This document shows positions 1-64,000 of a stretch of 64,000 nt of DNA, one piece after another (position 1 is the first letter of the stretch; the number at the start of each line of letters is the position of its first letter). Under the pieces are notes generated by a model. It saw only the letters and a program-made list of their open reading frames with translations. It did not search any database and was not told the origin of the DNA. Origin of the DNA: a candidate division FCPU426 bacterium (GTDB taxonomy: Bacteria > Oederibacteriota > Muellerivitia > Muellerivitales > Muellerivitaceae); contig CAVRAL010000004.1 of NCBI GenBank assembly GCA_963719085.1, positions 736,001 to 800,000 on the forward strand. Direction: 5' to 3'. Position numbers and translations under genes: made by a program.

Positions 1-1
1 A

Positions 2-487
2 ACCCCTCAAGAGGCCGCCCGTTCCGCCAAAAAACACCTGGAAGACGTGATTTTGCTTTTGCCTTGGATCGCCACGATCGACGCGTTTCAACATTGGATC
101 TATACCCATCCCCATCATTCCCGCGAGGAGCGTTCCGAAGCCTGGGTCGCCCTTCGTCTAAGGTTGGGCGGAGCGGAAGACTGGAGCGGCCTGGAAGAGG
201 TGAGGCGCAGCCTTTGGCACCGGCAGCTTCACATCTTCGAGGTTCCCTTTTACTACATCGAATACGGCATCGCCCAATTGGGCGCCCTGCAGGTATGGAA
301 AAACACACGGGAAAAGGGACGGGAAGGCGTGGAAGCTTATAAGCGGGGCCTGGCCGTGGGAGGAAGCCTTCCCTTGCCCGACATTTTTAAATCAGCGGGA
401 ATTCGTTTTGATTTCAGTTTGAAAATGATTGAACCGCTCATGGCCGAGGTTCAAAAAGAACTTCAAAAACTCGAAGCCCTCAGTTAA
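2..487 (+). CDS. M3 family oligoendopeptidase, C-terminal part (5'-truncated by window edge)
   Basis: Frame open from base 2; motifs DAFQHWIY and WHRQLHIFEVPFYYIEYGIAQLGA typical of M3B oligoendopeptidase C-termini. Confidence 0.85.
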   Translation, partial: TPQEAARSAKKHLEDVILLLPWIATIDAFQHWIYTHPHHSREERSEAWVALRLRLGGAEDWSGLEEVRRSLWHRQLHIFEVPFYYIEYGIAQLGALQVWKNTREKGREGVEAYKRGLAVGGSLPLPDIFKSAGIRFDFSLKMIEPLMAEVQKELQKLEALS

Positions 488-1226
488 AAGCCCAAGTCAC
501 CGAGAATTGGCTGAACCCCGCTGAAACTGAAAACTCCTTCGGTTTTTCCACCACCATATTGCCCAATAGAATTCCCAGGGTCGCCCCGGCTAAAACATCC
601 GAAAGATAATGATGGTCCCCCTCGATTCGGGCTAGTCCGGTCACCGTCGCCAAGGCGTAAGCGGGAATTCCCAGTTCATCCCCTCCGTATTTTTCAATAA
701 TCGGCGCCACGCAAAAGGCCGTGATGCTGTGGCCCGAGGGAAAGGAAAAATGATTGCTCCCATCGGGTCTTTCCCGATTCACCGCGAACTTGAGCCCCGT
801 GGCCAGAACCGTCGCCATCACTAAAGACTCGGAAGCATCCCGGCCAAATTCCGCCAGCCGAAGGTCCGAGTGAAGGCCTCCCCAAACCCAGCAACCCACG
901 CCGCCAAACCCCTGCACCCAGCCTTCCCCGTAAAAATTCCCAAAATCCCATAGTCCGGAAACATTTAAATCTTTTAGGGGCGCGGGCCAGGGGTTCCGGG
1001 AGTCCTCAAAAATCCAATCGGCGGCGGTCAAACTGGAACCCGCCAAAAATAGAAAAGGATTCGGCGCGTCCAAAACATGGGGAATATCCGAGAGCATTTT
1101 GGTTGGAAGATGAAGCAGGGTTACGTCAGGATCGGAAGAAAAAAAAGGATCGGCCTTCAGCGAGGAACAACCTAAAAAAAAAGCCAGAACCCCCCAAAGG
1201 GCCCGGCTTTTTTTAAATCGGGACAA
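480..1226 (-). CDS. PAP2 family phosphatase
   Basis: KxxxxxxRP (KFAVNRERP), SFPSGHS and RIEGDHHYLSDV motifs; N-terminal signal-like sequence. Confidence 0.85.
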   Translation of the reverse strand: MSRFKKSRALWGVLAFFLGCSSLKADPFFSSDPDVTLLHLPTKMLSDIPHVLDAPNPFLFLAGSSLTAADWIFEDSRNPWPAPLKDLNVSGLWDFGNFYGEGWVQGFGGVGCWVWGGLHSDLRLAEFGRDASESLVMATVLATGLKFAVNRERPDGSNHFSFPSGHSITAFCVAPIIEKYGGDELGIPAYALATVTGLARIEGDHHYLSDVLAGATLGILLGNMVVEKPKEFSVSAGFSQFSVTWAFN

Positions 1227-1229
1227 TTC

Positions 1230-1718
1230 TTATTTCTTAAACTTCGGGCCAAACCGAAGAAAAGCCCAAACCCCGGCGAAAAGGCCGATCAAGGGAAAAA
1301 AGGCGCTCAGTTTTCCCTCGCCCAACTGGGTGAAAACCGTGCCGGGACAAATACCGGCCAAAGCCCAGCCCGCGCCGAAGACAAAGGCCCCGATCAGACG
1401 CTTACGGTCCAAGGGCGGATTTTCCCAGGCGTCGGTTTGCTTGGCGAAGTTCTTGTCGTTGCGGCGAAGCAGGAAAAGACCCAAAGCGATGACCGCCAAG
1501 GCCACCGCCATCACGCCGTATAATTGGAAATCGGTGAACAAAAACATATTCAAGACCGTGTCAAAATCGGTGGCCCGGGACTTTGAGAGAAAATAGCCAA
1601 AAGCCACTCCAAACAAAAGAATGGAAAGACCGGATCCGATGGAGGCCGAGTTGGTTTGGGGAGCCGAACGGCGTTTTTTTAAGGACGTTTTTTTAAGGAT
1701 TGTGATTTTTTTGGCCAT
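1230..1718 (-). CDS. YeeE/YedE family (sulfur transport-like) membrane protein
   Basis: FGAGWALAGICPG motif, hydrophobic helices, paired with the adjacent YeeE-like gene. Confidence 0.8.
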   Translation of the reverse strand: MAKKITILKKTSLKKRRSAPQTNSASIGSGLSILLFGVAFGYFLSKSRATDFDTVLNMFLFTDFQLYGVMAVALAVIALGLFLLRRNDKNFAKQTDAWENPPLDRKRLIGAFVFGAGWALAGICPGTVFTQLGEGKLSAFFPLIGLFAGVWAFLRFGPKFKK

Positions 1719-1719
1719 G

Positions 1720-2175
1720 TTAAAACACCCGATATAGAATTTGAGCGGTCACGATGCCCGAGACCAAGAAACCCACCGTCGCCAAGATCGCCATCCAATA
1801 GCCCCGGGCCATGCCCATTAAGCTATAACCGCTGGTGCATCCTCCGACCCACCGGGCGCCAAAACCAACCAGCGCGCCGCCCACCAACAGCAAAACCGTC
1901 TTAAGTCCTAAGCTCCCCAAAGAAAGACCGTCGATCCGGCCATAAGTTAAGGTCCAATTCCAATGGCCCACGTTGGCTAATAGGCCGCCCAAGGGAAGCC
2001 CCAGCAGAAATAACAGGCCCTTGGAGAATGGCGCGGTATAAACCGATTCCACCAAACTGGAAACCCCTAGTTTGCGGCCCGTGAACCAAGCGAACGCCAA
2101 GGCGGTGAGACCCAGGCCCAACCCTCCGGCCCACCAAGTCCAGGTCAGGGTAAAAAGCAATTGGAATAGATGCAC
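1720..2175 (-). CDS. YeeE/YedE family membrane protein
   Basis: GGALVGFGARWVGGCTSG motif. Confidence 0.8.
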   Translation of the reverse strand: MHLFQLLFTLTWTWWAGGLGLGLTALAFAWFTGRKLGVSSLVESVYTAPFSKGLLFLLGLPLGGLLANVGHWNWTLTYGRIDGLSLGSLGLKTVLLLVGGALVGFGARWVGGCTSGYSLMGMARGYWMAILATVGFLVSGIVTAQILYRVF

Positions 2176-2227
2176 GTCATCCTCCTGTTTTTCAATGGGC
2201 TTATTCTATCCTAACCTGGGAAGGGTT

Positions 2228-3136
2228 TCAAAAACTCCCGAAGCTTTTACCGGTCAGCCGCTCGTAAGCCTCCACATATTTGGCCCTGGTTTTTTCCACC
2301 ACTTCGTCCGGCAGGACGGGTCCCGGGGGGGTTTTGTCCCAATTCTTCAAGGTTTCCAGATAATCCCGCACGAATTGTTTATCGAAACTCTTTTGGGAAA
2401 CGCCTTCTTGATAATCGGCCTTGGGCCAAAACCGGGAGGAGTCCGGGGTCATGACCTCATCGATCAGGATCAAATCGCCGTTAAACAAGCCGAACTCAAA
2501 TTTGGTGTCGGCGATGATGATCCCCTTGGCGTCCGCCAGATCCCGGCCCTTTTGATAAATGGCCAAGCTGACGTCTTTTACTTTTTGAGCCAAGGCGTCA
2601 TCTTTTAATATTTTTTTCATTTCCTCAAAAGAAATATTAAGGTCATGGCCTTCCTCGGCTTTGGTGGAAGGGGTAAAAATGGCTTCCTGAATTTTGGAAG
2701 ATTCCACCAAGCCTCGCGGCAGGTCCAGTCCGCAGACTTTTCCGGTCTTTTGATATTCTTTCAAACCCGATCCGGTCAAGTAACCCCGCACAATGCACTC
2801 AGCGGCCAAGGGTTTAGCTTTTTTAACGATGACCGATCGGTACTGCAGTTGGTCCTTGGCTTTTTGAAAGGCCTCCGGCAATCCGGAAAGGTCGGAAGCG
2901 ATCAAGTGATTGGGGATTAAATTTTCCATTTGCTTGAACCAGTAAAGGGAAATTTGGTTCAAAACCACGCCCTTATCCGGAATGCCGTTGGGAAGGATCA
3001 CGTCAAAGGCCGAAATACGGTCCGTGGTCACGATGAGGAGCTTGTCGCCTAAATCATAAATGTCCCGGACTTTGCCGCGCTTGGGCTCGGGCACACCGGG
3101 GATTTTGGTTTGAAGCACAACGGGGGATAAAGCCAT
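2228..3136 (-). CDS. purC: Phosphoribosylaminoimidazole-succinocarboxamide (SAICAR) synthase
   Basis: [45 protein letters not shown]. Confidence 0.97.
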
Positions 3137-3149
3137 CGCCTTCTCCTGA

Positions 3150-4118
3150 TTAAAATTTATTTTTTTTCTGATCCAAAAGCCATTTCACGTAAATCGCCAC
3201 GCCTTCCTCGACCGGAAGAAAGGCTTCCGAATAGCCCGCCCCGCGCATCTTCCCCATATCGGCTTGGGTGAAGTATTGATAGCCCGCCCTAAATTTTTCC
3301 GGTGTATCCACCCACTCAATTTTTTGCGGGATCCCCAAAGCCTTGAAGAGCGCCTTGGAAACATCCAAAAAAGTGCGGGCTTGCCCCGTTCCGCAATTGT
3401 AAATGCCCGAGGGCGGATTTTTTTCCAAACAAAAAAGACAGAGCTTCACGATATCGTCGACGAAAATAAAATCACGTTTTTGTTCCCCGTCGGCCACGCC
3501 TTCCTTATGCGATTTAAAGAGAGTTTGTTTTTCGGTTTTTTTGATTTCATAAAACCCATGAAAGATGGGGGAGGCCATTCGACCCTTGTGGTTTTCGTCC
3601 ATCCCGTAAACATTGAAAAATTTCAGTCCATGCCAGCGGGGCGGGGCCATTTTTTGTTCCAAAGCCCAAAGATCGAACTCATGCTTGCTGCGGCCGTAAA
3701 CGTTTAGGGGTTTATACTTCGGGATATCCCGATGGTCATCCGAATAACCCTCTTCGCCCCGCCCGTAGGTGGCGCCGCTGGAGGCGTAAATCAGGGGGAT
3801 TTTCTTTTGCGCGCACCACTGCCAAAGGGTTTTGGTGTAATCGGTGTTCATTTTCCACATATAAGCTTGGTCGTGATTGCCGGTGTCCGTGCAGGCTCCC
3901 AGATGAATGACGGCGGTCACCTGGGAAAGTTTCGAAAGGTCGGCCAGGAGTTTTTCACGGTCTAAAAAGGGAAGGGATTCCAAGCCTTGGGCGCAGCTGC
4001 GGGTTGAGAGATAATCGGCTTTATCCACCAGCAAAAGGTCTGTTTGGCCCTTTTGTAAAAGCGCGTGGGCCAACCGACTCGCGATAAAACCGTAGGCCCC
4101 GGTAACGAGGATGCTCAT
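3150..4118 (-). CDS. hldD: ADP-L-glycero-D-manno-heptose 6-epimerase
   Basis: [52 protein letters not shown]; start placed at ATG 4118. Confidence 0.9.
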
Positions 4119-4210
4119 GAACCGCCCTTGCCGAAAGAATGTCCCTGGAAAAAGAGGGCTCATTATATAAGCAGAAAAGAAAGACGGGTTTTAAATTTGA
4201 CCGGAAAGAA

Positions 4211-5338
4211 TTATAGACCGACCGATGGGTGGGGACGACGGCCCAAAACAAAGGGGCTTAAATCCACCGAGGGTTTTTCACCCAATAGATCTTGGGCGAT
4301 CAATTCACCCGTGGCGGCCGAAAGAAGCAGCCCGTGGGTGAAATGCCCCGCGGCCAGCCAAACTCCCTCCCAATCGGGAAATTTTCCCAAAAAGGGCCAG
4401 CCATCGGGCGACCCGGGCCTCAGGCCCGCCCAGCTGTCATCCATCAAAACCTCGCTTAAGCCCGGCAAGGCGCGGAGGGCTCCGCGCTTTAATAGTTCTA
4501 ACCCCGAGGAGGTCGTGGTTTTGTCAAAACCGACTTCTTCCAAGGTGCTTCCCACGTAAATGCGGCCGTCCATCCGCGGAACCAAATAAGCCAAGGGCGA
4601 AAAAAGAACATGGCTTAAAAATCCGGGTTGGGATTGGTAAAGCAAGGCTTGGCCCCGAATGGGCTTGATGGGGATCACCCGCTTAAATTTCTCGCCAAAA
4701 AGGCCCGTCCAAGCGCCCGTGGCCAAAACGACCGCGTCCGCTTCCAGGGTTTCTTTGTTGGTCTTTACCCCGAAGATGGTTCGGCCCTTGGCCAAAAAGC
4801 TTTGAACCAGCTCCAACTCCCGAAGGATCACCCCTTGGGTTTGAAGCGACCGCAAAAGCGCCCGCGTGAGGCGGGGCGGCCGGACTTGACGGGTTTGTTT
4901 TAAGTGAAGGGCCGCTTGGACTCTTGGCGAAAGCCCCGGTTCCCTTTGATGGACTTCCGTTCCGGTCAACCATTGGCCTTCCAAGCCTTGTTTTTTTAAT
5001 TTTTTCTCAAGCTCACGGATTCCCTTTTCATCTTTGTCGTCAAAGGCCAAATCCAAACTGCCCGATTCCAATAGCTCGCAAGAAAGCCCGCTTTCTTTCT
5101 CTATTCGCTCGACCCATAGGGGAAAAAGGTCGAAAGAAAACCGGCAAAGGTCAAAGTACGCTCCGCCGACTTGAGCGGCGGCCCGAAGATCCAAATAGCC
5201 GGCCCCGGCCCAGGACGCTTCTTTGGCGAAGGGACCCCTTTCGATCACGATGGATTTTACGCCGCGGGATAATAAGTGATGGGCGATCGAAAGTCCGATG
5301 ACGCCGCCGCCCACGATAATGACTTTTTTCACGCCCAC
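4211..5338 (-). CDS. thiO: Glycine oxidase ThiO-like FAD-dependent oxidoreductase
   Basis: GGGVIG FAD motif, ASWAGAG, PIRGQ, WAGLRP, GHFTHGLLL; no other thi genes adjacent. Confidence 0.75.
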   Translation of the reverse strand: MGVKKVIIVGGGVIGLSIAHHLLSRGVKSIVIERGPFAKEASWAGAGYLDLRAAAQVGGAYFDLCRFSFDLFPLWVERIEKESGLSCELLESGSLDLAFDDKDEKGIRELEKKLKKQGLEGQWLTGTEVHQREPGLSPRVQAALHLKQTRQVRPPRLTRALLRSLQTQGVILRELELVQSFLAKGRTIFGVKTNKETLEADAVVLATGAWTGLFGEKFKRVIPIKPIRGQALLYQSQPGFLSHVLFSPLAYLVPRMDGRIYVGSTLEEVGFDKTTTSSGLELLKRGALRALPGLSEVLMDDSWAGLRPGSPDGWPFLGKFPDWEGVWLAAGHFTHGLLLSAATGELIAQDLLGEKPSVDLSPFVLGRRPHPSVGL

Positions 5339-5413
5339 GAAAACGCCTCGCTCCGTAAAAGATTCAATGGATCACACCTATCCTAACCAAGATCGAGTTG
5401 AAGTTTCCAAAAT

Positions 5414-5450
5414 AAAAAAGCCTTCCCGGTTTTTGGCCGGAAAGGCTTTT
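5414..5450. terminator. Intrinsic terminator-like hairpin downstream of the 5475-6074 gene
   Basis: AAAAAAGCCTTCCCGG-TTTTGG-CCGGAAAGGCTTTT stem with A/T tails on both sides. Confidence 0.7.
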
Positions 5451-5474
5451 GAAATCCTTTTAAAAAAATTTAAA

Positions 5475-6074
5475 TTACTTGCTCGATCCAGTCACCGAAA
5501 CTCCCGAAGCGGCCGGGGTCGTCGCCGCCAAGGGCGCGCTCGGCGCGGCGGATGGAGGCTGCAGGGGCGCGAAAATACGGGCCGCGCGGGCCTGCCAGTT
5601 TTTATTCCGGTTCACAATAACTCCGAAGAAATGAAAGCTAGCCGGTTGCGCCGCGGTGCCGTCCGGCGCGGTCATGCCGGTCAAGGTCGCGGTCGCGTCC
5701 ACCAAGTACATGTTCGGCATAATATAGGTGAAGGAGAAATCGCTGAAGGACTGCTGGGTTCCCTTCAAGGGGCCCGTCAAATCACCCGTAATGACCTGCA
5801 ACACGCCGTCATGGCCCTGGCCCTGCTGGCCCATGGGATTGATCAAGGTCGCGTCGGACGTGAAATAGGAAGCCACCGTATTCGCGTCGCCCGCGTTCCA
5901 AGCTTTCGCCAATCCATTAAAGGCTTTTTTAATCGCCTGTTCGTCGCCGGCACCCGTGTCTTTTTTCTTTTTAACCAGCGCGGAAGCGGCCGGGCTCGTC
6001 GTGGGAGTATTTTGGGCGTAAAGGGTTGAAGTAAAGCCAATCGCCAGCAAGAGAATGAATAACTTCTTCACCAT
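5475..6074 (-). CDS. Secreted NTF2-like (SgcJ/EcaC, DUF4440-type) protein
   Basis: Signal peptide MVKKLFILLLAIGF; AWNAGDA...FTSDATLINPMG...G pattern; TTGACA-N18-CATAAT promoter upstream on the minus strand. Confidence 0.7.
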   Translation of the reverse strand: MVKKLFILLLAIGFTSTLYAQNTPTTSPAASALVKKKKDTGAGDEQAIKKAFNGLAKAWNAGDANTVASYFTSDATLINPMGQQGQGHDGVLQVITGDLTGPLKGTQQSFSDFSFTYIMPNMYLVDATATLTGMTAPDGTAAQPASFHFFGVIVNRNKNWQARAARIFAPLQPPSAAPSAPLAATTPAASGVSVTGSSK

Positions 6075-6259
6075 AGGGTTCTTCTCCTCAATTATTTTTT
6101 TCCTGATCCAAAAACCAAAAGACGGCGCCATTATGGCCAGCCTTTCTTAAGCCTGTCAATAAACTCCCGAATAAGAGCCGCCCACTTTCACGCCCCGGTT
6201 CGTCTAACGTTATACTTGTGGAAACTTGGCTTTCCCTATCGCCACGAAAGGCCTACCCC

Positions 6260-8158
6260 ATGCGGCTAAAGTGCTTGTCGATCGTTTTGAGCGTCTTTTT
6301 AATTCCGGCGTTTCGCGCGCAGGCCGCTCCGGCCTTTTTTTCAATCGATTGGAAAAAGGATAAGGCTTGGTTTGAAACCCCCGAAGGCGCTCCTTTTTTT
6401 TCCCTGGGAGTCAACGCCATCGCCGATCAATCTTATCGGGCGCCCAATGACGATTATTACAACCCGGTTAAAAACCAATATGGGGGAAATGTCGCCGCTT
6501 GGGATAAGGTCGTTTTACAGAGGCTCAAAACTTGGAAGTTTAACAGCCTGGGCGCCTGGTGCGACGACTCGCTTTTAAATCAAAAAGTTCCTTATACCTT
6601 CATGACCTATATCGCCCGAGGATCGGATTGGGATCGGGTTCTGGATAATGTTTTCAGCCCCGACTTTGAAACTCAAGTCCGCCAAAAGGCCGTGACCTAC
6701 GCCCGTTTTAAAAACGACCCATATTTGATCGGTTATTTTCTGGACAACGAACTTCCTTGGTGGGGACAAACGGGTTGGCGCGCCGAGGGCCAAAAAACCC
6801 TTTTGGAAAAATACGCGGGGTCCTTTTTGGATGAAAGCGCCGAGGCCGCGCTCGTCGGGTTTTTTAAAGACCGATATCAAAACAATATCCAGGCCTTCAA
6901 TAACGCGTGGGATACCTCTTACGCCTCGTTCGAGTCGTTCGGCGATCCGCTGACAATTCAAGTGAAAACCCGTCAGCAAAAATCGGACGCCAACGCTTGG
7001 GCGGGAGTCGTGGCCGAGCGTTATTTTTCCGTAACGACGTGCGCGCTGCGCGCCGCGGACCCCAATCATCTCATCTTAGGCGTCCGGTTCGCGGGAGAAA
7101 CCCCTTGGGAAGTCGTTCAAGCTTGCGGAAAATATTGCGACGTGGTTTCGGTGAATCAATACGAAAAATCAGGTCATATCGACAAAACCCTTTTAGATGA
7201 TTTTTACGTCAAATCGGGAAAACCGATTCTTTTAAGCGAATATTCTTTCAGCGCCTTGCAAAACCAAAGCGGCGATCCCGACACCCATGGAGCCGATGTG
7301 ACCGTCCCCACGCAAAAAGAACGCGCGCAATATTTAGACTCTTTCGCCAAGGAGGCCTTGGCGCTTCCCTATCTGGTCGGATTGCATTGGTTTGGATGGG
7401 CGGATGAGTCCCCCCGGGGCCGGTTTGACGGCGAGGATCAAAATTATGGTTTGGTGGACATAAAAGACGCGCCTTACGCGCTGGTTACCCAAGAGCATCA
7501 AAAGCTGAATGGACTGGCCCCCGCGCTTCACGCCCAATCCGCCACCCTCTTACCGGATCAATTCGTGTCGACGGAGTCGCAGGCGGATTACCGCCGCGCG
7601 GCGTTAGGCGCCGTCATTCCGAACAACCGGGCTTTTGTTAAATTAGACGCCTCGCCGATCCTTTATCCCTGGGGAGATAAGGCGACGGGCGGCACGGTGA
7701 GTTTATCGACCGCTTCCGGGGCGCTAGAGATCCAGTTTCAATCCGGGGGCGGCTGGGGCTGCGGTGTTTCGTGCCCTTCCAATGTCCCGCCCCTGGCGGC
7801 TCCCGGCGTGGTGGATTTGACCGGTTATAACCAGATTCAATTTGACGCTTTCGCGCCTCTGGGGGTCCGTTTTTTGATTTATTTATCCGAATCCGGCAAC
7901 GCGGACCCCTCGGCTAAAACTTTTTTAGGCCTTAACGGCGCCGACGGGGAATCTTATAGCTTTCCCTCGCTCGAGGGCTCGGGCCATTGGCAAACCTATC
8001 GGATTCATCTGGAGGATTTGGAAAAGCGGAGCGAATGGGGAAACCAGAAGGGAAATAATATTTTGGATCTTCAAGCCATTTCGGACCTGGATTTTTACAT
8101 TCCGGGCGGCCAGGGCGACGGGAAAATCATCGTTAAAAATATCCGTTTCCAGAAATAG
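6260..8158 (+). CDS. Secreted glycoside hydrolase, GH50/beta-agarase-like, with C-terminal carbohydrate-binding-like domain
   Basis: Signal peptide; WFETPEG.PFFSLGVN, IGYFLDNELPW, DPNHLILGVRF, GKPILLSEYSF, VGLHWF.W.D...GRFDGEDQNYGLVD. Confidence 0.75.
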   Translation: MRLKCLSIVLSVFLIPAFRAQAAPAFFSIDWKKDKAWFETPEGAPFFSLGVNAIADQSYRAPNDDYYNPVKNQYGGNVAAWDKVVLQRLKTWKFNSLGAWCDDSLLNQKVPYTFMTYIARGSDWDRVLDNVFSPDFETQVRQKAVTYARFKNDPYLIGYFLDNELPWWGQTGWRAEGQKTLLEKYAGSFLDESAEAALVGFFKDRYQNNIQAFNNAWDTSYASFESFGDPLTIQVKTRQQKSDANAWAGVVAERYFSVTTCALRAADPNHLILGVRFAGETPWEVVQACGKYCDVVSVNQYEKSGHIDKTLLDDFYVKSGKPILLSEYSFSALQNQSGDPDTHGADVTVPTQKERAQYLDSFAKEALALPYLVGLHWFGWADESPRGRFDGEDQNYGLVDIKDAPYALVTQEHQKLNGLAPALHAQSATLLPDQFVSTESQADYRRAALGAVIPNNRAFVKLDASPILYPWGDKATGGTVSLSTASGALEIQFQSGGGWGCGVSCPSNVPPLAAPGVVDLTGYNQIQFDAFAPLGVRFLIYLSESGNADPSAKTFLGLNGADGESYSFPSLEGSGHWQTYRIHLEDLEKRSEWGNQKGNNILDLQAISDLDFYIPGGQGDGKIIVKNIRFQK

Positions 8159-8172
8159 TCTGTTTAACTGTT

Positions 8173-8595
8173 CTATTCGCAAGGATAAGAAATGACGTTC
8201 AATTCTATTGAGTTTTTTGCGAGCCAAGAAAGATGTTTTGGCGAAATAAAAACGCTCGGATAGGCTGCCTTTTCTATATTCCAATATTCCGCGATACAAA
8301 CGGTTAAACGCGCGTCCGAAGGAAGAACCCCCGGATCAAAAATATGGCTATTTTCAAATCGTTTGATCAACGCGCTTAAATTTTTGGAAAGAGATAAAGC
8401 TGATTTTGACTTTTTTTCAAACCAACGCCAATTTGTGAATTTAGCTTTTATCTTTCTAAATTCCGAGGTTTCCCCCCGATTTATTCCGCCGTAATGCTCG
8501 ATGCCAATATCCGAAGATAATTTTTCAATAGTTCTCTGGCGGGTACAAATTTCAATGGAAAGATCGAATTCTCTGGCGATTTTTTTATTCATCAT
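8173..8595 (-). CDS. Hypothetical protein, DUF4279-like
   Basis: ~140 aa, AT-rich coding; C-terminal PSVFISPKHLSWLAKNSIELNVISY resembles DUF4279 termini. Confidence 0.5.
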   Translation of the reverse strand: MMNKKIAREFDLSIEICTRQRTIEKLSSDIGIEHYGGINRGETSEFRKIKAKFTNWRWFEKKSKSALSLSKNLSALIKRFENSHIFDPGVLPSDARLTVCIAEYWNIEKAAYPSVFISPKHLSWLAKNSIELNVISYPCE

Positions 8596-8608
8596 TTGGA
8601 CATGGGCG

Positions 8609-9817
8609 TTAGTTGCTGAACTGGGCTTTGACCGCGAGGAACTTTTCAATGTTGTTCAAGAAAGCTTGAACAATTTTGGGGTCAAAATGGCGGCCGCTTC
8701 CCTCTTTGATGATATCCAGGGACTGTTCCAGCGGAAAAGCCGGTTTGTAGCAGCGTTTGGACGTGAGGGCGTCAAACACGTCCGCCAGCGCCACGATGCG
8801 GCCCGACAAGGGAATATTTTCGCCTTTCAGCCCGCGCGGATATCCGCTTCCATCCCATTTTTCATGATGCGTGAAGGCGATCTGCTCCGAAACCCGCAAC
8901 AAATCCGCTTTGGCGTTTTCCAAAATTTTCGCCCCGAAGATCGTGTGATTTTGCATTTCCTTGAATTCTTGGGGCGTCAGTTTTCCTGGTTTCATCAGGA
9001 TGGAGTCGGGCACACCGAGTTTCCCAATGTCATGCATGGGCGAGGCGTATTGGATGCTTTCCACTTCCGCCTTCGATAACCCCAACCCTTCGGCCAAGAT
9101 GGAAGAATAGCGGCTCATGCGATGAATGTGGGCCGCCGTATCGTCGTCTTTATATTCGGCGGCGACGGACAGGCGGAAGATGGTATCCAGATAAGCTTCT
9201 TTGAGTTCCTGGGTTAAAAGGGCGTTGCGGATAGCGATCGCCGCCTGGCTGGCCAAGGACAACACCAAATTCTCAAAATGTTTATCAAAGGGAATGATGG
9301 TTTTTTTCTTGCGCGCGTTGATGAGCTGGATCACGCCCACCACCTTGCCGTGGGCGTCCTTCATGGGAACGATCAACATGCTTTTGGTTCGGTAGTTATT
9401 TTTTTCGTCGAAGGAACGGTTGAAACGGTATTCCCGGGCGGAAGGAATTTTATAAGCGTCCGGAATGTTCAGCGTTTTTCCCGTGACCCCGACATAACCG
9501 GCCAGCGAGCTTTTATCCAGGGAGATATAAAACCCCGTGAAGGTGGCCGGAACCACTTCCAGCGGTTTTTTTAATTTTTTAAGCTCGGCCTTTTTTCGCT
9601 CTTCCATGACTTCGTTTTGGCTGACCGCGAAGCGCAATTGCTCGCCTTCGCGCACATAAAGGCTTCCCGCCTCCGCTCCGGTAAAATTACGGCTCTCATT
9701 TAAGATCAGGGTGAGAAGCTGATTGAGATTATTTTCTTGGGTGAGGGCGATACCGATTTTATTCAACGCGAGCAATTGCTCTTGAAGGTTGTTGACGCTC
9801 ATTTGGGCTTTAGGCAT
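8609..9817 (-). CDS. GAF + HD-GYP cyclic dinucleotide phosphodiesterase
   Basis: GAF (YRTKSMLIVPM, GVIQLIN); MHDIGK, HHEKWDGSGYP, ADVFDALTSKRCYK; AAGGA RBS before ATG 9817. Confidence 0.9.
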   Translation of the reverse strand: MPKAQMSVNNLQEQLLALNKIGIALTQENNLNQLLTLILNESRNFTGAEAGSLYVREGEQLRFAVSQNEVMEERKKAELKKLKKPLEVVPATFTGFYISLDKSSLAGYVGVTGKTLNIPDAYKIPSAREYRFNRSFDEKNNYRTKSMLIVPMKDAHGKVVGVIQLINARKKKTIIPFDKHFENLVLSLASQAAIAIRNALLTQELKEAYLDTIFRLSVAAEYKDDDTAAHIHRMSRYSSILAEGLGLSKAEVESIQYASPMHDIGKLGVPDSILMKPGKLTPQEFKEMQNHTIFGAKILENAKADLLRVSEQIAFTHHEKWDGSGYPRGLKGENIPLSGRIVALADVFDALTSKRCYKPAFPLEQSLDIIKEGSGRHFDPKIVQAFLNNIEKFLAVKAQFSN

Positions 9818-9925
9818 ACGGGTTTCCTTGCGTAAGTTCGAGGAATCAAGATACCTTGAAAAGTGGGCCATTTACAAGGGCCATGGAGACCGAAAAAGGC
9901 CGGGAGAAACCGGTTAAAAGCGCTT

Positions 9926-10366
9926 CTAGCCCTTCGAAAGGAGCCGGTTGATTTTGCCCCGAACCTTCGGGGGAATGGGCCTGGATTTAAGATCCAAGGT
10001 GTTCACGAACACCAAAACCTGACGGGCGTCCGCGATAAGCCGGTAAGATCCCTTAAGGCGGAAGTCATAACCAATCGTGATGGAGCTTCTGCCCATTTTT
10101 TCCACCCAGCCGGTGCCCAAAAGAATGTCCTCAAATCGGGCCGGCGAGACGTAATTGATTTCCACATGGGCCATCACGGTCCAAAGCTTGGCCGAACGGA
10201 CTTGTTTGAAGGAAAACCCGAGCTTTTTCGATAACTCATACCGAACCCGTTCCAAAAATCGGATGAATTCGGTGTTATTGACGATGCCCTGGTAATCCGT
10301 CTCAAAAGACATGATGGGCATCGCGACGGTGAGCTGGGTTTTATTTTTGGAGGTCCCTTTGGCCAT
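9926..10366 (-). CDS. Acyl-CoA thioesterase (YbgC/FadM hot-dog fold)
   Basis: ETDYQGIVNNTEFIRFLERVR motif. Confidence 0.85.
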   Translation of the reverse strand: MAKGTSKNKTQLTVAMPIMSFETDYQGIVNNTEFIRFLERVRYELSKKLGFSFKQVRSAKLWTVMAHVEINYVSPARFEDILLGTGWVEKMGRSSITIGYDFRLKGSYRLIADARQVLVFVNTLDLKSRPIPPKVRGKINRLLSKG

Positions 10367-10420
10367 GCGCGCAGTATAACGGCCGGATTTCGGTTTTAAA
10401 ATTAATTTTGGCGGGAAACT

Positions 10421-13402
10421 TTACCAACTCACCGGGCATTTCACGATTTCGCCGGATTGCTTGTGCTTGAAGAGGACATATTTTTTTTCCTGGCCGAATT
10501 TCCAAAGATCATGGGTCAACTTCACGTCCATTTGGCAATAATCGATGACCTGCTGGTATTTTCCCTCCCGCCACCATTGGACTGCCAAAAGGCCGTCGGC
10601 GCTTTTTTCGGCCCCCCCCAGGGTATGTTGGGCCAGATGCGCCAGCGAAAGCCGGTGGTTGAGCTTCTTTTGAAGGTCCGCCATTAAATCCAACGACGGC
10701 AATTTTTGCAGGGCGAAGGAAGTGTAACCTTGCAAAACGCCATAGTCGAATCGCAGGGTATTAAAGCCAATGACCAGGGACGAGGCCTTCAGGTGCGCGA
10801 TCAATTCACCGACATTTTCCTCGCCGTAGGTGAAGTAACGGGCCTGGTCCACGTCATAAACCACCGCGCAAGAAAGTTTCATGCCAGGGAGGTTTCCCCA
10901 ACCTCCGGAAATTTCCGCGGCCAAATACTGCGTCTCAATATCAAAAACCACCGGGCCGGTTTTTCCCGGCGCCGGCTCGGTTGAAAAAAGCGATGGGACG
11001 GTTTGAGTTTTCTTTTCCGGGGGCTTCGAGACTTTTTCAACCGGTAAAGTTTCTTTGGGTGAAGGCTCCGGTTGAAGGCCCGGAAGCGCCGGCTGAAGAT
11101 CCTCCCGGCCCAACAAATGGGCGAGTAACAAAATCGCTCCTTTTTTATCGAGCGGATGGTTCCCGCTCCCGCATTTGGGCGACTGAACACAGGAAGGGCA
11201 GCCTTCCTCGCATTCGCAGTCTCGGATCATCTCAAAGGTCGTGGTCAACAGCTCTTCCATTGTCTCATAGGCGCGCTCGGTGAGCCCCACGCCGCCCGGA
11301 GTGCCATCATAGATAAAAATAACGGGTTGGGGAACCTGGGGATGGGCGGGCGTTGAGATGCCGCCCAAATCCCAACGGTCGCAAACCACATGGAGCGGCA
11401 TCATGGCGATGGTGCCGTGTTCGGCCGCGTGAAGCCCGCCCATAAAATGAAGTTTCAAGTCCGCCAAGCGCCGCTGCAAATGATCCGGCAACGTGAACCA
11501 AAGCGCCCGGGTCTCAAAGGTTTGGGGCGGCAATGTCAAAGGGTAGGTGGACACCAAAGACCGATCCAAAATCCGGTGCACCTCGTAATTGATGAAGCGC
11601 TGGGTGATCTTCACCCGGCCCCATTGGATTTCGCTTTGGGCTTTCGCCGGCCCTAAGGGGCGCTTTTTGATCTGCTCCAAAATCTCGGTTTCTTCCTCGT
11701 AATTGACCTGGGTGTAATAATCCACCGGTTCGTCCCGAATGAGGATCTTGTGCTGCTCCCATTGGAGCTCTTTCACCACATATTGAACCCCTTGATGCAG
11801 ATAAACCGCGCCGGGGTGGCAGTCGCGGAAAGCGCGCATGCCGTCAATCGTGCCGATGAGTTCTCCCGTGTCTTGCAGGATGATTTGGTAGCCTTCGCCC
11901 ATGTCGCGGATATTGACGCCTCGTTGGGGGTTCTTGTCCGTGACCAGCCATTTTCCGCCATTAGCCGATTCCAAAATAGCGCCTTGCGCCACGAGCGAGG
12001 GGAGCAGCTCTTGCATCAGTTGCCCATAAAAAGGGGTGTCTTGTTCGAGGGTGAGCGGAAATTCGGAAGCCGCGCAGCGCAAGTGGGCCTTGGCGATGGT
12101 CTCGTTCTCAAACCCCACCATCAGCGATTCAGGTTTCATGGTGAAAAATTTGGCGGGATGTTTCATCCAGTACTGATCCATGGCGTCCGCCATCGCCACC
12201 AAAAAAACAACCGAGGGCGCGTCGCCCCGGCCCACCCGGCCTGAACGCTGCCAGGTAGAGATCATGGTTCCCGGATAGCCCACCAAAATACAAGAGTCCA
12301 ATCCCCCCACGTCAATCCCCACCTCCAAAGCCGAGGTGGAAATGACCGCTTTTAACTCATCTTTAAAAAGTTTTCCCTCGATCTCCCGGCGCTCCTCCGG
12401 CAGATAGCCGGCCCGGTAACTTTTAATTTGCGCGGCCCATTCGGGCCTGGCTTGGGTCACCCAAAGGCTGATAAGTTCGGTGATCTTCCGCGCCTTGGTA
12501 AATACAATGGTTTTCATTCCGGCTTTAAGGCACTCGATCAACAAGGTCACCGCTTCGGTATAGGGCGAAGCCGTATCCGGATTCCACAATACGAAGGTCT
12601 TGGCGTTTTGGGGGGCTCCGGTTTCAGAGACAATCTCGAAAGGAAGCCCGGTTAAGCGGCTCAAAAACTCATCCGGATTTCCCAGCGTGGCCGAACAAGT
12701 GACAAACTGCGGATCGCTTCCATAATGCCGGCAGATCCGCCGCAAGCGGCGCAGGACGTGGGCCACATGGGATCCAAAGACTCCCCGATAGCTATGCGCT
12801 TCATCCACGACCACGTACTTTAAGTTTTTAAAAAAGTCGGACCAACCGTCATGAAAAGCCAAAATGCCCAAATGAAGCATATCGGGATTGGTTAAAAGAA
12901 TATTCGGGGGATTCTTTTTTATTTTTCCCCTTACCCCGGTCGGCGTATCCCCGTCATAAATTTCGGCGCTCACCAAAGGAAGCTTCGCGGACTTCAACCG
13001 GCCCGACCACTCTTGCAGGGTTTTCAGTTGGTCCTGGGCCAAGGCTTTCATGGGGTAAAGATAAAGGGCCCGGGAAGCGGGATTTTTTAAAACCGATTGG
13101 ATCACGGGCAAATTAAAGCAAAGGGTTTTGCCCGAAGCCGTGGGCGTGGTCACCGCGACATTTTTTCCGTTCAGAAGCGCGTCGATGGCCTGGGCTTGAT
13201 GGGTCCAAAGCGACTCCACGCCTGATTTTTTTACCACGGAGATAAGTTCGGAGGACAGGCCCGCCGGCCAATCTTGAAACCGGGCTTTTCGAGGGGGGAT
13301 AGCCTCCACGTGTTTGAGCCGGTCTTTTAAATCTTCCCGGGAGCGCAAAACGGAAAGCAGTTGGGAAAAAATCGACTTCGAGGGGGAAAGCTTCAGGGCC
13401 AT
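10421..13402 (-). CDS. MrfA/YprA (Hrq1-like) DEAH helicase with DUF1998, fused to a C-terminal RNase H-like DEDD exonuclease
   Basis: TPTASGKT, DEAH, SAT, QRSGRVGR, CECEEGCPSC; C-terminal VFDIETQ, GFNTLRFD, YCQMDV. Confidence 0.9.
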   Translation of the reverse strand: MALKLSPSKSIFSQLLSVLRSREDLKDRLKHVEAIPPRKARFQDWPAGLSSELISVVKKSGVESLWTHQAQAIDALLNGKNVAVTTPTASGKTLCFNLPVIQSVLKNPASRALYLYPMKALAQDQLKTLQEWSGRLKSAKLPLVSAEIYDGDTPTGVRGKIKKNPPNILLTNPDMLHLGILAFHDGWSDFFKNLKYVVVDEAHSYRGVFGSHVAHVLRRLRRICRHYGSDPQFVTCSATLGNPDEFLSRLTGLPFEIVSETGAPQNAKTFVLWNPDTASPYTEAVTLLIECLKAGMKTIVFTKARKITELISLWVTQARPEWAAQIKSYRAGYLPEERREIEGKLFKDELKAVISTSALEVGIDVGGLDSCILVGYPGTMISTWQRSGRVGRGDAPSVVFLVAMADAMDQYWMKHPAKFFTMKPESLMVGFENETIAKAHLRCAASEFPLTLEQDTPFYGQLMQELLPSLVAQGAILESANGGKWLVTDKNPQRGVNIRDMGEGYQIILQDTGELIGTIDGMRAFRDCHPGAVYLHQGVQYVVKELQWEQHKILIRDEPVDYYTQVNYEEETEILEQIKKRPLGPAKAQSEIQWGRVKITQRFINYEVHRILDRSLVSTYPLTLPPQTFETRALWFTLPDHLQRRLADLKLHFMGGLHAAEHGTIAMMPLHVVCDRWDLGGISTPAHPQVPQPVIFIYDGTPGGVGLTERAYETMEELLTTTFEMIRDCECEEGCPSCVQSPKCGSGNHPLDKKGAILLLAHLLGREDLQPALPGLQPEPSPKETLPVEKVSKPPEKKTQTVPSLFSTEPAPGKTGPVVFDIETQYLAAEISGGWGNLPGMKLSCAVVYDVDQARYFTYGEENVGELIAHLKASSLVIGFNTLRFDYGVLQGYTSFALQKLPSLDLMADLQKKLNHRLSLAHLAQHTLGGAEKSADGLLAVQWWREGKYQQVIDYCQMDVKLTHDLWKFGQEKKYVLFKHKQSGEIVKCPVSW

Positions 13403-13464
13403 GGGCGAATTGTACGGTTTTTTTCGAAGGATTCAAAGGCGGGGCCCACGAACCTTTAAAAAAC

Positions 13465-13495
13465 AAAAAGACCCGCCAAAAGACGGGTCTTTTTT
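13465..13495 (-). terminator. Intrinsic terminator after dnaN
   Basis: AAAAAGACCCG-CCAAAAGA-CGGGTCTTTTTT. Confidence 0.8.
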
Positions 13496-13517
13496 AAAGC
13501 GCCGGGAAAATGAACCC

Positions 13518-14642
13518 TTAGACCCGCATGGGCATAATCACGCAAAGATAGTCGGAGTCGCCTTTGGGTTTCAAAATACCGGGGCTCAAGGGTTGGGTCA
13601 ATTCAATGGAAACTTGGTCGGTCCCAATGTTCTTCAAAACGTCCAAAACATATTTGGCGTTATAAGCGATGCTGATTTCCTCGCCCTTATAAGAAGCGTC
13701 GATTTCTTCCTTAGCTTCCCCCATATCCGGGGTTTTGGACGAGATCGATATTTTCCCCGCTTTGATTTGATATCGAATCGAATTGGATTTCTCGGAGGTC
13801 AAAATAGCCACGCGTTTGGTCGCCGAGGATAATTCGGAGGTTGAAACCTCCACTTTTTTGTCCGAGTCTTTCGGGATCACTTGTTCGTAATTGGGGAATT
13901 GGCCCTCGATTAAGCGGGAAATAATTTCGACGCCTTCCACCGTAAACTTAATTTGATTTTCGGTCGTCACGACTTCCACCGTGGGCTCTTCCTTTTCTTC
14001 TTTTCCTTTGGCCACATCCGAAATGACTTTGGATAACTCATTTAAGGTTTTGGTGGGGATAATCACGTTCGCTTTTCCTTCACCCTTTCCTTCTAATTTC
14101 TTTTGGATATAAGCCAAACGATGGCCATCAGTGGCAACCATTTTCAGTTTTTCATTCTCGACTTGAAAATAAACCCCGTTTAAAACATAGCGGGTTTCGT
14201 CCGTCGAGACCGCGAAAATGGTCTTATGGATCATTTCTTGAAGTAAGGATCCTTTAATTTTAAAAACTTTTTCTTTTTTAACTTCCGGCAGGATAGGAAA
14301 GTCGTCTTTGGGTAAACCGTGCACTTTGAATTGGGATTTTTGACAAACTAAAATCATCTTTTGGTTCTCATCAATTTCGATATCAACTGAAGCTTCCGGT
14401 AATTCCCGGACGATATCCGCGAGTTTTTTCGCGTTAATCGTGATGCTTCCCTTTTCCACTACCTCCGCCACAACTGAGCAGCGAATCCCCATATCTAAAT
14501 CCGTCGCGACAAACTCCAATTTTTTATCCCGGGCCTCTAAAAGCACATTCGCCAAGATGGGCATGGTATTTTTAGTGGCCACCGCGCTTTGAACCGTTGA
14601 GATACCTTTTAACAAGTCCGCCCGATTTAAAACCACTTTCAT
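13518..14642 (-). CDS. dnaN: DNA polymerase III beta sliding clamp
   Basis: ATDLD, AVSTDETRYVLNGV, VATDGHRLA, SRLIEGQFPNYEQVIP, VIMPMR. Confidence 0.98.
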   Translation of the reverse strand: MKVVLNRADLLKGISTVQSAVATKNTMPILANVLLEARDKKLEFVATDLDMGIRCSVVAEVVEKGSITINAKKLADIVRELPEASVDIEIDENQKMILVCQKSQFKVHGLPKDDFPILPEVKKEKVFKIKGSLLQEMIHKTIFAVSTDETRYVLNGVYFQVENEKLKMVATDGHRLAYIQKKLEGKGEGKANVIIPTKTLNELSKVISDVAKGKEEKEEPTVEVVTTENQIKFTVEGVEIISRLIEGQFPNYEQVIPKDSDKKVEVSTSELSSATKRVAILTSEKSNSIRYQIKAGKISISSKTPDMGEAKEEIDASYKGEEISIAYNAKYVLDVLKNIGTDQVSIELTQPLSPGILKPKGDSDYLCVIMPMRV

Positions 14643-14993
14643 TTGAAAAGCTCCTTGAAGGTAAATTCGTGGTGACGACTATTGTTTCAAAAGACTTTTA
14701 AATTTAACCAAGAGTAGTCGTAGTGGGTGTTGAGGATATGTGCAAATCATTCGGAAATTGATTCCCTGTAATGGTTAGAGCCGAAAAAACGATGGGAATA
14801 ATTTGGGGGTATTATAAGAGAAATCCACAGACCCGCAACTCTTTTGCCCGAAACCGCGACTTATACCCAGGGAGTTCGGCCTTTTGTGAATTTATTTGGG
14901 GAGAACCAGGACGCAAGAGAAAATTTGAATCTTAAATAAAGGACTTGGGGATGGATTTGAATAACTTCGTGGATAAGTCGCGGGAGGCTTAGC
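14643..14993. other. oriC: oriC sub-region between dnaA and dnaN (DnaA boxes, DnaA trios, AT cluster)
   Basis: Near-consensus boxes at 14793-14801, 14861-14869, 14968-14976; tandem degenerate boxes 14731-14747, then on the minus strand CAC-TAC-GAC-TAC (14725-14714) and an AT-rich run. Confidence 0.8.
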
Positions 14994-16385
14994 TTAGAAG
15001 GAAGAGGAATGCCGGTCCGTTAGGTTTTTCTTAAGATTGGAAACTTCCGCCAACAAAGTGGCGTCGGTCTGGCACAAATCGTCGATTTTCTCGTAAGCGT
15101 GGATGATGGTCGTATGGTCTTTTCCCCCGAAGGCGGCTCCGATTTCGGTCAAGGAGTGCGCGGTAAGTTCCCGGGTGAGATACATGGCGATCTGACGGGG
15201 AAAAGCGATTTGCTTCGTGCGTTTCTTTGATTTCATATCGGAAAACTTGCAGTTATACCTTTCGGCCACCAATCGTTGGATGGTGTCCACCGAGATGCGT
15301 TTTTCCTCATTGGGAAGGGCGTCTTTAAGGACTTCTTTTACCAGCTCAAGCGTGATCTCTTGGCGGGTCAAGGATGCGAAAGCGATGACCCGGAGCATGG
15401 AACCTTCCAGCTCGCGGATATTGGCTTTGACATGATGGGCGATGAACAAGGTGACCTCATTGGGCACCAAGATTCCCTCGCTTTCGGCTTTTTTACGGAG
15501 GATGGCGATCCGGGTTTCAAGGTCCGGTTCTTGGATATCGGTGATCAACCCCATCTCAAAACGGTTGCGAAGCCGTTCTTCCAAGCGAATTTCCTTGGGA
15601 TGGCTGTCTGAAGTGGCCACGATTTGCTTTTGCTCCTCATAGAGCACGTTGAAGGTATGGAAAAACTCTTCTTGGGTGGCTTCCTTGCCTTCCCAAAATT
15701 GGATGTCATCAATCAAGAGCACGTCGACGGTTCGGTATTTGTTCCTGAAATCCTGCTGCCGGCCGGATTGAATGGATTGGATGAAGTCATTCATGAACTT
15801 CTCAGATGAGATATAGAGAACCTTAATATTGGGGTTTTGCTCGACCACGTAATTGCCGATGGCTTGAAGTAAGTGGGTTTTTCCAAGGCCGACTCCCCCG
15901 TATATAAAAAGAGGGTTGTAAGAGCGGGCGGGCGCCTCCGCGACAGCCAAACAAGCCGCGTGGGCGAACCGATTGCTGTTGCCGACGACAAAACTCTCAA
16001 AATTAAACTTGCCGTTGAGGATAATTTCAGAATCCGAAGAAACCCGGCTGGGGCTCGGCATGGTCAAGGTTGGCTTTTCGATAACTTCCAGGGTGGAAGG
16101 GGCGGCCACCGAAGCCCTTGCGGGGCTTTCGGGGGAAGCGTTTTGGATCTCAAATTGGATTTCCAATTGAACCGGATGGACTAGTTTGAGGGCCTTTTGA
16201 ATTTGGGGCTGGTAATGGTCCCGGATCCAGTCACGGAAAAACTCGTTGGGAACCTTGATTTGAAGGGTCTTCTCGTCCAATAAGGAAGCCTGCGTTGCCT
16301 TAAACCAGGTCTCGTAGCTCTGGCGGTTTAAGTCTTTTTTGAGGTTTTCGAGACAAAGACCCCATACATCCACTGGACCAGTCAT
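14994..16385 (-). CDS. dnaA: Chromosomal replication initiator DnaA
   Basis: YNPLFIYGGVGLGKTHL, LLIDDIQF, NIRELEG, FGGKDHTTIIHA; GGGAGG RBS 7 nt before ATG 16385. Confidence 0.98.
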   Translation of the reverse strand: MTGPVDVWGLCLENLKKDLNRQSYETWFKATQASLLDEKTLQIKVPNEFFRDWIRDHYQPQIQKALKLVHPVQLEIQFEIQNASPESPARASVAAPSTLEVIEKPTLTMPSPSRVSSDSEIILNGKFNFESFVVGNSNRFAHAACLAVAEAPARSYNPLFIYGGVGLGKTHLLQAIGNYVVEQNPNIKVLYISSEKFMNDFIQSIQSGRQQDFRNKYRTVDVLLIDDIQFWEGKEATQEEFFHTFNVLYEEQKQIVATSDSHPKEIRLEERLRNRFEMGLITDIQEPDLETRIAILRKKAESEGILVPNEVTLFIAHHVKANIRELEGSMLRVIAFASLTRQEITLELVKEVLKDALPNEEKRISVDTIQRLVAERYNCKFSDMKSKKRTKQIAFPRQIAMYLTRELTAHSLTEIGAAFGGKDHTTIIHAYEKIDDLCQTDATLLAEVSNLKKNLTDRHSSSF

Positions 16386-16932
16386 CCACAAACCTCCCGA
16401 ACGTTAAAAGACATTTAAAACCAACAAAAAGGGGCGAAATGAGATCGGCTGCGAATTTATCCCCTGTTTATCCCCAGTTTATGGGGAGAGCTCTTGAGCA
16501 CTAAATCAAACCAGCGTGGTAAGGATTGGTAAATCAGTTATTCACAATTGTGTATGGTTTGTGGATAACCCAACCGGTGGTAGAAAGCCCAGTCAAAAAA
16601 GAGTTTTTGAAATTTTTGGTCTTTCGGTTTTTAAAAATTTTTAATTTCGATTTTTTGAAGCGGCCAAAAAAGCTTATCGTTTAAGGCTTTTTCGAGTGAT
16701 TCAAAAAGTCATGCACAGATTATCCACGTATCCACAAGTTCGGCGCTTCGGGAGTTGAGTTTTTGGATTTGATTTTCAGTTTCGTCCAAAAATTTTCGAA
16801 ATCGTGATTTGCTTCTCTCTATTTAAATCTTTTTCCAGCGAAGTCAAGAAAATTATCGGGATTTTAAAATTCTTTTTTTAAAAATTTTCTATTGAATCCA
16901 AAAATATTTTTTTAACTTTTTACCGCCGCTCA
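16386..16932. other. oriC/dnaA-promoter sub-region with DnaA-box cluster and AT-rich tract
   Basis: TGTGGATAA 16560-16568 (perfect), TTATTCACA 16538-16546, TTATCCCCA 16468-16476, TTATCCACG 16720-16728, GTATCCACA 16728-16736, TCATGCACA 16709-16717; very AT-rich ~16800-16930. Confidence 0.85.
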
Positions 16933-17676
16933 TTAAGTTTCCGCGAGCCGCGAATCTAAAATTTGAAAAATAAATTCATCCGCCGCGCCTAAGGGCGGGG
17001 CCATAAATAGTTTAACCGCCGGATTTTCAATTTGAAAATTCCGAAGGGTCTCTTTTATTTTTTCCAAAAAGTTTCCGGGAAACAAAAGATAGGGCGCGAC
17101 CCAAATCTCATTCAAATGATTTTCCAATTTGATTCGTTCCAGGGCCTCGCTTAAGGAAGGCGCGCCTAGGCCGATAAAACAAGGCGTGATTCCCGCCGTT
17201 GGTTTTTTTTGACGCAGGAGCGAAGCCAATTCTTCCAAGAGTCCTTGGGCTTCGGTTTCCCGGGCGCCGTGGCCTACCAAGAGGGCGCTTTTACCGCCGG
17301 GATCGCTCGGATATCCGGCGGACGCCAGCCGGGCCAAGACCAGCTCGGCCATGGCGGAAGAAATTCCCAGCGAAGGCCCCAATTGAAATTGAGTTTGAGG
17401 GTATTTTTCTTGGACGCGTTGAATGGTTTCGGGGACATCTTTTTTTAAATGCGATCCGGAAAAAAGAAACAAAGGAAGAATTCGTACCATGTTGAAATTT
17501 TGGGCGGCTTTTTCCAATTCCGAATTAAAAGACGGTTCGGCCAATTCCAAATACCCGAAGCAAACGGTAATTTCAGGGTGCCGGGTTTGATAAGCCTCGG
17601 CGCATTTTTTCATTTCCAAGTCCGCCGAAGAATCCCGGCTTCCGTGGCTGAGCAATAAGACACAAGTCTTCGACAT
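16933..17676 (-). CDS. cbiX: Sirohydrochlorin chelatase, CbiX/SirB family (two-domain)
   Basis: LLSHGSRD, GYLELAEP, PLFLFSGSHLKKD, second domain LVGHGARE. Confidence 0.8.
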   Translation of the reverse strand: MSKTCVLLLSHGSRDSSADLEMKKCAEAYQTRHPEITVCFGYLELAEPSFNSELEKAAQNFNMVRILPLFLFSGSHLKKDVPETIQRVQEKYPQTQFQLGPSLGISSAMAELVLARLASAGYPSDPGGKSALLVGHGARETEAQGLLEELASLLRQKKPTAGITPCFIGLGAPSLSEALERIKLENHLNEIWVAPYLLFPGNFLEKIKETLRNFQIENPAVKLFMAPPLGAADEFIFQILDSRLAET

Positions 17677-17689
17677 AAAATTCCAGCTC

Positions 17690-18439
17690 CTAATTTAAAA
17701 GCCCCAGGCCCGCTAGCGCCAAAAGACCGGTTTCGGTGAGCTCAATTAAAGCGCCCAATCCATCCCCGGTGACTTCGCCGATTTGACGGCGGGAAAGAAA
17801 AGTCCAAATAAAATTAAACCCGATCGTGAAAATCAACGCCGCCAAAGCCGGCCCGGGCCTCCAAAAAAAACCGGGAATGATAAAAAGACAGGAGACGATA
17901 AAAAACGGCGGCCGCAAACCGAACAAGGCCGAAGCCAGACCTTTATATTTGGAACGGGGCGGATGAAGGAAGCAAGCCAACCCCACGGACCAGCGCGCCA
18001 TCATCGGGATCAGCGGAAACCAGGGCCAGGCGGCGGGTTTTAAAAACAAAAGCTGAAGAAAAACATATTTTGAAATCAAAAGTAAAAAAACACCCACGGT
18101 TCCATACGTGCCTATGGCGGGGTCTTTCATAATCTTGAACTTTTGCGCGGGCGTCCGTCCCCCCAGCCACCCGTCCAGACAATCCGCCAATCCGTCCAAA
18201 TGAAAGCTGAAGGTGAGAAGGACCCAGGTTAAAAGCGCGAACAAGGCTTGAACCGAAACGGGTACCGGCCAGAGATGATGGAGGAATAAAAGAAATCCCA
18301 GCGCCGCGCCGATCGGCGGATAGAAAACGAGGGAAGTTCTTAAATCCTTCGGCGTCCAATTTTTAACGGGGGCGGGGAAAGGCGTCAGGGTGGATAAAGC
18401 GATCCAAAAAGACTTCATGGGTTCCTTTGAAGAGCGCAA
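17690..18439 (-). CDS. cobS: Adenosylcobinamide-GDP ribazoletransferase (cobalamin synthase)
   Basis: FHLDGLADCLDG, IMKDPAIGTYG, GEVTGDGLGA. Confidence 0.93.
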   Translation of the reverse strand: MRSSKEPMKSFWIALSTLTPFPAPVKNWTPKDLRTSLVFYPPIGAALGFLLFLHHLWPVPVSVQALFALLTWVLLTFSFHLDGLADCLDGWLGGRTPAQKFKIMKDPAIGTYGTVGVFLLLISKYVFLQLLFLKPAAWPWFPLIPMMARWSVGLACFLHPPRSKYKGLASALFGLRPPFFIVSCLFIIPGFFWRPGPALAALIFTIGFNFIWTFLSRRQIGEVTGDGLGALIELTETGLLALAGLGLLN

Positions 18440-18452
18440 AGTGAAAGAGGGG

Positions 18453-19544
18453 TTAAGAAGGCGAAGAAGTTTTTCGGGTCGTCTTTTTATTTTTCAGCCG
18501 GGTAGGAACCTTGGCGCTGGAAAAAGTGGCCATTTCCCGATGGGCGCGGACGGCCGCCTCTAATAAAGGAAGCGCCAGGGCGGCGCCGCTGCCTTCGCCC
18601 AGGCGCATCTTGAGGTTCAAAAGAGGCTCTGTTTCAAGCGTTTCGAAGAACTTGGTGTGGCCCGGCTCTTCGGAGCGATGGGAAAAAAAGCAAAAATCAC
18701 GGACTTGAGGGCTCAAGCGGTAAGCCACCAGAAAAGCCGCGGAGGTAATGAAGCCGTCCACGACGACCGGAATTCGATTCTTCGCGCTTCCTAAAACGAC
18801 GCCCGTCAAGGTCGCGATTTCCAATCCGCCGACCGATCGAAGCGCTTCCAAAGGCTTGGAAGGGGTTAACGCGTAACGCCTCAAGGCGTCCGAGATGATC
18901 TTGCATTTAATCATCCAGTGGGCGCGGTCGATGCCGGTTCCAAAACCCGTCACATCTTCCACCGCGCAGGGTAAAAGCGAGGCCATTAACGCCGCCGCCG
19001 AGGTGGTGTTTCCAATTCCCATTTCGCCCAAAGCGATCCATTGAACTTTGTCTTTTTTCGCTTGGTCCGCCAATTGAATTCCCAGCGCGAGAGCTTTGTC
19101 GCGTTCTTCCCGCGTCATGGCGGCTTCCACTTTAAAATTTCGGGTTCCGAAGCGGATTTTCGCGTTTCTTAATTGAGGATGCGCGGGCAAATCGGCGTTG
19201 ACGCCCGCGTCCACCACTAGGACCTCGGCTCCGGCCTGGCCGGCCAAGGCGTTGATGGCGCCGCCACCCTTAAGAAAATTCAACACCATCATGGGGGTGA
19301 CCGAGGCGGGAAAAGCGGAAACACCCTCGGCTGCCACTCCGTGGTCGGCGGCGCAAAGAATCACGCGTTTTTTACCCAGCGCGGGGAGGGGACTGCGCGT
19401 GATACCCGCCACTTGAATCGCGATGGATTCCAGGACGCCTAAGCTGTGAAGGGGCTTGGTTAAATGATCCTGGTGTTGGCGCGCCTTTTTCATGCTCGGA
19501 AGATGAAGCGGGCGGATGGCCTTGAGGACTTTGGAAAGGTTCAT
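18453..19544 (-). CDS. cobT: Nicotinate-nucleotide dimethylbenzimidazole phosphoribosyltransferase
   Basis: LTKPLHSLGVLE, AADHGV, GEMGIGNTT, VDGFI, MRLGEGSGA, MATF. Confidence 0.95.
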   Translation of the reverse strand: MNLSKVLKAIRPLHLPSMKKARQHQDHLTKPLHSLGVLESIAIQVAGITRSPLPALGKKRVILCAADHGVAAEGVSAFPASVTPMMVLNFLKGGGAINALAGQAGAEVLVVDAGVNADLPAHPQLRNAKIRFGTRNFKVEAAMTREERDKALALGIQLADQAKKDKVQWIALGEMGIGNTTSAAALMASLLPCAVEDVTGFGTGIDRAHWMIKCKIISDALRRYALTPSKPLEALRSVGGLEIATLTGVVLGSAKNRIPVVVDGFITSAAFLVAYRLSPQVRDFCFFSHRSEEPGHTKFFETLETEPLLNLKMRLGEGSGAALALPLLEAAVRAHREMATFSSAKVPTRLKNKKTTRKTSSPS

Positions 19545-19619
19545 GAAGGGGATTATTTCATCCGGGCCGGGGCAAGTCATTAACAAAAATTGCGGAGGAA
19601 AAAGAGAAAGGCGCGGTTT

Positions 19620-20234
19620 TTAGCGTTTGCGGCGCATATTTCTTAAGCGGGATTTATAGCGTTCGGAATAAACCTCAAGCGGCTCAGGCTTGAGCGGGGA
19701 AAGCCAATAGGCGGCCTTGGATTTGGGTTTTCCAATTTGGCTCAAGATGCGGGTTTGATGCCGGTAAGAATAATCCAATTGGGATTGTATCCAAATTTTG
19801 CTCTTTTTATTCCGAATGGCCCAAAGCAGATAATGGTGGATCAAGAGTTTGTAAGGGAAATGGGTTTGCCAAAGGCCGATCAACTTCTGGCTTTCGTCCG
19901 AAGACAGCCGGGGCTTCACGGCGAATTTTTGATAGAAGGCGTAAAAGCGCTTCTCAAAAGAACTTTTTTGTTTTTCCGAGAGGGTTTGCCAAGCGTGGCG
20001 TAATTTGACCGATTTACGCGAATAGCCCAGCTTTAAAAAATGGCCTTGGATGGTATTGCGGTGGATCTTCAGCGCGGCGGCGGTCTTAATGATGTTGCCG
20101 TCGTACACCACGAACCAGTTCAAAAAATAATGTTTTTCCAAATCATCGGGGAAAAGACCCCGCTGCCACAAACGGTTCAACGTTAACAACCCGTCCCGCC
20201 ATTTTGGAATTGAAACAGAATTTTTTAATTTCAT
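19620..20234 (-). CDS. Basic hypothetical protein with tandem Fis-like (HTH_8) repeats
   Basis: LEKHYF...DGNIIKTAAALKIHRNTI matches the Fis HTH pattern; internal repeat LxxLWQx7LxxHYxL at aa 19 and aa 118. Confidence 0.65.
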   Translation of the reverse strand: MKLKNSVSIPKWRDGLLTLNRLWQRGLFPDDLEKHYFLNWFVVYDGNIIKTAAALKIHRNTIQGHFLKLGYSRKSVKLRHAWQTLSEKQKSSFEKRFYAFYQKFAVKPRLSSDESQKLIGLWQTHFPYKLLIHHYLLWAIRNKKSKIWIQSQLDYSYRHQTRILSQIGKPKSKAAYWLSPLKPEPLEVYSERYKSRLRNMRRKR

Positions 20235-20351
20235 TGAGGGGCCATTTGTAAACGATGACGGATTGGTTTGTAAAGGCTTTGCGGGGTGAAAACGCCGAAA
20301 AAATAAGGGGAATTTGTCAAACGTGGGGGCTAAGCAACAACTGTAAAAAAA

Positions 20352-20894
20352 TTATTTTATTTTTTGGGCAATACCGGCCACCAGAAAATAAATATCGCTG
20401 GAAACTTCGGCGATGGACTGGTTGAGCTTTCCTTGCAGATCCCGGAAGTCCCGGCCCAAGGAAGTCTCGGGAACCAGCCCCAAGCCCACTTCATTGGAGA
20501 CAAAAAGGACGCGGCCGGTGAGTCTCAACATTTCTTTTTGAAGGTCATCGATTTTTTTCTCGATCGACTCGGGGGAAAGCGCGGGGCCGCCCATGCCGCA
20601 AAGCAGGTTGGAGAGCCAAAGCGTCAAACAATCCACCACCACGAAGGACTGGTCTTGGCAGGCGGTTTTTTGAAGAAGCTTTAGAAGATCATAAGGCTCC
20701 TCTTGGGTTTTCCAGCCGGAAGGGCGGTCTTTTTGATGCTTTTGAATCCGAATTCTCATCTCATCATCTTGAGCCGTCGCGGTGGCGATGAAGTAATGCT
20801 CTTGGGAAGAAGGCACCGGGGGATTCAGCCGAAGGGCAAACCGGGACTTCCCCGACCGGGCGCCGCCCAAAATAAGGGTTACTTGAGGGTTCAT
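20352..20894 (-). CDS. cobU: Bifunctional adenosylcobinamide kinase/phosphate guanylyltransferase
   Basis: GGARSGKS, YFIATA, RIQKHQKDR, VDCLTLWLSN, VSNEVGLG, FRDLQG. Confidence 0.95.
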   Translation of the reverse strand: MNPQVTLILGGARSGKSRFALRLNPPVPSSQEHYFIATATAQDDEMRIRIQKHQKDRPSGWKTQEEPYDLLKLLQKTACQDQSFVVVDCLTLWLSNLLCGMGGPALSPESIEKKIDDLQKEMLRLTGRVLFVSNEVGLGLVPETSLGRDFRDLQGKLNQSIAEVSSDIYFLVAGIAQKIK

Positions 20895-20943
20895 GCTGTG
20901 GTTGTAACATGGTCTTGGGGCCACGCCAAGCCTTGATCCTGGA

Positions 20944-20973
20944 TTGACGTTTTTAGGAGGACTAAGATACAAT
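20944..20973 (+). promoter_or_regulatory. Sigma70-type promoter of the rpmH operon
   Basis: TTGACG-N18-TACAAT. Confidence 0.6.
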
Positions 20974-21024
20974 TAACGCTCTTTTTCCCCTCAGGGACAG
21001 AAGTAATATAAAGGATAGGATTGC

Positions 21025-21162
21025 ATGAAAAGAACCTTTCAACCAAATAAGCGCAAGCGCCAAAAAGTCCATGGTTTTCGCAGCCGTATGAAAACCGTCG
21101 GTGGGCGCCGGGTTTTGAGCGCGCGTCGTAAAAAAAGCCGTTTAAGGGTGAGTGTCCAATAG
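21025..21162 (+). CDS. rpmH: 50S ribosomal protein L34 (not in ORF track)
   Basis: Translated by hand: [45 protein letters not shown]. Confidence 0.97.
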
Positions 21163-21181
21163 GACCTCTGTTGGTTTAAGC

Positions 21182-21556
21182 ATGAAAAAGAAAAAATCGG
21201 GTTTTCCAAAATCCGAAAGGCTCAAGCGGTCCAACGAATTTAAGGCGGTTTTTGAAAAATGCCGAAAAGTAGAGGATTCCGTTTTAGCCCTTTATGTGCA
21301 GCTAAGTGAAGACGCTCAATTAAGGAAGTTCGGTGTTTCGTTGGGGAGGGCCCATGGAAAAGCCCATCTTCGAAATCGCTTGAAACGCCGCTTAAGAGAA
21401 ATTTATCGGGTGGAACGGAATCGTTTCCGGGGCGGGTATCAGATTATTTTGTTACCCCGCCGCGGAAGCGTTCAACGCCCCTTCGATGAGCTGAAGAAAT
21501 CTTTTTTAACGCTCTCGACGAAGGCGGGCCTACTCCCCCGGACGATGTCCGAATAG
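21182..21556 (+). CDS. rnpA: Ribonuclease P protein component
   Basis: ERLKRSNEF, GKAHLRNRLKRRLRE (RNR motif); synteny. Confidence 0.95.
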   Translation: MKKKKSGFPKSERLKRSNEFKAVFEKCRKVEDSVLALYVQLSEDAQLRKFGVSLGRAHGKAHLRNRLKRRLREIYRVERNRFRGGYQIILLPRRGSVQRPFDELKKSFLTLSTKAGLLPRTMSE

Positions 21557-21607
21557 GTTCATTCAATACCTCAAGGACTTGATCTCCTCATCAGAGATTG
21601 AACGGTG

Positions 21608-21835
21608 ATGAAAATGGACAAACTAATGAAGCATGGGCTCCTAATAATGATACGGGGATATCAAATGTTGATTTCGCCTTATTTACCTCCCGCGTGCCGG
21701 TTTTCGCCCACTTGCTCCGAATATACCCATCAAGCCATTCGTAAATACGGTGTTTTAAAAGGCTTGGGGCTGGGTTTAAAGCGTTTGAGCCGTTGTCATC
21801 CCCTATCGGCCGGAGGATTCCACCCCGTTTCCTAA
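21608..21835 (+). CDS. yidD: Membrane protein insertion efficiency factor
   Basis: YQMLISP, CRFSPTCSEY, RCHP. Confidence 0.95.
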   Translation: MKMDKLMKHGLLIMIRGYQMLISPYLPPACRFSPTCSEYTHQAIRKYGVLKGLGLGLKRLSRCHPLSAGGFHPVS

Positions 21836-21855
21836 TTTTTGAACGGGGGCCTTTT

Positions 21856-23568
21856 TTGGAAAATCAAAGCCGCAGATTAATTACCTTCATTGTTGTGTCG
21901 ATCGCTATTTATTTTCTTTTTTACCGTTTTTTCCCCCAACCGGTTTCTTCGCCTTCCGTGAACGCCGGCGCGCAAGCCACGCCTGTCGCGACCGCCGCCG
22001 TCCCGTCCTCGCAGCCCGCCCTCGCGAAAGTTCATTCGATGACTTTCGCCCAAAAGCCAAAGGTTTCGGTGGCGGCCACCAGCGTCACCATCGGGACGGA
22101 TGAATATACGGCCGTCTTTTCCAATCAAGGCGCGGTCCTGACCAGCTTCGAACTTAAAAAATATCCAAACCGCCAAACCGGCCAACCCATTCAATTGGTG
22201 AATCAAGATCCGGCCCATCCCAAGCCCTTTACGTTAAGTGACGACGCGCTTCCCGATCTCACCCAACTCACATTCGAGATCAAGGGTTCCTCGAAGACGC
22301 TTTCGAATAACGAGGAAACCGATCTGGTTTTTCGAACCATGACTTCCACCGGGACTTTGGTCGAGAAGAAGTTTCATTTTAAGAACGGAAGTTATCTGAT
22401 CGGTTTTGACCTCACGATCGGCCAAAGCCACGGCGAGTTGGCGGCCAGCCCCTTAGGTGTGGAATGGGCCGATACCTTGGGCGCGGAGGAAAATACCGGC
22501 ACCCAATCGCGGGTCACCGGTTATCAAGTGGCCACGAATTCGGGCCAGAACATCACTTGGGAAAAGGCTAAAAAATCCCAGGAAAGCACCGAAATTCCCG
22601 AACCCATTATTTGGACTTCTTTGTCCAATCAGTTTTTCGTCGCGGCTTTAATTCCGGACGCTTCCACCGGGGGCGCTTCGGCCAAAATTGTCCGGGATTA
22701 TAACGTGTTCAAGGAACCCACTCCCGAAAACCCCAATCCGGGGCTGGATTTAAAAACCTTCGCGCCCCGCCCGATTTTGGTTTTTCAGGGACAAGCTTTA
22801 AAAGCCGGCCAAAGTTTCGAGCGAAAGGGCCAAGTCTTTCTGGGGCCCAAGAATTATGACCTGTTAAAAACCATGAACCTGCAGTTGGAGAAGGTGGTGG
22901 ACTTCGGGATATTCAAGTTCATCAGCGTTTATATGCTGCAGCTGCTGATCTGGTTTGACGGGTTCTGCCACAACTGGGGATTGGCGATTATTCTTTTGTC
23001 TATCCTGGTGAAATTGCTTTTGTGGTTCCCCACCCACGCCAGTTACAAAAGCATGTACCTCACCCAGCAAAAAATGAAAGAAATCCAGCCCAAGATCGAC
23101 GCGATTAAACGTAAGTACGCGGACGATAAGGAAAGGCAAAACAAGGAAACCCAAGAGCTTTACGCCAAGGCCGGCATTAATCCGCTGGGCGGGTGTTTGC
23201 CGATGGTTTTCCAGATTCCCATCTTTATCGCGCTTTATTCCACTTTGTCGCACACCATAGAGTTGCGTGGCGCTTCTTTCCTTTGGTTGAAAGACTTAAC
23301 GTTGATGGATTCGACGCACGTGTTACCCCTGCTCATGGGAGCTTCCATGATTGTTCAGCAGAGGGTGTCCGGACAGGCCGCGAGTAACGCGCCTGGTCAA
23401 CAAAAATTTATGATGTGGTTTTTTCCGATCTTTCTGACGGTTTTCTCACTCCAATGGCCCTCCGGGCTTTTGATTTATTGGGTGGTGACGAACCTGCTGT
23501 CCATCGTGCAGCAAAAAGAAGTGAATCGGGAAATTAAAAAGGAAAAGAAGAAAGAAGAGGCATTATGA
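21856..23568 (+). CDS. yidC: Membrane protein insertase YidC (long form with periplasmic domain)
   Basis: NWGLAIILL, GINPLGGCLPMVFQIPIF, PSGLLIYWVVTN; TTG start at 21856 inferred. Confidence 0.95.
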   Translation: MENQSRRLITFIVVSIAIYFLFYRFFPQPVSSPSVNAGAQATPVATAAVPSSQPALAKVHSMTFAQKPKVSVAATSVTIGTDEYTAVFSNQGAVLTSFELKKYPNRQTGQPIQLVNQDPAHPKPFTLSDDALPDLTQLTFEIKGSSKTLSNNEETDLVFRTMTSTGTLVEKKFHFKNGSYLIGFDLTIGQSHGELAASPLGVEWADTLGAEENTGTQSRVTGYQVATNSGQNITWEKAKKSQESTEIPEPIIWTSLSNQFFVAALIPDASTGGASAKIVRDYNVFKEPTPENPNPGLDLKTFAPRPILVFQGQALKAGQSFERKGQVFLGPKNYDLLKTMNLQLEKVVDFGIFKFISVYMLQLLIWFDGFCHNWGLAIILLSILVKLLLWFPTHASYKSMYLTQQKMKEIQPKIDAIKRKYADDKERQNKETQELYAKAGINPLGGCLPMVFQIPIFIALYSTLSHTIELRGASFLWLKDLTLMDSTHVLPLLMGASMIVQQRVSGQAASNAPGQQKFMMWFFPIFLTVFSLQWPSGLLIYWVVTNLLSIVQQKEVNREIKKEKKKEEAL

Positions 23569-24704
23569 GACCCTATTCAAATTCAAATCAAAACAGCGGC
23601 CGCCCCAGTGGGAATGGAAACGGGAACCGCCAATCCTCTGGCAACAAGCCGGGTTATGACCGGCCCAGTGGATATTCGAACCGCGAAAATCGCGGCGGAC
23701 GCAGTGAGAATCGATCCGACCGGGAACACCGCGGCAGTGGTAACAGCGGCAACAGTTCTTCGCGCAGCCATGGATTTCGCCCGGACCGCAATAATTCCTA
23801 TCGGGACCGTGAACCGTCCCAGGGCCGGGGCAATTCTTATCGTCCCGCGGATCGGGATCGGAATTCCTCAGCTCCCCGGGGGCCCCGCAGTTCTTGGGTC
23901 GAAGTGACCGGTAAAGGAACCGAGGAAGCCATTCAAGAAGCGTTGCGGCGTTTTAATGTCAGCCGTAATGACTTGAACATTGAAGTTCTCGAGGAAGGAA
24001 GCAAAGGCTTCTTAGGAATCGGCTCCAAGCCCGCCAAGGTGAAGGTGGCTTTGAAATCCAACGCCGTGATGCCTTTCGCCGAGAGTGTGTTGGCTCGGTT
24101 GTTGGGGGCCATGGGATTGCCGGATAAGGTGAAGAGCCAAAAGGATTCGGATGGAAATCCGGTTTTGAACATCCTCGGCCCTTCCAGCGGAACCCTGATC
24201 GGCCGGCACGGCCACACTTTGGAATCGCTTCAATATTTGGTTTCCAAGGTGGTTCAACGGATGACCGGTGATGATCACGTGATCATCGTGGTGGACGTTG
24301 AGAATTACCTGGAGCGCCAAAAAGAAAAGTTGAAGGAACTGGCCCAGAATCTCGCGCAAAAAGCCCGAGAGACGGGGTCCGAGATTCCCATGCGGCCCAT
24401 GAGCTCTAAAGACCGCCGGGTGGTCCACTTGACGTTGAAAGAAGACGAGCATGTCACCACCGAAAGCCGGGGCGAGGGATTGCGCCGCCGGGTGGTGATT
24501 ATTCCCAAAGTGAAGGCGGTCGCTGCCGCCCCGTCCGCTTCGACGGGCGCCTCGGCCCAAGAAGGGCTTTCAGATAACGGAAACTCCTCCGAAGCCCCGC
24601 TTCCTTATTCACCGGAATCGATCGCCCAGCCGGAAGTTTCGATGAATGTGGCGCCGCCGCCGGTCGTGCACGACGAAGAAGAGGATACCTTCGGAAATCG
24701 TTAA
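23565..24704 (+). CDS. jag: RNA-binding protein Jag/KhpB/EloR with ~110-aa low-complexity N-terminal extension
   Basis: Jag_N (EEGSKGFLGIG), KH (LIGRHGHTLESLQY), R3H (DRRVVH). Confidence 0.93.
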   Translation: MRPYSNSNQNSGRPSGNGNGNRQSSGNKPGYDRPSGYSNRENRGGRSENRSDREHRGSGNSGNSSSRSHGFRPDRNNSYRDREPSQGRGNSYRPADRDRNSSAPRGPRSSWVEVTGKGTEEAIQEALRRFNVSRNDLNIEVLEEGSKGFLGIGSKPAKVKVALKSNAVMPFAESVLARLLGAMGLPDKVKSQKDSDGNPVLNILGPSSGTLIGRHGHTLESLQYLVSKVVQRMTGDDHVIIVVDVENYLERQKEKLKELAQNLAQKARETGSEIPMRPMSSKDRRVVHLTLKEDEHVTTESRGEGLRRRVVIIPKVKAVAAAPSASTGASAQEGLSDNGNSSEAPLPYSPESIAQPEVSMNVAPPPVVHDEEEDTFGNR

Positions 24705-24728
24705 TTCTTTTTAACTCATTTGCCGTTC

Positions 24729-24761
24729 AAAAGGCTTCGGAAATAACCGAAGCCTTTTTTT
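24729..24761 (+). terminator. Intrinsic terminator after jag
   Basis: AAAAGGCTTCGG-AAATAA-CCGAAGCCTTTTTTT. Confidence 0.8.
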
Positions 24762-24821
24762 ATTTCCCAAAGTCGTGGATAATTTTTAAAAAGCCCTACA
24801 CCAGCCGGGGAAAGAAAAGAC

Positions 24822-26192
24822 ATGTACGGATTCGACGACACGATTTGCGCCATCGCCACTCCCCCGGGAATGGGCGGAATCGGGATTATCCGTGTTTCGG
24901 GCCCCGCGGCTTTTAAGATCAGCGGCGTCTTTTTAGGTGGTTCGGAATCATTTGACAAAAAGCGCCGGCTTTCGTTTCAAAAATTCATCCACCCGCAGAC
25001 CCGCGAAATTTTAGACGAGGGGTTGCTTCTGGCGATGCCGGGACCCAACAGTTACACAGGGGAAGATGTGGTGGAGTTTCACTTGCATGGCAGTCCTTCC
25101 CTTTTGGCATACCTCTTACGGCTGTTAATTGAAGGAGGGGCCCGTCCGGCGGACCCCGGGGAATTTACTTACCGCGCCTTTTTATCGGGCCGGCTGGATT
25201 TGACCCAGGCGGAGGCCGTGGAAGAACTCATTTCGGCTCAAGGCGACGCCTCGAGGAGGCAAGCGCTTCAACATTTGACCGGCGGGCTAGCGGCTTATTT
25301 GGAACCCCTGGAAGAGGCGCTCAAGTCCCTCTATTTAAAAATTGAGGCACGGCTTGAGTTTTCCGAGGACGGAATCCCTCCGCTTGATTTCGAGAAATTC
25401 AAGCTGGAGGTCCAGGCGGTCCAGGGCCAATTGAGAAAACTTTTGGAAAGTTACAGCCAAGGCAAGATCCTCAAAAACGGCCTGACGGTGGCCCTGGTGG
25501 GTCCGCCGAACGTGGGCAAGTCGAGCTTGCTCAACCGGTTAGTGGGCACGAATCGGGCGATTGTGACGCCCCTGGCGGGGACTACGCGGGATGTGATTGA
25601 GGGGCAGATGCTCTTCAAGGGTATCCAAGTCCGTTTTTTTGATACGGCGGGCCTGCGGGATTCCTCCAATGTGGTGGAAGCGGAGGGGATCCGCCGAAGC
25701 CAGCAGTTAATTGAGGAAGCTGATTTTATCTTTTGGGTGGTTGATTCCACCCAAGTCGAGGAATCAATCCAAGAGTTCAAAAACCACTCGGTCGATCCTT
25801 CCCGAAGCTGGTTTCTTTTCAATAAAAGTGATTTGGTTTCCGGCGAAGCGCCTTGGAAAAATTACCCTCCGTTACCGGCGTCTCGATGCCTTTCCATCTC
25901 CTGTCAAACTCCCGAAGGCCTAGAGCCTTTGTTGGCTCGATTGATGGAGCTGATCGAGACGCCGGCCTCTTCCCAAGATATTATTTTGACCTCGGCCCGC
26001 CATCAAAAGGAGACGGGCTTGGCCCATCAAGCTTTGGCCAATCTTCAAGCCCTATTCAAAGAAGGCCAATCCTATGAATTATGGGCGGAGGAGCTTCGGG
26101 AAGCCGCCTTGGCCATCGGCCGGATCCGCGGCCGAAACCTGCCGGGAACGGCCTTTGAGGAGATATTTACCAAGTTTTGCATCGGTAAATAA
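24822..26192 (+). CDS. mnmE: tRNA modification GTPase MnmE
   Basis: DTICAIATPPG, SYTGEDVVE, GPPNVGKS, GTTRD, DTAG, FCIGK. Confidence 0.97.
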   Translation: MYGFDDTICAIATPPGMGGIGIIRVSGPAAFKISGVFLGGSESFDKKRRLSFQKFIHPQTREILDEGLLLAMPGPNSYTGEDVVEFHLHGSPSLLAYLLRLLIEGGARPADPGEFTYRAFLSGRLDLTQAEAVEELISAQGDASRRQALQHLTGGLAAYLEPLEEALKSLYLKIEARLEFSEDGIPPLDFEKFKLEVQAVQGQLRKLLESYSQGKILKNGLTVALVGPPNVGKSSLLNRLVGTNRAIVTPLAGTTRDVIEGQMLFKGIQVRFFDTAGLRDSSNVVEAEGIRRSQQLIEEADFIFWVVDSTQVEESIQEFKNHSVDPSRSWFLFNKSDLVSGEAPWKNYPPLPASRCLSISCQTPEGLEPLLARLMELIETPASSQDIILTSARHQKETGLAHQALANLQALFKEGQSYELWAEELREAALAIGRIRGRNLPGTAFEEIFTKFCIGK

Positions 26193-26282
26193 GCGCTTCC
26201 CCAAGCGACCTTCATTTTTAAATAATGAACAAAAAAAGTCACATAAGAATACGGCCCCCCGGGCGGGCCGGCGCTCAGGCGT

Positions 26283-26298
26283 TGTTCCACGTGGAACA
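26283..26298. promoter_or_regulatory. parS: parS centromere-like site
   Basis: Perfect palindrome TGTTCCACGTGGAACA. Confidence 0.93.
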
Positions 26299-26396
26299 AT
26301 TTAAAGGCGGGCGCGCTTTTTCGCCGGAGGGTAGAAAGTTGTACCTTCCCCGGACTTGTGTTATAAATTTCAGCGGTTAAATTTTAAAAGGCCTTT

Positions 26397-28301
26397 ATGT
26401 CTTTTCACTCTTCCTCTTCTTATGACGTGATTGTGGTTGGCGCCGGCCATGCCGGTTGCGAAGCTTCCTTGGCTTGCGCCCGGATGGGCTTGGCCACGGC
26501 CCTCTTAACGATGAACCCCGATACGATCGCCAAGATGAGTTGCAATCCCGCGGTGGGCGGGCTGGCGAAGGGCCACTTGGTCCGCGAGATCGACGCGCTC
26601 GGCGGCGAGATGGCCAAGGCCACCGATGAAACTTCCATTCAATCCCGAATCCTAAACAAAACCCAGGGGCCCGCGGTCTGGGGCTACCGGGCCCAATGCG
26701 ACAAAGAGCTTTATAACGAACGCATGCGAAAAACTATTTTTGCCCAGCCCAATTTATTCGTGAAGCAAGCCCTGGTGGAACGTTTGATCGTGGAGGACGG
26801 AAAAGTTGTCGGCGCCATCACCCAATATGGAGAAGAGATCAAAGCCAAAGCGGTCATTATCACCACGGGAACTTTTTTAAACGGGTTGATGCATATCGGT
26901 GAGACCAAAATTGAGGGAGGCCGCACGGGCGAATTGACCTCGAAGGGGCTTCCATCCCATTTGAAAGAATTAGGATTTGAGGTCGGGCGCTTAAAAACCG
27001 GAACCAATCCCCGCGTGAACCGAGCCTCGATTGATTTCACTCAAACCGAAGAACAATGGGGAGACGCGACCCCGGTTCCCTTCTCGCATTTTACGACCCA
27101 GTTCCCGCTTCAGCCGCAGATCGCCTGCCATATCACTTATACCAATGAAAAAACCCATGGGGCGATTCGGGATAATATGAGCCGCTCACCGCTTTATTCG
27201 GGAACCATTAAGGGTATCGGGCCCCGTTACTGTCCTTCGATTGAGGACAAGGTAGTGAAATTTCCGGACAAACTCCGCCATCAAATCTTTTTGGAACCCG
27301 AGGGTCTTGCGTCGAATGAGTTTTATTTAAACGGCCTTTCCACTTCCCTGCCTCTGGACGCCCAATACGCTTTTTTGCGCACGATTCCCGGATTAGAAAA
27401 GGCGGAGATTGTCCGGCCCGGTTACGCGGTGGAATATGATTTCGTTCCCCCGACCCAGGTCAAACACACGCTGGAGTCTTACCGAATTCAAAACCTTTTC
27501 CTGGCCGGTCAAATTAATGGGACCTCCGGCTATGAGGAAGCGGCCGCTCAAGGCTTAATGGCGGGTATCAACGCCGCCTTAGCCGTCAAAGGGCTGCCCG
27601 GATTCGTGCTTTCGCGCTCCGAAGCCTATATCGGTGTTCTCATTGACGATCTGGTCACCAAAGGAACGGATGAACCCTACCGTTTATTCACTTCCCGGGC
27701 TGAATACCGGCTTTTGCTCAGGCCTGATAACGCCGATCTTCGATTAATGGAAAAAGGTTTTGAACTGGGGCTTATTTCAAAGCCCGCGCATGAAAAGGTG
27801 GTTGAGAAAAAGGACAAGATCGAAAAAGGAATCCAAGCCTTTCGAACCCGGATTTTGCCGCCCGAAGCGGCACCCAATGAAGCCCTTCAGCTGGTTTTGG
27901 CAGACCGCGCGCTTCACTTAGACGCGGTAATGCGCCGGACCTCGGTGACTTATGAAGGCTTAAAACCCTATTTGTCCGCGGATTTGCAGTGGGAACCCGA
28001 GGTGAGCTTCCAAGTGGAAGTGGAATTGAAATACGAAGGTTATTTGCATAAGCAGCGCCAAGAAATCCAACGGCAGAGCCGCTATGAAACCTTAACCATT
28101 CCCCGGGATTTTCCTTATCTGGAAACCACGACCTTTTCCCGGGAAGCCAAAGAAAAGCTTCATCGGATTAGGCCGGAGACCTTTGGCCAAGCCGGCCGGA
28201 TCCAAGGGGTAACGCCTGCGGATTTGAGTGTACTTTTGCTGGCATTAAGCCGCTATGCGAAAAGCCAATTTGAGTCCATCGCTTCGGAATCCGTGGATTG
28301 A
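26397..28301 (+). CDS. mnmG: tRNA uridine 5-carboxymethylaminomethyl modification enzyme MnmG/GidA
   Basis: [46 protein letters not shown]. Confidence 0.98.
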
Positions 28302-29029
28302 GCTTAAACGCTTCCGAGATACGCCGGCTTTTTGAAAGCTACTCTCTCGCTGATTTTTTCCCCGTTTCTCAAGACGAATCTCTCGCCCGCTTCACCCAAA
28401 AAATGTTGGAACTCAACGAAGTCCTCAATTTAACCAAGTGGATCAAGCCGGAAGAAGTGGCGCATTACCATCTTCTGGACTCGGCCTTTGGAATGCCGTT
28501 ATTGAAATCTTTGGGCCCTTCATCAGGCGATCGTTGGATGGACCTGGGAACCGGTGGGGGTTTCCCCGGCGCGTTGGTTTTAGCGGCCTTTCCCGAATTA
28601 AAATTAACCTTGGTGGACTCCGTGGCGAAAAAAGGGCGGGCCTTGGAACAGTGCCTGGCGGCCGCTTCCTGGACGGCGGAAGTTGTCGCTGAGCGGGCCG
28701 AAAATTTGGGCCGGGATCCCAAGACCCGGGAATCTTGGAATGGCGTGGTGGCCCGGGCGGTCGCTGATTTCCCCGTTTTGCTCGAGTACGCCATCCCCCT
28801 CTTGAGGCCTCACGGACATCTTTTAAATTGGATGACCCAAGAGCAAATGGAAAAAGTGGATAAGGCAAAAAACGCGCTCCAAGAACTCAACGCCCAATTG
28901 GTGGAAAAAAAGGAATATCGCCTGCCGGGGCTTTCCCAATCCCGGTGGATTGTGCTTGTGGAAAAGTTGGGGAAAACCGACGCGCGCTATCCCCGCCTGG
29001 TAGGCCAAGCCTCTAAAAAGCCGCTCTAA
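28298..29029 (+). CDS. rsmG: 16S rRNA m7G527 methyltransferase RsmG/GidB
   Basis: [27 protein letters not shown]. Confidence 0.93.
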
Positions 29030-29083
29030 AAATTCACGGCATTCCAAGCGATGCCCTTTTGAGAAAGTGAACTTTTACCGCAA

Positions 29084-29099
29084 TGTTCCACGTGGAACA
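29084..29099. promoter_or_regulatory. parS: parS centromere-like site
   Basis: Perfect palindrome TGTTCCACGTGGAACA, identical to 26283-26298. Confidence 0.93.
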
Positions 29100-29382
29100 C
29101 CTGACTTGAGGCCTTTTTAAATATGCCCAATTTATTATTCAATTTTTTTAAAAGCCATTTTAAAATAGGGTGAAAAGCCCGAATTAAAAAATGAAAAACC
29201 CTCTTTGAAAGTTTATAATAAGCGGGCTTTAAATGAACGATCCCGCTTATTAATAGGAAGAGGCCCATCGGGACATTTGAGGCCTTCTAGAGGGCTTTTA
29301 AACGCTCTTCAGCGAGGAACAGACGACGATACCCTTCGTTAAGTCGCAAGAACACTATTCTTAAATAAGCAGGGGTTAAGGT

Positions 29383-30501
29383 GTGCATGTTGGTTCCATT
29401 CGGCTTTCCCAGTTTCGCAATTACACCTCGTTGGAGGTTCGATTCCATTCCCGGTTGAATCTTCTTTTGGGAATGAACGCTCAAGGTAAGACCAGTCTTT
29501 TAGAAGCGCTTTACTGTCTTTCCGCCGCCCGGTCTTTTCGGGCCGGTGTGGATGATGAAATGATTCAATTCGGCCACGAGACCGCCGGCATTGAAGGCGT
29601 GATTCATCGGGAGAAGGGCCAAGATCAGGTTTTTTTGGAACTGAAAAAGAGCAAAGGAAAAACACTCACCCTTAACGGGAAGAAGCAAAAAAAGCTTTCA
29701 ACTCTTTTGGGACAAATGCCGGCGGTGGTTTTTTCCCCGGACGACCTTTTCCTGGTTAAGGGCGCTCCCGGGCTTCGGCGAAAGTACTTAGACCTGACGA
29801 TTCTTCAGTTGGAACCGGGGTTTCTTCCCCACTTCCAGCTTTATGAGCGGGCCTTAAAACAGCGTAACGCTTTGCTTCGGCAAAGGATGGAAAACTTAGA
29901 AACCCAACTGCCGCTTTGGGACGCGCCTCTGGCGGAGCATGGCGCGGCGATTCTTCGAAAGCGGTTGGAGATAAGCCAAGGCCTCTCTGTTTTAGCGGGC
30001 CGGGCCTTGGGCGATTTGACGGGTGGGCTTGAAAAATTTGAGCTGCGGTATGAAAGTTCGCTGCTAAGCGCTGAAAAAACAGAAGTCACGAAAGAACAAA
30101 TGCTTCAAGCCTTTGGAAGGGCCCGCAAAGAAGAGATCGCGCGGGGCCTCACCGTGGTCGGGCCGCATCGGGACGATATCGGTTTTTTCGTGAACGGCGA
30201 GCTTTTAAGAAAATTTGGAAGCCAAGGACAGCAACGCACCGCGGCCCTGGCCTTGAAACTGGCCCAGTTGTCGCTTTTAGCCGAGGGCTGCCACACGGAG
30301 CCGCTGGTTTTATTTGACGACGTGATGTCGGAGCTGGACGAGAAACGACAGGCTTTTTTTTTGAACCGGCTTCAACGGGGGGGGCAGGCTTTTTTAACTG
30401 GGACCTCCGCCCACGATTTCGCCGCGGCGGCGCAGGGCGCCCGGGTGTTTACGGTCGAAGAGGGCCAGGTGAAGATGGTTCAGGAAGGTCCAGTCCCTTG
30501 A
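29383..30501 (+). CDS. recF: DNA replication/repair protein RecF
   Basis: FRNY, GMNAQGKT, GPHRDD, GSQGQQRT, DDVMSELD. Confidence 0.97.
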   Translation: MHVGSIRLSQFRNYTSLEVRFHSRLNLLLGMNAQGKTSLLEALYCLSAARSFRAGVDDEMIQFGHETAGIEGVIHREKGQDQVFLELKKSKGKTLTLNGKKQKKLSTLLGQMPAVVFSPDDLFLVKGAPGLRRKYLDLTILQLEPGFLPHFQLYERALKQRNALLRQRMENLETQLPLWDAPLAEHGAAILRKRLEISQGLSVLAGRALGDLTGGLEKFELRYESSLLSAEKTEVTKEQMLQAFGRARKEEIARGLTVVGPHRDDIGFFVNGELLRKFGSQGQQRTAALALKLAQLSLLAEGCHTEPLVLFDDVMSELDEKRQAFFLNRLQRGGQAFLTGTSAHDFAAAAQGARVFTVEEGQVKMVQEGPVP

Positions 30502-30533
30502 CGAACTGAATCAGGGCCTTCACGGAGACTTAA

Positions 30534-33457
<2,924 letters not shown>

Positions 33458-33465
33458 GGAATCGT

Positions 33466-36036
33466 ATGGCCCGGCTTAAAAAGAAAAAACAAAAGCAAGA
33501 GCTTCCCGAAGACAACGGTAAAAACGGCGTCCCGCCCCTGAACGGCGGCGCCGCTCCCTTAGCCGGAGCCGCGGGCGGCGACGGCGGCGACATCAATCGC
33601 GGCAACATCGTCATGACGGATATTGAGGATGAGATGAAGGATTCTTACCTCGATTACGCCATGAGCGTCATCGTGGGCCGCGCGCTTCCCGATGTGCGGG
33701 ACGGTTTAAAGCCGGTCCATCGCCGCATCTTCATGGGGTTGCATGACCTGGGACTGACGTCCCGCAAGCCTTACCGCAAATCCGCCAAAGTCACCGGTGA
33801 CGTGACGGGGAACTATCACCCGCATGGAACCGCCTCGGTTTACGATTCCATCGTCCGTTTGGCCCAAGACTTTTCCATGCGCTATCCCTTGGTGGACGGC
33901 CAGGGAAACTTTGGCTCCATCGACGGAGATCCGCCGGCGGCCGAACGTTACACCGAAGTCCGCATGTCGCCCTTGGCCGAGGAAATGCTGCGCGACATCG
34001 ACAAGAACACGGTCGACTTCGTCCCCAACTATGACAATACCCGGGAAGAGCCGATTGTCTTGCCCAGCGCTTTCCCCAACTTTTTGGTCAACGGCGCGCA
34101 GGGCATCGCGGTCGGGATGGCCACCAACGTCCCCCCGCACAACCTCACTGAAGTCATCGACGGGCTTGTCCACCTGATTGAAAACCCCCAAGCCACCGTG
34201 AAGGACTTGATTCAATTCATCAAGGGGCCGGACTTTCCGACCGGGGGTTACATTTTAGGGCGCGAAGGGCTTCTGGAGGCCTATAACACGGGCCGCGGCA
34301 GTGTGCGCATGCAGGCGAAAGCTTCCATTGAAGTGGATAAAAAAGACCGCGAACGCATCATCGTGTCCCAATTGCCGTTCCAAGTGAACAAGGCGCAGCT
34401 GATTGAAAAAATCGCGGAACTGGTCCGCGACAAAAAGATGGAAGGCATCACGGACCTGAGGGACGAATCCGACCGCGAGGGCATGCGGATTGTGATTGAG
34501 GTTTCCAAAAACTTCAACGGCCAAGTAGTCCTTAACAACTTACTGACCCACACCTCGCTTCGAACCTCCTTTGGCATCATCATGCTGGCCTTGGTCAACG
34601 GCCAGCCCCGGGTGCTGAACCTGAAGGGCTTGTTGTTCCATTACCTGGAACACCGAAAAGAAGTGGTCATCCGCCGCACCAAGTTCGATTTGGACAAAGC
34701 CGAGAAGCGCGCCCATATCTTGGAAGGACTGCGCATCGCCGTCGATAACCTGGATAAAATCATCAAGACGATCCGGGCCTCTAAAAATACCGAGGAAGCC
34801 AAGAACGCCCTTATTGCGGGCTTCAAGCTGTCGGCGATCCAGGCCCAAGCGATCCTCGAAATGCAGCTCCGTCAATTAACGAATCTGGAAATCAAAAAAA
34901 TTGAGGAAGAATATCTTGAGATCATCAAGACCATTGAGCGCTTGAAAGGCATCCTGGCTTCTGAAAAGAAGCTTTGGCAGGTCATCAAGGAAGAGTTGAT
35001 CGACATTAGGACCCGCTTCGGCGACGCCCGGCGCACCGAGATTATCGGCAAGGCCGAGGACATTAAAGTGGAGGATTTGATCGAGGACGAGCAAGTCGTC
35101 ATCACCCTTTCCCACGCGGGCTATATCAAGCGTCTGCCGGCCGACAGCTATCAAAAGCAGCGGCGCGGCGGTAAAGGCGTGGCGGGCGCCACGGTGCGGG
35201 AAGAGGATTTTATCGAGCGCATGTATACGGCCTCGACCCATGATTACCTGCTGGGGTTCACCAATTTCGGCAAGGTCCATTGGATCAAGGTTTACGAGAT
35301 TCCCGAATCGTCCCGTTACGCCAAGGGGACGGCTTTGGCCAATATTCTCAAGCTCGATGAGCATGAGAAAATCTCGGCGGTCCTTCCGGTGAAGGAATTC
35401 ACCGAAAAACTCAGTGTGATGATGGGAACGGCGAACGGACTCATTAAAAAAACCCTTCTGACGGCTTTCGATAAGCCCCGGGCGGGCGGTATTATCGCTA
35501 TCACCCTGGATAAGGGCGACTCGCTGGTGTCGGCCCACATCACGGACGGAAAACAAGATTTGTTCCTCGCCACCAAGCAGGGCAAAAGCATCCGCTTCCA
35601 AGAAAAGCAGGTGAGGGAAGTGGGGCGCGCCGGCAAGGGCGTCCGGGGGATTAAACTGGGTAAGGGTGATTTGGTCATCGGAATGGAAATTGTCCGGGAC
35701 TCGAAGTCGCTGTTGACCTCTACCGAGAAGGGTTTCGGCAAACGAACCAAGCTCAGCGCCTACCGGCGCCAGGGCCGGGGCGGCAAAGGTATTTTGAACA
35801 TTAAAACCACTTCCAAAAATGGAATGGCCGTCAGTATCGTGGTGGTGGGGGATGAGGATGAGATTATCGCCATGACCGCTTCCGGGAAAGTGATCCGTCA
35901 GCGGGTGAAAGAAATCAAGGGAACCGGCCGTTTGGCCCAGGGTGTTCGGCTCATTAAGATGTCCGACGATGACCGCTTGGTTTCCGTGGTGAATGTGCCG
36001 GAAGAGACAAACGAAGGAGAACCGGGTGAAAAGTAA
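33466..36036 (+). CDS. gyrA: DNA gyrase subunit A
   Basis: RDGLKPVHRR, YHPHG, AAERYTE, GyrA box QRRGGKG. Confidence 0.98.
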   Translation: MARLKKKKQKQELPEDNGKNGVPPLNGGAAPLAGAAGGDGGDINRGNIVMTDIEDEMKDSYLDYAMSVIVGRALPDVRDGLKPVHRRIFMGLHDLGLTSRKPYRKSAKVTGDVTGNYHPHGTASVYDSIVRLAQDFSMRYPLVDGQGNFGSIDGDPPAAERYTEVRMSPLAEEMLRDIDKNTVDFVPNYDNTREEPIVLPSAFPNFLVNGAQGIAVGMATNVPPHNLTEVIDGLVHLIENPQATVKDLIQFIKGPDFPTGGYILGREGLLEAYNTGRGSVRMQAKASIEVDKKDRERIIVSQLPFQVNKAQLIEKIAELVRDKKMEGITDLRDESDREGMRIVIEVSKNFNGQVVLNNLLTHTSLRTSFGIIMLALVNGQPRVLNLKGLLFHYLEHRKEVVIRRTKFDLDKAEKRAHILEGLRIAVDNLDKIIKTIRASKNTEEAKNALIAGFKLSAIQAQAILEMQLRQLTNLEIKKIEEEYLEIIKTIERLKGILASEKKLWQVIKEELIDIRTRFGDARRTEIIGKAEDIKVEDLIEDEQVVITLSHAGYIKRLPADSYQKQRRGGKGVAGATVREEDFIERMYTASTHDYLLGFTNFGKVHWIKVYEIPESSRYAKGTALANILKLDEHEKISAVLPVKEFTEKLSVMMGTANGLIKKTLLTAFDKPRAGGIIAITLDKGDSLVSAHITDGKQDLFLATKQGKSIRFQEKQVREVGRAGKGVRGIKLGKGDLVIGMEIVRDSKSLLTSTEKGFGKRTKLSAYRRQGRGGKGILNIKTTSKNGMAVSIVVVGDEDEIIAMTASGKVIRQRVKEIKGTGRLAQGVRLIKMSDDDRLVSVVNVPEETNEGEPGEK

Positions 36037-39000
36037 GTATTTTCAAGTTTTCTTACTGATAGGTCTGATTCCGCTGTTGGCTTTGGCGGGGGTTTACGCT
36101 TGGTCGATTTTGAGCGAACCGCCCAAGGGGCCGACGGCGGCCGCGCCTTCGGCGGGTCCGGCGCTCAATCCGGCCACGGTTCAAACCGAAATCAGCACGG
36201 TCTCGTCCTCGCTTTATAACGACTTGAAGAAAACCCACGATGACACGACCACCTTGCTTCAGCATCACGCGGACGCGGACCTCACGACTTTCGTGCAGTC
36301 CCATCCGGGGGTCAGCGGAATCTTGGTGGTTTCTTTGGACGGGAAAAATCTTCGGTCCGTTCCGGCGGTTCCTTCGCTCACGGATCTTTCTTACGGGTCT
36401 TCGGATGAGTTCAAAAGCGTCTTGGATCATTTAAAGAGCGAGCCGGGCGGGATTTACCAGTTTTACACCTCAAAGTTCACCAATCCCTCCTTTGTCTTCG
36501 CCTTGGATTTGTCCGCGGCTTCGGCCGGGGAAGTGGTTTTTGATCTTTCGACCTTGTTTAAGGGCATGAATCTTCATGGCGGCGAAGCTTATATCTTGGA
36601 TGGAAAATCGGGCCAATATCTTTACGCCACCAATCCTTCCCGTTATTCGCAAACTTTTAATACCGCGCAAAGCCCGGCCTTGACCAAGGTCCAAACCGAC
36701 CTTTCGGCGCAGACCGCCGGCATCGCCCAGGGCACGACAACCACTCTTATTTATACCCCGTTCCTCAATTCCTATGGACTGGTGGAAGAAATTCCCCAAA
36801 CCGCCTTTACCGCCCCCGCGGCCGCGCGCGCCGAAGAGGAAACCAGCCCGCTTGAACAGCTGCAAACCCCCGTGACGCTGGCCGCGGTCGTGGCCTTGGC
36901 CTGGGTCTTTTTGATGTTTTATGTGGGGCTGGGACTTTTACTGACGCCTTTGAAAAAAGCCCGGGCCGCGATTTTGGCCGCGGTACAAAGCGGAAAATCC
37001 ATCGGCCCGGATACGCTGGGGCAATTCGGCAAAGACGAAGTGGGACAGATCGTTCAAGCGGCTTCCGATCTTTTAAAGAAGCTGGAATCCGAAAAAACCG
37101 AGTTGGAACGGGATAAAGAAGAAGCCATCCGCCAGGCCCGCGCCTTGATTGAGAATAAAAACAAGGAAGCCCAGCAGATTCAACAGCAGGCCGACGGGGT
37201 GAAGAAAAATCTGGAAGACACCACCCAGCAGCTCAATGACAAGTTAAAAGAATTGGACGCCCTCAAAGGCATGGCCGAGGGGTTGCGCGGTCAAACCGAG
37301 CAGTCCAAAGCCGATAACGCCAAATTGAAGGCGCAGGTTTCGGGATTGGAAACCTCCCAAGCGGACGTTCAAAAAAAATTAGCCGCCGCCGAAAACAAGA
37401 TTAAAGAAACCGAAGCCAAGCTTTTACAAGCCCTGTCCACCGCTTCGCCCCTGCAGGTTTCCCAAGTCCGTTCCGCCGCCATCAAGACCATGGCGGAAGA
37501 ACTCAAGACCACCTTGGGCATCATCAAGGGTTACGTTTCTTCCGCCTTGGGCGCCACCCAAGGCGGGATCAACGAGAAGCAGCAAGAATTTTTGGGAATG
37601 GTCATCAACCGAAGCGCGCGGCTGGAAAAGTTCATCAACGATCTTTTGGATATTTACCAGGTCGAGATTGAGCAGGAAGAGGCGAAGACCGAGGAAGTCA
37701 ACCTGCCCGCCGAAATTGAGGGATTGGCCTTCAACTTCCAAGCCCAAGCCGAGGTCAAAAACATCAAGATCAAGGTGGAGGGGAAACCCAACTTGCCCAA
37801 GGTGCCCATCGTTCGCCGCCGCTTCAATCAGTTGTGGAATATTCTTTACCTGCAAACCATCAAGGACGCGCCCCGGGGTTCCACGATTTCCATTTCCCTG
37901 GAGCCTTTGGGCGAAATGGTCAAGGTTTCGGTCATCGACCCGGGCTTGATCGTCAAACCTGAAAGCCTTCCCAAGTTATTCGATGAGTTTTATGACCCGA
38001 AACATCCGGCTTCGACCCAATTGGCGGGAACGGGCTTAAAATTCGCGCTCATTAAAACCATTTTGGCCGCCCATGGCGGAGGCGCGGTGGCGGAGGCCGC
38101 TGATCCGGGCACCAATCTCATTTTAACCTTCCCGACTAAGCGAAAAGTTCCCGGCGCGGTTTCTCCCGTGGTAAGCGTTACGCCCGCTTCGCCGGCGCCT
38201 GCCGCTCCCGCGGCGGCTAAACCCTTCACCGTCGCGGGGGTTACACCCAGACCTACCGCGCCTTTAGGGCCGGTCCCCGGTCTTGCCGCCAAACCAGCCG
38301 TAGTCGCGCCAACCACTCCCGCTACGCCCAGACCCCTAGGCCCGACGCCGACGGTTGCCCCGTCGGGGCAGATCCCTGGCGCGCCTGTGGCTAGGCCCCC
38401 GGTTACTCCTGGAGTTTTAGATTCGTTGTTATCAGGCAATGTGCCACCCGCGGGCACGGTCCCCGTAGGGGGACCCAAGCCTTCACCCACGGCTTCTATT
38501 CCCCCAGCCGGGACTCCGCCTGCCGCCGCGCCTCCGGTTACTCCCAAGCCCCCAGTGGGGACTTCACCCGCGGCGACTCCGTCAGCGGTAACGCCCAGCT
38601 CCATTGACGCACTTCTCTCGGCGAAGATAGCCTCCGTTTCCGCCACGCCCGTGCCGCCTGGGGGGACAGCGCCCGCGGCGCCTAAACCGCCTATCAGCGC
38701 CGCGCCGAGTGTTCCGAGCGCGCCTTCTCCCCTAGGGACCGCGCCCGCCGCGCCCAGGCCGCCAATGCCCGCTGGAGGAACCGCCCCAGTCGCGCCACGA
38801 CCGCCCATGCCCCCTGCGGGGACTATGCCCCCCGGAATGACGCCGCCCGGAAATTTGCCGCCGATGGGGACTCCGCCTCCTATGGGAGCGCCGAAACCTC
38901 CAATGCCCGGCATGCCGCCATCACCGGGTGTGCCTCGTCCTCCAGTGCCCCCAGGGGCGACCGCGCCTGGGGCTCCCCGACCGCCAATGCCGCCCGGGAC

Positions 39001-39352
39001 GATGCCCTCTGCGGGGACTGTGCCAGGCGTGCCTCGTCCTCCCATGCCCCCGGGAATGCCGCCCTCCGGGGCTCCTGCCATGGGCGCCCCGCGGCCGCCG
39101 TCAGTTCCGGGAGTTCCACCGCCAGCGGGGATTCCGCCAAGGCCAGCCGCGCCGGTCGTTGTCCCGACGTCGATTAAACCAACGGCGCCGCCCGAAGGCA
39201 TTTTGGATTTAGATAATTTGGATAGTTTCAAAGTGGACGATGGATCTAAACCGCCCTTGCCCAAGCCTCCGGTTCCGCCTCCGGGGACCATGCCTACGAT
39301 GGATAAACCCATCGTGAAGAACAAAGACGGCGAAGGCGAAATCATTGAGTGA
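36026..39352 (+). CDS. Membrane pseudo-histidine kinase (sensor domain, HAMP, coiled coil, degenerate DHp/CA) with proline-rich C-terminal tail
   Basis: Two TM helices, HAMP-like DEVGQI, H-box MAEELKTTL lacking His, DPGLIV, LFDEFY, GTGLKF; GTG start with AAGGAG RBS inside the gyrA 3' end. Confidence 0.75.
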   Translation: MKSKYFQVFLLIGLIPLLALAGVYAWSILSEPPKGPTAAAPSAGPALNPATVQTEISTVSSSLYNDLKKTHDDTTTLLQHHADADLTTFVQSHPGVSGILVVSLDGKNLRSVPAVPSLTDLSYGSSDEFKSVLDHLKSEPGGIYQFYTSKFTNPSFVFALDLSAASAGEVVFDLSTLFKGMNLHGGEAYILDGKSGQYLYATNPSRYSQTFNTAQSPALTKVQTDLSAQTAGIAQGTTTTLIYTPFLNSYGLVEEIPQTAFTAPAAARAEEETSPLEQLQTPVTLAAVVALAWVFLMFYVGLGLLLTPLKKARAAILAAVQSGKSIGPDTLGQFGKDEVGQIVQAASDLLKKLESEKTELERDKEEAIRQARALIENKNKEAQQIQQQADGVKKNLEDTTQQLNDKLKELDALKGMAEGLRGQTEQSKADNAKLKAQVSGLETSQADVQKKLAAAENKIKETEAKLLQALSTASPLQVSQVRSAAIKTMAEELKTTLGIIKGYVSSALGATQGGINEKQQEFLGMVINRSARLEKFINDLLDIYQVEIEQEEAKTEEVNLPAEIEGLAFNFQAQAEVKNIKIKVEGKPNLPKVPIVRRRFNQLWNILYLQTIKDAPRGSTISISLEPLGEMVKVSVIDPGLIVKPESLPKLFDEFYDPKHPASTQLAGTGLKFALIKTILAAHGGGAVAEAADPGTNLILTFPTKRKVPGAVSPVVSVTPASPAPAAPAAAKPFTVAGVTPRPTAPLGPVPGLAAKPAVVAPTTPATPRPLGPTPTVAPSGQIPGAPVARPPVTPGVLDSLLSGNVPPAGTVPVGGPKPSPTASIPPAGTPPAAAPPVTPKPPVGTSPAATPSAVTPSSIDALLSAKIASVSATPVPPGGTAPAAPKPPISAAPSVPSAPSPLGTAPAAPRPPMPAGGTAPVAPRPPMPPAGTMPPGMTPPGNLPPMGTPPPMGAPKPPMPGMPPSPGVPRPPVPPGATAPGAPRPPMPPGTMPSAGTVPGVPRPPMPPGMPPSGAPAMGAPRPPSVPGVPPPAGIPPRPAAPVVVPTSIKPTAPPEGILDLDNLDSFKVDDGSKPPLPKPPVPPPGTMPTMDKPIVKNKDGEGEIIE

Positions 39353-39383
39353 TTTTTTTAACGGTCCTTCGGGTCGTTAGACC

Positions 39384-40424
39384 ATGATCCATCCCAGCCG
39401 CAAGGCTGTTCTCGTTGTTTTTTTCTCGTTGGTCGGGTTCATGATTTTGGGGCTCGTTGCCGGTCTTTTTACCGACGGCCCCAAACTTTTAGCGGTCATC
39501 CATAGTCTGAAGATCCCCTCCATCGTGCTGGCTTTTTTATGCATGGGCTGCGCTTACTTCGCCCTTTGCCTTTCTTTCCACAGTCTTTTCGCCATTACGG
39601 ATTATCCCATCCCCGTTCCCCGGCTTTTTATCATCACCTTCATCTCGGCCACCTTTAATTACATTATTTCCTCCGGTGGCATGTCGACCATGGCGGTGCG
39701 GTCCTATCTTTTAAAACAGCAAAAGGTCCCTTATTCGGTCAGCATTCCCATTTCTTTCGCCCAAAATATGATTTTCAACGTGGTGCTTTCTTTCGTTTGT
39801 TTGGGCGGATTGATCTATTTAAAAAACCACCACCAATTCGACGGCGGGCCGCAACAGGCGGTCATTTTTAGTTTTATGACCGGACTCATCGGTGTGGTGT
39901 CAGTGATGGTTTTGGTTTTTTTCAACACAAGGTTCCGCCGCTGGTTTTTGCGGATCCTGATCTTGATCAGCGGTTGGATCAGCCGCCGGCTTTTCAAAAA
40001 AGCTTTAAACCCGGAACGCCTGCGGGCGGACCGCCGCAAAATCGAGGGTTCGGTGAAGTACCTGCATCAAGGCTGGGGAAGGCTCATCCTGGTTTTCTTT
40101 TGGGTGAGCATGGATTGGTTTTTCACGGCCTTGACTTTGTTCTTTTGTTTTCAAGCCGCGGGCGTGGACCTGACCTTCGGGCTTTTGTTGGTGGGATTCG
40201 CGGTGGAATTTCTCACCTCCACCGCCAACGTGGTGCCGGCCGGATTGGGCGTGACGGAAGGCTCAGTGGCCGGCGTTTTTTCGGTGTTGGGGGTCGATAT
40301 CAACCAAGCCTTGATTGCCGCCTTGCTCTTTCGGGTGATCTTCTTTTTCGTCCCGCTGTTGGTCTCAACCGGCCTCTATTTGGATACCATGCGAACCCTT
40401 TGGAAGAACCAGTCCAAAGCCTAG
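39384..40424 (+). CDS. Lysylphosphatidylglycerol synthase TM-domain (flippase-like, UPF0104) protein
   Basis: Multi-TM; PAGLGVTEG and AALLFRVIFF motifs. Confidence 0.8.
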   Translation: MIHPSRKAVLVVFFSLVGFMILGLVAGLFTDGPKLLAVIHSLKIPSIVLAFLCMGCAYFALCLSFHSLFAITDYPIPVPRLFIITFISATFNYIISSGGMSTMAVRSYLLKQQKVPYSVSIPISFAQNMIFNVVLSFVCLGGLIYLKNHHQFDGGPQQAVIFSFMTGLIGVVSVMVLVFFNTRFRRWFLRILILISGWISRRLFKKALNPERLRADRRKIEGSVKYLHQGWGRLILVFFWVSMDWFFTALTLFFCFQAAGVDLTFGLLLVGFAVEFLTSTANVVPAGLGVTEGSVAGVFSVLGVDINQALIAALLFRVIFFFVPLLVSTGLYLDTMRTLWKNQSKA

Positions 40425-40586
40425 TTTGCCTCCCCTTCAAGCGCTCTAGTCCCATGCTTAAATCTCAATAAAACATCCAATTGAAAGTTGGAGTGCTTAA
40501 AAACCCCGGAATTTGAGCCAATTTCATCCATTTGGCCTCTCCAAACAGCCAAATTAGGACACTACCCCTCTAAGACTTTTATATTA

Positions 40587-40616
40587 CTTGACATGAAGTG
40601 ACTAATATTATATATT
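40587..40616 (+). promoter_or_regulatory. Sigma70 promoter overlapped by a HAIR-like (HspR) operator
   Basis: TTGACA(40588)-N17-TATATT(40611); CTTGACA-N7-ACTAATA (40587-40607) vs HAIR CTTGAGT-N7-ACTCAAG. Confidence 0.6.
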
Positions 40617-40670
40617 TATCTCATTAAAGAAAAAGTGAAAGAATAATAAGGTTCGTCAAGGAGATTGAAA

Positions 40671-41522
40671 ATGGAAAAACTACCCTTTTTCAGTGAAGAA
40701 AAATCACTGGGAACTTATCTCAAAGAAATCGCCCGGGTCTCGCTTTTGACGCCCGAGCAGGAAAAAGAACTCAGCCGCGCCGCCCAAAAGGGCGATGAGA
40801 AGGCTTTGACTCAATTGATCGAGGCCAATCTGCGCTTCGTGGTCTCGGTGGCCAAGGGCTACCGCAACCGGGGACTTTCATTCTTGGATCTCATTAATGA
40901 AGGCAACCTGGGGCTGATGAAGGCCGCCCGCACCTTTGATCCGGCGCGGGGTGTTCGGTTTGTCTCCTACGCGGTTTGGTGGATCCGTCAGTCGATTTTG
41001 GCGGCGATTCTGGACAAGGGCGATATCGTCCGGATTCCCCAAAGCCAAACGAAAAAGATCCGCAAGATCAACAAGCGCATGGCCGAGCTTCAGCAAAAAG
41101 CCGGGGAAGAAATGAGCGACGTGGAAGTCATGAAAAAAGCCGATATTGACCGCAAGACGCTCAGCGAAGTGCGGCAATTCAGCCATGGCTACCTTTCGCT
41201 GGATACCACCAAGGTGGGGGACAGCGAAACGCCGATCCTTGATTTTTTAAAGGACCCGCGCGATCAGGATTCCTTCGAGAAGCAATTGATGGATCAAGAC
41301 CTGACCGGCAAATTGACGGGGCTTTTGAAGACCCTGGATCCGCGCGACGCCAAGATTTTGTCCTGGCGCTATGGTTTGGACGGCCAGGGAAGCCGGACCT
41401 TGGATGAGATCGGAAAAAGCTTGAGCATCTCCAAGGAACGGGTCCGCCAAATTGAGGAACGGGCCATGAAAAAAATCCGCGGCGTCGAGGGCGTGGAAGA
41501 GCTCCGGGATTACGTCGCCTAA
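40671..41522 (+). CDS. RpoD/SigA-family sigma factor lacking region 1.1
   Basis: YLKEI, ANLRFVVSVAK, DLINEGNLGL, YAVWWIRQ, SKERVRQIE. Confidence 0.92.
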   Translation: MEKLPFFSEEKSLGTYLKEIARVSLLTPEQEKELSRAAQKGDEKALTQLIEANLRFVVSVAKGYRNRGLSFLDLINEGNLGLMKAARTFDPARGVRFVSYAVWWIRQSILAAILDKGDIVRIPQSQTKKIRKINKRMAELQQKAGEEMSDVEVMKKADIDRKTLSEVRQFSHGYLSLDTTKVGDSETPILDFLKDPRDQDSFEKQLMDQDLTGKLTGLLKTLDPRDAKILSWRYGLDGQGSRTLDEIGKSLSISKERVRQIEERAMKKIRGVEGVEELRDYVA

Positions 41523-41523
41523 T

Positions 41524-41868
41524 ATGGATCTCTCGCCCGAACATCCGGTTTATACCATCAGTGTGGTCGCCCATCTTTTGGGCGTCCACGAGCAAACCCT
41601 TCGGCAATACGAGCGGTTAGGGCTCGTTTCGCCCTGCCGCACGCTGCGCCGGACCCGCATGTATTCGAAGGCCGATGTTGAGCTCTTGGAATCCATCAAT
41701 TATTTGGTGAAAATTTGCGGGGTCAACCTGGCGGGGGTCAAAATTGTGGTCACCCTTTGCACCCATCACCCCGACCTGGATCGTCTATTAAGGCAGAGGG
41801 AAATTTCCCCGGATACCATCCGGCAGAAATTGAGTGAGTTAAATCAGCTAAAGGATGAGCCACTATGA
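41524..41868 (+). CDS. hspR: MerR-family regulator, HspR-like
   Basis: PVYTISVVAHLLGVHEQTLRQYERLGL and GVNLAGV signature. Confidence 0.75.
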   Translation: MDLSPEHPVYTISVVAHLLGVHEQTLRQYERLGLVSPCRTLRRTRMYSKADVELLESINYLVKICGVNLAGVKIVVTLCTHHPDLDRLLRQREISPDTIRQKLSELNQLKDEPL

Positions 41869-43394
41869 AAAATCTTTTTATTTTTAAAAGCTTCACCAAG
41901 CCCTTTCCCGCCGCGCTTTTAGCGCTCTGCTTAACCGCGGGCACTGTCGTCCCGGCCCAAGCCCTTAACTTAATGGAGCCCCAAGAAGCGCCGGTGAAGC
42001 TGGGGCCCAATAACGCGGCTTTGGCTTTGCAAAACGCTTTCATCGATGTGGCGGCTTCCGTGAGCCCGGCGGTGGTCAACATCAGCTCTGAATGGACGGA
42101 AGACGTGCAGGGGCTGGGCCAGTTCGGCAATATGAACGACCTGTGGCGCTATTTTTTTAACGGGCCCAACGGCAACGGCGGACAAGTTCCCGAATATAAA
42201 CAAAAGCAACGAAGCCTGGGATCGGGCTTTATTGTCACGTCCGACGGCACGATCGTGACCAATGCCCACGTGGTAGGAAAAGCCGAGAAGGTCACGGTGA
42301 CTTTTGAGAACGGAACCACTTATCCCGCCAAAATTATCGGAAAAGACTTAAAGACCGATATCGCGGTCATTAAGATTACCGACGCCAGTAAAACCTTTCC
42401 CACAGTGGTCTTAGGCGACTCGGATCAACTGAAGGTCGGGGAGTGGGCGATCGCCATCGGCAATCCCTTCGCCTTGGACCACACGGTCACCACCGGGGTC
42501 ATCTCCGCCAAAGGACGTAGTGTGGAGGTCAGCGAGAATGGAGCGGCGCAAAGCTATATCCAAACCGACGCTTCCATCAATCCCGGCAACTCCGGGGGCC
42601 CGCTTTGTAATATTCAAGGCGAAGTCATCGGCATCAATAGCGCCATCTACAGCCAGTCCGGCGGTTCGATCGGCATTGGATTCGCCATCCCGATTAATAT
42701 CGCCAAAAAGGTGGCGGATGATTTGGTGAATAACGGCAAGGTGATCCGCGCCGGGCTCGGCGCCGTGGTGCAATCTTTAAACCCGCAGATCGCGAAAAGT
42801 TTTGGGCTGGCTTCCACCCAAGGAGCGCTTATTTCCAGCGTGAATCCGGGCAGCGCCGCTGAAAAAGCCGGGTTAAAACCGGGGGATATCATTCTGGATC
42901 TGGATGGCCAAACGATTGATAGTTCCAACGATTTGGTGACCAAGCTTTATACCTTCGCCCCCGGCCAAGTGGTTCAACTGACCGTGCTTCGCAACGGAAC
43001 CCAAAGCGAGATGGCGGCCACCCTGCAAACCCTCAGTGACACCGCGGCCGGGCCGGGTTCCGCCGGGGGGGATAATTCCGAAGATTCCACCGCTCCGGCG
43101 GATTCGGGCCAAACCTTGGGGCTTTCCTTCCAAGACCAGACCCCTGACATTCAACAGCAATTGCCCAAGGGCGCCCCGAAAGGTCCGGTGGTGATGGGCA
43201 TCGATCAAGATAGCCCGGCGGCCGCTTCCGGCCTCCAACCCGGCGATGTTATCTTGAAGGTGAACAATACGACGGTCACTACCGCCGACCAGTTGTCGGC
43301 AGTGCTTAAAAAATCCGACCTGAAAAGCGGAGTCCGGCTTTTTGTTTGGCGCGGTGGATCCACCCTCTATAGTTTTTTACAAGACGGTGATTAA
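41865..43394 (+). CDS. degP: HtrA/DegP (Do family) serine protease with two PDZ domains
   Basis: GSGFIV, TNAHVV, DIAVIK, QTDASINPGNSGGPL; signal peptide. Confidence 0.92.
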   Translation: MKNLFIFKSFTKPFPAALLALCLTAGTVVPAQALNLMEPQEAPVKLGPNNAALALQNAFIDVAASVSPAVVNISSEWTEDVQGLGQFGNMNDLWRYFFNGPNGNGGQVPEYKQKQRSLGSGFIVTSDGTIVTNAHVVGKAEKVTVTFENGTTYPAKIIGKDLKTDIAVIKITDASKTFPTVVLGDSDQLKVGEWAIAIGNPFALDHTVTTGVISAKGRSVEVSENGAAQSYIQTDASINPGNSGGPLCNIQGEVIGINSAIYSQSGGSIGIGFAIPINIAKKVADDLVNNGKVIRAGLGAVVQSLNPQIAKSFGLASTQGALISSVNPGSAAEKAGLKPGDIILDLDGQTIDSSNDLVTKLYTFAPGQVVQLTVLRNGTQSEMAATLQTLSDTAAGPGSAGGDNSEDSTAPADSGQTLGLSFQDQTPDIQQQLPKGAPKGPVVMGIDQDSPAAASGLQPGDVILKVNNTTVTTADQLSAVLKKSDLKSGVRLFVWRGGSTLYSFLQDGD

Positions 43395-43406
43395 TCCACA
43401 AGCCTC

Positions 43407-43452
43407 AATAAAAAAGCCCCGCGCCGAAAGTTTCGGCCGGGGCTTTTTTATT
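43407..43452 (+). terminator. Intrinsic terminator after degP
   Basis: AATAAAAAAGCCCCG...CGGGGCTTTTTTATT. Confidence 0.85.
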
Positions 43453-43486
43453 GGGTCCGCCATAACTTCAAAGCGAAAGGGATCTG

Positions 43487-43849
43487 ATGGCGAAGTTAAG
43501 TCTTTGGATCATGACGGCGGGTTATGTCTTAATCGGCCTGGCCCATTTTAGCCATACCAGCGATTTTGTCAAAATTGTCCCGCCTTATCTGCCCTTCCAC
43601 GCCGCGCTGGTCTATATCAGCGGATTTCTCGAGATAAGCTTGGGCCTCGCCGCTCTTTTTAAATCCACCCGCCGGCCCGCCTGCTACGGGATCATCGCCC
43701 TTCTTTTGGCGGTCCTGCCCGCGAATATTTATATGCTCACGTCTTATGTGCCCGGTTCTTCCATTGCCCGTTGGATTTTAGCGCTTCGGATTCCTTTTCA
43801 AGCGGTTCTCATACTTTGGGCCTATGGGAATAGCCGGATCCGGGAATAA
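43487..43849 (+). CDS. DoxX-like membrane protein
   Basis: GLAHF, IVPPYLP, SGFLEI, PANIYM, LRIPFQ. Confidence 0.8.
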   Translation: MAKLSLWIMTAGYVLIGLAHFSHTSDFVKIVPPYLPFHAALVYISGFLEISLGLAALFKSTRRPACYGIIALLLAVLPANIYMLTSYVPGSSIARWILALRIPFQAVLILWAYGNSRIRE

Positions 43850-43850
43850 A

Positions 43851-43883
43851 AAATCCCCGGGCGAAAAACTCACCCGGGGATTT
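43851..43883. terminator. Terminator hairpin between convergent genes
   Basis: AAATCCCCGGG...CCCGGGGATTT. Confidence 0.7.
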
Positions 43884-43908
43884 AAAGCCGACTCTAATTT
43901 TAAAAAAT

Positions 43909-45198
43909 TTAGGTGTTGTTTCCCGCCGCTTTCGAAGGCGTTCCGGAATCGGGCTGATCATCGTCATCGGCCGCCAAATCAGTTCCCTGTTCATCGAAAT
44001 TCTTAACACTGCCATCCGTAAAGGTCACCGTGACTTGCTCGCTGCCGTCGCTGGCGGCGTTAAACGCGACCGATTTGGCGTTGGAGCCTAAAAAAACCGC
44101 CTTGAATTTGGGAGGGTTCGCCGTGTCGCTCAAGATGGCGTCGTTGCTGTCGCCGAAAATCTTGACCACACAGGTTCCATCCGGGCTTTTGTATAAACCC
44201 TTTTGAACGATGGGTCCGGTGCTGGCCGCCGGATTGCCGGCCGGACTGCCCGGGGCCGCCGCCGAGTCGGTCGGAGCCGCCGGCGCTGGAGCGGCGCTGG
44301 TATCCGTATTCACGGCGTTGTAATCCCCGTTCTCGTAAACATAAACGATCGTGGTGTTATCCGGATCGTTCCACCACCAGCCGCCGTCATGCCAATAGCA
44401 CCAACGGCTGTAGCTCGGGTCGTACCACCACCAATTGCCCCAGTAATAACGGGTCCAAAAACAGGAGTCGCCCACATACCAGCCGTACCAGTGGTATCCC
44501 CAAGGATCGTAATAGTGGCAATAGTTGTAGCCGTTATAGGTGTGCCAATAATAAAAATTGGCCCGGGTTTCGGTTTGGTTATAGCCGTTGATCCGGTTCA
44601 TTTCGAGGGTGTTGGCCCGGAGGGAAGCCATGTGTTGTTGAACCACCGCGGATCCGATTTGGGTTCGAACCATCACATGGGCGGAAAGCGCCAAGCCATT
44701 CGGCCCGGTGCGGGGCAAACTGATGGTGGAATGGCCCCGGTTGGAAGTGACATATTGATAACGGTGGGTCCAAGGCTGGGGAACGCTGTGGATCCCCATG
44801 CTTTTAAAGCGGCCCGGAACGGCGACATGCGCCGACCTTGTGTATGAAAAATGAGAGGGGTTATAAGCGTCCGCCCGGGCCCGGTTCACATGGGGTGTCC
44901 GGGTGAAGCCAGAGCCGTTCGAGCGCCCAGAATTATAAGCATGATAATTGGAACCGCTCGAATTCCGATTGCCCCGGTGGTTATAGGTTCTTTGGCTTCC
45001 GCCCGTTGATTGGGAATGATGGCCTCCGTCGTTCCAGGAACCACCGCCGCCATTGTCCCTGTTAGAACCGTGATCGCCATCACGGCTCCCTCCGCCGGAA
45101 TTTCCGCCCTGATCCAGCCTATCCGCGGAAGCGCCTTGCGCTAAAAACCAACATAAAGCGAAAGCCAACACCCAAAATTTATTCATTAGCCACCTCAT
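43909..45198 (-). CDS. Secreted hypothetical protein with Gly/Ser/Asn-rich region and Trp/Tyr-rich segment
   Basis: Signal peptide; YYWHTYNGYNYCHYYDPWGYHWYGWY...WWWYD...WWWND. Confidence 0.7.
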   Translation of the reverse strand: MRWLMNKFWVLAFALCWFLAQGASADRLDQGGNSGGGSRDGDHGSNRDNGGGGSWNDGGHHSQSTGGSQRTYNHRGNRNSSGSNYHAYNSGRSNGSGFTRTPHVNRARADAYNPSHFSYTRSAHVAVPGRFKSMGIHSVPQPWTHRYQYVTSNRGHSTISLPRTGPNGLALSAHVMVRTQIGSAVVQQHMASLRANTLEMNRINGYNQTETRANFYYWHTYNGYNYCHYYDPWGYHWYGWYVGDSCFWTRYYWGNWWWYDPSYSRWCYWHDGGWWWNDPDNTTIVYVYENGDYNAVNTDTSAAPAPAAPTDSAAAPGSPAGNPAASTGPIVQKGLYKSPDGTCVVKIFGDSNDAILSDTANPPKFKAVFLGSNAKSVAFNAASDGSEQVTVTFTDGSVKNFDEQGTDLAADDDDQPDSGTPSKAAGNNT

Positions 45199-45300
45199 TT
45201 TTACCCTTTTTCTAAAGTCGGGACAGCGCTATTTACATTCCATTATATAAGACGCAGAAGCCGGGAGGCCGGTTTCGAAAAACAGGTGAATCTCCCGAAA

Positions 45301-46554
45301 TTAGCCTAAAATCGAGCGGTTACGGCCCTTTTCTTTGGCTTGGTAAAGGCATTGATCGGCCCATGTGAGCACCTCCACATAAGTGGGGTGTTTCTTATCG
45401 GGGCAAGCCAGGCCGATACTTAAGGTGATCTGGGCGTCTTTGACTAAATTTTTTTCGCCCGTGTTGGAGGCGCCGGCGCCTTTTTGGCGAAGTTTTTTGC
45501 GGATAACGAATTTCCGTTTTTCCAGTTTCTCCCGCATCACCTCAATCAGGGCCTGGGCCTCGGATCCTTCGGTGTCCTCGAAAACCGCGCAAAATTCCTC
45601 GCCGCCATAACGAAAGGCCCGGAACCCCAAGTGTTCCTGCAGGTGTTGGGCCACCATGCGAAGCACATTGTCGCCTTCCTCGTGGCCGTAGGTATCGTTG
45701 AATTTTTTAAAGTGGTCGATGTCCATCATGGCCAGGGTGAAACGGCCGGTCAGGGTGTGCAGGCGGTCGTCCAGGGCTTGGCGGTTGGGGATCCCCGTCA
45801 AAGGGTCCAGATAGACCCGGTTCCAATGAATATAAAAGGCGGAATGGAGTAAAACCGCGGTGATGGCCAGAAACGAAAGGATGATCGGCACCAAAGGCAG
45901 GGGCGCGAAAGGATTTAAATAGGCCTCCAAACTTTGGTTCAGCGCGAAGGCGAAAGCCAGAAGGCATAAATTCAAAGCGCCCAGGAAAAGCCGGGTTTTG
46001 GGTTCTTTCCAATAAGAGTAAATTCCCACAAGAGCGAAAGCCGAAAGCCAGGCCAATTGGGGAATCCGAAACCAATGGCTGGGGGCGCCTAAGTCCCAAT
46101 AAAGCAAGGCTTGGAATCCCGCCGGGTCCACGGATAGAAGCGAGGCGAGAAAGGCCAGGGGCAAAAAAGCCAGGAGAAATCGAAAAAGGGTTTCGGAGCT
46201 AAAGAGCCGGCTTTCCTTGAATGAAAAAAGAAGGCACAAGGATAAGGGAAAGGTCACCCCCGCGATTTCCAGGCAGCGCACCGGGGAGAGTCCCAAGCCT
46301 TGAAAAAAGCTGGGTTGACGGAAAAGAAAATAAACGCCCATCGTCCAAAGCGCGGCCGCCAGGATGCGGGTTTGGTTCAGTTGAAGCCCCAAAAATCCCA
46401 CCAAAGCCAGCCCCCAATAGGGCATCCAAGCCAGGAAGGTATCGGTATTTCTCACCGAGATAAGCCCCGGCACCAGCCAGGGGAGCCAATTGTTTAAAAA
46501 GGGGATGAGCAAGACGAAAAGATAAAGGCCGTAGGTTTTGAAAGGCGTGGTCAC
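45301..46554 (-). CDS. Membrane-bound diguanylate cyclase
   Basis: Multiple TM helices; DPLTGIPNR, DIDHFKKFNDTYGH, RYGGEEF. Confidence 0.9.
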   Translation of the reverse strand: MTTPFKTYGLYLFVLLIPFLNNWLPWLVPGLISVRNTDTFLAWMPYWGLALVGFLGLQLNQTRILAAALWTMGVYFLFRQPSFFQGLGLSPVRCLEIAGVTFPLSLCLLFSFKESRLFSSETLFRFLLAFLPLAFLASLLSVDPAGFQALLYWDLGAPSHWFRIPQLAWLSAFALVGIYSYWKEPKTRLFLGALNLCLLAFAFALNQSLEAYLNPFAPLPLVPIILSFLAITAVLLHSAFYIHWNRVYLDPLTGIPNRQALDDRLHTLTGRFTLAMMDIDHFKKFNDTYGHEEGDNVLRMVAQHLQEHLGFRAFRYGGEEFCAVFEDTEGSEAQALIEVMREKLEKRKFVIRKKLRQKGAGASNTGEKNLVKDAQITLSIGLACPDKKHPTYVEVLTWADQCLYQAKEKGRNRSILG

Positions 46555-46741
46555 GAGGATTTCCTAATCGTTGAGAAATTCATCTCCGATTTCTATTTTG
46601 CAAACGAAAGGGATGAATTGCCAATAAAATTTGAGGTCTTTTCGAAAAGACGCCCAAAAGTCGAATGCCGTTGGAATGAACGGCGATATATAATGCAAAA
46701 AGCGTAAGAGCGGCTTCCAAGCCAAACCTTAGGAACTCCTT

Positions 46742-47488
46742 TTGAACCAAGCCAACTATCCGCGGCACGAATTGCCGATTTTGATGTATCACCGCTTGGT
46801 CATCCAGGCGCCTGATGACAACAAATTCGACCTATGCGTCACCGCGGAAGACTTCGAAAAACAAATCCTTTGGTTGAAAGCCTGGGGGTTCACGCCGGTG
46901 ACCTTTGGGGACTTGGTGGAAAAACCCATCCCGTCCAAACCGATCATCCTCACCTTTGACGACGGTTATGAGGATAATTATCTCAACCTTTTTCCCCTCT
47001 TGAAAAAACACCAGGTCAAGGTCGCGGCTTATATTTTGGGGGACCGCTCCATCCGGCGCAACGAATGGGATATTCCCAAAGGCGGGATCGAGGTGCGGCT
47101 TTTAAACGACGCCCAAGTCTTAGAGATGGCCGCGAGCGGCTTGGTTGAGTTTGGGGCCCATTCCATGACCCATCAAAGACTGACGGAGGCTTCGCCGTGG
47201 GAAGTGAAAAGCCAAGTCGAAGACTCCAAAAAGTCCCTGGAAAGCCTTTTAGGCAAACCCCTTTTGTCTTTCGCTTACCCCTACGGGAGCCTGAATGAGG
47301 GCGTTAAACAAGCCGTCCGGGAAGCGGGATTTAGCTTCGGGATCGCCGTGGGAACCGGCCCCGCGCGCTTTTCGGCGGACCTTTTTGAGATTCGCCGGAT
47401 ACCCGTGCCGCCCACGATTTCCAAGTGGGATTTGTTCAGGAAGACCAGCGGTTTTTATCTGCGGTATCGTAAAATCTTTCATCCATGA
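46742..47488 (+). CDS. Polysaccharide deacetylase (CE4)
   Basis: ILMYHR, LTFDDGY, GAHSMTH, FAYPYG. Confidence 0.9.
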   Translation: MNQANYPRHELPILMYHRLVIQAPDDNKFDLCVTAEDFEKQILWLKAWGFTPVTFGDLVEKPIPSKPIILTFDDGYEDNYLNLFPLLKKHQVKVAAYILGDRSIRRNEWDIPKGGIEVRLLNDAQVLEMAASGLVEFGAHSMTHQRLTEASPWEVKSQVEDSKKSLESLLGKPLLSFAYPYGSLNEGVKQAVREAGFSFGIAVGTGPARFSADLFEIRRIPVPPTISKWDLFRKTSGFYLRYRKIFHP

Positions 47489-48288
47489 AAGCGGCCATGA
47501 AAAAACAAATCCCCACCCTGTCCGTCGCCATCATCACTTTGAACGAGCAAAAAAACATCGCCCGGTGTTTGGAGAGCCTGAGTTTTTCCGGCCGGGGGGT
47601 TCGTCTTTTGGAGGTCGTGGTGGTGGATGCCCAGAGCGGGGACCAAACCACGTCGGTGGCCCGAAAAAAAGGCGCGAAGGTTTTTACGCGGGCTTGGAAA
47701 GGTTATGGAAACCAAAAAAATTGGGCTTTGGACCAATGCCGAGGGGATTGGCTTTTATCGCTCGACGCCGATGAGGAACTGACCCCCGCGCTGATTTTGG
47801 AGATGGAGGCCCTGGTTCCGGCGGTCCCTCAAGATGTGAACGGTTATTACATAAAGCGCCGGGCTTTTTTCCTCGGCAAATGGATCCGGCATTGCGGTTG
47901 GTGGCCCGATTCCCAGCTTCGCCTCATCCGCCGGGGAAGCGGCCGCTTTAGCCTGGATCCGGTGCACGAGGGTTTGAGCGTGAAGGGGCCCACGCCCGAG
48001 CTGAGGGAACCCATGAACCATTACACCTATGACTCGATCCATCAGTATTTGGACAAGATGAACCGTTATTCGGGCTTGGCGGTCCTAAATGTTAAAAAGA
48101 AAAAGAAAATTTTCTGGGTCTATTACCTGACCTTGGCCCCTGTTTTTACTTTTATCCGTATGTTTGTATCCCGCCGCGGTTTTTTGGATGGTTGGCACGG
48201 ATTCGTGGTTTGCGGCCTGTCGGCCTTTCACGATTTCGCCAAATACGCCAAGCTTTGGGAAAAAGAGGTTTTAAAACGTCATGGATGA
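47485..48288 (+). CDS. Glycosyltransferase family 2 (LPS beta-1,4-glucosyltransferase-like)
   Basis: IITLNE, LDADE, VHE, GFLDG. Confidence 0.88.
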   Translation: MKAAMKKQIPTLSVAIITLNEQKNIARCLESLSFSGRGVRLLEVVVVDAQSGDQTTSVARKKGAKVFTRAWKGYGNQKNWALDQCRGDWLLSLDADEELTPALILEMEALVPAVPQDVNGYYIKRRAFFLGKWIRHCGWWPDSQLRLIRRGSGRFSLDPVHEGLSVKGPTPELREPMNHYTYDSIHQYLDKMNRYSGLAVLNVKKKKKIFWVYYLTLAPVFTFIRMFVSRRGFLDGWHGFVVCGLSAFHDFAKYAKLWEKEVLKRHG

Positions 48289-48595
48289 AGTTAAAGAGAT
48301 AGAACTCGAGGAAGGCAAGGCCCGGCTCGAGTCCGGCGCGGCTGTTTTCGTGGATGTGCGGGACGCGGGCTCTTTCCGCGAGGCCCACATTCCGGGAGCG
48401 CTCCATTTAAACGACCAAACGGTGGAAGCCTTCGTGGCCAAAGCCGATAAACAAAAACCCGTGGTGGTTTACTGCTACCACGGCCATACCAGCCTGGGCG
48501 GAGCGGCTTATTTGATGGAAAATGGTTTTACCGACGTGGTGAGCCTCAAGGGCGGGTTTGAGCTTTGGCGCCAAACCGGAAAAACCGAAAGCTGA
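48281..48595 (+). CDS. glpE: Thiosulfate sulfurtransferase (rhodanese), GlpE-like
   Basis: HIPGA, YCYHGHTS, GGFELW. Confidence 0.8.
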   Translation: MDEVKEIELEEGKARLESGAAVFVDVRDAGSFREAHIPGALHLNDQTVEAFVAKADKQKPVVVYCYHGHTSLGGAAYLMENGFTDVVSLKGGFELWRQTGKTES

Positions 48596-48607
48596 AGAAT
48601 TTTTTTT

Positions 48608-48737
48608 ACCACAAAGTACACGAAGTTAAAAATATTTTTATATTCAAAAATAAAACTCAGCATCACTTCGTGTACTCGCCCCACATTAACTTCTCGTAAC
48701 GGGCGCGCCCTTGGGCGTATGTGAACTTTGCGGTGAA
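48608..48737. repeat. Periodic palindromic intergenic element (9-nt units), interrupted right arm
   Basis: ACCACAAAG-TACACGAAG ... CTTCGTGTACT-[insert]-TGTGAACTTTGCGGTGAA. Confidence 0.65.
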
Positions 48738-48765
48738 ATTTTTAAAGCCTTTTAGGGAGGGGAAA

Positions 48766-49248
48766 ATGGGCGTCTGGGATAAGCCTTACCAATATTGGCT
48801 CATGAAGGCCGAGCCCGATGTGTATCCCATCGAGCAATGGAAAAAGGACAAGGTCACCTTTTGGGACGGCGTGCGCAACTATACCGCCCGTAATTTCATG
48901 CGGGACCGGATGAAAAAGGGCCAGGGAATGCTTTTTTATTACTCCGGCGGCAAACCCAGCGGCATCGCGGGCGTGGGAGAGATCGTGAAGGAAGGCTACC
49001 CGGACCCTTCGGCCTTTGACCCGAAGGACATTCATTTTGACGAGAAAAGCGACCCGGCCAAGCCCACCTGGTACTGCGTGGACGTGAAGTTCGTGAAAGC
49101 CTGCAAAGAAGTCATTTCCCTGGAATTCCTCAAAAAACAGGCGCCGCTCAAGGAGATGGCTCTCTTCAAATATTCCCGCCTGTCGGTACAGCCGGTCACT
49201 GAAAAAGAATGGAAGTTTATCCAGGGACTCATCGACGCGCAAAAGTAA
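48766..49248 (+). CDS. EVE domain protein
   Basis: YWLMKAEP, WDGVRNYTARNFM, YPDPSAFD, SRLSVQPV. Confidence 0.9.
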   Translation: MGVWDKPYQYWLMKAEPDVYPIEQWKKDKVTFWDGVRNYTARNFMRDRMKKGQGMLFYYSGGKPSGIAGVGEIVKEGYPDPSAFDPKDIHFDEKSDPAKPTWYCVDVKFVKACKEVISLEFLKKQAPLKEMALFKYSRLSVQPVTEKEWKFIQGLIDAQK

Positions 49249-49348
49249 TTTAGCAGGATAAAATATTCGAGGTCATCCCCAAATTCCCTCGGAATTTTAG
49301 GGATAGACAAGCTGTTTTGCAGCGCTGTTTTGGTTTTTCGTCAGCCTG

Positions 49349-49633
49349 CTACAGGCCCTTGGGATTGTCCTTGGTGGTGATGCTGACTTGGTAGGTTCTT
49401 GTCTCCAGGCTCACTTTACAAAGCACGATAAAAGGATGGCCCAGGCCCCACAGTTTCTTCAACTCGGGCGATTCCTTCATGAGTTCCTGGATGTATTTAT
49501 CCAAAATATCCTGGGCGTGCTGGCGGGCCGTTTCCAAACTGCGGTTGTTGGGGCGCATGTGGCCGAAGTGTTTTTCCACGCTTTGCTGAAGAATCCTCGT
49601 CAGCTGGCTGACAATCCGAATATTGGGTTCCAT
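49349..49633 (-). CDS. Hypothetical protein
   Basis: 94-aa ORF filling the intergenic gap, possible RBS; no motif recognised. Confidence 0.5.
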   Translation of the reverse strand: MEPNIRIVSQLTRILQQSVEKHFGHMRPNNRSLETARQHAQDILDKYIQELMKESPELKKLWGLGHPFIVLCKVSLETRTYQVSITTKDNPKGL

Positions 49634-49694
49634 CGGGCAGGCCTTTCCAAGGAATTCCGCGGGTTCAATTATACCGGGAGCTCCCCGGTGTGAT

Positions 49695-51356
49695 TCAACG
49701 GCCCGTTTTTATTTCATCCGGGTAAAGGGTTCCGGCGGTCCGAATGCTGGGAATCGCCGGTGAGGGATCGGGGGCCACAATTCCCGGAATCTCCCAGTAA
49801 AACCAAGTGTCGCCGACTTGCCCCGTGGGCGGCAAGGCGCTCATCCAACTTTGGGCCAAGGGTTCCAAATCCGGATAAAAGACCGGGCCTAATTGCAGGA
49901 AGCTCGCGTTGACCACATAGACCCGGCCGGGTTGGGGTTGGGCTAAGTCCCGCTTCGTCCAAGGCTCCGCTTTTAATCCATAAAGCGAAAGATCCGTTCC
50001 ACCGCATTGAGCGGCTTTGACTTGGCCCCAGTCCCTCTGGACGGCGGTTTGGGCCAGTCTTTTTTCATCCTGTCCCCAGTCCAGGTTTGAGTCGGCCAGA
50101 CAATCAATCTTTTTTTGCGGCGGAACGAGGTCGTTGAAATAGCTCAGAAGATCGGCGTGGTTTAACAGCGTGGTTCCCGAATGCCAAACCAAAAGCGCGG
50201 CGACCAAAATTTTACCCATCTTTGGGGCGGACCGAAGCTTGAAAGTCCAAAGCCAGAGGGCCGCTTGGGCCGCCATCCATAGGATAAAAGGATAGGCCGG
50301 CAAAAGATAACGAACGCCCAAATTTTGGACCGGCAGGATCGCGATAAAAAAGACGACCGCCGGAAGCCAAACCCAATGGGGGATCAGGATTTTTTTCCGC
50401 GCGGCAAGCCCCAGCGCCAGTAGAAATAAAATTAGAAGCGGCGCGGTGCTTTTTAAAAGAAAGGCCAGGGGATAGTAAAGCCAGTGGGAATGGCGCCCCG
50501 CCTCCCCGAGAAAGTAAACGGGATGATAGGCGCCCGTTTGGGCCAGGATGGCCGCCAGTCCCTCTTTTAAATAGGCCCAAGGCAGAAGCGGCGGTTTGGA
50601 AAAAAAACTGTTGGGCAGGTATAAAAGGCCGGTCCAAACGAGAAAAGCGAAAGCGCCCCAGGCCCAGGCCTTGGTTTTTACGGCCCAAGTCTTGGGGGTC
50701 CGGGGACGGGTTAAAAATTCCAAAAGCGCGAAGGCGGGAATCAACGCGAGGGCCGAAAACTTACAGGTGACGGCCATCGCGGTTAGGACCCCGACCAAAA
50801 TATTTTGTTTCCAGCCCGGCGACCTCAAGTATTTTTGAAAGGCCGCGACCGCCGCTAAAACAAAAAAAGTAACAGGCGTGTCGGCGACCGAAAGCCCGGC
50901 GAAGGCCAAAAGGGTGGGCTCAAAAGCCCAAAGGACCATCACCGCCATTCTTTGAACCCGCGGGGCGCCGCGGGTCAATTGGAACAAGAGAATGCCGATC
51001 CCCAGGCCAAAAGCCAGGCTGACGAACCGCGCGGCGTGAAGCATTCCCTCGAACTTATCCCGATTTAGAACAAAGAAAAAGTCGTAAGCCCGCGTGATGA
51101 AGTTATTTACCCCCGGGTCCAATGCTTGCCTTAAGGGCATCAGCCGCAGGGGGAGCGCCTGCAGGGCCCGGGCGAAAGGCGGATGGCCGATATCCGAAAG
51201 GGCGTCTCCCTGCCAGTAAAAATAGCCGCCGGTAATTTCGCCCGGCTCATCGGCGGTGGGGGAATTCTCGAATAGATTGGGAACGACTTGCGCCGCGAAT
51301 AGGAACAGAAATAAAAAAAGCCAGGGGAGTCCCAGCCGGGGTGAAGAGGATCGCAT
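49695..51356 (-). CDS. ArnT/PMT-like (GT39/GT83) membrane glycosyltransferase
   Basis: PTADE, HPPF, KFSAL, GVRYLLP, DSNLDWGQD; many TM helices. Confidence 0.8.
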   Translation of the reverse strand: MRSSSPRLGLPWLFLFLFLFAAQVVPNLFENSPTADEPGEITGGYFYWQGDALSDIGHPPFARALQALPLRLMPLRQALDPGVNNFITRAYDFFFVLNRDKFEGMLHAARFVSLAFGLGIGILLFQLTRGAPRVQRMAVMVLWAFEPTLLAFAGLSVADTPVTFFVLAAVAAFQKYLRSPGWKQNILVGVLTAMAVTCKFSALALIPAFALLEFLTRPRTPKTWAVKTKAWAWGAFAFLVWTGLLYLPNSFFSKPPLLPWAYLKEGLAAILAQTGAYHPVYFLGEAGRHSHWLYYPLAFLLKSTAPLLILFLLALGLAARKKILIPHWVWLPAVVFFIAILPVQNLGVRYLLPAYPFILWMAAQAALWLWTFKLRSAPKMGKILVAALLVWHSGTTLLNHADLLSYFNDLVPPQKKIDCLADSNLDWGQDEKRLAQTAVQRDWGQVKAAQCGGTDLSLYGLKAEPWTKRDLAQPQPGRVYVVNASFLQLGPVFYPDLEPLAQSWMSALPPTGQVGDTWFYWEIPGIVAPDPSPAIPSIRTAGTLYPDEIKTGR

Positions 51357-51380
51357 GATTTTATTTTATCAGTTTAAAGC

Positions 51381-52130
51381 TTAAGATTTAAAAGCTTTAA
51401 ACCGCAGACGCACATAGTCGGCGGTCCAAAGTCCGCGCGCGTCGCGAAGGGCGGGCCGGACCGATTCCTGGATTTCTTCTAAAAAAGCCGGGATGGCCGC
51501 GGGTTCCAAGGCGGCCAAATAACCTTTGCGGAAGGTTTGAACCCAATCCCGGATGTCCCCCGGCAAGGGCGTGGGGCGGGCGAAAAGCTCCATTGACCGT
51601 ACTTGAAAACCCCGGCGTTCCAACAGCCGCTTGTATTCCTCGACCGAAGGATAAAAATTGGGGTCGGATACTTTTCCCAAGAGCCCCCGTTTTTCAAGGG
51701 CTTGGCGGGTGGCGGCTTCAATTTGGGCGATATTGCCTTGGCCGCCCATCTCGGCCGCGAACCGTCCCCCCGGTTTCAAGGCCCGCCATACGCCGTCAAT
51801 GACCTTTTCCTTTTCTTTCATCCAATGAAGGGCGGCGTTGCTGAAGACGGCGTCAAACTCATCCTGAAAGGTGAGGGCTTGGCCGTCCATCAAACGGGCA
51901 TCCAAGCCCAAAGCTTGGGCCGAGTGGATAAAATCGGGGCTGGTATCCACGCCCACAACGACGCATCCCAGATCCTTTAGCTTTTGGGTCAAGACCCCGT
52001 CGCCGCACCCCAGGTCCAAAATCCTTTCACCCGGGCGGGGCGACAAAAGATCGATGACGGGCATGCCGAGGTCGGAGACAAACCGCGCGTTCTTTTCGTA
52101 ACTATCGTGGTTCCAGGTTTGAGAGGCCAT
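51381..52130 (-). CDS. Class I SAM-dependent methyltransferase (trans-aconitate methyltransferase-like)
   Basis: ILDLGCGDG, FDAVFSNAALHW, DYVRLRF. Confidence 0.88.
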   Translation of the reverse strand: MASQTWNHDSYEKNARFVSDLGMPVIDLLSPRPGERILDLGCGDGVLTQKLKDLGCVVVGVDTSPDFIHSAQALGLDARLMDGQALTFQDEFDAVFSNAALHWMKEKEKVIDGVWRALKPGGRFAAEMGGQGNIAQIEAATRQALEKRGLLGKVSDPNFYPSVEEYKRLLERRGFQVRSMELFARPTPLPGDIRDWVQTFRKGYLAALEPAAIPAFLEEIQESVRPALRDARGLWTADYVRLRFKAFKS

Positions 52131-52176
52131 CGAAGGAGTCCTTCTTTCTAATTCCTAATTTCAGGCCGATCCCCCA

Positions 52177-52824
52177 TTAGCGGGAAAGCGTGGTTAAAAG
52201 TTCGGCGGGATGGTGAAGGATAATTTTAGCCCCGGCTTTTTGAAGTTCTTCCTCGCTGCCGAAGCCCCAAGTGACCCCTACCGCGTTAATGTTGTTTTCC
52301 CGGGCACCGGCTATGTCTTGTTCCCGATCTCCCACCATAAAAATCGGGACGGTTAATTTTTCTTGATCCAAAACAAATCGAATCAAGTCGGTTTTATGGA
52401 CGTTGGTTCCGTCCAATTCGCTGCCGTGGATGGCCTTGAAAAATCGGTCGAGTTTAAAATGATTTAAAATTTGGCGGGCGTAAATCGAAGGCTTCGAAGT
52501 TGCCACATAAAGATCGAAGACCGGCAGAAGCGATTCCAAACTTTCAACGATCCCCTCGTAAACACGGTTCTCGAAGATTCCGGCCTCCTGGTACCGATGC
52601 CGGTAAAGCGCGAGTGCCCGCTTTCCCAAAACCGGGTCACCACCCACCAATTGGGTGAGGGAAATTTGAAGGGGCGGCCCCACACACCAGCCAAGATCAG
52701 CCGTTTCCCCCAAAGTGACGCCTAATTCTTTTAGGGCGTAACGAATGCAATGGAAAATACCCACTTGGTTGTCCGTGAGGGTTCCGTCCAAATCGAACAG
52801 AATATTCCCGCGTTTTTCACCCAA
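52177..52824 (-). CDS. HAD-superfamily hydrolase (phosphoglycolate phosphatase/nucleotidase-like)
   Basis: FDLDGTLTD, VATSKP, MVGDR. Confidence 0.88.
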   Translation of the reverse strand: MGEKRGNILFDLDGTLTDNQVGIFHCIRYALKELGVTLGETADLGWCVGPPLQISLTQLVGGDPVLGKRALALYRHRYQEAGIFENRVYEGIVESLESLLPVFDLYVATSKPSIYARQILNHFKLDRFFKAIHGSELDGTNVHKTDLIRFVLDQEKLTVPIFMVGDREQDIAGARENNINAVGVTWGFGSEEELQKAGAKIILHHPAELLTTLSR

Positions 52825-52845
52825 AAAAAGTTCTTTCTGCGGAGT

Positions 52846-53448
52846 TTAAAACCCGCTCACATAAGGCAGGTTTTTCGCCACCGCGGCGGTTTTGGGGGCG
52901 TTGGCCAAGAGCAGCCCCGTGGAATCCCAGGTGCCGTTGACCAAGGCGTTGCGCTTGGACTCGTGGATCTCGAATTTCAGGTGTTCCTTGCCCTCGCTGA
53001 AAAGAACCTTTTGATCCAAGTCCAGTTTGAACTGGGTCTGGGGCTTTTCCTTGGCCAGGGCCTGAAGTTTTCGCATGTCGGCCTGGCTGACCGTGGCCGT
53101 CGGGATGCCCAGCATGGTGCAGTTGCCCGCGAAAATTTCCGCGAAAGACTCCCCAATGATGGCCCGTACGCCCCAGCGCATGAGCGACTGGGGGGCGTGC
53201 TCGCGGGAAGAGCCGCAGCCAAAATTTTGGTTCACGAAAAGAATATGAGACCCCTGGAATTGCGGCAGGTCAAAGGGATGGCCCTTGGGTTTGCCCTCAG
53301 CGTCAAACCGCTCGTCATAAAAGGGATACCGGCCCATGTTGGTGAAGGTGATTTCTTTCAAGTAGCGGGCTGGAATGATCCGGTCCGTGTCGATATCGTT
53401 GCCTTCCACCGGAACGGCCCGCCCCTCAATTTGATTAATTTTGCTCAT
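52846..53448 (-). CDS. leuD: 3-isopropylmalate dehydratase small subunit
   Basis: DIDTDRIIPARYL, NFGCGSSREHAP, SFAEIF. Confidence 0.95.
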   Translation of the reverse strand: MSKINQIEGRAVPVEGNDIDTDRIIPARYLKEITFTNMGRYPFYDERFDAEGKPKGHPFDLPQFQGSHILFVNQNFGCGSSREHAPQSLMRWGVRAIIGESFAEIFAGNCTMLGIPTATVSQADMRKLQALAKEKPQTQFKLDLDQKVLFSEGKEHLKFEIHESKRNALVNGTWDSTGLLLANAPKTAAVAKNLPYVSGF

Positions 53449-53460
53449 TTTAAACCTCTT

Positions 53461-53540
53461 TCACCGCAAAGGCGCCAAGACGCCAAGGACTTCTTTTTGC
53501 GGATAAATTAAACTTCGCGACTTTGCGTCTTTGCGGTTAA
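53461..53540. repeat. Periodic palindromic intergenic element (8-nt units) between leuC and leuD
   Basis: ACCGCAAAG-GCGCCAAG-ACGCCAAG ... CTTCGCGA-CTTTGCGT-CTTTGCGGT. Confidence 0.75.
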
Positions 53541-53546
53541 TGGGTT

Positions 53547-54953
53547 TTACTTTATCAGTTCCCTTACGTCGGCGATTTTTCCCTCAATAGCGGCCGCGGC
53601 CACCATGGCCGGGCTCATCAACATGGTTCTTCCGGTTTTGCTTCCTTGGCGGCCGATGAAATTACGGTTCGACGAGGAAGCGGAAATCTCATTGCCCTGC
53701 AGTTTGTCCGGGTTCATGGCCAGGCACATGGAACAGCCGGCGGCCCGCCACTCAAATCCCGCTTCCGCGAAAATTTTGTCCAAGCCTTCCTTTTCGGCTT
53801 GGGCCTTCACCGGTTGGGAACCGGGCACCACGAAAGCCCTCACGTTGGCCGAAACCTTGCGGCCCTTGGCGACCTTGGCGGCCTCGCGCAAGTCGCTGAT
53901 TCTTCCGTTGGTACAGCTTCCAATGAAGGCTACGTTGATGGGCGTGCCTTTGATCGATTGGCCGGGTTTGAGTTCCATGTGCTTGTAAGCCAGCTCCACC
54001 GTCTTCACCTCATCGGCGGAAAAGCGGGCGATTTCGGGCAGTTTGTCGTTCACTCCCACGGACTGGTCGGGTGTGATGCCCCAGGTCACGATCGGCTCAA
54101 TATCGGCGGCGGCGAAATTCACCACGTCGTCGTACTCGGCGTTCTTATCCGAGGCGACGGACTTCCAATATTGAACGGCCTTGTCCCATTTATCCGCCTT
54201 CGGCGCGTATTTTTTCCCTTTCAAATAGTCAAAGGTGGTCTGGTCCGGGTTGACATAGCCGATGCGGGCGCCGCCCTCGATGGCCATGTTGCAGACCGTC
54301 ATGCGCTCTTCCATGGTCATGGCGTCAAATACCTCGCCGCCATACTCATAAGCGAAGCCGATACCGCCCTTCACGCCCAGCTTTTGGATGATATAGAGGG
54401 TGACGTCCTTGGCGGTGACGCCGGGTTTTAGTTTGCCGTTCACGTTGATCCGGCGGACCTTCAGTTCGTCCATGGCCAGGCATTGCGTGGCCAAAACGTC
54501 GCGCACCTGGGTGGTACCTATGCCGAAGGCCAGCGTGCCGAAAGCGCCGTGGGTGGAGGTATGGGAGTCGCCGCAGGCGATCGTCATGCCCGGCTGGGTC
54601 AGGCCCATCTCGGGGCCAATGATATGCACGATGCCCTGGTGGCCCGACTTAAAGTCAAAAAAGCTCACGCCGAATTTTTTGACGTTTTTCTCGATGGCGT
54701 CCATCATTTGCTCGGCTTCGCCGTCTTGAAAGGGGCGGGCCTGGCTTTTGGTGGGCACGATATGGTCGACGGTGGCGAAGGTGCGCTGGGGATAAGCCAC
54801 CTTCAATCCCTTTTCGGCGATCATGTCAAAAGCCTGGGGGCTGGTGACCTCATGGATCAGATGAAGCCCGATGAAAAGCTGGGTCTGCCCGGTCGGCAGT
54901 TGATCCACCGTGTGGGAATCCCAGACTTTGTTGTAAAGCGTTCCCTTTGCCAT
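53547..54953 (-). CDS. leuC: 3-isopropylmalate dehydratase large subunit
   Basis: [41 protein letters not shown]; start at ATG 54953. Confidence 0.97.
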
Positions 54954-54975
54954 AAGAGTCCCCTTTGAAATAAGT

Positions 54976-55132
54976 TCACCACCAAGGCACCAAGACACCA
55001 AGGGAGGATGGCTAAACCATAGGATTGGTTTAGATATTTGTAAAAGATATTGTTTCTATAATATTTATAGTTATAAACTATATATGGTTTTGATTTTAAT
55101 CCGTCCTTGGCGTCTTGGTGCCTTGGTGGTGA
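54976..55132. repeat. 28-bp inverted repeats (8-nt units) flanking the leuC/lysR divergent promoter
   Basis: 54976-55003 and 55105-55132 are reverse complements with one mismatch. Confidence 0.9.
55066..55082. promoter_or_regulatory. LysR-type binding box
   Basis: TATAG-TTATAAA-CTATA (T-N11-A palindrome) in the divergent promoter. Confidence 0.65.
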
Positions 55133-55142
55133 GGGTGGTTTT

Positions 55143-56018
55143 GTGGAAACCCATCAATTGCGTTATTTTTTAGCGGTCGCCCAAACCGGCCGGTTCACGG
55201 CGGCGGCCAAGGCCTCCAACGTGTCCCAACCCTCCTTAAGCATCCAGATCGCCAAGCTGGAATCGGAGTTGGGCGGGGAACTTTTTGAGCGAACCCGCAA
55301 AGGCGCCCGGCTCACGGCCCGGGGCGAAACCTTTCTGCCCCGGGCCAAGATGATCCTGGAGCAAATGGAATCGGCCCGGGACGACGCCAAGGCCTTGTCC
55401 GGCTTGACGCTCGGGAAGGTCAGCCTAGGCTGTATGCCCACGACGGGCGCGCATTTGCTTCCGCCCATCTTGACGGCCTTTCGTAAAAGCCATCCCAAGA
55501 TTCAGGTGCAATTAAAGGAAGAGTCTTCCCCGGATTTGGCCCGTGATTTGGAACAAGGCGAAGTGGAACTGGCTATTTTAGATGAAGCCGGCCTTCGGCC
55601 GGGGCTTGCCCATCAAACGGTGCTGACCGAGGAATTGCTATTGGCTCTTCCGGCGAAGCACCCTCTGGCGGGGAAAAAGTCTTTGGCACTCAAACAAGTA
55701 GCCGAGGAGCCTTTTATTCTCATGAAAACCGGCCATGGTTTTCGCCAGATCACGCTGGAGCTTTACCGAAAAGCCGGATTGGAACCGAAAGTCGTTTTTG
55801 AGAGCGGCGGCATTGAGACCGTGCAAGCCTTGGTAGCGGCGGGGCTCGGGATCAGCTTGGTGCCTCAGATGGTGGCCAAATTTCCCGGGGTGGCTTACGC
55901 CCGAATCGCTTCCGCGAAGGCCGAACGAACCCTTTCCTTGGCCTGGCGAAAAAAGGCCACGCTTTCGCCCGCGGCGGAAGTATTGAAAAAAGTAATCTTG
56001 GAAGTCACGAAGAACTGA
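55143..56018 (+). CDS. LysR family transcriptional regulator divergent from leuCD
   Basis: QLRYFLAVA...FTAAA...VSQPSLSIQIAKLESELG; GTG start after GAGGG. Confidence 0.93.
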   Translation: METHQLRYFLAVAQTGRFTAAAKASNVSQPSLSIQIAKLESELGGELFERTRKGARLTARGETFLPRAKMILEQMESARDDAKALSGLTLGKVSLGCMPTTGAHLLPPILTAFRKSHPKIQVQLKEESSPDLARDLEQGEVELAILDEAGLRPGLAHQTVLTEELLLALPAKHPLAGKKSLALKQVAEEPFILMKTGHGFRQITLELYRKAGLEPKVVFESGGIETVQALVAAGLGISLVPQMVAKFPGVAYARIASAKAERTLSLAWRKKATLSPAAEVLKKVILEVTKN

Positions 56019-56021
56019 GAT

Positions 56022-56663
56022 TTATGGAATCGAGTTTTCGATGTAAACGGGCAAAGTGGTTTTGGGAATAACCACGTAAGCCCAGCCGGGATAGCATTGG
56101 GTCAAATAAGAGGCGGTAGCGTAAGCTTCAATCACAAGGGCCGGGTCGCAGGTTTCCTCAACGTAGATTTCGATGGGGCCCGCTTGGCAATTATTTCCGG
56201 ATGGGGTTCCGACTAAAATCAATGTTTGGTAACTAAAGGTCACCGCTGAACAGGTGGCGGAATCCAGATATTGTTGGCATTGGCAATCGTCTTGAATCAA
56301 GACCGGATTAGGCTCGGTGAGCGTGGGGACGCCGTTCGGATTTCCCGCCATCAAGGTTGGTATGGGTGTTTGGCAAGCGAGATTATAGCTGATGCCGGGA
56401 GTCGCGGCGCCGGTAGCCGGGGTACAGAGGAATGTTGGCGTGGAGCTCGGGGAGGCCGTTGGACTGGGAATGGCAGTGACGGTCCAGGTGGCCGTGGGGG
56501 TAGGCGAGGCGTTGGAAGGCACTGGACTCAAAGTCGGGGTGGGGGTGGGGGACGAACCGGACCCTGCGGGAGCCGGATTTAAGGGCGGAAAAGAAAATTT
56601 TTTTTGGCAAGCCCCCGCCATAAAAACTAAGGCCAAGATTAAAAGGATTAATAATTTCTTCAT
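56022..56663 (-). CDS. Lipoprotein with Pro/Thr linker and Cys-rich C-terminal domain
   Basis: Lipobox AGAC at aa 16-19; PTPTPT repeats; C-terminus weakly resembles PrcB C-terminal domains. Confidence 0.65.
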   Translation of the reverse strand: MKKLLILLILALVFMAGACQKKFSFPPLNPAPAGSGSSPTPTPTLSPVPSNASPTPTATWTVTAIPSPTASPSSTPTFLCTPATGAATPGISYNLACQTPIPTLMAGNPNGVPTLTEPNPVLIQDDCQCQQYLDSATCSAVTFSYQTLILVGTPSGNNCQAGPIEIYVEETCDPALVIEAYATASYLTQCYPGWAYVVIPKTTLPVYIENSIP

Positions 56664-56937
56664 TCAAACTGCCTCTAGATACGCAAATCAGATATGTCAT
56701 TTCTAACGGCAAATAAACGATAAACTTCACCTCTTTTCGAGGTGGCCATGCCATCTCTCATGATTGAACCTAAGTATGTCGCCCCGAACCGATTGACTCC
56801 TGACATCGCAAATCAAAACGTTCGGGATTTGATTGGATCGATAGTCATCCTTTCTTGATCCTACTCTCGTATCCTTTTGGTAACTTCTTGTAACCAAGCT
56901 CCTTTGTTCCGATGATGGCCTTTGAAAAGAGGTTGCC

Positions 56938-57708
56938 ATGAAAAAGATGCCGGTTCTATTTGTCGGTCACGGGTCTCCCATGATCGGCGTGGAAACCAAT
57001 CCCTTCACGAAAACCCTGAACCGGTTGGGCGAAGCTTTGCCCCGGCCCAAGGCCATCGCGGTGGCATCGGCCCATTGGGTCACGCCGGGAACGCGGGTGG
57101 GCACGCAAGCCGACCCAAAGCAAATCTACGACTTTTACGGGTTTCCCCAAAAACTTTTCGACGTGAAATACCCGGCGCCGGGCGCGCCGAAAGAATCGCG
57201 ATCGGTTGTGAAAGAATTAAACGCCGCCGCGGATGAATCCTGGGGTCTCGACCATGGGGCTTGGACCGTTTTAAAGCATCTATACCCCCAAGCCGATATC
57301 CCGACTTTTCAAATCAGCTTGGATCAGGGCAAGGATTTCGCCGGACATTTCGAGTTGGGTGAAAAGTTGAAGTTCTTGAGGGAACAAGGCGTGCTTCTTA
57401 TCGGAAGCGGCAATCTGACCCATAACCTGCGCGATTTGGACTACGACGAGAACGCCGAACCCTTTGATTGGGCTCTGGACTTTGACGCCAAGGCCAAACA
57501 AGCACTGGACGCGCGAAACTGGGAAGCCTTCGCCCATCCCCAAGACACCTGGGGCGCGTCGGATTTTCGAAGGGCCCACCCCTCCGTGGAGCACTATGTG
57601 CCCCTGCTTTATGTTTTGGGGGCTTCGGAAAAGCGGGACAAGCTGTCTTATCCCTTTGAGGGCATCCAGCATGGAAGCCTTTCCATGCGCATGGCTTTGT
57701 TTCAATAA
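56938..57708 (+). CDS. ygiD: 4,5-DOPA extradiol dioxygenase (YgiD/DODA family)
   Basis: LFVGHGSPM, SAHW, IYDFYGFP, WGLDHGAW, GSGNLTHNL, HPSVEHYVPL. Confidence 0.9.
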   Translation: MKKMPVLFVGHGSPMIGVETNPFTKTLNRLGEALPRPKAIAVASAHWVTPGTRVGTQADPKQIYDFYGFPQKLFDVKYPAPGAPKESRSVVKELNAAADESWGLDHGAWTVLKHLYPQADIPTFQISLDQGKDFAGHFELGEKLKFLREQGVLLIGSGNLTHNLRDLDYDENAEPFDWALDFDAKAKQALDARNWEAFAHPQDTWGASDFRRAHPSVEHYVPLLYVLGASEKRDKLSYPFEGIQHGSLSMRMALFQ

Positions 57709-57718
57709 GGAGGATCAC

Positions 57719-58429
57719 ATGTTGAAGACAAGACTTTCCAATGAACGCGGCCATGCCGACCATGGCTGGCTCAAAAGTTTTCATACTTTTTCTTTCAGCG
57801 GTTTCCACGACCCGGACTTCAACGGATTCCGCTCGCTTCGGGTCATCAATGAGGACCGGGTGGAGCCGGGCGAGGGCTTCGGCCGGCACCCCCATGACAA
57901 TATGGAAATTTTAAGTTACGTCATCGAGGGCGCGTTGGAACATCAGGACAGTATGGGAACCGGTTCGGTCATTAAGCCGGGGGATGTTCAAATCATGAGC
58001 GCGGGCACGGGCGTGGCCCACAGCGAGTTCAACCCGTCTAAAAAAGAGAAGGTCCATTTTTTGCAAATTTGGATGTTTCCCGATAAGCGCAATTTGCCGC
58101 CGCGCTATGACCAAAAGCATTTCACGAACGAGGACAAGCTCAACCGCCTGCGCTTGATCGGGTCCAAGGACGGCCGCGAAGGGTCGCTGGTCATTCATCA
58201 GGACATCGACCTTTACGCCTCGGTTTTGGAAAAGGGAAAAAATCTGGAGCAGGCCCTAAGGCCGAATTCCGGTTTTTGGCTTCAAATGATCAAAGGGGAG
58301 CTGGAAGTCAACGGATCCAAACTGGCCGCCGGGGACGCCCTTTATGGGGAAAAGGAAAAGACCTTGTCTCTCAAGGCCCAACGCGATTCCGAATTCTTGC
58401 TTTTTGACATCGGCCCCTTTGACCGCTGA
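57719..58429 (+). CDS. Pirin family protein (YhhW-like)
   Basis: AAGGAGG RBS; RGHADHGWL, HPHDNMEI, MSAGTGVAHSE, LQIW. Confidence 0.92.
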   Translation: MLKTRLSNERGHADHGWLKSFHTFSFSGFHDPDFNGFRSLRVINEDRVEPGEGFGRHPHDNMEILSYVIEGALEHQDSMGTGSVIKPGDVQIMSAGTGVAHSEFNPSKKEKVHFLQIWMFPDKRNLPPRYDQKHFTNEDKLNRLRLIGSKDGREGSLVIHQDIDLYASVLEKGKNLEQALRPNSGFWLQMIKGELEVNGSKLAAGDALYGEKEKTLSLKAQRDSEFLLFDIGPFDR

Positions 58430-58492
58430 TTCACTTGCGTCCAAATCTCTGGAATGGAACAATAGTCCCACTTATTTCCGGAGGGGGATGAA

Positions 58493-59155
58493 ATGGAATC
58501 AAACCAACGCGCGGATGTTTTTGTGGGAGTGCATAAAGGATTACGCCGGGGTCTGTTAGGTCTATCGCTCAAACTGGGAAGCCTGGATTGGGCGGATCCG
58601 GAAGAAGTAAAGGCCGCGGGGGCGGAGTTTAAGAACATCCTCTATTTTCTCCGGGAGCACGCGGAGAACGAGGATAAGATCCAGGCGCCCACGTTGGAAG
58701 AAAGGGTTCCCGGCGCCACCCGGCAGATGGCCGAAGACCACCACCGGCTTGAGAAACAAATCGACCAATTGGAAAAAGATTGGGAAGAAGCCAAGAAGGG
58801 CGCTCCGGCGGCCGAATTGGGTTACCGCCTTTATTTAAGTTATAACCGCTTCCTGTCGGCTTACCTGGCCCACTTGGATATGGAAGAGGGGCCGATCACC
58901 GAAGCCGTCCACCGGCATTTCACAGACGAGGAAATCAAGGCCATGGTGGGCCGCATCATCGCCAAGACCTCGCCTCAAGACATGGGCATGATGCTGGGCT
59001 ATATGATTCCCGGGATGAACGCCGCTGAGCGGTTGATGTTCATCTCCGGGGTGAAAGCCACCGCCCCGCCGCCGGTTTTTGAGGGTCTGAAGGGATTGGC
59101 TCAAAAGGTGTTGGCGCCCAGGGATTGGGAAAAACTTTCGGCGAAGCTGGGTTGA
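58493..59155 (+). CDS. Hemerythrin (HHE) domain protein
   Basis: VHKGLR, HAENED, DHHRLE, HLDMEE. Confidence 0.82.
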   Translation: MESNQRADVFVGVHKGLRRGLLGLSLKLGSLDWADPEEVKAAGAEFKNILYFLREHAENEDKIQAPTLEERVPGATRQMAEDHHRLEKQIDQLEKDWEEAKKGAPAAELGYRLYLSYNRFLSAYLAHLDMEEGPITEAVHRHFTDEEIKAMVGRIIAKTSPQDMGMMLGYMIPGMNAAERLMFISGVKATAPPPVFEGLKGLAQKVLAPRDWEKLSAKLG

Positions 59156-59856
59156 TGACCCGCCCCAGCCACGCATTCGCCAAGCGGGCCCTCCGGCGCC
59201 ACGCCAACCCTCAAAAGGCCAAAACCTACCGGGGATTTTTTAAGAACGCCGAAAAAGATATTTTTCTCGGCGTCACCGCTCCTTTGGTGGAGGGTGTGGC
59301 TAAGGATTTTTGGGAATTGTCACTGCCGGATGTGCGCCGGCTCATGGCGTCCCGGGTGCATGATGAAAGGTCCCTCGCCAATTCCATCCTAGTTTTGAAG
59401 TACCGCAAGGGAGACGCCGGGACGAAAAAAATCATTTTTGATTTCTACCTGAAAAACCGCGGCTTCATCCGAAGCTGGGACGGGGTGGACGACAGCGCGC
59501 CTTATATCGTCGGTCCCTATTTGTTGGACAAGGACCGCAAGATTCTTTTCCGGTTGGCGGATTCGAAAAGCCTTTGGGACCGGCGCATCGCCATGGTTTC
59601 CACCTGGTGGTTCATCCGCCAGGGTGACACGGCGGATACCTTTAAGCTGGCCAAACAACTGTTAAACGACCGTGAAGACCTGATGCATAAAGCGGTGGGT
59701 TGGATGCTGAGGGAAGCGGGAAAACGCGACCTTCCGGTTTTGAAAAAATTCCTGGCTCGTTACGCGAAGGCCATGCCCCGAACCATGCTGCGTTACGCGA
59801 TTGAGAAATTTCCTGAACCCCAGCGAAAAAGATATCTGGCGGTTAAAACCGAATGA
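59155..59856 (+). CDS. DNA alkylation repair protein (AlkD-like)
   Basis: FLGV, SWDGVD, LWDRR, HKAVGWMLRE, MPRTMLRYAIEK; TGATG coupling. Confidence 0.88.
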   Translation: MTRPSHAFAKRALRRHANPQKAKTYRGFFKNAEKDIFLGVTAPLVEGVAKDFWELSLPDVRRLMASRVHDERSLANSILVLKYRKGDAGTKKIIFDFYLKNRGFIRSWDGVDDSAPYIVGPYLLDKDRKILFRLADSKSLWDRRIAMVSTWWFIRQGDTADTFKLAKQLLNDREDLMHKAVGWMLREAGKRDLPVLKKFLARYAKAMPRTMLRYAIEKFPEPQRKRYLAVKTE

Positions 59857-60835
59857 TGTGTTTCTCGCGCGCGGAGCCGGCCAGGATTTTTTCGTAAGTG
59901 GCGGGAGCTTCGTCCAACGAAATGACTTTCACGGCAGGTGGCGTGATCTTTTCCATCTCGATCAATCGGGCCAATTCTTTGAGGATGTCGCCGCTCTCCT
60001 TGAAAGACAATTTCAACGAGTCCACGCCTTTGAGCGTGGCTTCTTTATGATAAAAGTCGACGAGGTTGAAGCTCACCCGGGGATCCGCGGTGGAAGCGAT
60101 GCAAACCTGGCGGCCCCGTTGGGCCACACATTGAAGGCCTGTCTCAAATAAGGGGTTGCCCACCGTATCAAAGACTAAATCCACGCCCCGGCCTTCGGTC
60201 AGCTCATGGGTTTTCTTCACTAAGTCATCCTGATCCAAGGCGATCCAGTGATCAACCGGCAAGGTCTTCACCCGCTCCAGTCCGGCCGCTTTGGAAATGG
60301 TCCCGATCACTTTCGCCCGCTTGAGCCGGGCCAATTGGGCCGCCGCCGAACCCACCGCGCCGCTCGCGCCTAAAATCAGAATGGTTTGATTCTCTTTTAA
60401 CTCGCCCGCGACCAACACCGATTGCCAAGCCGTGAGGAAGGGGACGCCCAGCCCCGAGGCTTCCTCGAAACTGATCCGGGAAGGCTTTAGCGCCAGTGAT
60501 TCCACCGGCACGGCGATAATTTCCGCCTGGGCTCCGTCGCGGACATAGCCTAAATCCCGGGCCGAACCAAAAACTTCCCGGCCGATTAAATCCGACGGAC
60601 CTTTTAAAACGGCTCCGGCGAAGTCGCGCCCGGGAACCCGGGGAACGGTGGTGAAAGGGAAGCGGCCCATCACATTTTTAATGTCACTGGGGTTGATGGC
60701 GGCGGCATGCACCTTCACCAAGGCTTCGCCAGCTTTCGCTTCAGGCCAGGGAAGCTCGCTTAACTTTAACTCAGAAAGGCTTCCGGTTTTTTCAAAATAA
60801 AGAGCCCGCATTTTCCGGCCGAGACTTTGTCCCAT
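59843..60835 (-). CDS. MDR-family NADPH:quinone oxidoreductase-like dehydrogenase
   Basis: AAINPSD, PGRDFAG, GASGAVG, GRGVDLVFDTVG. Confidence 0.88.
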   Translation of the reverse strand: MGQSLGRKMRALYFEKTGSLSELKLSELPWPEAKAGEALVKVHAAAINPSDIKNVMGRFPFTTVPRVPGRDFAGAVLKGPSDLIGREVFGSARDLGYVRDGAQAEIIAVPVESLALKPSRISFEEASGLGVPFLTAWQSVLVAGELKENQTILILGASGAVGSAAAQLARLKRAKVIGTISKAAGLERVKTLPVDHWIALDQDDLVKKTHELTEGRGVDLVFDTVGNPLFETGLQCVAQRGRQVCIASTADPRVSFNLVDFYHKEATLKGVDSLKLSFKESGDILKELARLIEMEKITPPAVKVISLDEAPATYEKILAGSAREKHIIRF

Positions 60836-60868
60836 GGTGATTCCTAATTACGTTTAGATTTTAAGTAG

Positions 60869-61111
60869 TTAGGGCTGCAAAAATCTTTTATTGGCAAATG
60901 CTTTGCCGGAGCCGGATTTAAAATACAGTTCTAATTTTCTCGCGTGGGTTTCGGTTTCAATGGCCACATACGAACCTAGTTTAACTGGAAGGAAAGGCCG
61001 GGTAGAAGTAACTTCTCCGTTTTGATGAGACTTCGAGCGTCTTTTCAAATCGTCTGTAGAACCGACATAAATATTAGAGTTATTTAAACGTAGAAAGTAG
61101 ACGTACCACAT
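60869..61111 (-). CDS. Small stand-alone GIY-YIG nuclease
   Basis: MWYVYFL...IYVGSTDDLKRR...H...E.YFKSGSG; 80 aa. Confidence 0.88.
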   Translation of the reverse strand: MWYVYFLRLNNSNIYVGSTDDLKRRSKSHQNGEVTSTRPFLPVKLGSYVAIETETHARKLELYFKSGSGKAFANKRFLQP

Positions 61112-61119
61112 ATACCTTT

Positions 61120-61371
<252 letters not shown>

Positions 61372-61501
61372 GTTGGGTCAAGAACTGCTAATCGGTTGTC
61401 AGGTCGTCCAGCGGGGTGCGCATGGACGAAAAAAACGTTCTTCCTAAATTTTATTCTCGATGGAGATTTTCTTCCCACTTCCGCCAAGAACCGCGGAAGT
61501 G

Positions 61502-61525
61502 TCGACCACTCTGCCATCTCTCCGT
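61502..61525 (-). pseudogene. Duplicated 5' fragment of tRNA-Ser
   Basis: 24-bp exact direct repeat of 61350-61373. Confidence 0.8.
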
Positions 61526-61706
61526 GTCGAGCTACATATATAAGTTGTAGACCCGGTCTTGTGTTCAAACCGGGGAAAACATCATCCGAATCATGGTTTC
61601 TTTCATAAACGCCACGAAAGGAGGGGTATTGTAAGAGATAACCCAAGCGTAGGACAATAGCGGGATGTTATGATTAATCCCTATTTTTCAACGATCCAAG
61701 GGAAAT

Positions 61707-62354
61707 ATGCCTAAGACTTCCATCGCTCATCTGCGCCGGGAATACCGTCGGCGCGGGCTCAATGAACAAACCATGCCTTCCCGGCCCCTGCCTTTCTTTG
61801 GACGCTGGTTCAAGGAAGCGCTTCGAGTGAAGGCCCTCGACGCCAACGCCTTGACCTTGGCCACGCTCACCCCGAAGGGCTTGCCCGCGACCCGAACCGT
61901 CCTTCTTAAAGGTTGGGACGCCAAGGGATTCCAGTTTTTTACCAATTACGAAAGCCAAAAGGGCTTGGAACTGATTCGAAAACCCTATGCCAGCCTGCTC
62001 TTTTACTGGAAAGAACTGGAGCGCCAAGTCCGGGTGGATGGCCGGGTGGAAAAAATGTCCACGGCCCAGTCCGACCTTTATTTCAAAACCCGGCCCCGGG
62101 GAAGCCAGCTGGGCGCTTGGGCTTCCGACCAAAGCCGGGTGATTTTGAACCGCGAATATTTGCAGGAGCGCCTGAGTTTTTTTGAGAAAAAATTTAAGGG
62201 CGGCCCCGTGCCCCGACCCCCGCATTGGGGCGGGTTCCGGGTGTTGCCCCGACAGATCGAGTTTTGGCAGGGCCGGCCCAACCGATTGCATGACCGGGTC
62301 CGGTACCGCCTTGTCTCCGGCTCCGCCTGGAAACGCGAGAGGCTTTCGCCCTGA
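61707..62354 (+). CDS. pdxH: Pyridoxamine 5'-phosphate oxidase
   Basis: LRREY, RTVLLK, FFTNYESQKG, RQVRVDG, EFWQGRPNRLHDR. Confidence 0.96.
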   Translation: MPKTSIAHLRREYRRRGLNEQTMPSRPLPFFGRWFKEALRVKALDANALTLATLTPKGLPATRTVLLKGWDAKGFQFFTNYESQKGLELIRKPYASLLFYWKELERQVRVDGRVEKMSTAQSDLYFKTRPRGSQLGAWASDQSRVILNREYLQERLSFFEKKFKGGPVPRPPHWGGFRVLPRQIEFWQGRPNRLHDRVRYRLVSGSAWKRERLSP

Positions 62355-64000
62355 TGGAAACCAACAAGACCCGCGCCCGGCTTATCCAATTTATCGGCAC
62401 CTTTATCAGCCTGGTGGTTTTTTATCTGGCGCTTTGGGTGCTTCATAAAGAAGTTCATACCAGCAACTTCCACGAAGTCTTTCTTTATTTAAAAGGCATC
62501 CCGCTTCAGCACTTTTGGGCGGCCGCGGGTTTCTCCGCGCTCAGCTACCTGGCTCTCACGGGTTATGACCGCCTGGGGCTTTGGCATAGCGGCCATTTCA
62601 TCCCCTACCGCCGGTCCGCGTTGGCCTCTTTCATCAGCTACAGCTTGAGCCACAATATCGGCATGTCGCCTTTGACGGGCGGCGGGGTGCGTTTCCGTTT
62701 TTATTCCCGTTGGGGTTTGACCGGCAATGAAATCCTCAATTTGCTTCTGATCTGCGGCTCCACCTATTGGGTGGGATCGCTCACCATGGGCGCGTTTTTT
62801 TTCTTTTTGGATCCGCCCGACCTGCCCACGTCGATCAGCCTGCCCTTCTCGTCGGTTTTCGTCATCGGGGTCTTGTGTCTTAGTTTGGGAACCCTTTATC
62901 TTTTGGCCGCCGTCTTTTTGCGCAAGCCCCTGTCCATCGGCAAGTGGAAAATTCCCATGCCGTCCGTGCAGGTGGTTTTGGCGCAAATGGCCATCGGTTC
63001 ATTGGATTGGTGCTGCTCAGGCGCCACCCTTTATATGCTGCTGCCCGCCTCCAGCCTTTCTTATACCTCTTTCATTTCCATTTACCTTTTAGCCCAAGTC
63101 GTCAGCACCGTCAGCCAAGTGCCGGGCGGCCTTGGTATTTTAGAAACGACCTTCGTGGTGCTTTTGTCGCCGGCCTTGCCGGCCCCCTCGGTTTTGGGGG
63201 CAGTGGTGGCGTTTCGGCTCGTTTACTTTTTTATTCCCTTCATCCTGGGGCTCTCGGCTTTTAGCGCCTATGAGGTGACGCACAACAAGGAGGGGTTCAA
63301 GCGGGCCCTGCAAATTTTCAACCGTTGGATGCCCGACTTGGCGCCGCACGCTTTCGCCGGTTTTACTTTTTTCGCGGGAGCCCTTATTTTATTCTTCAAC
63401 GCGACCCCGGAAGCCAGCCGCCGCATCCTATGGTTGAATGAGTATATTCCGCTGGGATTATTGGAAGGCTCGCATTTCACCGTGGGGGTTTTGGGCGCGC
63501 TGCTTTTATTATTGGCCCGGGGGCTACAGCAGCGCCTCGACATCGCCTACAGTTTCACTTTGGTGTGTTTAGGGCTCGGTGCCTTGGCCTCTTTTTTCAA
63601 GGGTTTTGATTACGGCCAAGCCTTTTTACTGCTGATTTTATTTGGCGTGCTTTTGCCCTGCCGCCGTTATTTCCCGAAAAAGTCCTCGCTCTTTTACCAG
63701 CGCTACCCGCCGGTTTGGGTCACGGCCATCCTATTCGTTTGGCTCGGGTCCATTTGGGTGGGGGTTTTTAATTACCGCTACGAGGATTATTCCGGCGACC
63801 TCTGGACCACGTTTGATTTGGTGGAGGACGCGGCGCGCTTCCTGCGATCGACCTTGGGCGCCACGGTCACCCTGGTGCTTTTCGCCATCATCGGGCTTTT
63901 GAGCCCGGATCAGCCCGAGACCCAGATCCCCAGCCCCATTGAGCTGGATAAAACCCAGCGGCTGGTCCGCTCCTCCTCCCGGACTTATCCCGCTCTGGCG
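62354..64000 (+). CDS. mprF: MprF-type aminoacyl-phosphatidylglycerol flippase/synthetase, N-terminal part (3'-truncated; not in ORF track)
   Basis: ATG overlaps pdxH stop; hand translation gives SYLALTGYD, SHNIG, GGGVRFRFYSRWG, SQVPGGLGILE, LLEGSHF, LARGL. Confidence 0.88.
   Translation, partial: METNKTRARLIQFIGTFISLVVFYLALWVLHKEVHTSNFHEVFLYLKGIPLQHFWAAAGFSALSYLALTGYDRLGLWHSGHFIPYRRSALASFISYSLSHNIGMSPLTGGGVRFRFYSRWGLTGNEILNLLLICGSTYWVGSLTMGAFFFFLDPPDLPTSISLPFSSVFVIGVLCLSLGTLYLLAAVFLRKPLSIGKWKIPMPSVQVVLAQMAIGSLDWCCSGATLYMLLPASSLSYTSFISIYLLAQVVSTVSQVPGGLGILETTFVVLLSPALPAPSVLGAVVAFRLVYFFIPFILGLSAFSAYEVTHNKEGFKRALQIFNRWMPDLAPHAFAGFTFFAGALILFFNATPEASRRILWLNEYIPLGLLEGSHFTVGVLGALLLLLARGLQQRLDIAYSFTLVCLGLGALASFFKGFDYGQAFLLLILFGVLLPCRRYFPKKSSLFYQRYPPVWVTAILFVWLGSIWVGVFNYRYEDYSGDLWTTFDLVEDAARFLRSTLGATVTLVLFAIIGLLSPDQPETQIPSPIELDKTQRLVRSSSRTYPALA

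What the first reader, a model, noticed from the sequence alone, without database searches (positions are those of the whole stretch)
36026..38150. Pseudo-histidine kinase with His replaced by Glu, translationally coupled to gyrA
Seen: the ORF has full receptor-kinase architecture (TM, extracytoplasmic domain, TM, HAMP-like, long coiled coil, DHp, CA), but the catalytic boxes are degenerate. The H-box reads MAEELKTTL (Glu at 37496-37498 where SHELRTPL has His). The N-box reads NILYLQTIK (catalytic Asn absent), G1 is DPGLIV instead of DxGxG, and G2 is GTGLKF instead of GxGLGL. The frame is intact for about 1100 codons, its start overlaps the end of gyrA, and no response regulator is in the window. 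Known: pseudokinases such as Caulobacter DivL act as scaffolds or allosteric regulators. Inference: a non-catalytic membrane scaffold or sensor co-expressed with recF-dciA-gyrBA near oriC/parS, possibly linking envelope or pole signals to replication or segregation.
Basis: partly seen in the sequence, partly recalled or inferred. Interest (0 to 1): 0.75.

Follow-up and report, generated by a model that had tools for sequence, protein, structure and literature searches.

The report
Conserved kinase-dead sensor fused behind gyrA
This is a membrane sensor built like a bacterial histidine kinase but permanently lacking the histidine it would need, kept intact across a whole uncultured lineage right behind the gyrase genes, so it must signal in some way other than the textbook one.

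Summary
ORF 36026-39352 (+, 1108 aa) has TM1, a periplasmic dCache domain, TM2, a HAMP-like linker, a coiled coil, DHp and CA. Glu491 (37496-37498) aligns with the phospho-acceptor His of HK853.

This is not allele decay. In 84 of 84 family members (41-100% identity) that position is Glu or Asp, and the Mg-binding Asn position is Gln in 84/84. The third G2 glycine is Lys in 82/82 members with a residue there. DHp is the most conserved part of the protein (90% mean identity, against 39% for the sensor).

gyrA lies directly upstream in 15 of 15 related loci that hold upstream DNA. The stop/start overlap is kept in 8 of 14 resolved junctions. No response regulator is nearby.

A profile search shows the family belongs to a wider His-less group with Arg/Lys in G2 and motif-bearing tails. 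The most likely function is a kinase-dead, ligand-gated module that binds or dephosphorylates a response regulator and carries a docking tail. A functional link to gyrase or replication is untested. I class it as a new variant of a known kind (pseudo-histidine kinases such as DivL and PsmA).

The parts
36026..39352 (+). Whole gene: 1108-aa kinase-dead sensor, GTG start, TGA stop at 39350-39352
   Evidence: the start is fixed by homologue N-termini
36026..36036 (+). 11-nt overlap of the GTG start with the end of gyrA (TAA 36034-36036); GAAGGAG lies upstream
   Evidence: The same -11 overlap occurs in L001, L006, L007, L011, L013 and L015; L014 has -4
36035..36112 (+). TM1 (aa 4-29)
   Evidence: hydrophobic stretch KYFQVFLLIGLIPLLALAGVYAWSIL; AF2 helix 4-29
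36158..36811 (+). Periplasmic dCache-fold sensor domain (aa 45-262)
   Evidence: AF2 pLDDT >90. Foldseek finds dCache domains 3lie, 5ltx, 5wbf and 3e4o at E about 1e-7 to 1e-6. Pfam dCache_1 is below its cut-off
36869..36955 (+). TM2 (aa 282-310)
   Evidence: sequence; AF2 helix 282-322
36956..37105 (+). HAMP-like linker (aa 311-360; P-L...DEVGQ)
   Evidence: Helix-connector-helix in the AF2 model. Pfam HAMP is not detected at E<=1. The distant relative P0089 has a Pfam HAMP match (23.7 bits, below the 25-bit cut-off) in the equivalent region (aa 330-375)
37106..37459 (+). Coiled coil (aa 361-478) with a conserved island at aa 401-435 (nt 37226-37330) at a helix break
   Evidence: AF2 helices 338-413 and 427-471, with pLDDT<50 at 416-424; nearly invariant residues Q401...K435
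37460..37678 (+). DHp domain (aa 479-551), the most conserved part of the protein
   Evidence: Pfam HisKA; 90% mean identity over 83 relatives; dN/dS 0.006 vs L001
37496..37498 (+). Glu491 at the phospho-acceptor His position
   Evidence: Alignment to HK853 His260. Family counts are E 74 and D 10 of 84, with 7 E/D switches on the tree
37508..37510 (+). Thr495 at +4, the T/N of the HisKA E/D-x-x-T/N phosphatase element
   Evidence: T 66 and N 18 of 84; role taken from the PMC3510030 abstract and PMC7005713 passages
37679..38143 (+). CA (HATPase_c) domain (aa 552-706). Gln610 (37853-37855) stands at the Asn position. D638-P-G-L-I-V is at 37937-37954 and G668-T-G-L-K-F at 38027-38044
38144..39349 (+). 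Pro-rich, probably disordered cytoplasmic tail (aa 707-1108; the aa 710-1108 stretch measured is 32% Pro)
   Evidence: reading frame confirmed by the conserved C-terminus (71/80) and tail dN/dS 0.16
38411..38446 (+). Tail motif 1, GVLDSLLSGNVP (aa 796-807)
   Evidence: The motif is in 76/80 tails, mean 1.75 copies vs 0.006 in shuffled tails
38597..38632 (+). Tail motif 2, SSIDALLSAKIA (aa 858-869)
39197..39232 (+). Tail motif 3, GILDLDNLDSFK (aa 1058-1069)
39329..39349 (+). Acidic-hydrophobic C-terminal tip, GEGEIIE
   Evidence: The pattern [DEG][DE][LI][LI][EDQ] ends 71/80 tails. A similar DE[IL]I[QE]E tip is seen in distant His-less relatives
29383..36036 (+). Upstream genes recF (29383-30501), dciA-like (30534-30869), gyrB (30884-33457) and gyrA (33466-36036), tightly spaced
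   Evidence: promoter-like site (10/12) at 29191-29219

Best explanation
The gene encodes an inner-membrane receptor. Its parts, in order, are a periplasmic dCache sensor, a HAMP-like linker, a long coiled coil, DHp, CA, and a ~400-aa disordered Pro-rich tail.

It cannot autophosphorylate at the canonical site. The phospho-acceptor His is a fixed carboxylate (Glu/Asp), the DHp holds no other His, and the Mg-binding Asn is absent. These points are shown.

The DHp-CA core is nevertheless the most constrained part of the protein, which is also shown. I therefore infer that it serves as a binding and conformational module rather than as a kinase.

The most likely mechanism is inferred by precedent from DivL and from the phosphatase state of HisKA kinases. 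Ligand binding in the periplasm is relayed through the coiled coil and changes how the DHp/CA surface engages a phosphorylated response regulator encoded elsewhere. The protein would then either sense or sequester that regulator, or dephosphorylate it. Dephosphorylation would use the retained E-x-x-T/N element, with the carboxylate standing in for His as the base.

The tail carries 1-3 conserved G-[ILV]-L-D-[SA]-L-[IL] motifs and an acidic-hydrophobic tip. I infer that it acts as a flexible, multivalent docking arm for the partner or partners.

The protein is made as a late cistron of the recF-dciA-gyrB-gyrA unit through an 11-nt stop/start overlap. The overlap is shown; co-transcription is inferred.
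For: Kinase-dead state. E491 aligns to HK853 His260. The His position is E 74 / D 10 of 84, Q610 is 84/84 and K672 is 82/82. Only 1 of 84 members has any His in the DHp columns.

Selection. Mean identity is 0.90 in DHp and 0.78 in CA, against 0.39 in the sensor and 0.41 in the tail. Window vs L001 gives dN/dS 0.006 (DHp), 0.074 (CA) and 0.078 (aa 1-706), with gyrA at 0.047. There are 7 E<->D switches and no other residue at the His position.

RR-directed function. E492 is 84/84 and T/N at +4 is 84/84. [quoted passage not shown] His acts as a base that enhances the phosphatase reaction, and ADP stimulates it (PMC7005713 passages). The adenine-binding Asp638 (83/83) and G668/G670 (82/82) are kept. 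DivL shows that a His-less DHp-CA can work as a phospho-RR sensor (PMC4211667 passages).

Fold. The AF2 model matches WalK, CusS, HK853-RR468, RetS and DivL at E 1e-15 to 1e-11.

Tail. The motif is present in 76/80 tails, at 1.75 copies vs 0.006 expected; the tip is present in 71/80.

Operon. The overlap is kept in 8 of 14 resolved junctions across relatives down to 44-49% identity.
Against: No response regulator was found near the gene. The counts are 0 of 66 window ORFs and 0 of the 31 downstream ORFs scanned in 9 loci (31 of 48 listed, with 11 already named by tblastn and 6 distal ones not scanned). The partner is therefore hypothetical.

DivL lacks phosphatase activity (PMC4211667 passages). 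I recall, without checking, that it keeps an otherwise canonical H-box. If so, keeping E-x-x-T/N does not prove phosphatase activity.

Among the 40 His-less representatives in the profile-search list (four of them fragments of the window's own family), +4 is Ala or Gly in 31 and T/N in only 4, and the His position is variable (E, S, T, G, V, A...). So neither the carboxylate nor the phosphatase element can explain the ancestral function.

ATP/ADP binding is untested. Pro at +5 is replaced by Thr in 84/84.

Synonymous sites are near saturation (dS 0.9-1.8), so the dN/dS values are rough.
Confidence: 0.45

Rival explanations
1. It modulates another histidine kinase. Like RetS acting on GacS, or the ChrS pseudokinase acting with HrrS, its DHp pairs with the DHp of a genuine kinase and tunes that kinase's output. 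The periplasmic dCache domain would supply a second input.
For: Foldseek hits include the RetS kinase region and the RetS-GacS DHp complex (6dk7, 6dk8, 7n0e). The ChrS pseudokinase forms heterodimers with HrrS (PMC9491836 abstract). Conservation of all faces of the DHp would fit a helix-bundle interface.
Against: No second kinase is linked in the window or in the loci. RetS keeps a different, hybrid architecture with receiver domains (recalled). Nothing here tests heteromerisation.
Confidence: 0.15
2. This is the first reader's reading: a membrane tether or sensor tied functionally to gyrase, replication or segregation. The tail motifs would recruit GyrA/GyrB, the beta-clamp or another chromosome factor, and so link envelope signals to DNA topology near oriC.
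For: gyrA lies directly upstream in 15 of 15 loci with upstream DNA, while the downstream genes differ among loci (flippase-like, HAD hydrolase, alpha-galactosidase, NHL protein, thioesterase). The 11-nt overlap is kept in relatives only 44-54% identical. oriC-type DnaA boxes, dnaA, dnaN and two parS-like sites lie within 7-23 kb. Sixteen GyrA/kinase-like cluster pairs, the window's own included, show the same longest-contig length; these include the most divergent members P0084/P0158 and P0085/P0159. That is soft evidence.
Against: The whole region rsmG-recF-dciA-gyrB-gyrA is syntenic in this one lineage (GyrA 74-98% identical, then a gap to <=63%). Adjacency may therefore be inherited rather than functional. 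Six loci carry 91-194-nt hairpin-rich inserts between the two genes. No known gyrase- or clamp-binding motif was recognised, and no interaction was tested.
Confidence: 0.15
3. It is still a phosphotransfer enzyme or ATPase with unusual chemistry. Examples would be an acyl-phosphate on the Glu/Asp at the His position, or ATP-driven conformational cycling.
For: The carboxylate is strictly kept through 7 E/D exchanges. The adenine-binding Asp, the first G1 Gly, two G2 glycines and the F-box are conserved. The G1 form resembles that of the active kinase CusS.
Against: The Mg-binding Asn is lost in 84/84 and the third G2 Gly is Lys. I recall no precedent for a glutamyl-phosphate in a DHp, and none turned up. 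Distant relatives have Ser, Thr, Gly, Val or Ala at the position.
Confidence: 0.05
4. It is a decaying or dead gene, or the degenerate boxes are an allele-specific accident.
For: HisKA and HATPase_c scores are low (27.8 and 41.3 bits) compared with a canonical kinase in L017 (55.3 and 85.0 bits).
Against: The frame is intact for 1108 codons. The same substitutions occur in 84/84 relatives, dN/dS is far below 1, and the C-terminal tip is conserved.
Confidence: 0.01

Closest known systems
DivL of Caulobacter crescentus (pseudo-histidine kinase, PDB 4q20)
   Same: It has the HisKA-type DHp plus CA fold with the phospho-acceptor His replaced. DivL lacks kinase activity and uses the DHp surface to bind a phosphorylated response regulator (PMC4211667 passages). 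The structural match is E 1.9e-11 and the sequence match 45.8 bits.
   Different: DivL has Tyr where this protein has Glu/Asp. DivL has cytoplasmic PAS sensors instead of a periplasmic dCache. It has no Pro-rich tail (recalled), is alphaproteobacterial, and is not gyrA-linked (recalled). DivL is not the best sequence match here; CusS (68.9 bits) and HK853 (61.4 bits) score higher. This protein is therefore not an orthologue of DivL.
PsmA of Streptomyces (histidine pseudokinase, PMC12963549)
   Same: It is a conserved His-less HisKA-like protein. S. venezuelae PsmA also has Glu at the His position, and it acts through protein-protein contacts with DivIVA (abstract and section 9).
   Different: In PsmA the residue at the His position varies (E, D, Q, V, Y) and the D/E-x-x-T/N element is missing (section 9). 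Here the residue is always acidic and the element is kept. PsmA is a hybrid protein with a receiver domain; here Pfam finds no receiver.
Bifunctional HisKA kinases in their phosphatase state (HK853, EnvZ, CusS)
   Same: These are the best sequence and fold matches (7zp0 CusS at 5e-18, HK853 at 1e-15). The E-x-x-T/N element, F-box, G1 Asp and part of G2 are shared.
   Different: This protein has no His, no Mg-binding Asn and no Pro at +5, and it has Lys in G2. It has no adjacent response regulator.
RetS (sensor that blocks GacS through DHp contacts)
   Same: It is a kinase-like sensor whose output is binding rather than phosphotransfer. The structural match is E 2e-12.
   Different: RetS has a different periplasmic domain and carries receiver domains (recalled). 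No partner kinase is known here.
CheZ / FliM-N type docking peptides for CheY-P (analogy only)
   Same: These are short acidic-hydrophobic peptides on a flexible arm. The FliM motif LSQXEIDALL / 'EIDALL' binds CheY-P (PMC6700473 and PMC9126983 passages). The window protein has SSIDALLSA and GVLDSLLSG.
   Different: The resemblance covers only 5-6 residues. Distant relatives use a different motif, [DN]F[DE]x[IV]FG. No chemotaxis gene is in the window. I claim no membership.

Membership tests
Canonical HisKA-type sensor histidine kinase | DHp (HisKA) domain | tested here: met
   Pfam HisKA scores 27.8 bits against a 26.9 cut-off. The helical hairpin in the AF2 model matches solved kinases.
Canonical HisKA-type sensor histidine kinase | Phospho-acceptor His in the H-box | tested here: not met
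   E491 aligns to HK853 His260. None of 84 relatives has His there, and aa 311-551 contain no His.
Canonical HisKA-type sensor histidine kinase | CA domain with the N-box Asn that binds Mg-ATP | tested here: not met
   The HATPase_c fold is present. Gln610 stands at the Asn position in 84/84. All 85 His-bearing kinases in the same profile search have Asn there.
Canonical HisKA-type sensor histidine kinase | G1 (DxGxG) and G2 (GxGxG) nucleotide-lid boxes | tested here: inconclusive
   In G1, D638 and G640 are kept and the second Gly is lost, but CusS has a similar N-P-G-T-P-I. In G2, G668 and G670 are kept and the third Gly is Lys (82/82). Nucleotide binding was not measured.
Canonical HisKA-type sensor histidine kinase | Cognate response regulator, usually adjacent | tested here: not met
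   No receiver domain is found in 66 window ORFs or in 31 downstream ORFs of 9 loci. The canonical pair in L017 shows what one looks like.
DivL-type pseudokinase | His replaced by Tyr; PAS sensor domains; binds DivK-P | tested here: not met
   The residue is Glu/Asp, not Tyr, and the sensor is a dCache, not PAS. Binding to a response regulator is not testable with these tools.
PsmA-type pseudokinase | Hybrid architecture with a receiver; H-box lacking D/E-x-x-T/N | tested here: not met
   No receiver domain is found. E-x-x-T/N is present in 84/84 (definition from PMC12963549 section 9).
dCache extracytoplasmic sensor domain | Long N-terminal helix plus two PAS-like modules between two TM helices | tested here: met
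   The AF2 model has pLDDT 88.8 with that topology. The top Foldseek hits are dCache domains (3lie, 6fu4, 5ltx, 5wbf, 3e4o) with TM 0.42-0.59. The Pfam score is below its cut-off.
HAMP linker | Match to the HAMP profile after TM2 | tested here: inconclusive
   No Pfam HAMP hit at E<=1. Helix-connector-helix geometry is present and the DEVGQ motif is visible in the sequence. The relative P0089 gives a sub-threshold HAMP match (23.7 bits vs cut-off 25) in the equivalent region.
HisKA phosphatase-competent DHp | E/D at +1 and T/N at +4 from the His position | tested here: met
   E492 is 84/84 and T495 is T 66 / N 18. Whether the element works without His is not testable here.

The most novel reading that the evidence does not exclude
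The gene belongs to a large, undescribed superfamily of His-less kinase-like receptors. The marks of that superfamily are Arg/Lys in the G2 box, a non-Asn residue (Gln or His) at the Asn position in most (34 of 40 representatives), and disordered tails carrying repeated acidic-hydrophobic docking motifs. Such receptors would signal by ligand-gated multivalent recruitment at the membrane rather than by phosphotransfer. In this lineage the receptor is hard-wired to gyrase expression by translational coupling, so that envelope sensing and chromosome topology or replication would be linked stoichiometrically.
Probability: 0.12. Interest if true: 0.85.

Novelty: new variant of a known kind. Interest (0 to 1): 0.55.

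Why it matters
Pseudo-histidine kinases are known from only a handful of studied cases, such as DivL, PsmA and an evolved ChrS. Here the kinase-dead state is fixed across a whole uncultured lineage, and the residue replacing His is always acidic. The 'dead' core is the best conserved part of the protein, and a long docking tail is attached to it. The gene is also welded to gyrA.

The profile search further shows dozens of related His-less clusters. This suggests that non-phosphorylating kinase-like receptors are a larger and more uniform class than the few known examples imply.

If the carboxylate and the retained T/N make a phosphatase-only sensor, the protein would be a natural experiment on the disputed role of His in the HisKA phosphatase reaction.

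Tried and rejected
Complex prediction of E. coli CheY (a stand-in) with tail aa 785-885 gave no verdict (score 0.00; controls not folded). It counts neither for nor against binding.

The ESM Atlas search on aa 1-710 returned only generic Cache/HAMP/HisKA kinases. On the tail it returned nothing usable.

The listing of cluster members for ten distant His-less representatives could not be run because the database was switched off. A profile search with alignment A3, meant to obtain organism names, returned P0265, which is the alignment's own first row, one further relative of it (P0378) and otherwise canonical kinases. The taxonomic range of the wider superfamily therefore stays unknown.

dN/dS for more distant pairs is unreliable because synonymous sites are saturated (pS 0.44-0.55).

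The terminator and promoter scans between recF and the gene were not above shuffles: 28 vs 22.1 terminator-like and 7 vs 5.4 promoter-like sites.

L017 turned out to be an ordinary kinase/OmpR-type pair and not a family member.

The antisense ORF 37990-39345 (451 aa) is rejected as an artefact of the GC-rich Pro codons, because the + frame keeps a conserved C-terminus.

The pseudogene reading is rejected.

Literature searches found no description of this family: pseudokinase terms, 'Firestonebacteria' (15 of the 19 papers listed, none on this gene by title or start of abstract), 'downstream of gyrA' plus 'histidine kinase' (0 papers), and proline-rich/disordered/pseudokinase terms (none bacterial and relevant).

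Full report
**What is there.** The frame is open from 35993 to 39352 on the + strand. Relatives begin M/V/L-K-S-K-Y, which fixes the start at GTG 36026. That codon follows GAAGGAG and lies 11 nt inside gyrA, whose TAA is at 36034-36036. The product is 1108 aa.

Pfam finds HisKA (aa 483-545; 27.8 bits, cut-off 26.9) and HATPase_c (aa 600-705; 41.3 bits). dCache_1 scores below its cut-off (23.9 vs 45) and HAMP is not found at E<=1. NCBIfam gives only sub-threshold matches to PnpS, PhoR, VanS, WalK and heavy-metal kinases.

An AlphaFold2 model of aa 1-720, built on 55 sequences, has mean pLDDT 78, with >90 in the periplasmic and CA domains. It shows TM1, an alpha/beta domain, TM2, helix-connector-helix, a long helix pair, DHp and CA. 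Its best PDB matches are WalK, CusS, HK853-RR468, RetS, GacS and DivL. A separate model of aa 40-290 (pLDDT 88.8) matches dCache ligand-binding domains of chemoreceptors and kinases at TM 0.5-0.59.

**The degenerate boxes.**
- H-box. phmmer against PDB sequences aligns MAEELKTTL with ISHELRTPL of HK853, so E491 (nt 37496-37498) stands at His260. No His occurs anywhere in aa 311-551.
- G1 and G2. DPGLIV aligns with DNGIGI and GTGLKF with GTGLGL.
- N-box. The CusS alignment puts Q610 on the Mg-binding Asn. The HK853 alignment puts a gap over N379-N380-G381. No Asn is present under either register.
- Caveat. The active kinase CusS, which is the best sequence match (7zp0, 5e-18), has N-P-G-T-P-I at G1. 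The G1 deviation alone therefore says little.

**Not an accident of this allele.** A search of 5.8 billion clustered proteins returned 84 proteins, including the window's own, at 493-1529 bits and 41-100% identity. The score then drops to 129 bits. The counts in the 84 are as follows:

| Position | Residues in the family |
|---|---|
| His position | E 74, D 10 |
| +1 | E 84 |
| +4 | T 66, N 18 |
| +5 | T 84 |
| Asn position | Q 84 |
| G1 | D 83/83, G 83/83 |
| G2 | G-T-G-L-K in 82/82 |

Only one member has any His in the DHp columns, at a non-conserved position.

Mean identity to the window protein by region is 0.39 (sensor), 0.43 (HAMP-like), 0.51 (coiled coil), 0.90 (DHp), 0.78 (CA) and 0.41 (tail).

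Against the closest locus, L001, Nei-Gojobori dN/dS is 0.078 for aa 1-706, 0.006 for DHp, 0.074 for CA and 0.16 for the tail. The gyrA control gives 0.047. Synonymous sites are close to saturation there and beyond it in other pairs, so these values are rough.

A FastTree tree of 86 rows was built with the H-box columns left out and two truncated members dropped. On it, E and D swap 7 times and nothing else appears at the His position; T/N at +4 changes once.

**Gene context.** The neighbours are mnmG, rsmG, recF, a small DciA-family ORF (28.6 bits vs 24), gyrB and gyrA upstream. Downstream lie a flippase-like membrane protein, a sigma-32-like factor, HspR and HtrA. dnaA and dnaN are on the other strand at 13.5-16.4 kb. 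None of the 66 window ORFs has a receiver domain.

One scan of species-representative genomes gave 17 loci. Sixteen hold a family member; L017 is an ordinary kinase/OmpR-type pair. gyrA lies directly upstream in all 15 family loci that contain upstream DNA; L012 starts inside the gene.

Junctions:
- The stop/start overlap is 11 nt in the window, L001, L006, L007, L011, L013 and L015, and 4 nt in L014.
- Six loci (L002, L004, L005, L008, L009, L010) have 91-194-nt inserts with strong hairpins (MFE -25 to -73 kcal/mol).
- L003 is masked at the junction and L016 is fragmented.

Downstream genes vary among loci, and none of the 31 scanned ORFs (of 48 listed) is a response regulator.

GyrA relatives fall into a tight group (74-98% identity), followed by a gap to <=63% for proteins labelled FCPU426 or Omnitrophota. 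The record titles of the loci disagree: 'bacterium', 'uncultured proteobacterium', and one 'Candidatus Firestonebacteria'. The lineage is clearly uncultured, but I cannot name it. Because the whole block is syntenic within this one lineage, adjacency to gyrA may be inherited rather than functional. The fact that the downstream side was reshuffled while the gyrA junction was not is only modest evidence for coupling.

**The tail.** In 76 of 80 tails of at least 150 aa there is at least one copy of [ILVMF]D[AS][LIM][LIMF]: 22 tails have one copy, 44 have two and 10 have three. The mean is 1.75 copies, against 0.006 in shuffled tails. The context is G-[ILV]-L-D-[SA]-L-[IL]-x-[GK]-K-x-P.

The window protein has GVLDSLLSGNVP (aa 796-807), SSIDALLSAKIA (aa 858-869) and GILDLDNLDSFK (aa 1058-1069), and it ends GEGEIIE. 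An acidic-hydrophobic tip ends 71 of 80 tails; the nine exceptions look truncated.

These are short linear motifs kept in an otherwise fast-changing, probably disordered arm. They resemble the FliM 'EIDALL' peptide that binds CheY-P (passages in PMC6700473 and PMC9126983). That is a resemblance of five or six residues and a lead only.

**A wider superfamily.** A profile of alignment A1 was run against 1.84 billion representatives. It found 4,307 proteins at E<=1e-30, and 150 were listed. Of the 136 new representatives, 128 matched a DHp-CA profile. Of those, 85 have His, 40 do not, and 3 are gapped at that column. Every listed hit above 306 bits that contains the DHp lacks His.

| Position | 40 His-less representatives | 85 His-bearing kinases |
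|---|---|---|
| +1 | E/D 40/40 | E 83, D 2 |
| G1 Asp | 39/39 | D 85 |
| Fifth G2 position | Arg 32, Lys 6 | G 84, S 1 |
| Asn position | Q 23, H 8, N 6 | N 85 |
| +4 | A/G 31, T/N 4 | T 79 |

Many of the His-less proteins have tails with repeats of [DN]F[DE]x[IV]FG, and eleven end in DE[IL]I[QE]E-like tips, close to the window's tip. Four of the 40 are fragments of the window's own family.

Loss of His is therefore old and widespread. The strict carboxylate and the T/N at +4 are special to the window's family and a few others. Organism names for this wider group could not be obtained.

**How it most likely works.**
- *Shown.* There is no canonical phospho-acceptor. The DHp-CA core is strongly constrained. 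The sensor has a dCache fold. The tail carries conserved motifs. The gene start overlaps the end of gyrA.
- *Inferred.* The core is kept as a binding and conformational module.

Three precedents guide the inference. DivL lacks kinase and phosphatase activity and uses its DHp to sense DivK-P (PMC4211667 passages). In HisKA kinases the T/N at +4 is required for phosphatase but not kinase activity (PMC3510030 abstract). The His enhances that phosphatase reaction as a base, and ADP stimulates it (PMC7005713 passages).

A family that keeps E-x-x-T/N, swaps His for a carboxylate, and keeps the adenine-binding Asp fits a sensor that binds, and perhaps dephosphorylates, a response regulator encoded elsewhere. 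The tail would serve as a docking arm. I give this reading 0.45.

Against it: no regulator is linked, DivL itself is not a phosphatase, and the wider superfamily lacks T/N.

Rivals, with their confidences:
- Modulation of another kinase, as with RetS or ChrS (0.15).
- Unusual phospho-chemistry (0.05).
- Gene decay (0.01; refuted).

**Comparison and novelty.** The protein works most like DivL but is not its orthologue. It has a different replacement residue and a different sensor, and CusS and HK853 are better matches. It differs from PsmA, whose residue at the His position varies and which lacks D/E-x-x-T/N (PMC12963549 section 9). Full-text searches found no description of this family or of a kinase-like gene behind gyrA.

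I class it as a new variant of a known kind. Interest is moderate. It would surprise a two-component specialist somewhat, and it offers a natural test of the role of His in the phosphatase reaction. However, the partner is unknown and the organisms are uncultured.

**Left unchecked.** Three things stayed open: the metagenome contigs of most relatives (collection closed), the taxonomic range of the wider superfamily, and any interaction at all (one search gave no verdict).

Noticed in passing
They lie in the mnmE-mnmG and rsmG-recF spacers. Expected count is 0.19. No parA or parB is in the window.
   Followed up: partly
window 16382-16736: A cluster of six DnaA-box-like sites (at most 1 mismatch), five of them in the spacer upstream of dnaA (14994-16391, minus strand) and one inside the first codons of dnaA. 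This is probably oriC. The window holds 27 such sites in all, against 8.5 expected.
   Followed up: partly
L002, L004, L005, L008, L009, L010 (gyrA-to-sensor spacers): Inserts of 91-194 nt with long, near-perfect inverted repeats (MFE down to -73 kcal/mol) sit exactly where other relatives have the 11-nt overlap. They look like small palindromic repeat elements or attenuators.
   Followed up: no
window 37226-37330 (aa 401-435): A nearly invariant island, QQLNDKLKELDALKGMAEGLRGQTEQ, lies inside the otherwise variable coiled coil. It coincides with a helix break and low model confidence. It could be a hinge or a binding site.
   Followed up: no
window 38734-38816: A 42-bp tandem duplication (2.0 copies, 78% matches) inside the Pro-rich tail. 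Tail length varies from about 160 to 490 aa among relatives.
   Followed up: no
window 37990-39345, minus strand: A 451-aa antisense ORF lies over the tail. It is most likely an artefact of GC-rich Pro codons; GC is 0.61 there.
   Followed up: partly
window 40588-40616: A strong sigma-70-like site (11 of 12) lies just upstream of the sigma-32-like gene. That gene is followed by hspR and htrA (40665-43394), a heat/envelope-stress block that is syntenic in L001, L004, L012 and L014.
   Followed up: no
window 8609-10366 (minus strand) and L013 8514-10181: The thioesterase plus GAF-HD(HD_5) gene pair found 26 kb away in the window sits directly downstream of the sensor gene in L013. This records a rearrangement next to the conserved gyrA junction.
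   Followed up: no
P0087 and P0203: A distant His-less relative (29% identity) and an out-of-lineage GyrA (61% identity) both list a longest contig of 39083 bp. This hints that gyrA linkage may extend beyond the lineage. The contig could not be fetched.
   Followed up: no
window 30884-33457 and 33466-36036: GyrB is 857 aa, and its match to the 639-position gyrB model spans aa 34-857, implying a large insertion. The GyrA match starts at aa 48, implying an N-terminal extension.
   Followed up: no
L003 about 5770-5870: The gyrA-sensor junction of this locus is masked (a run of N, read as about 34 X), so its spacing could not be read.
   Followed up: yes
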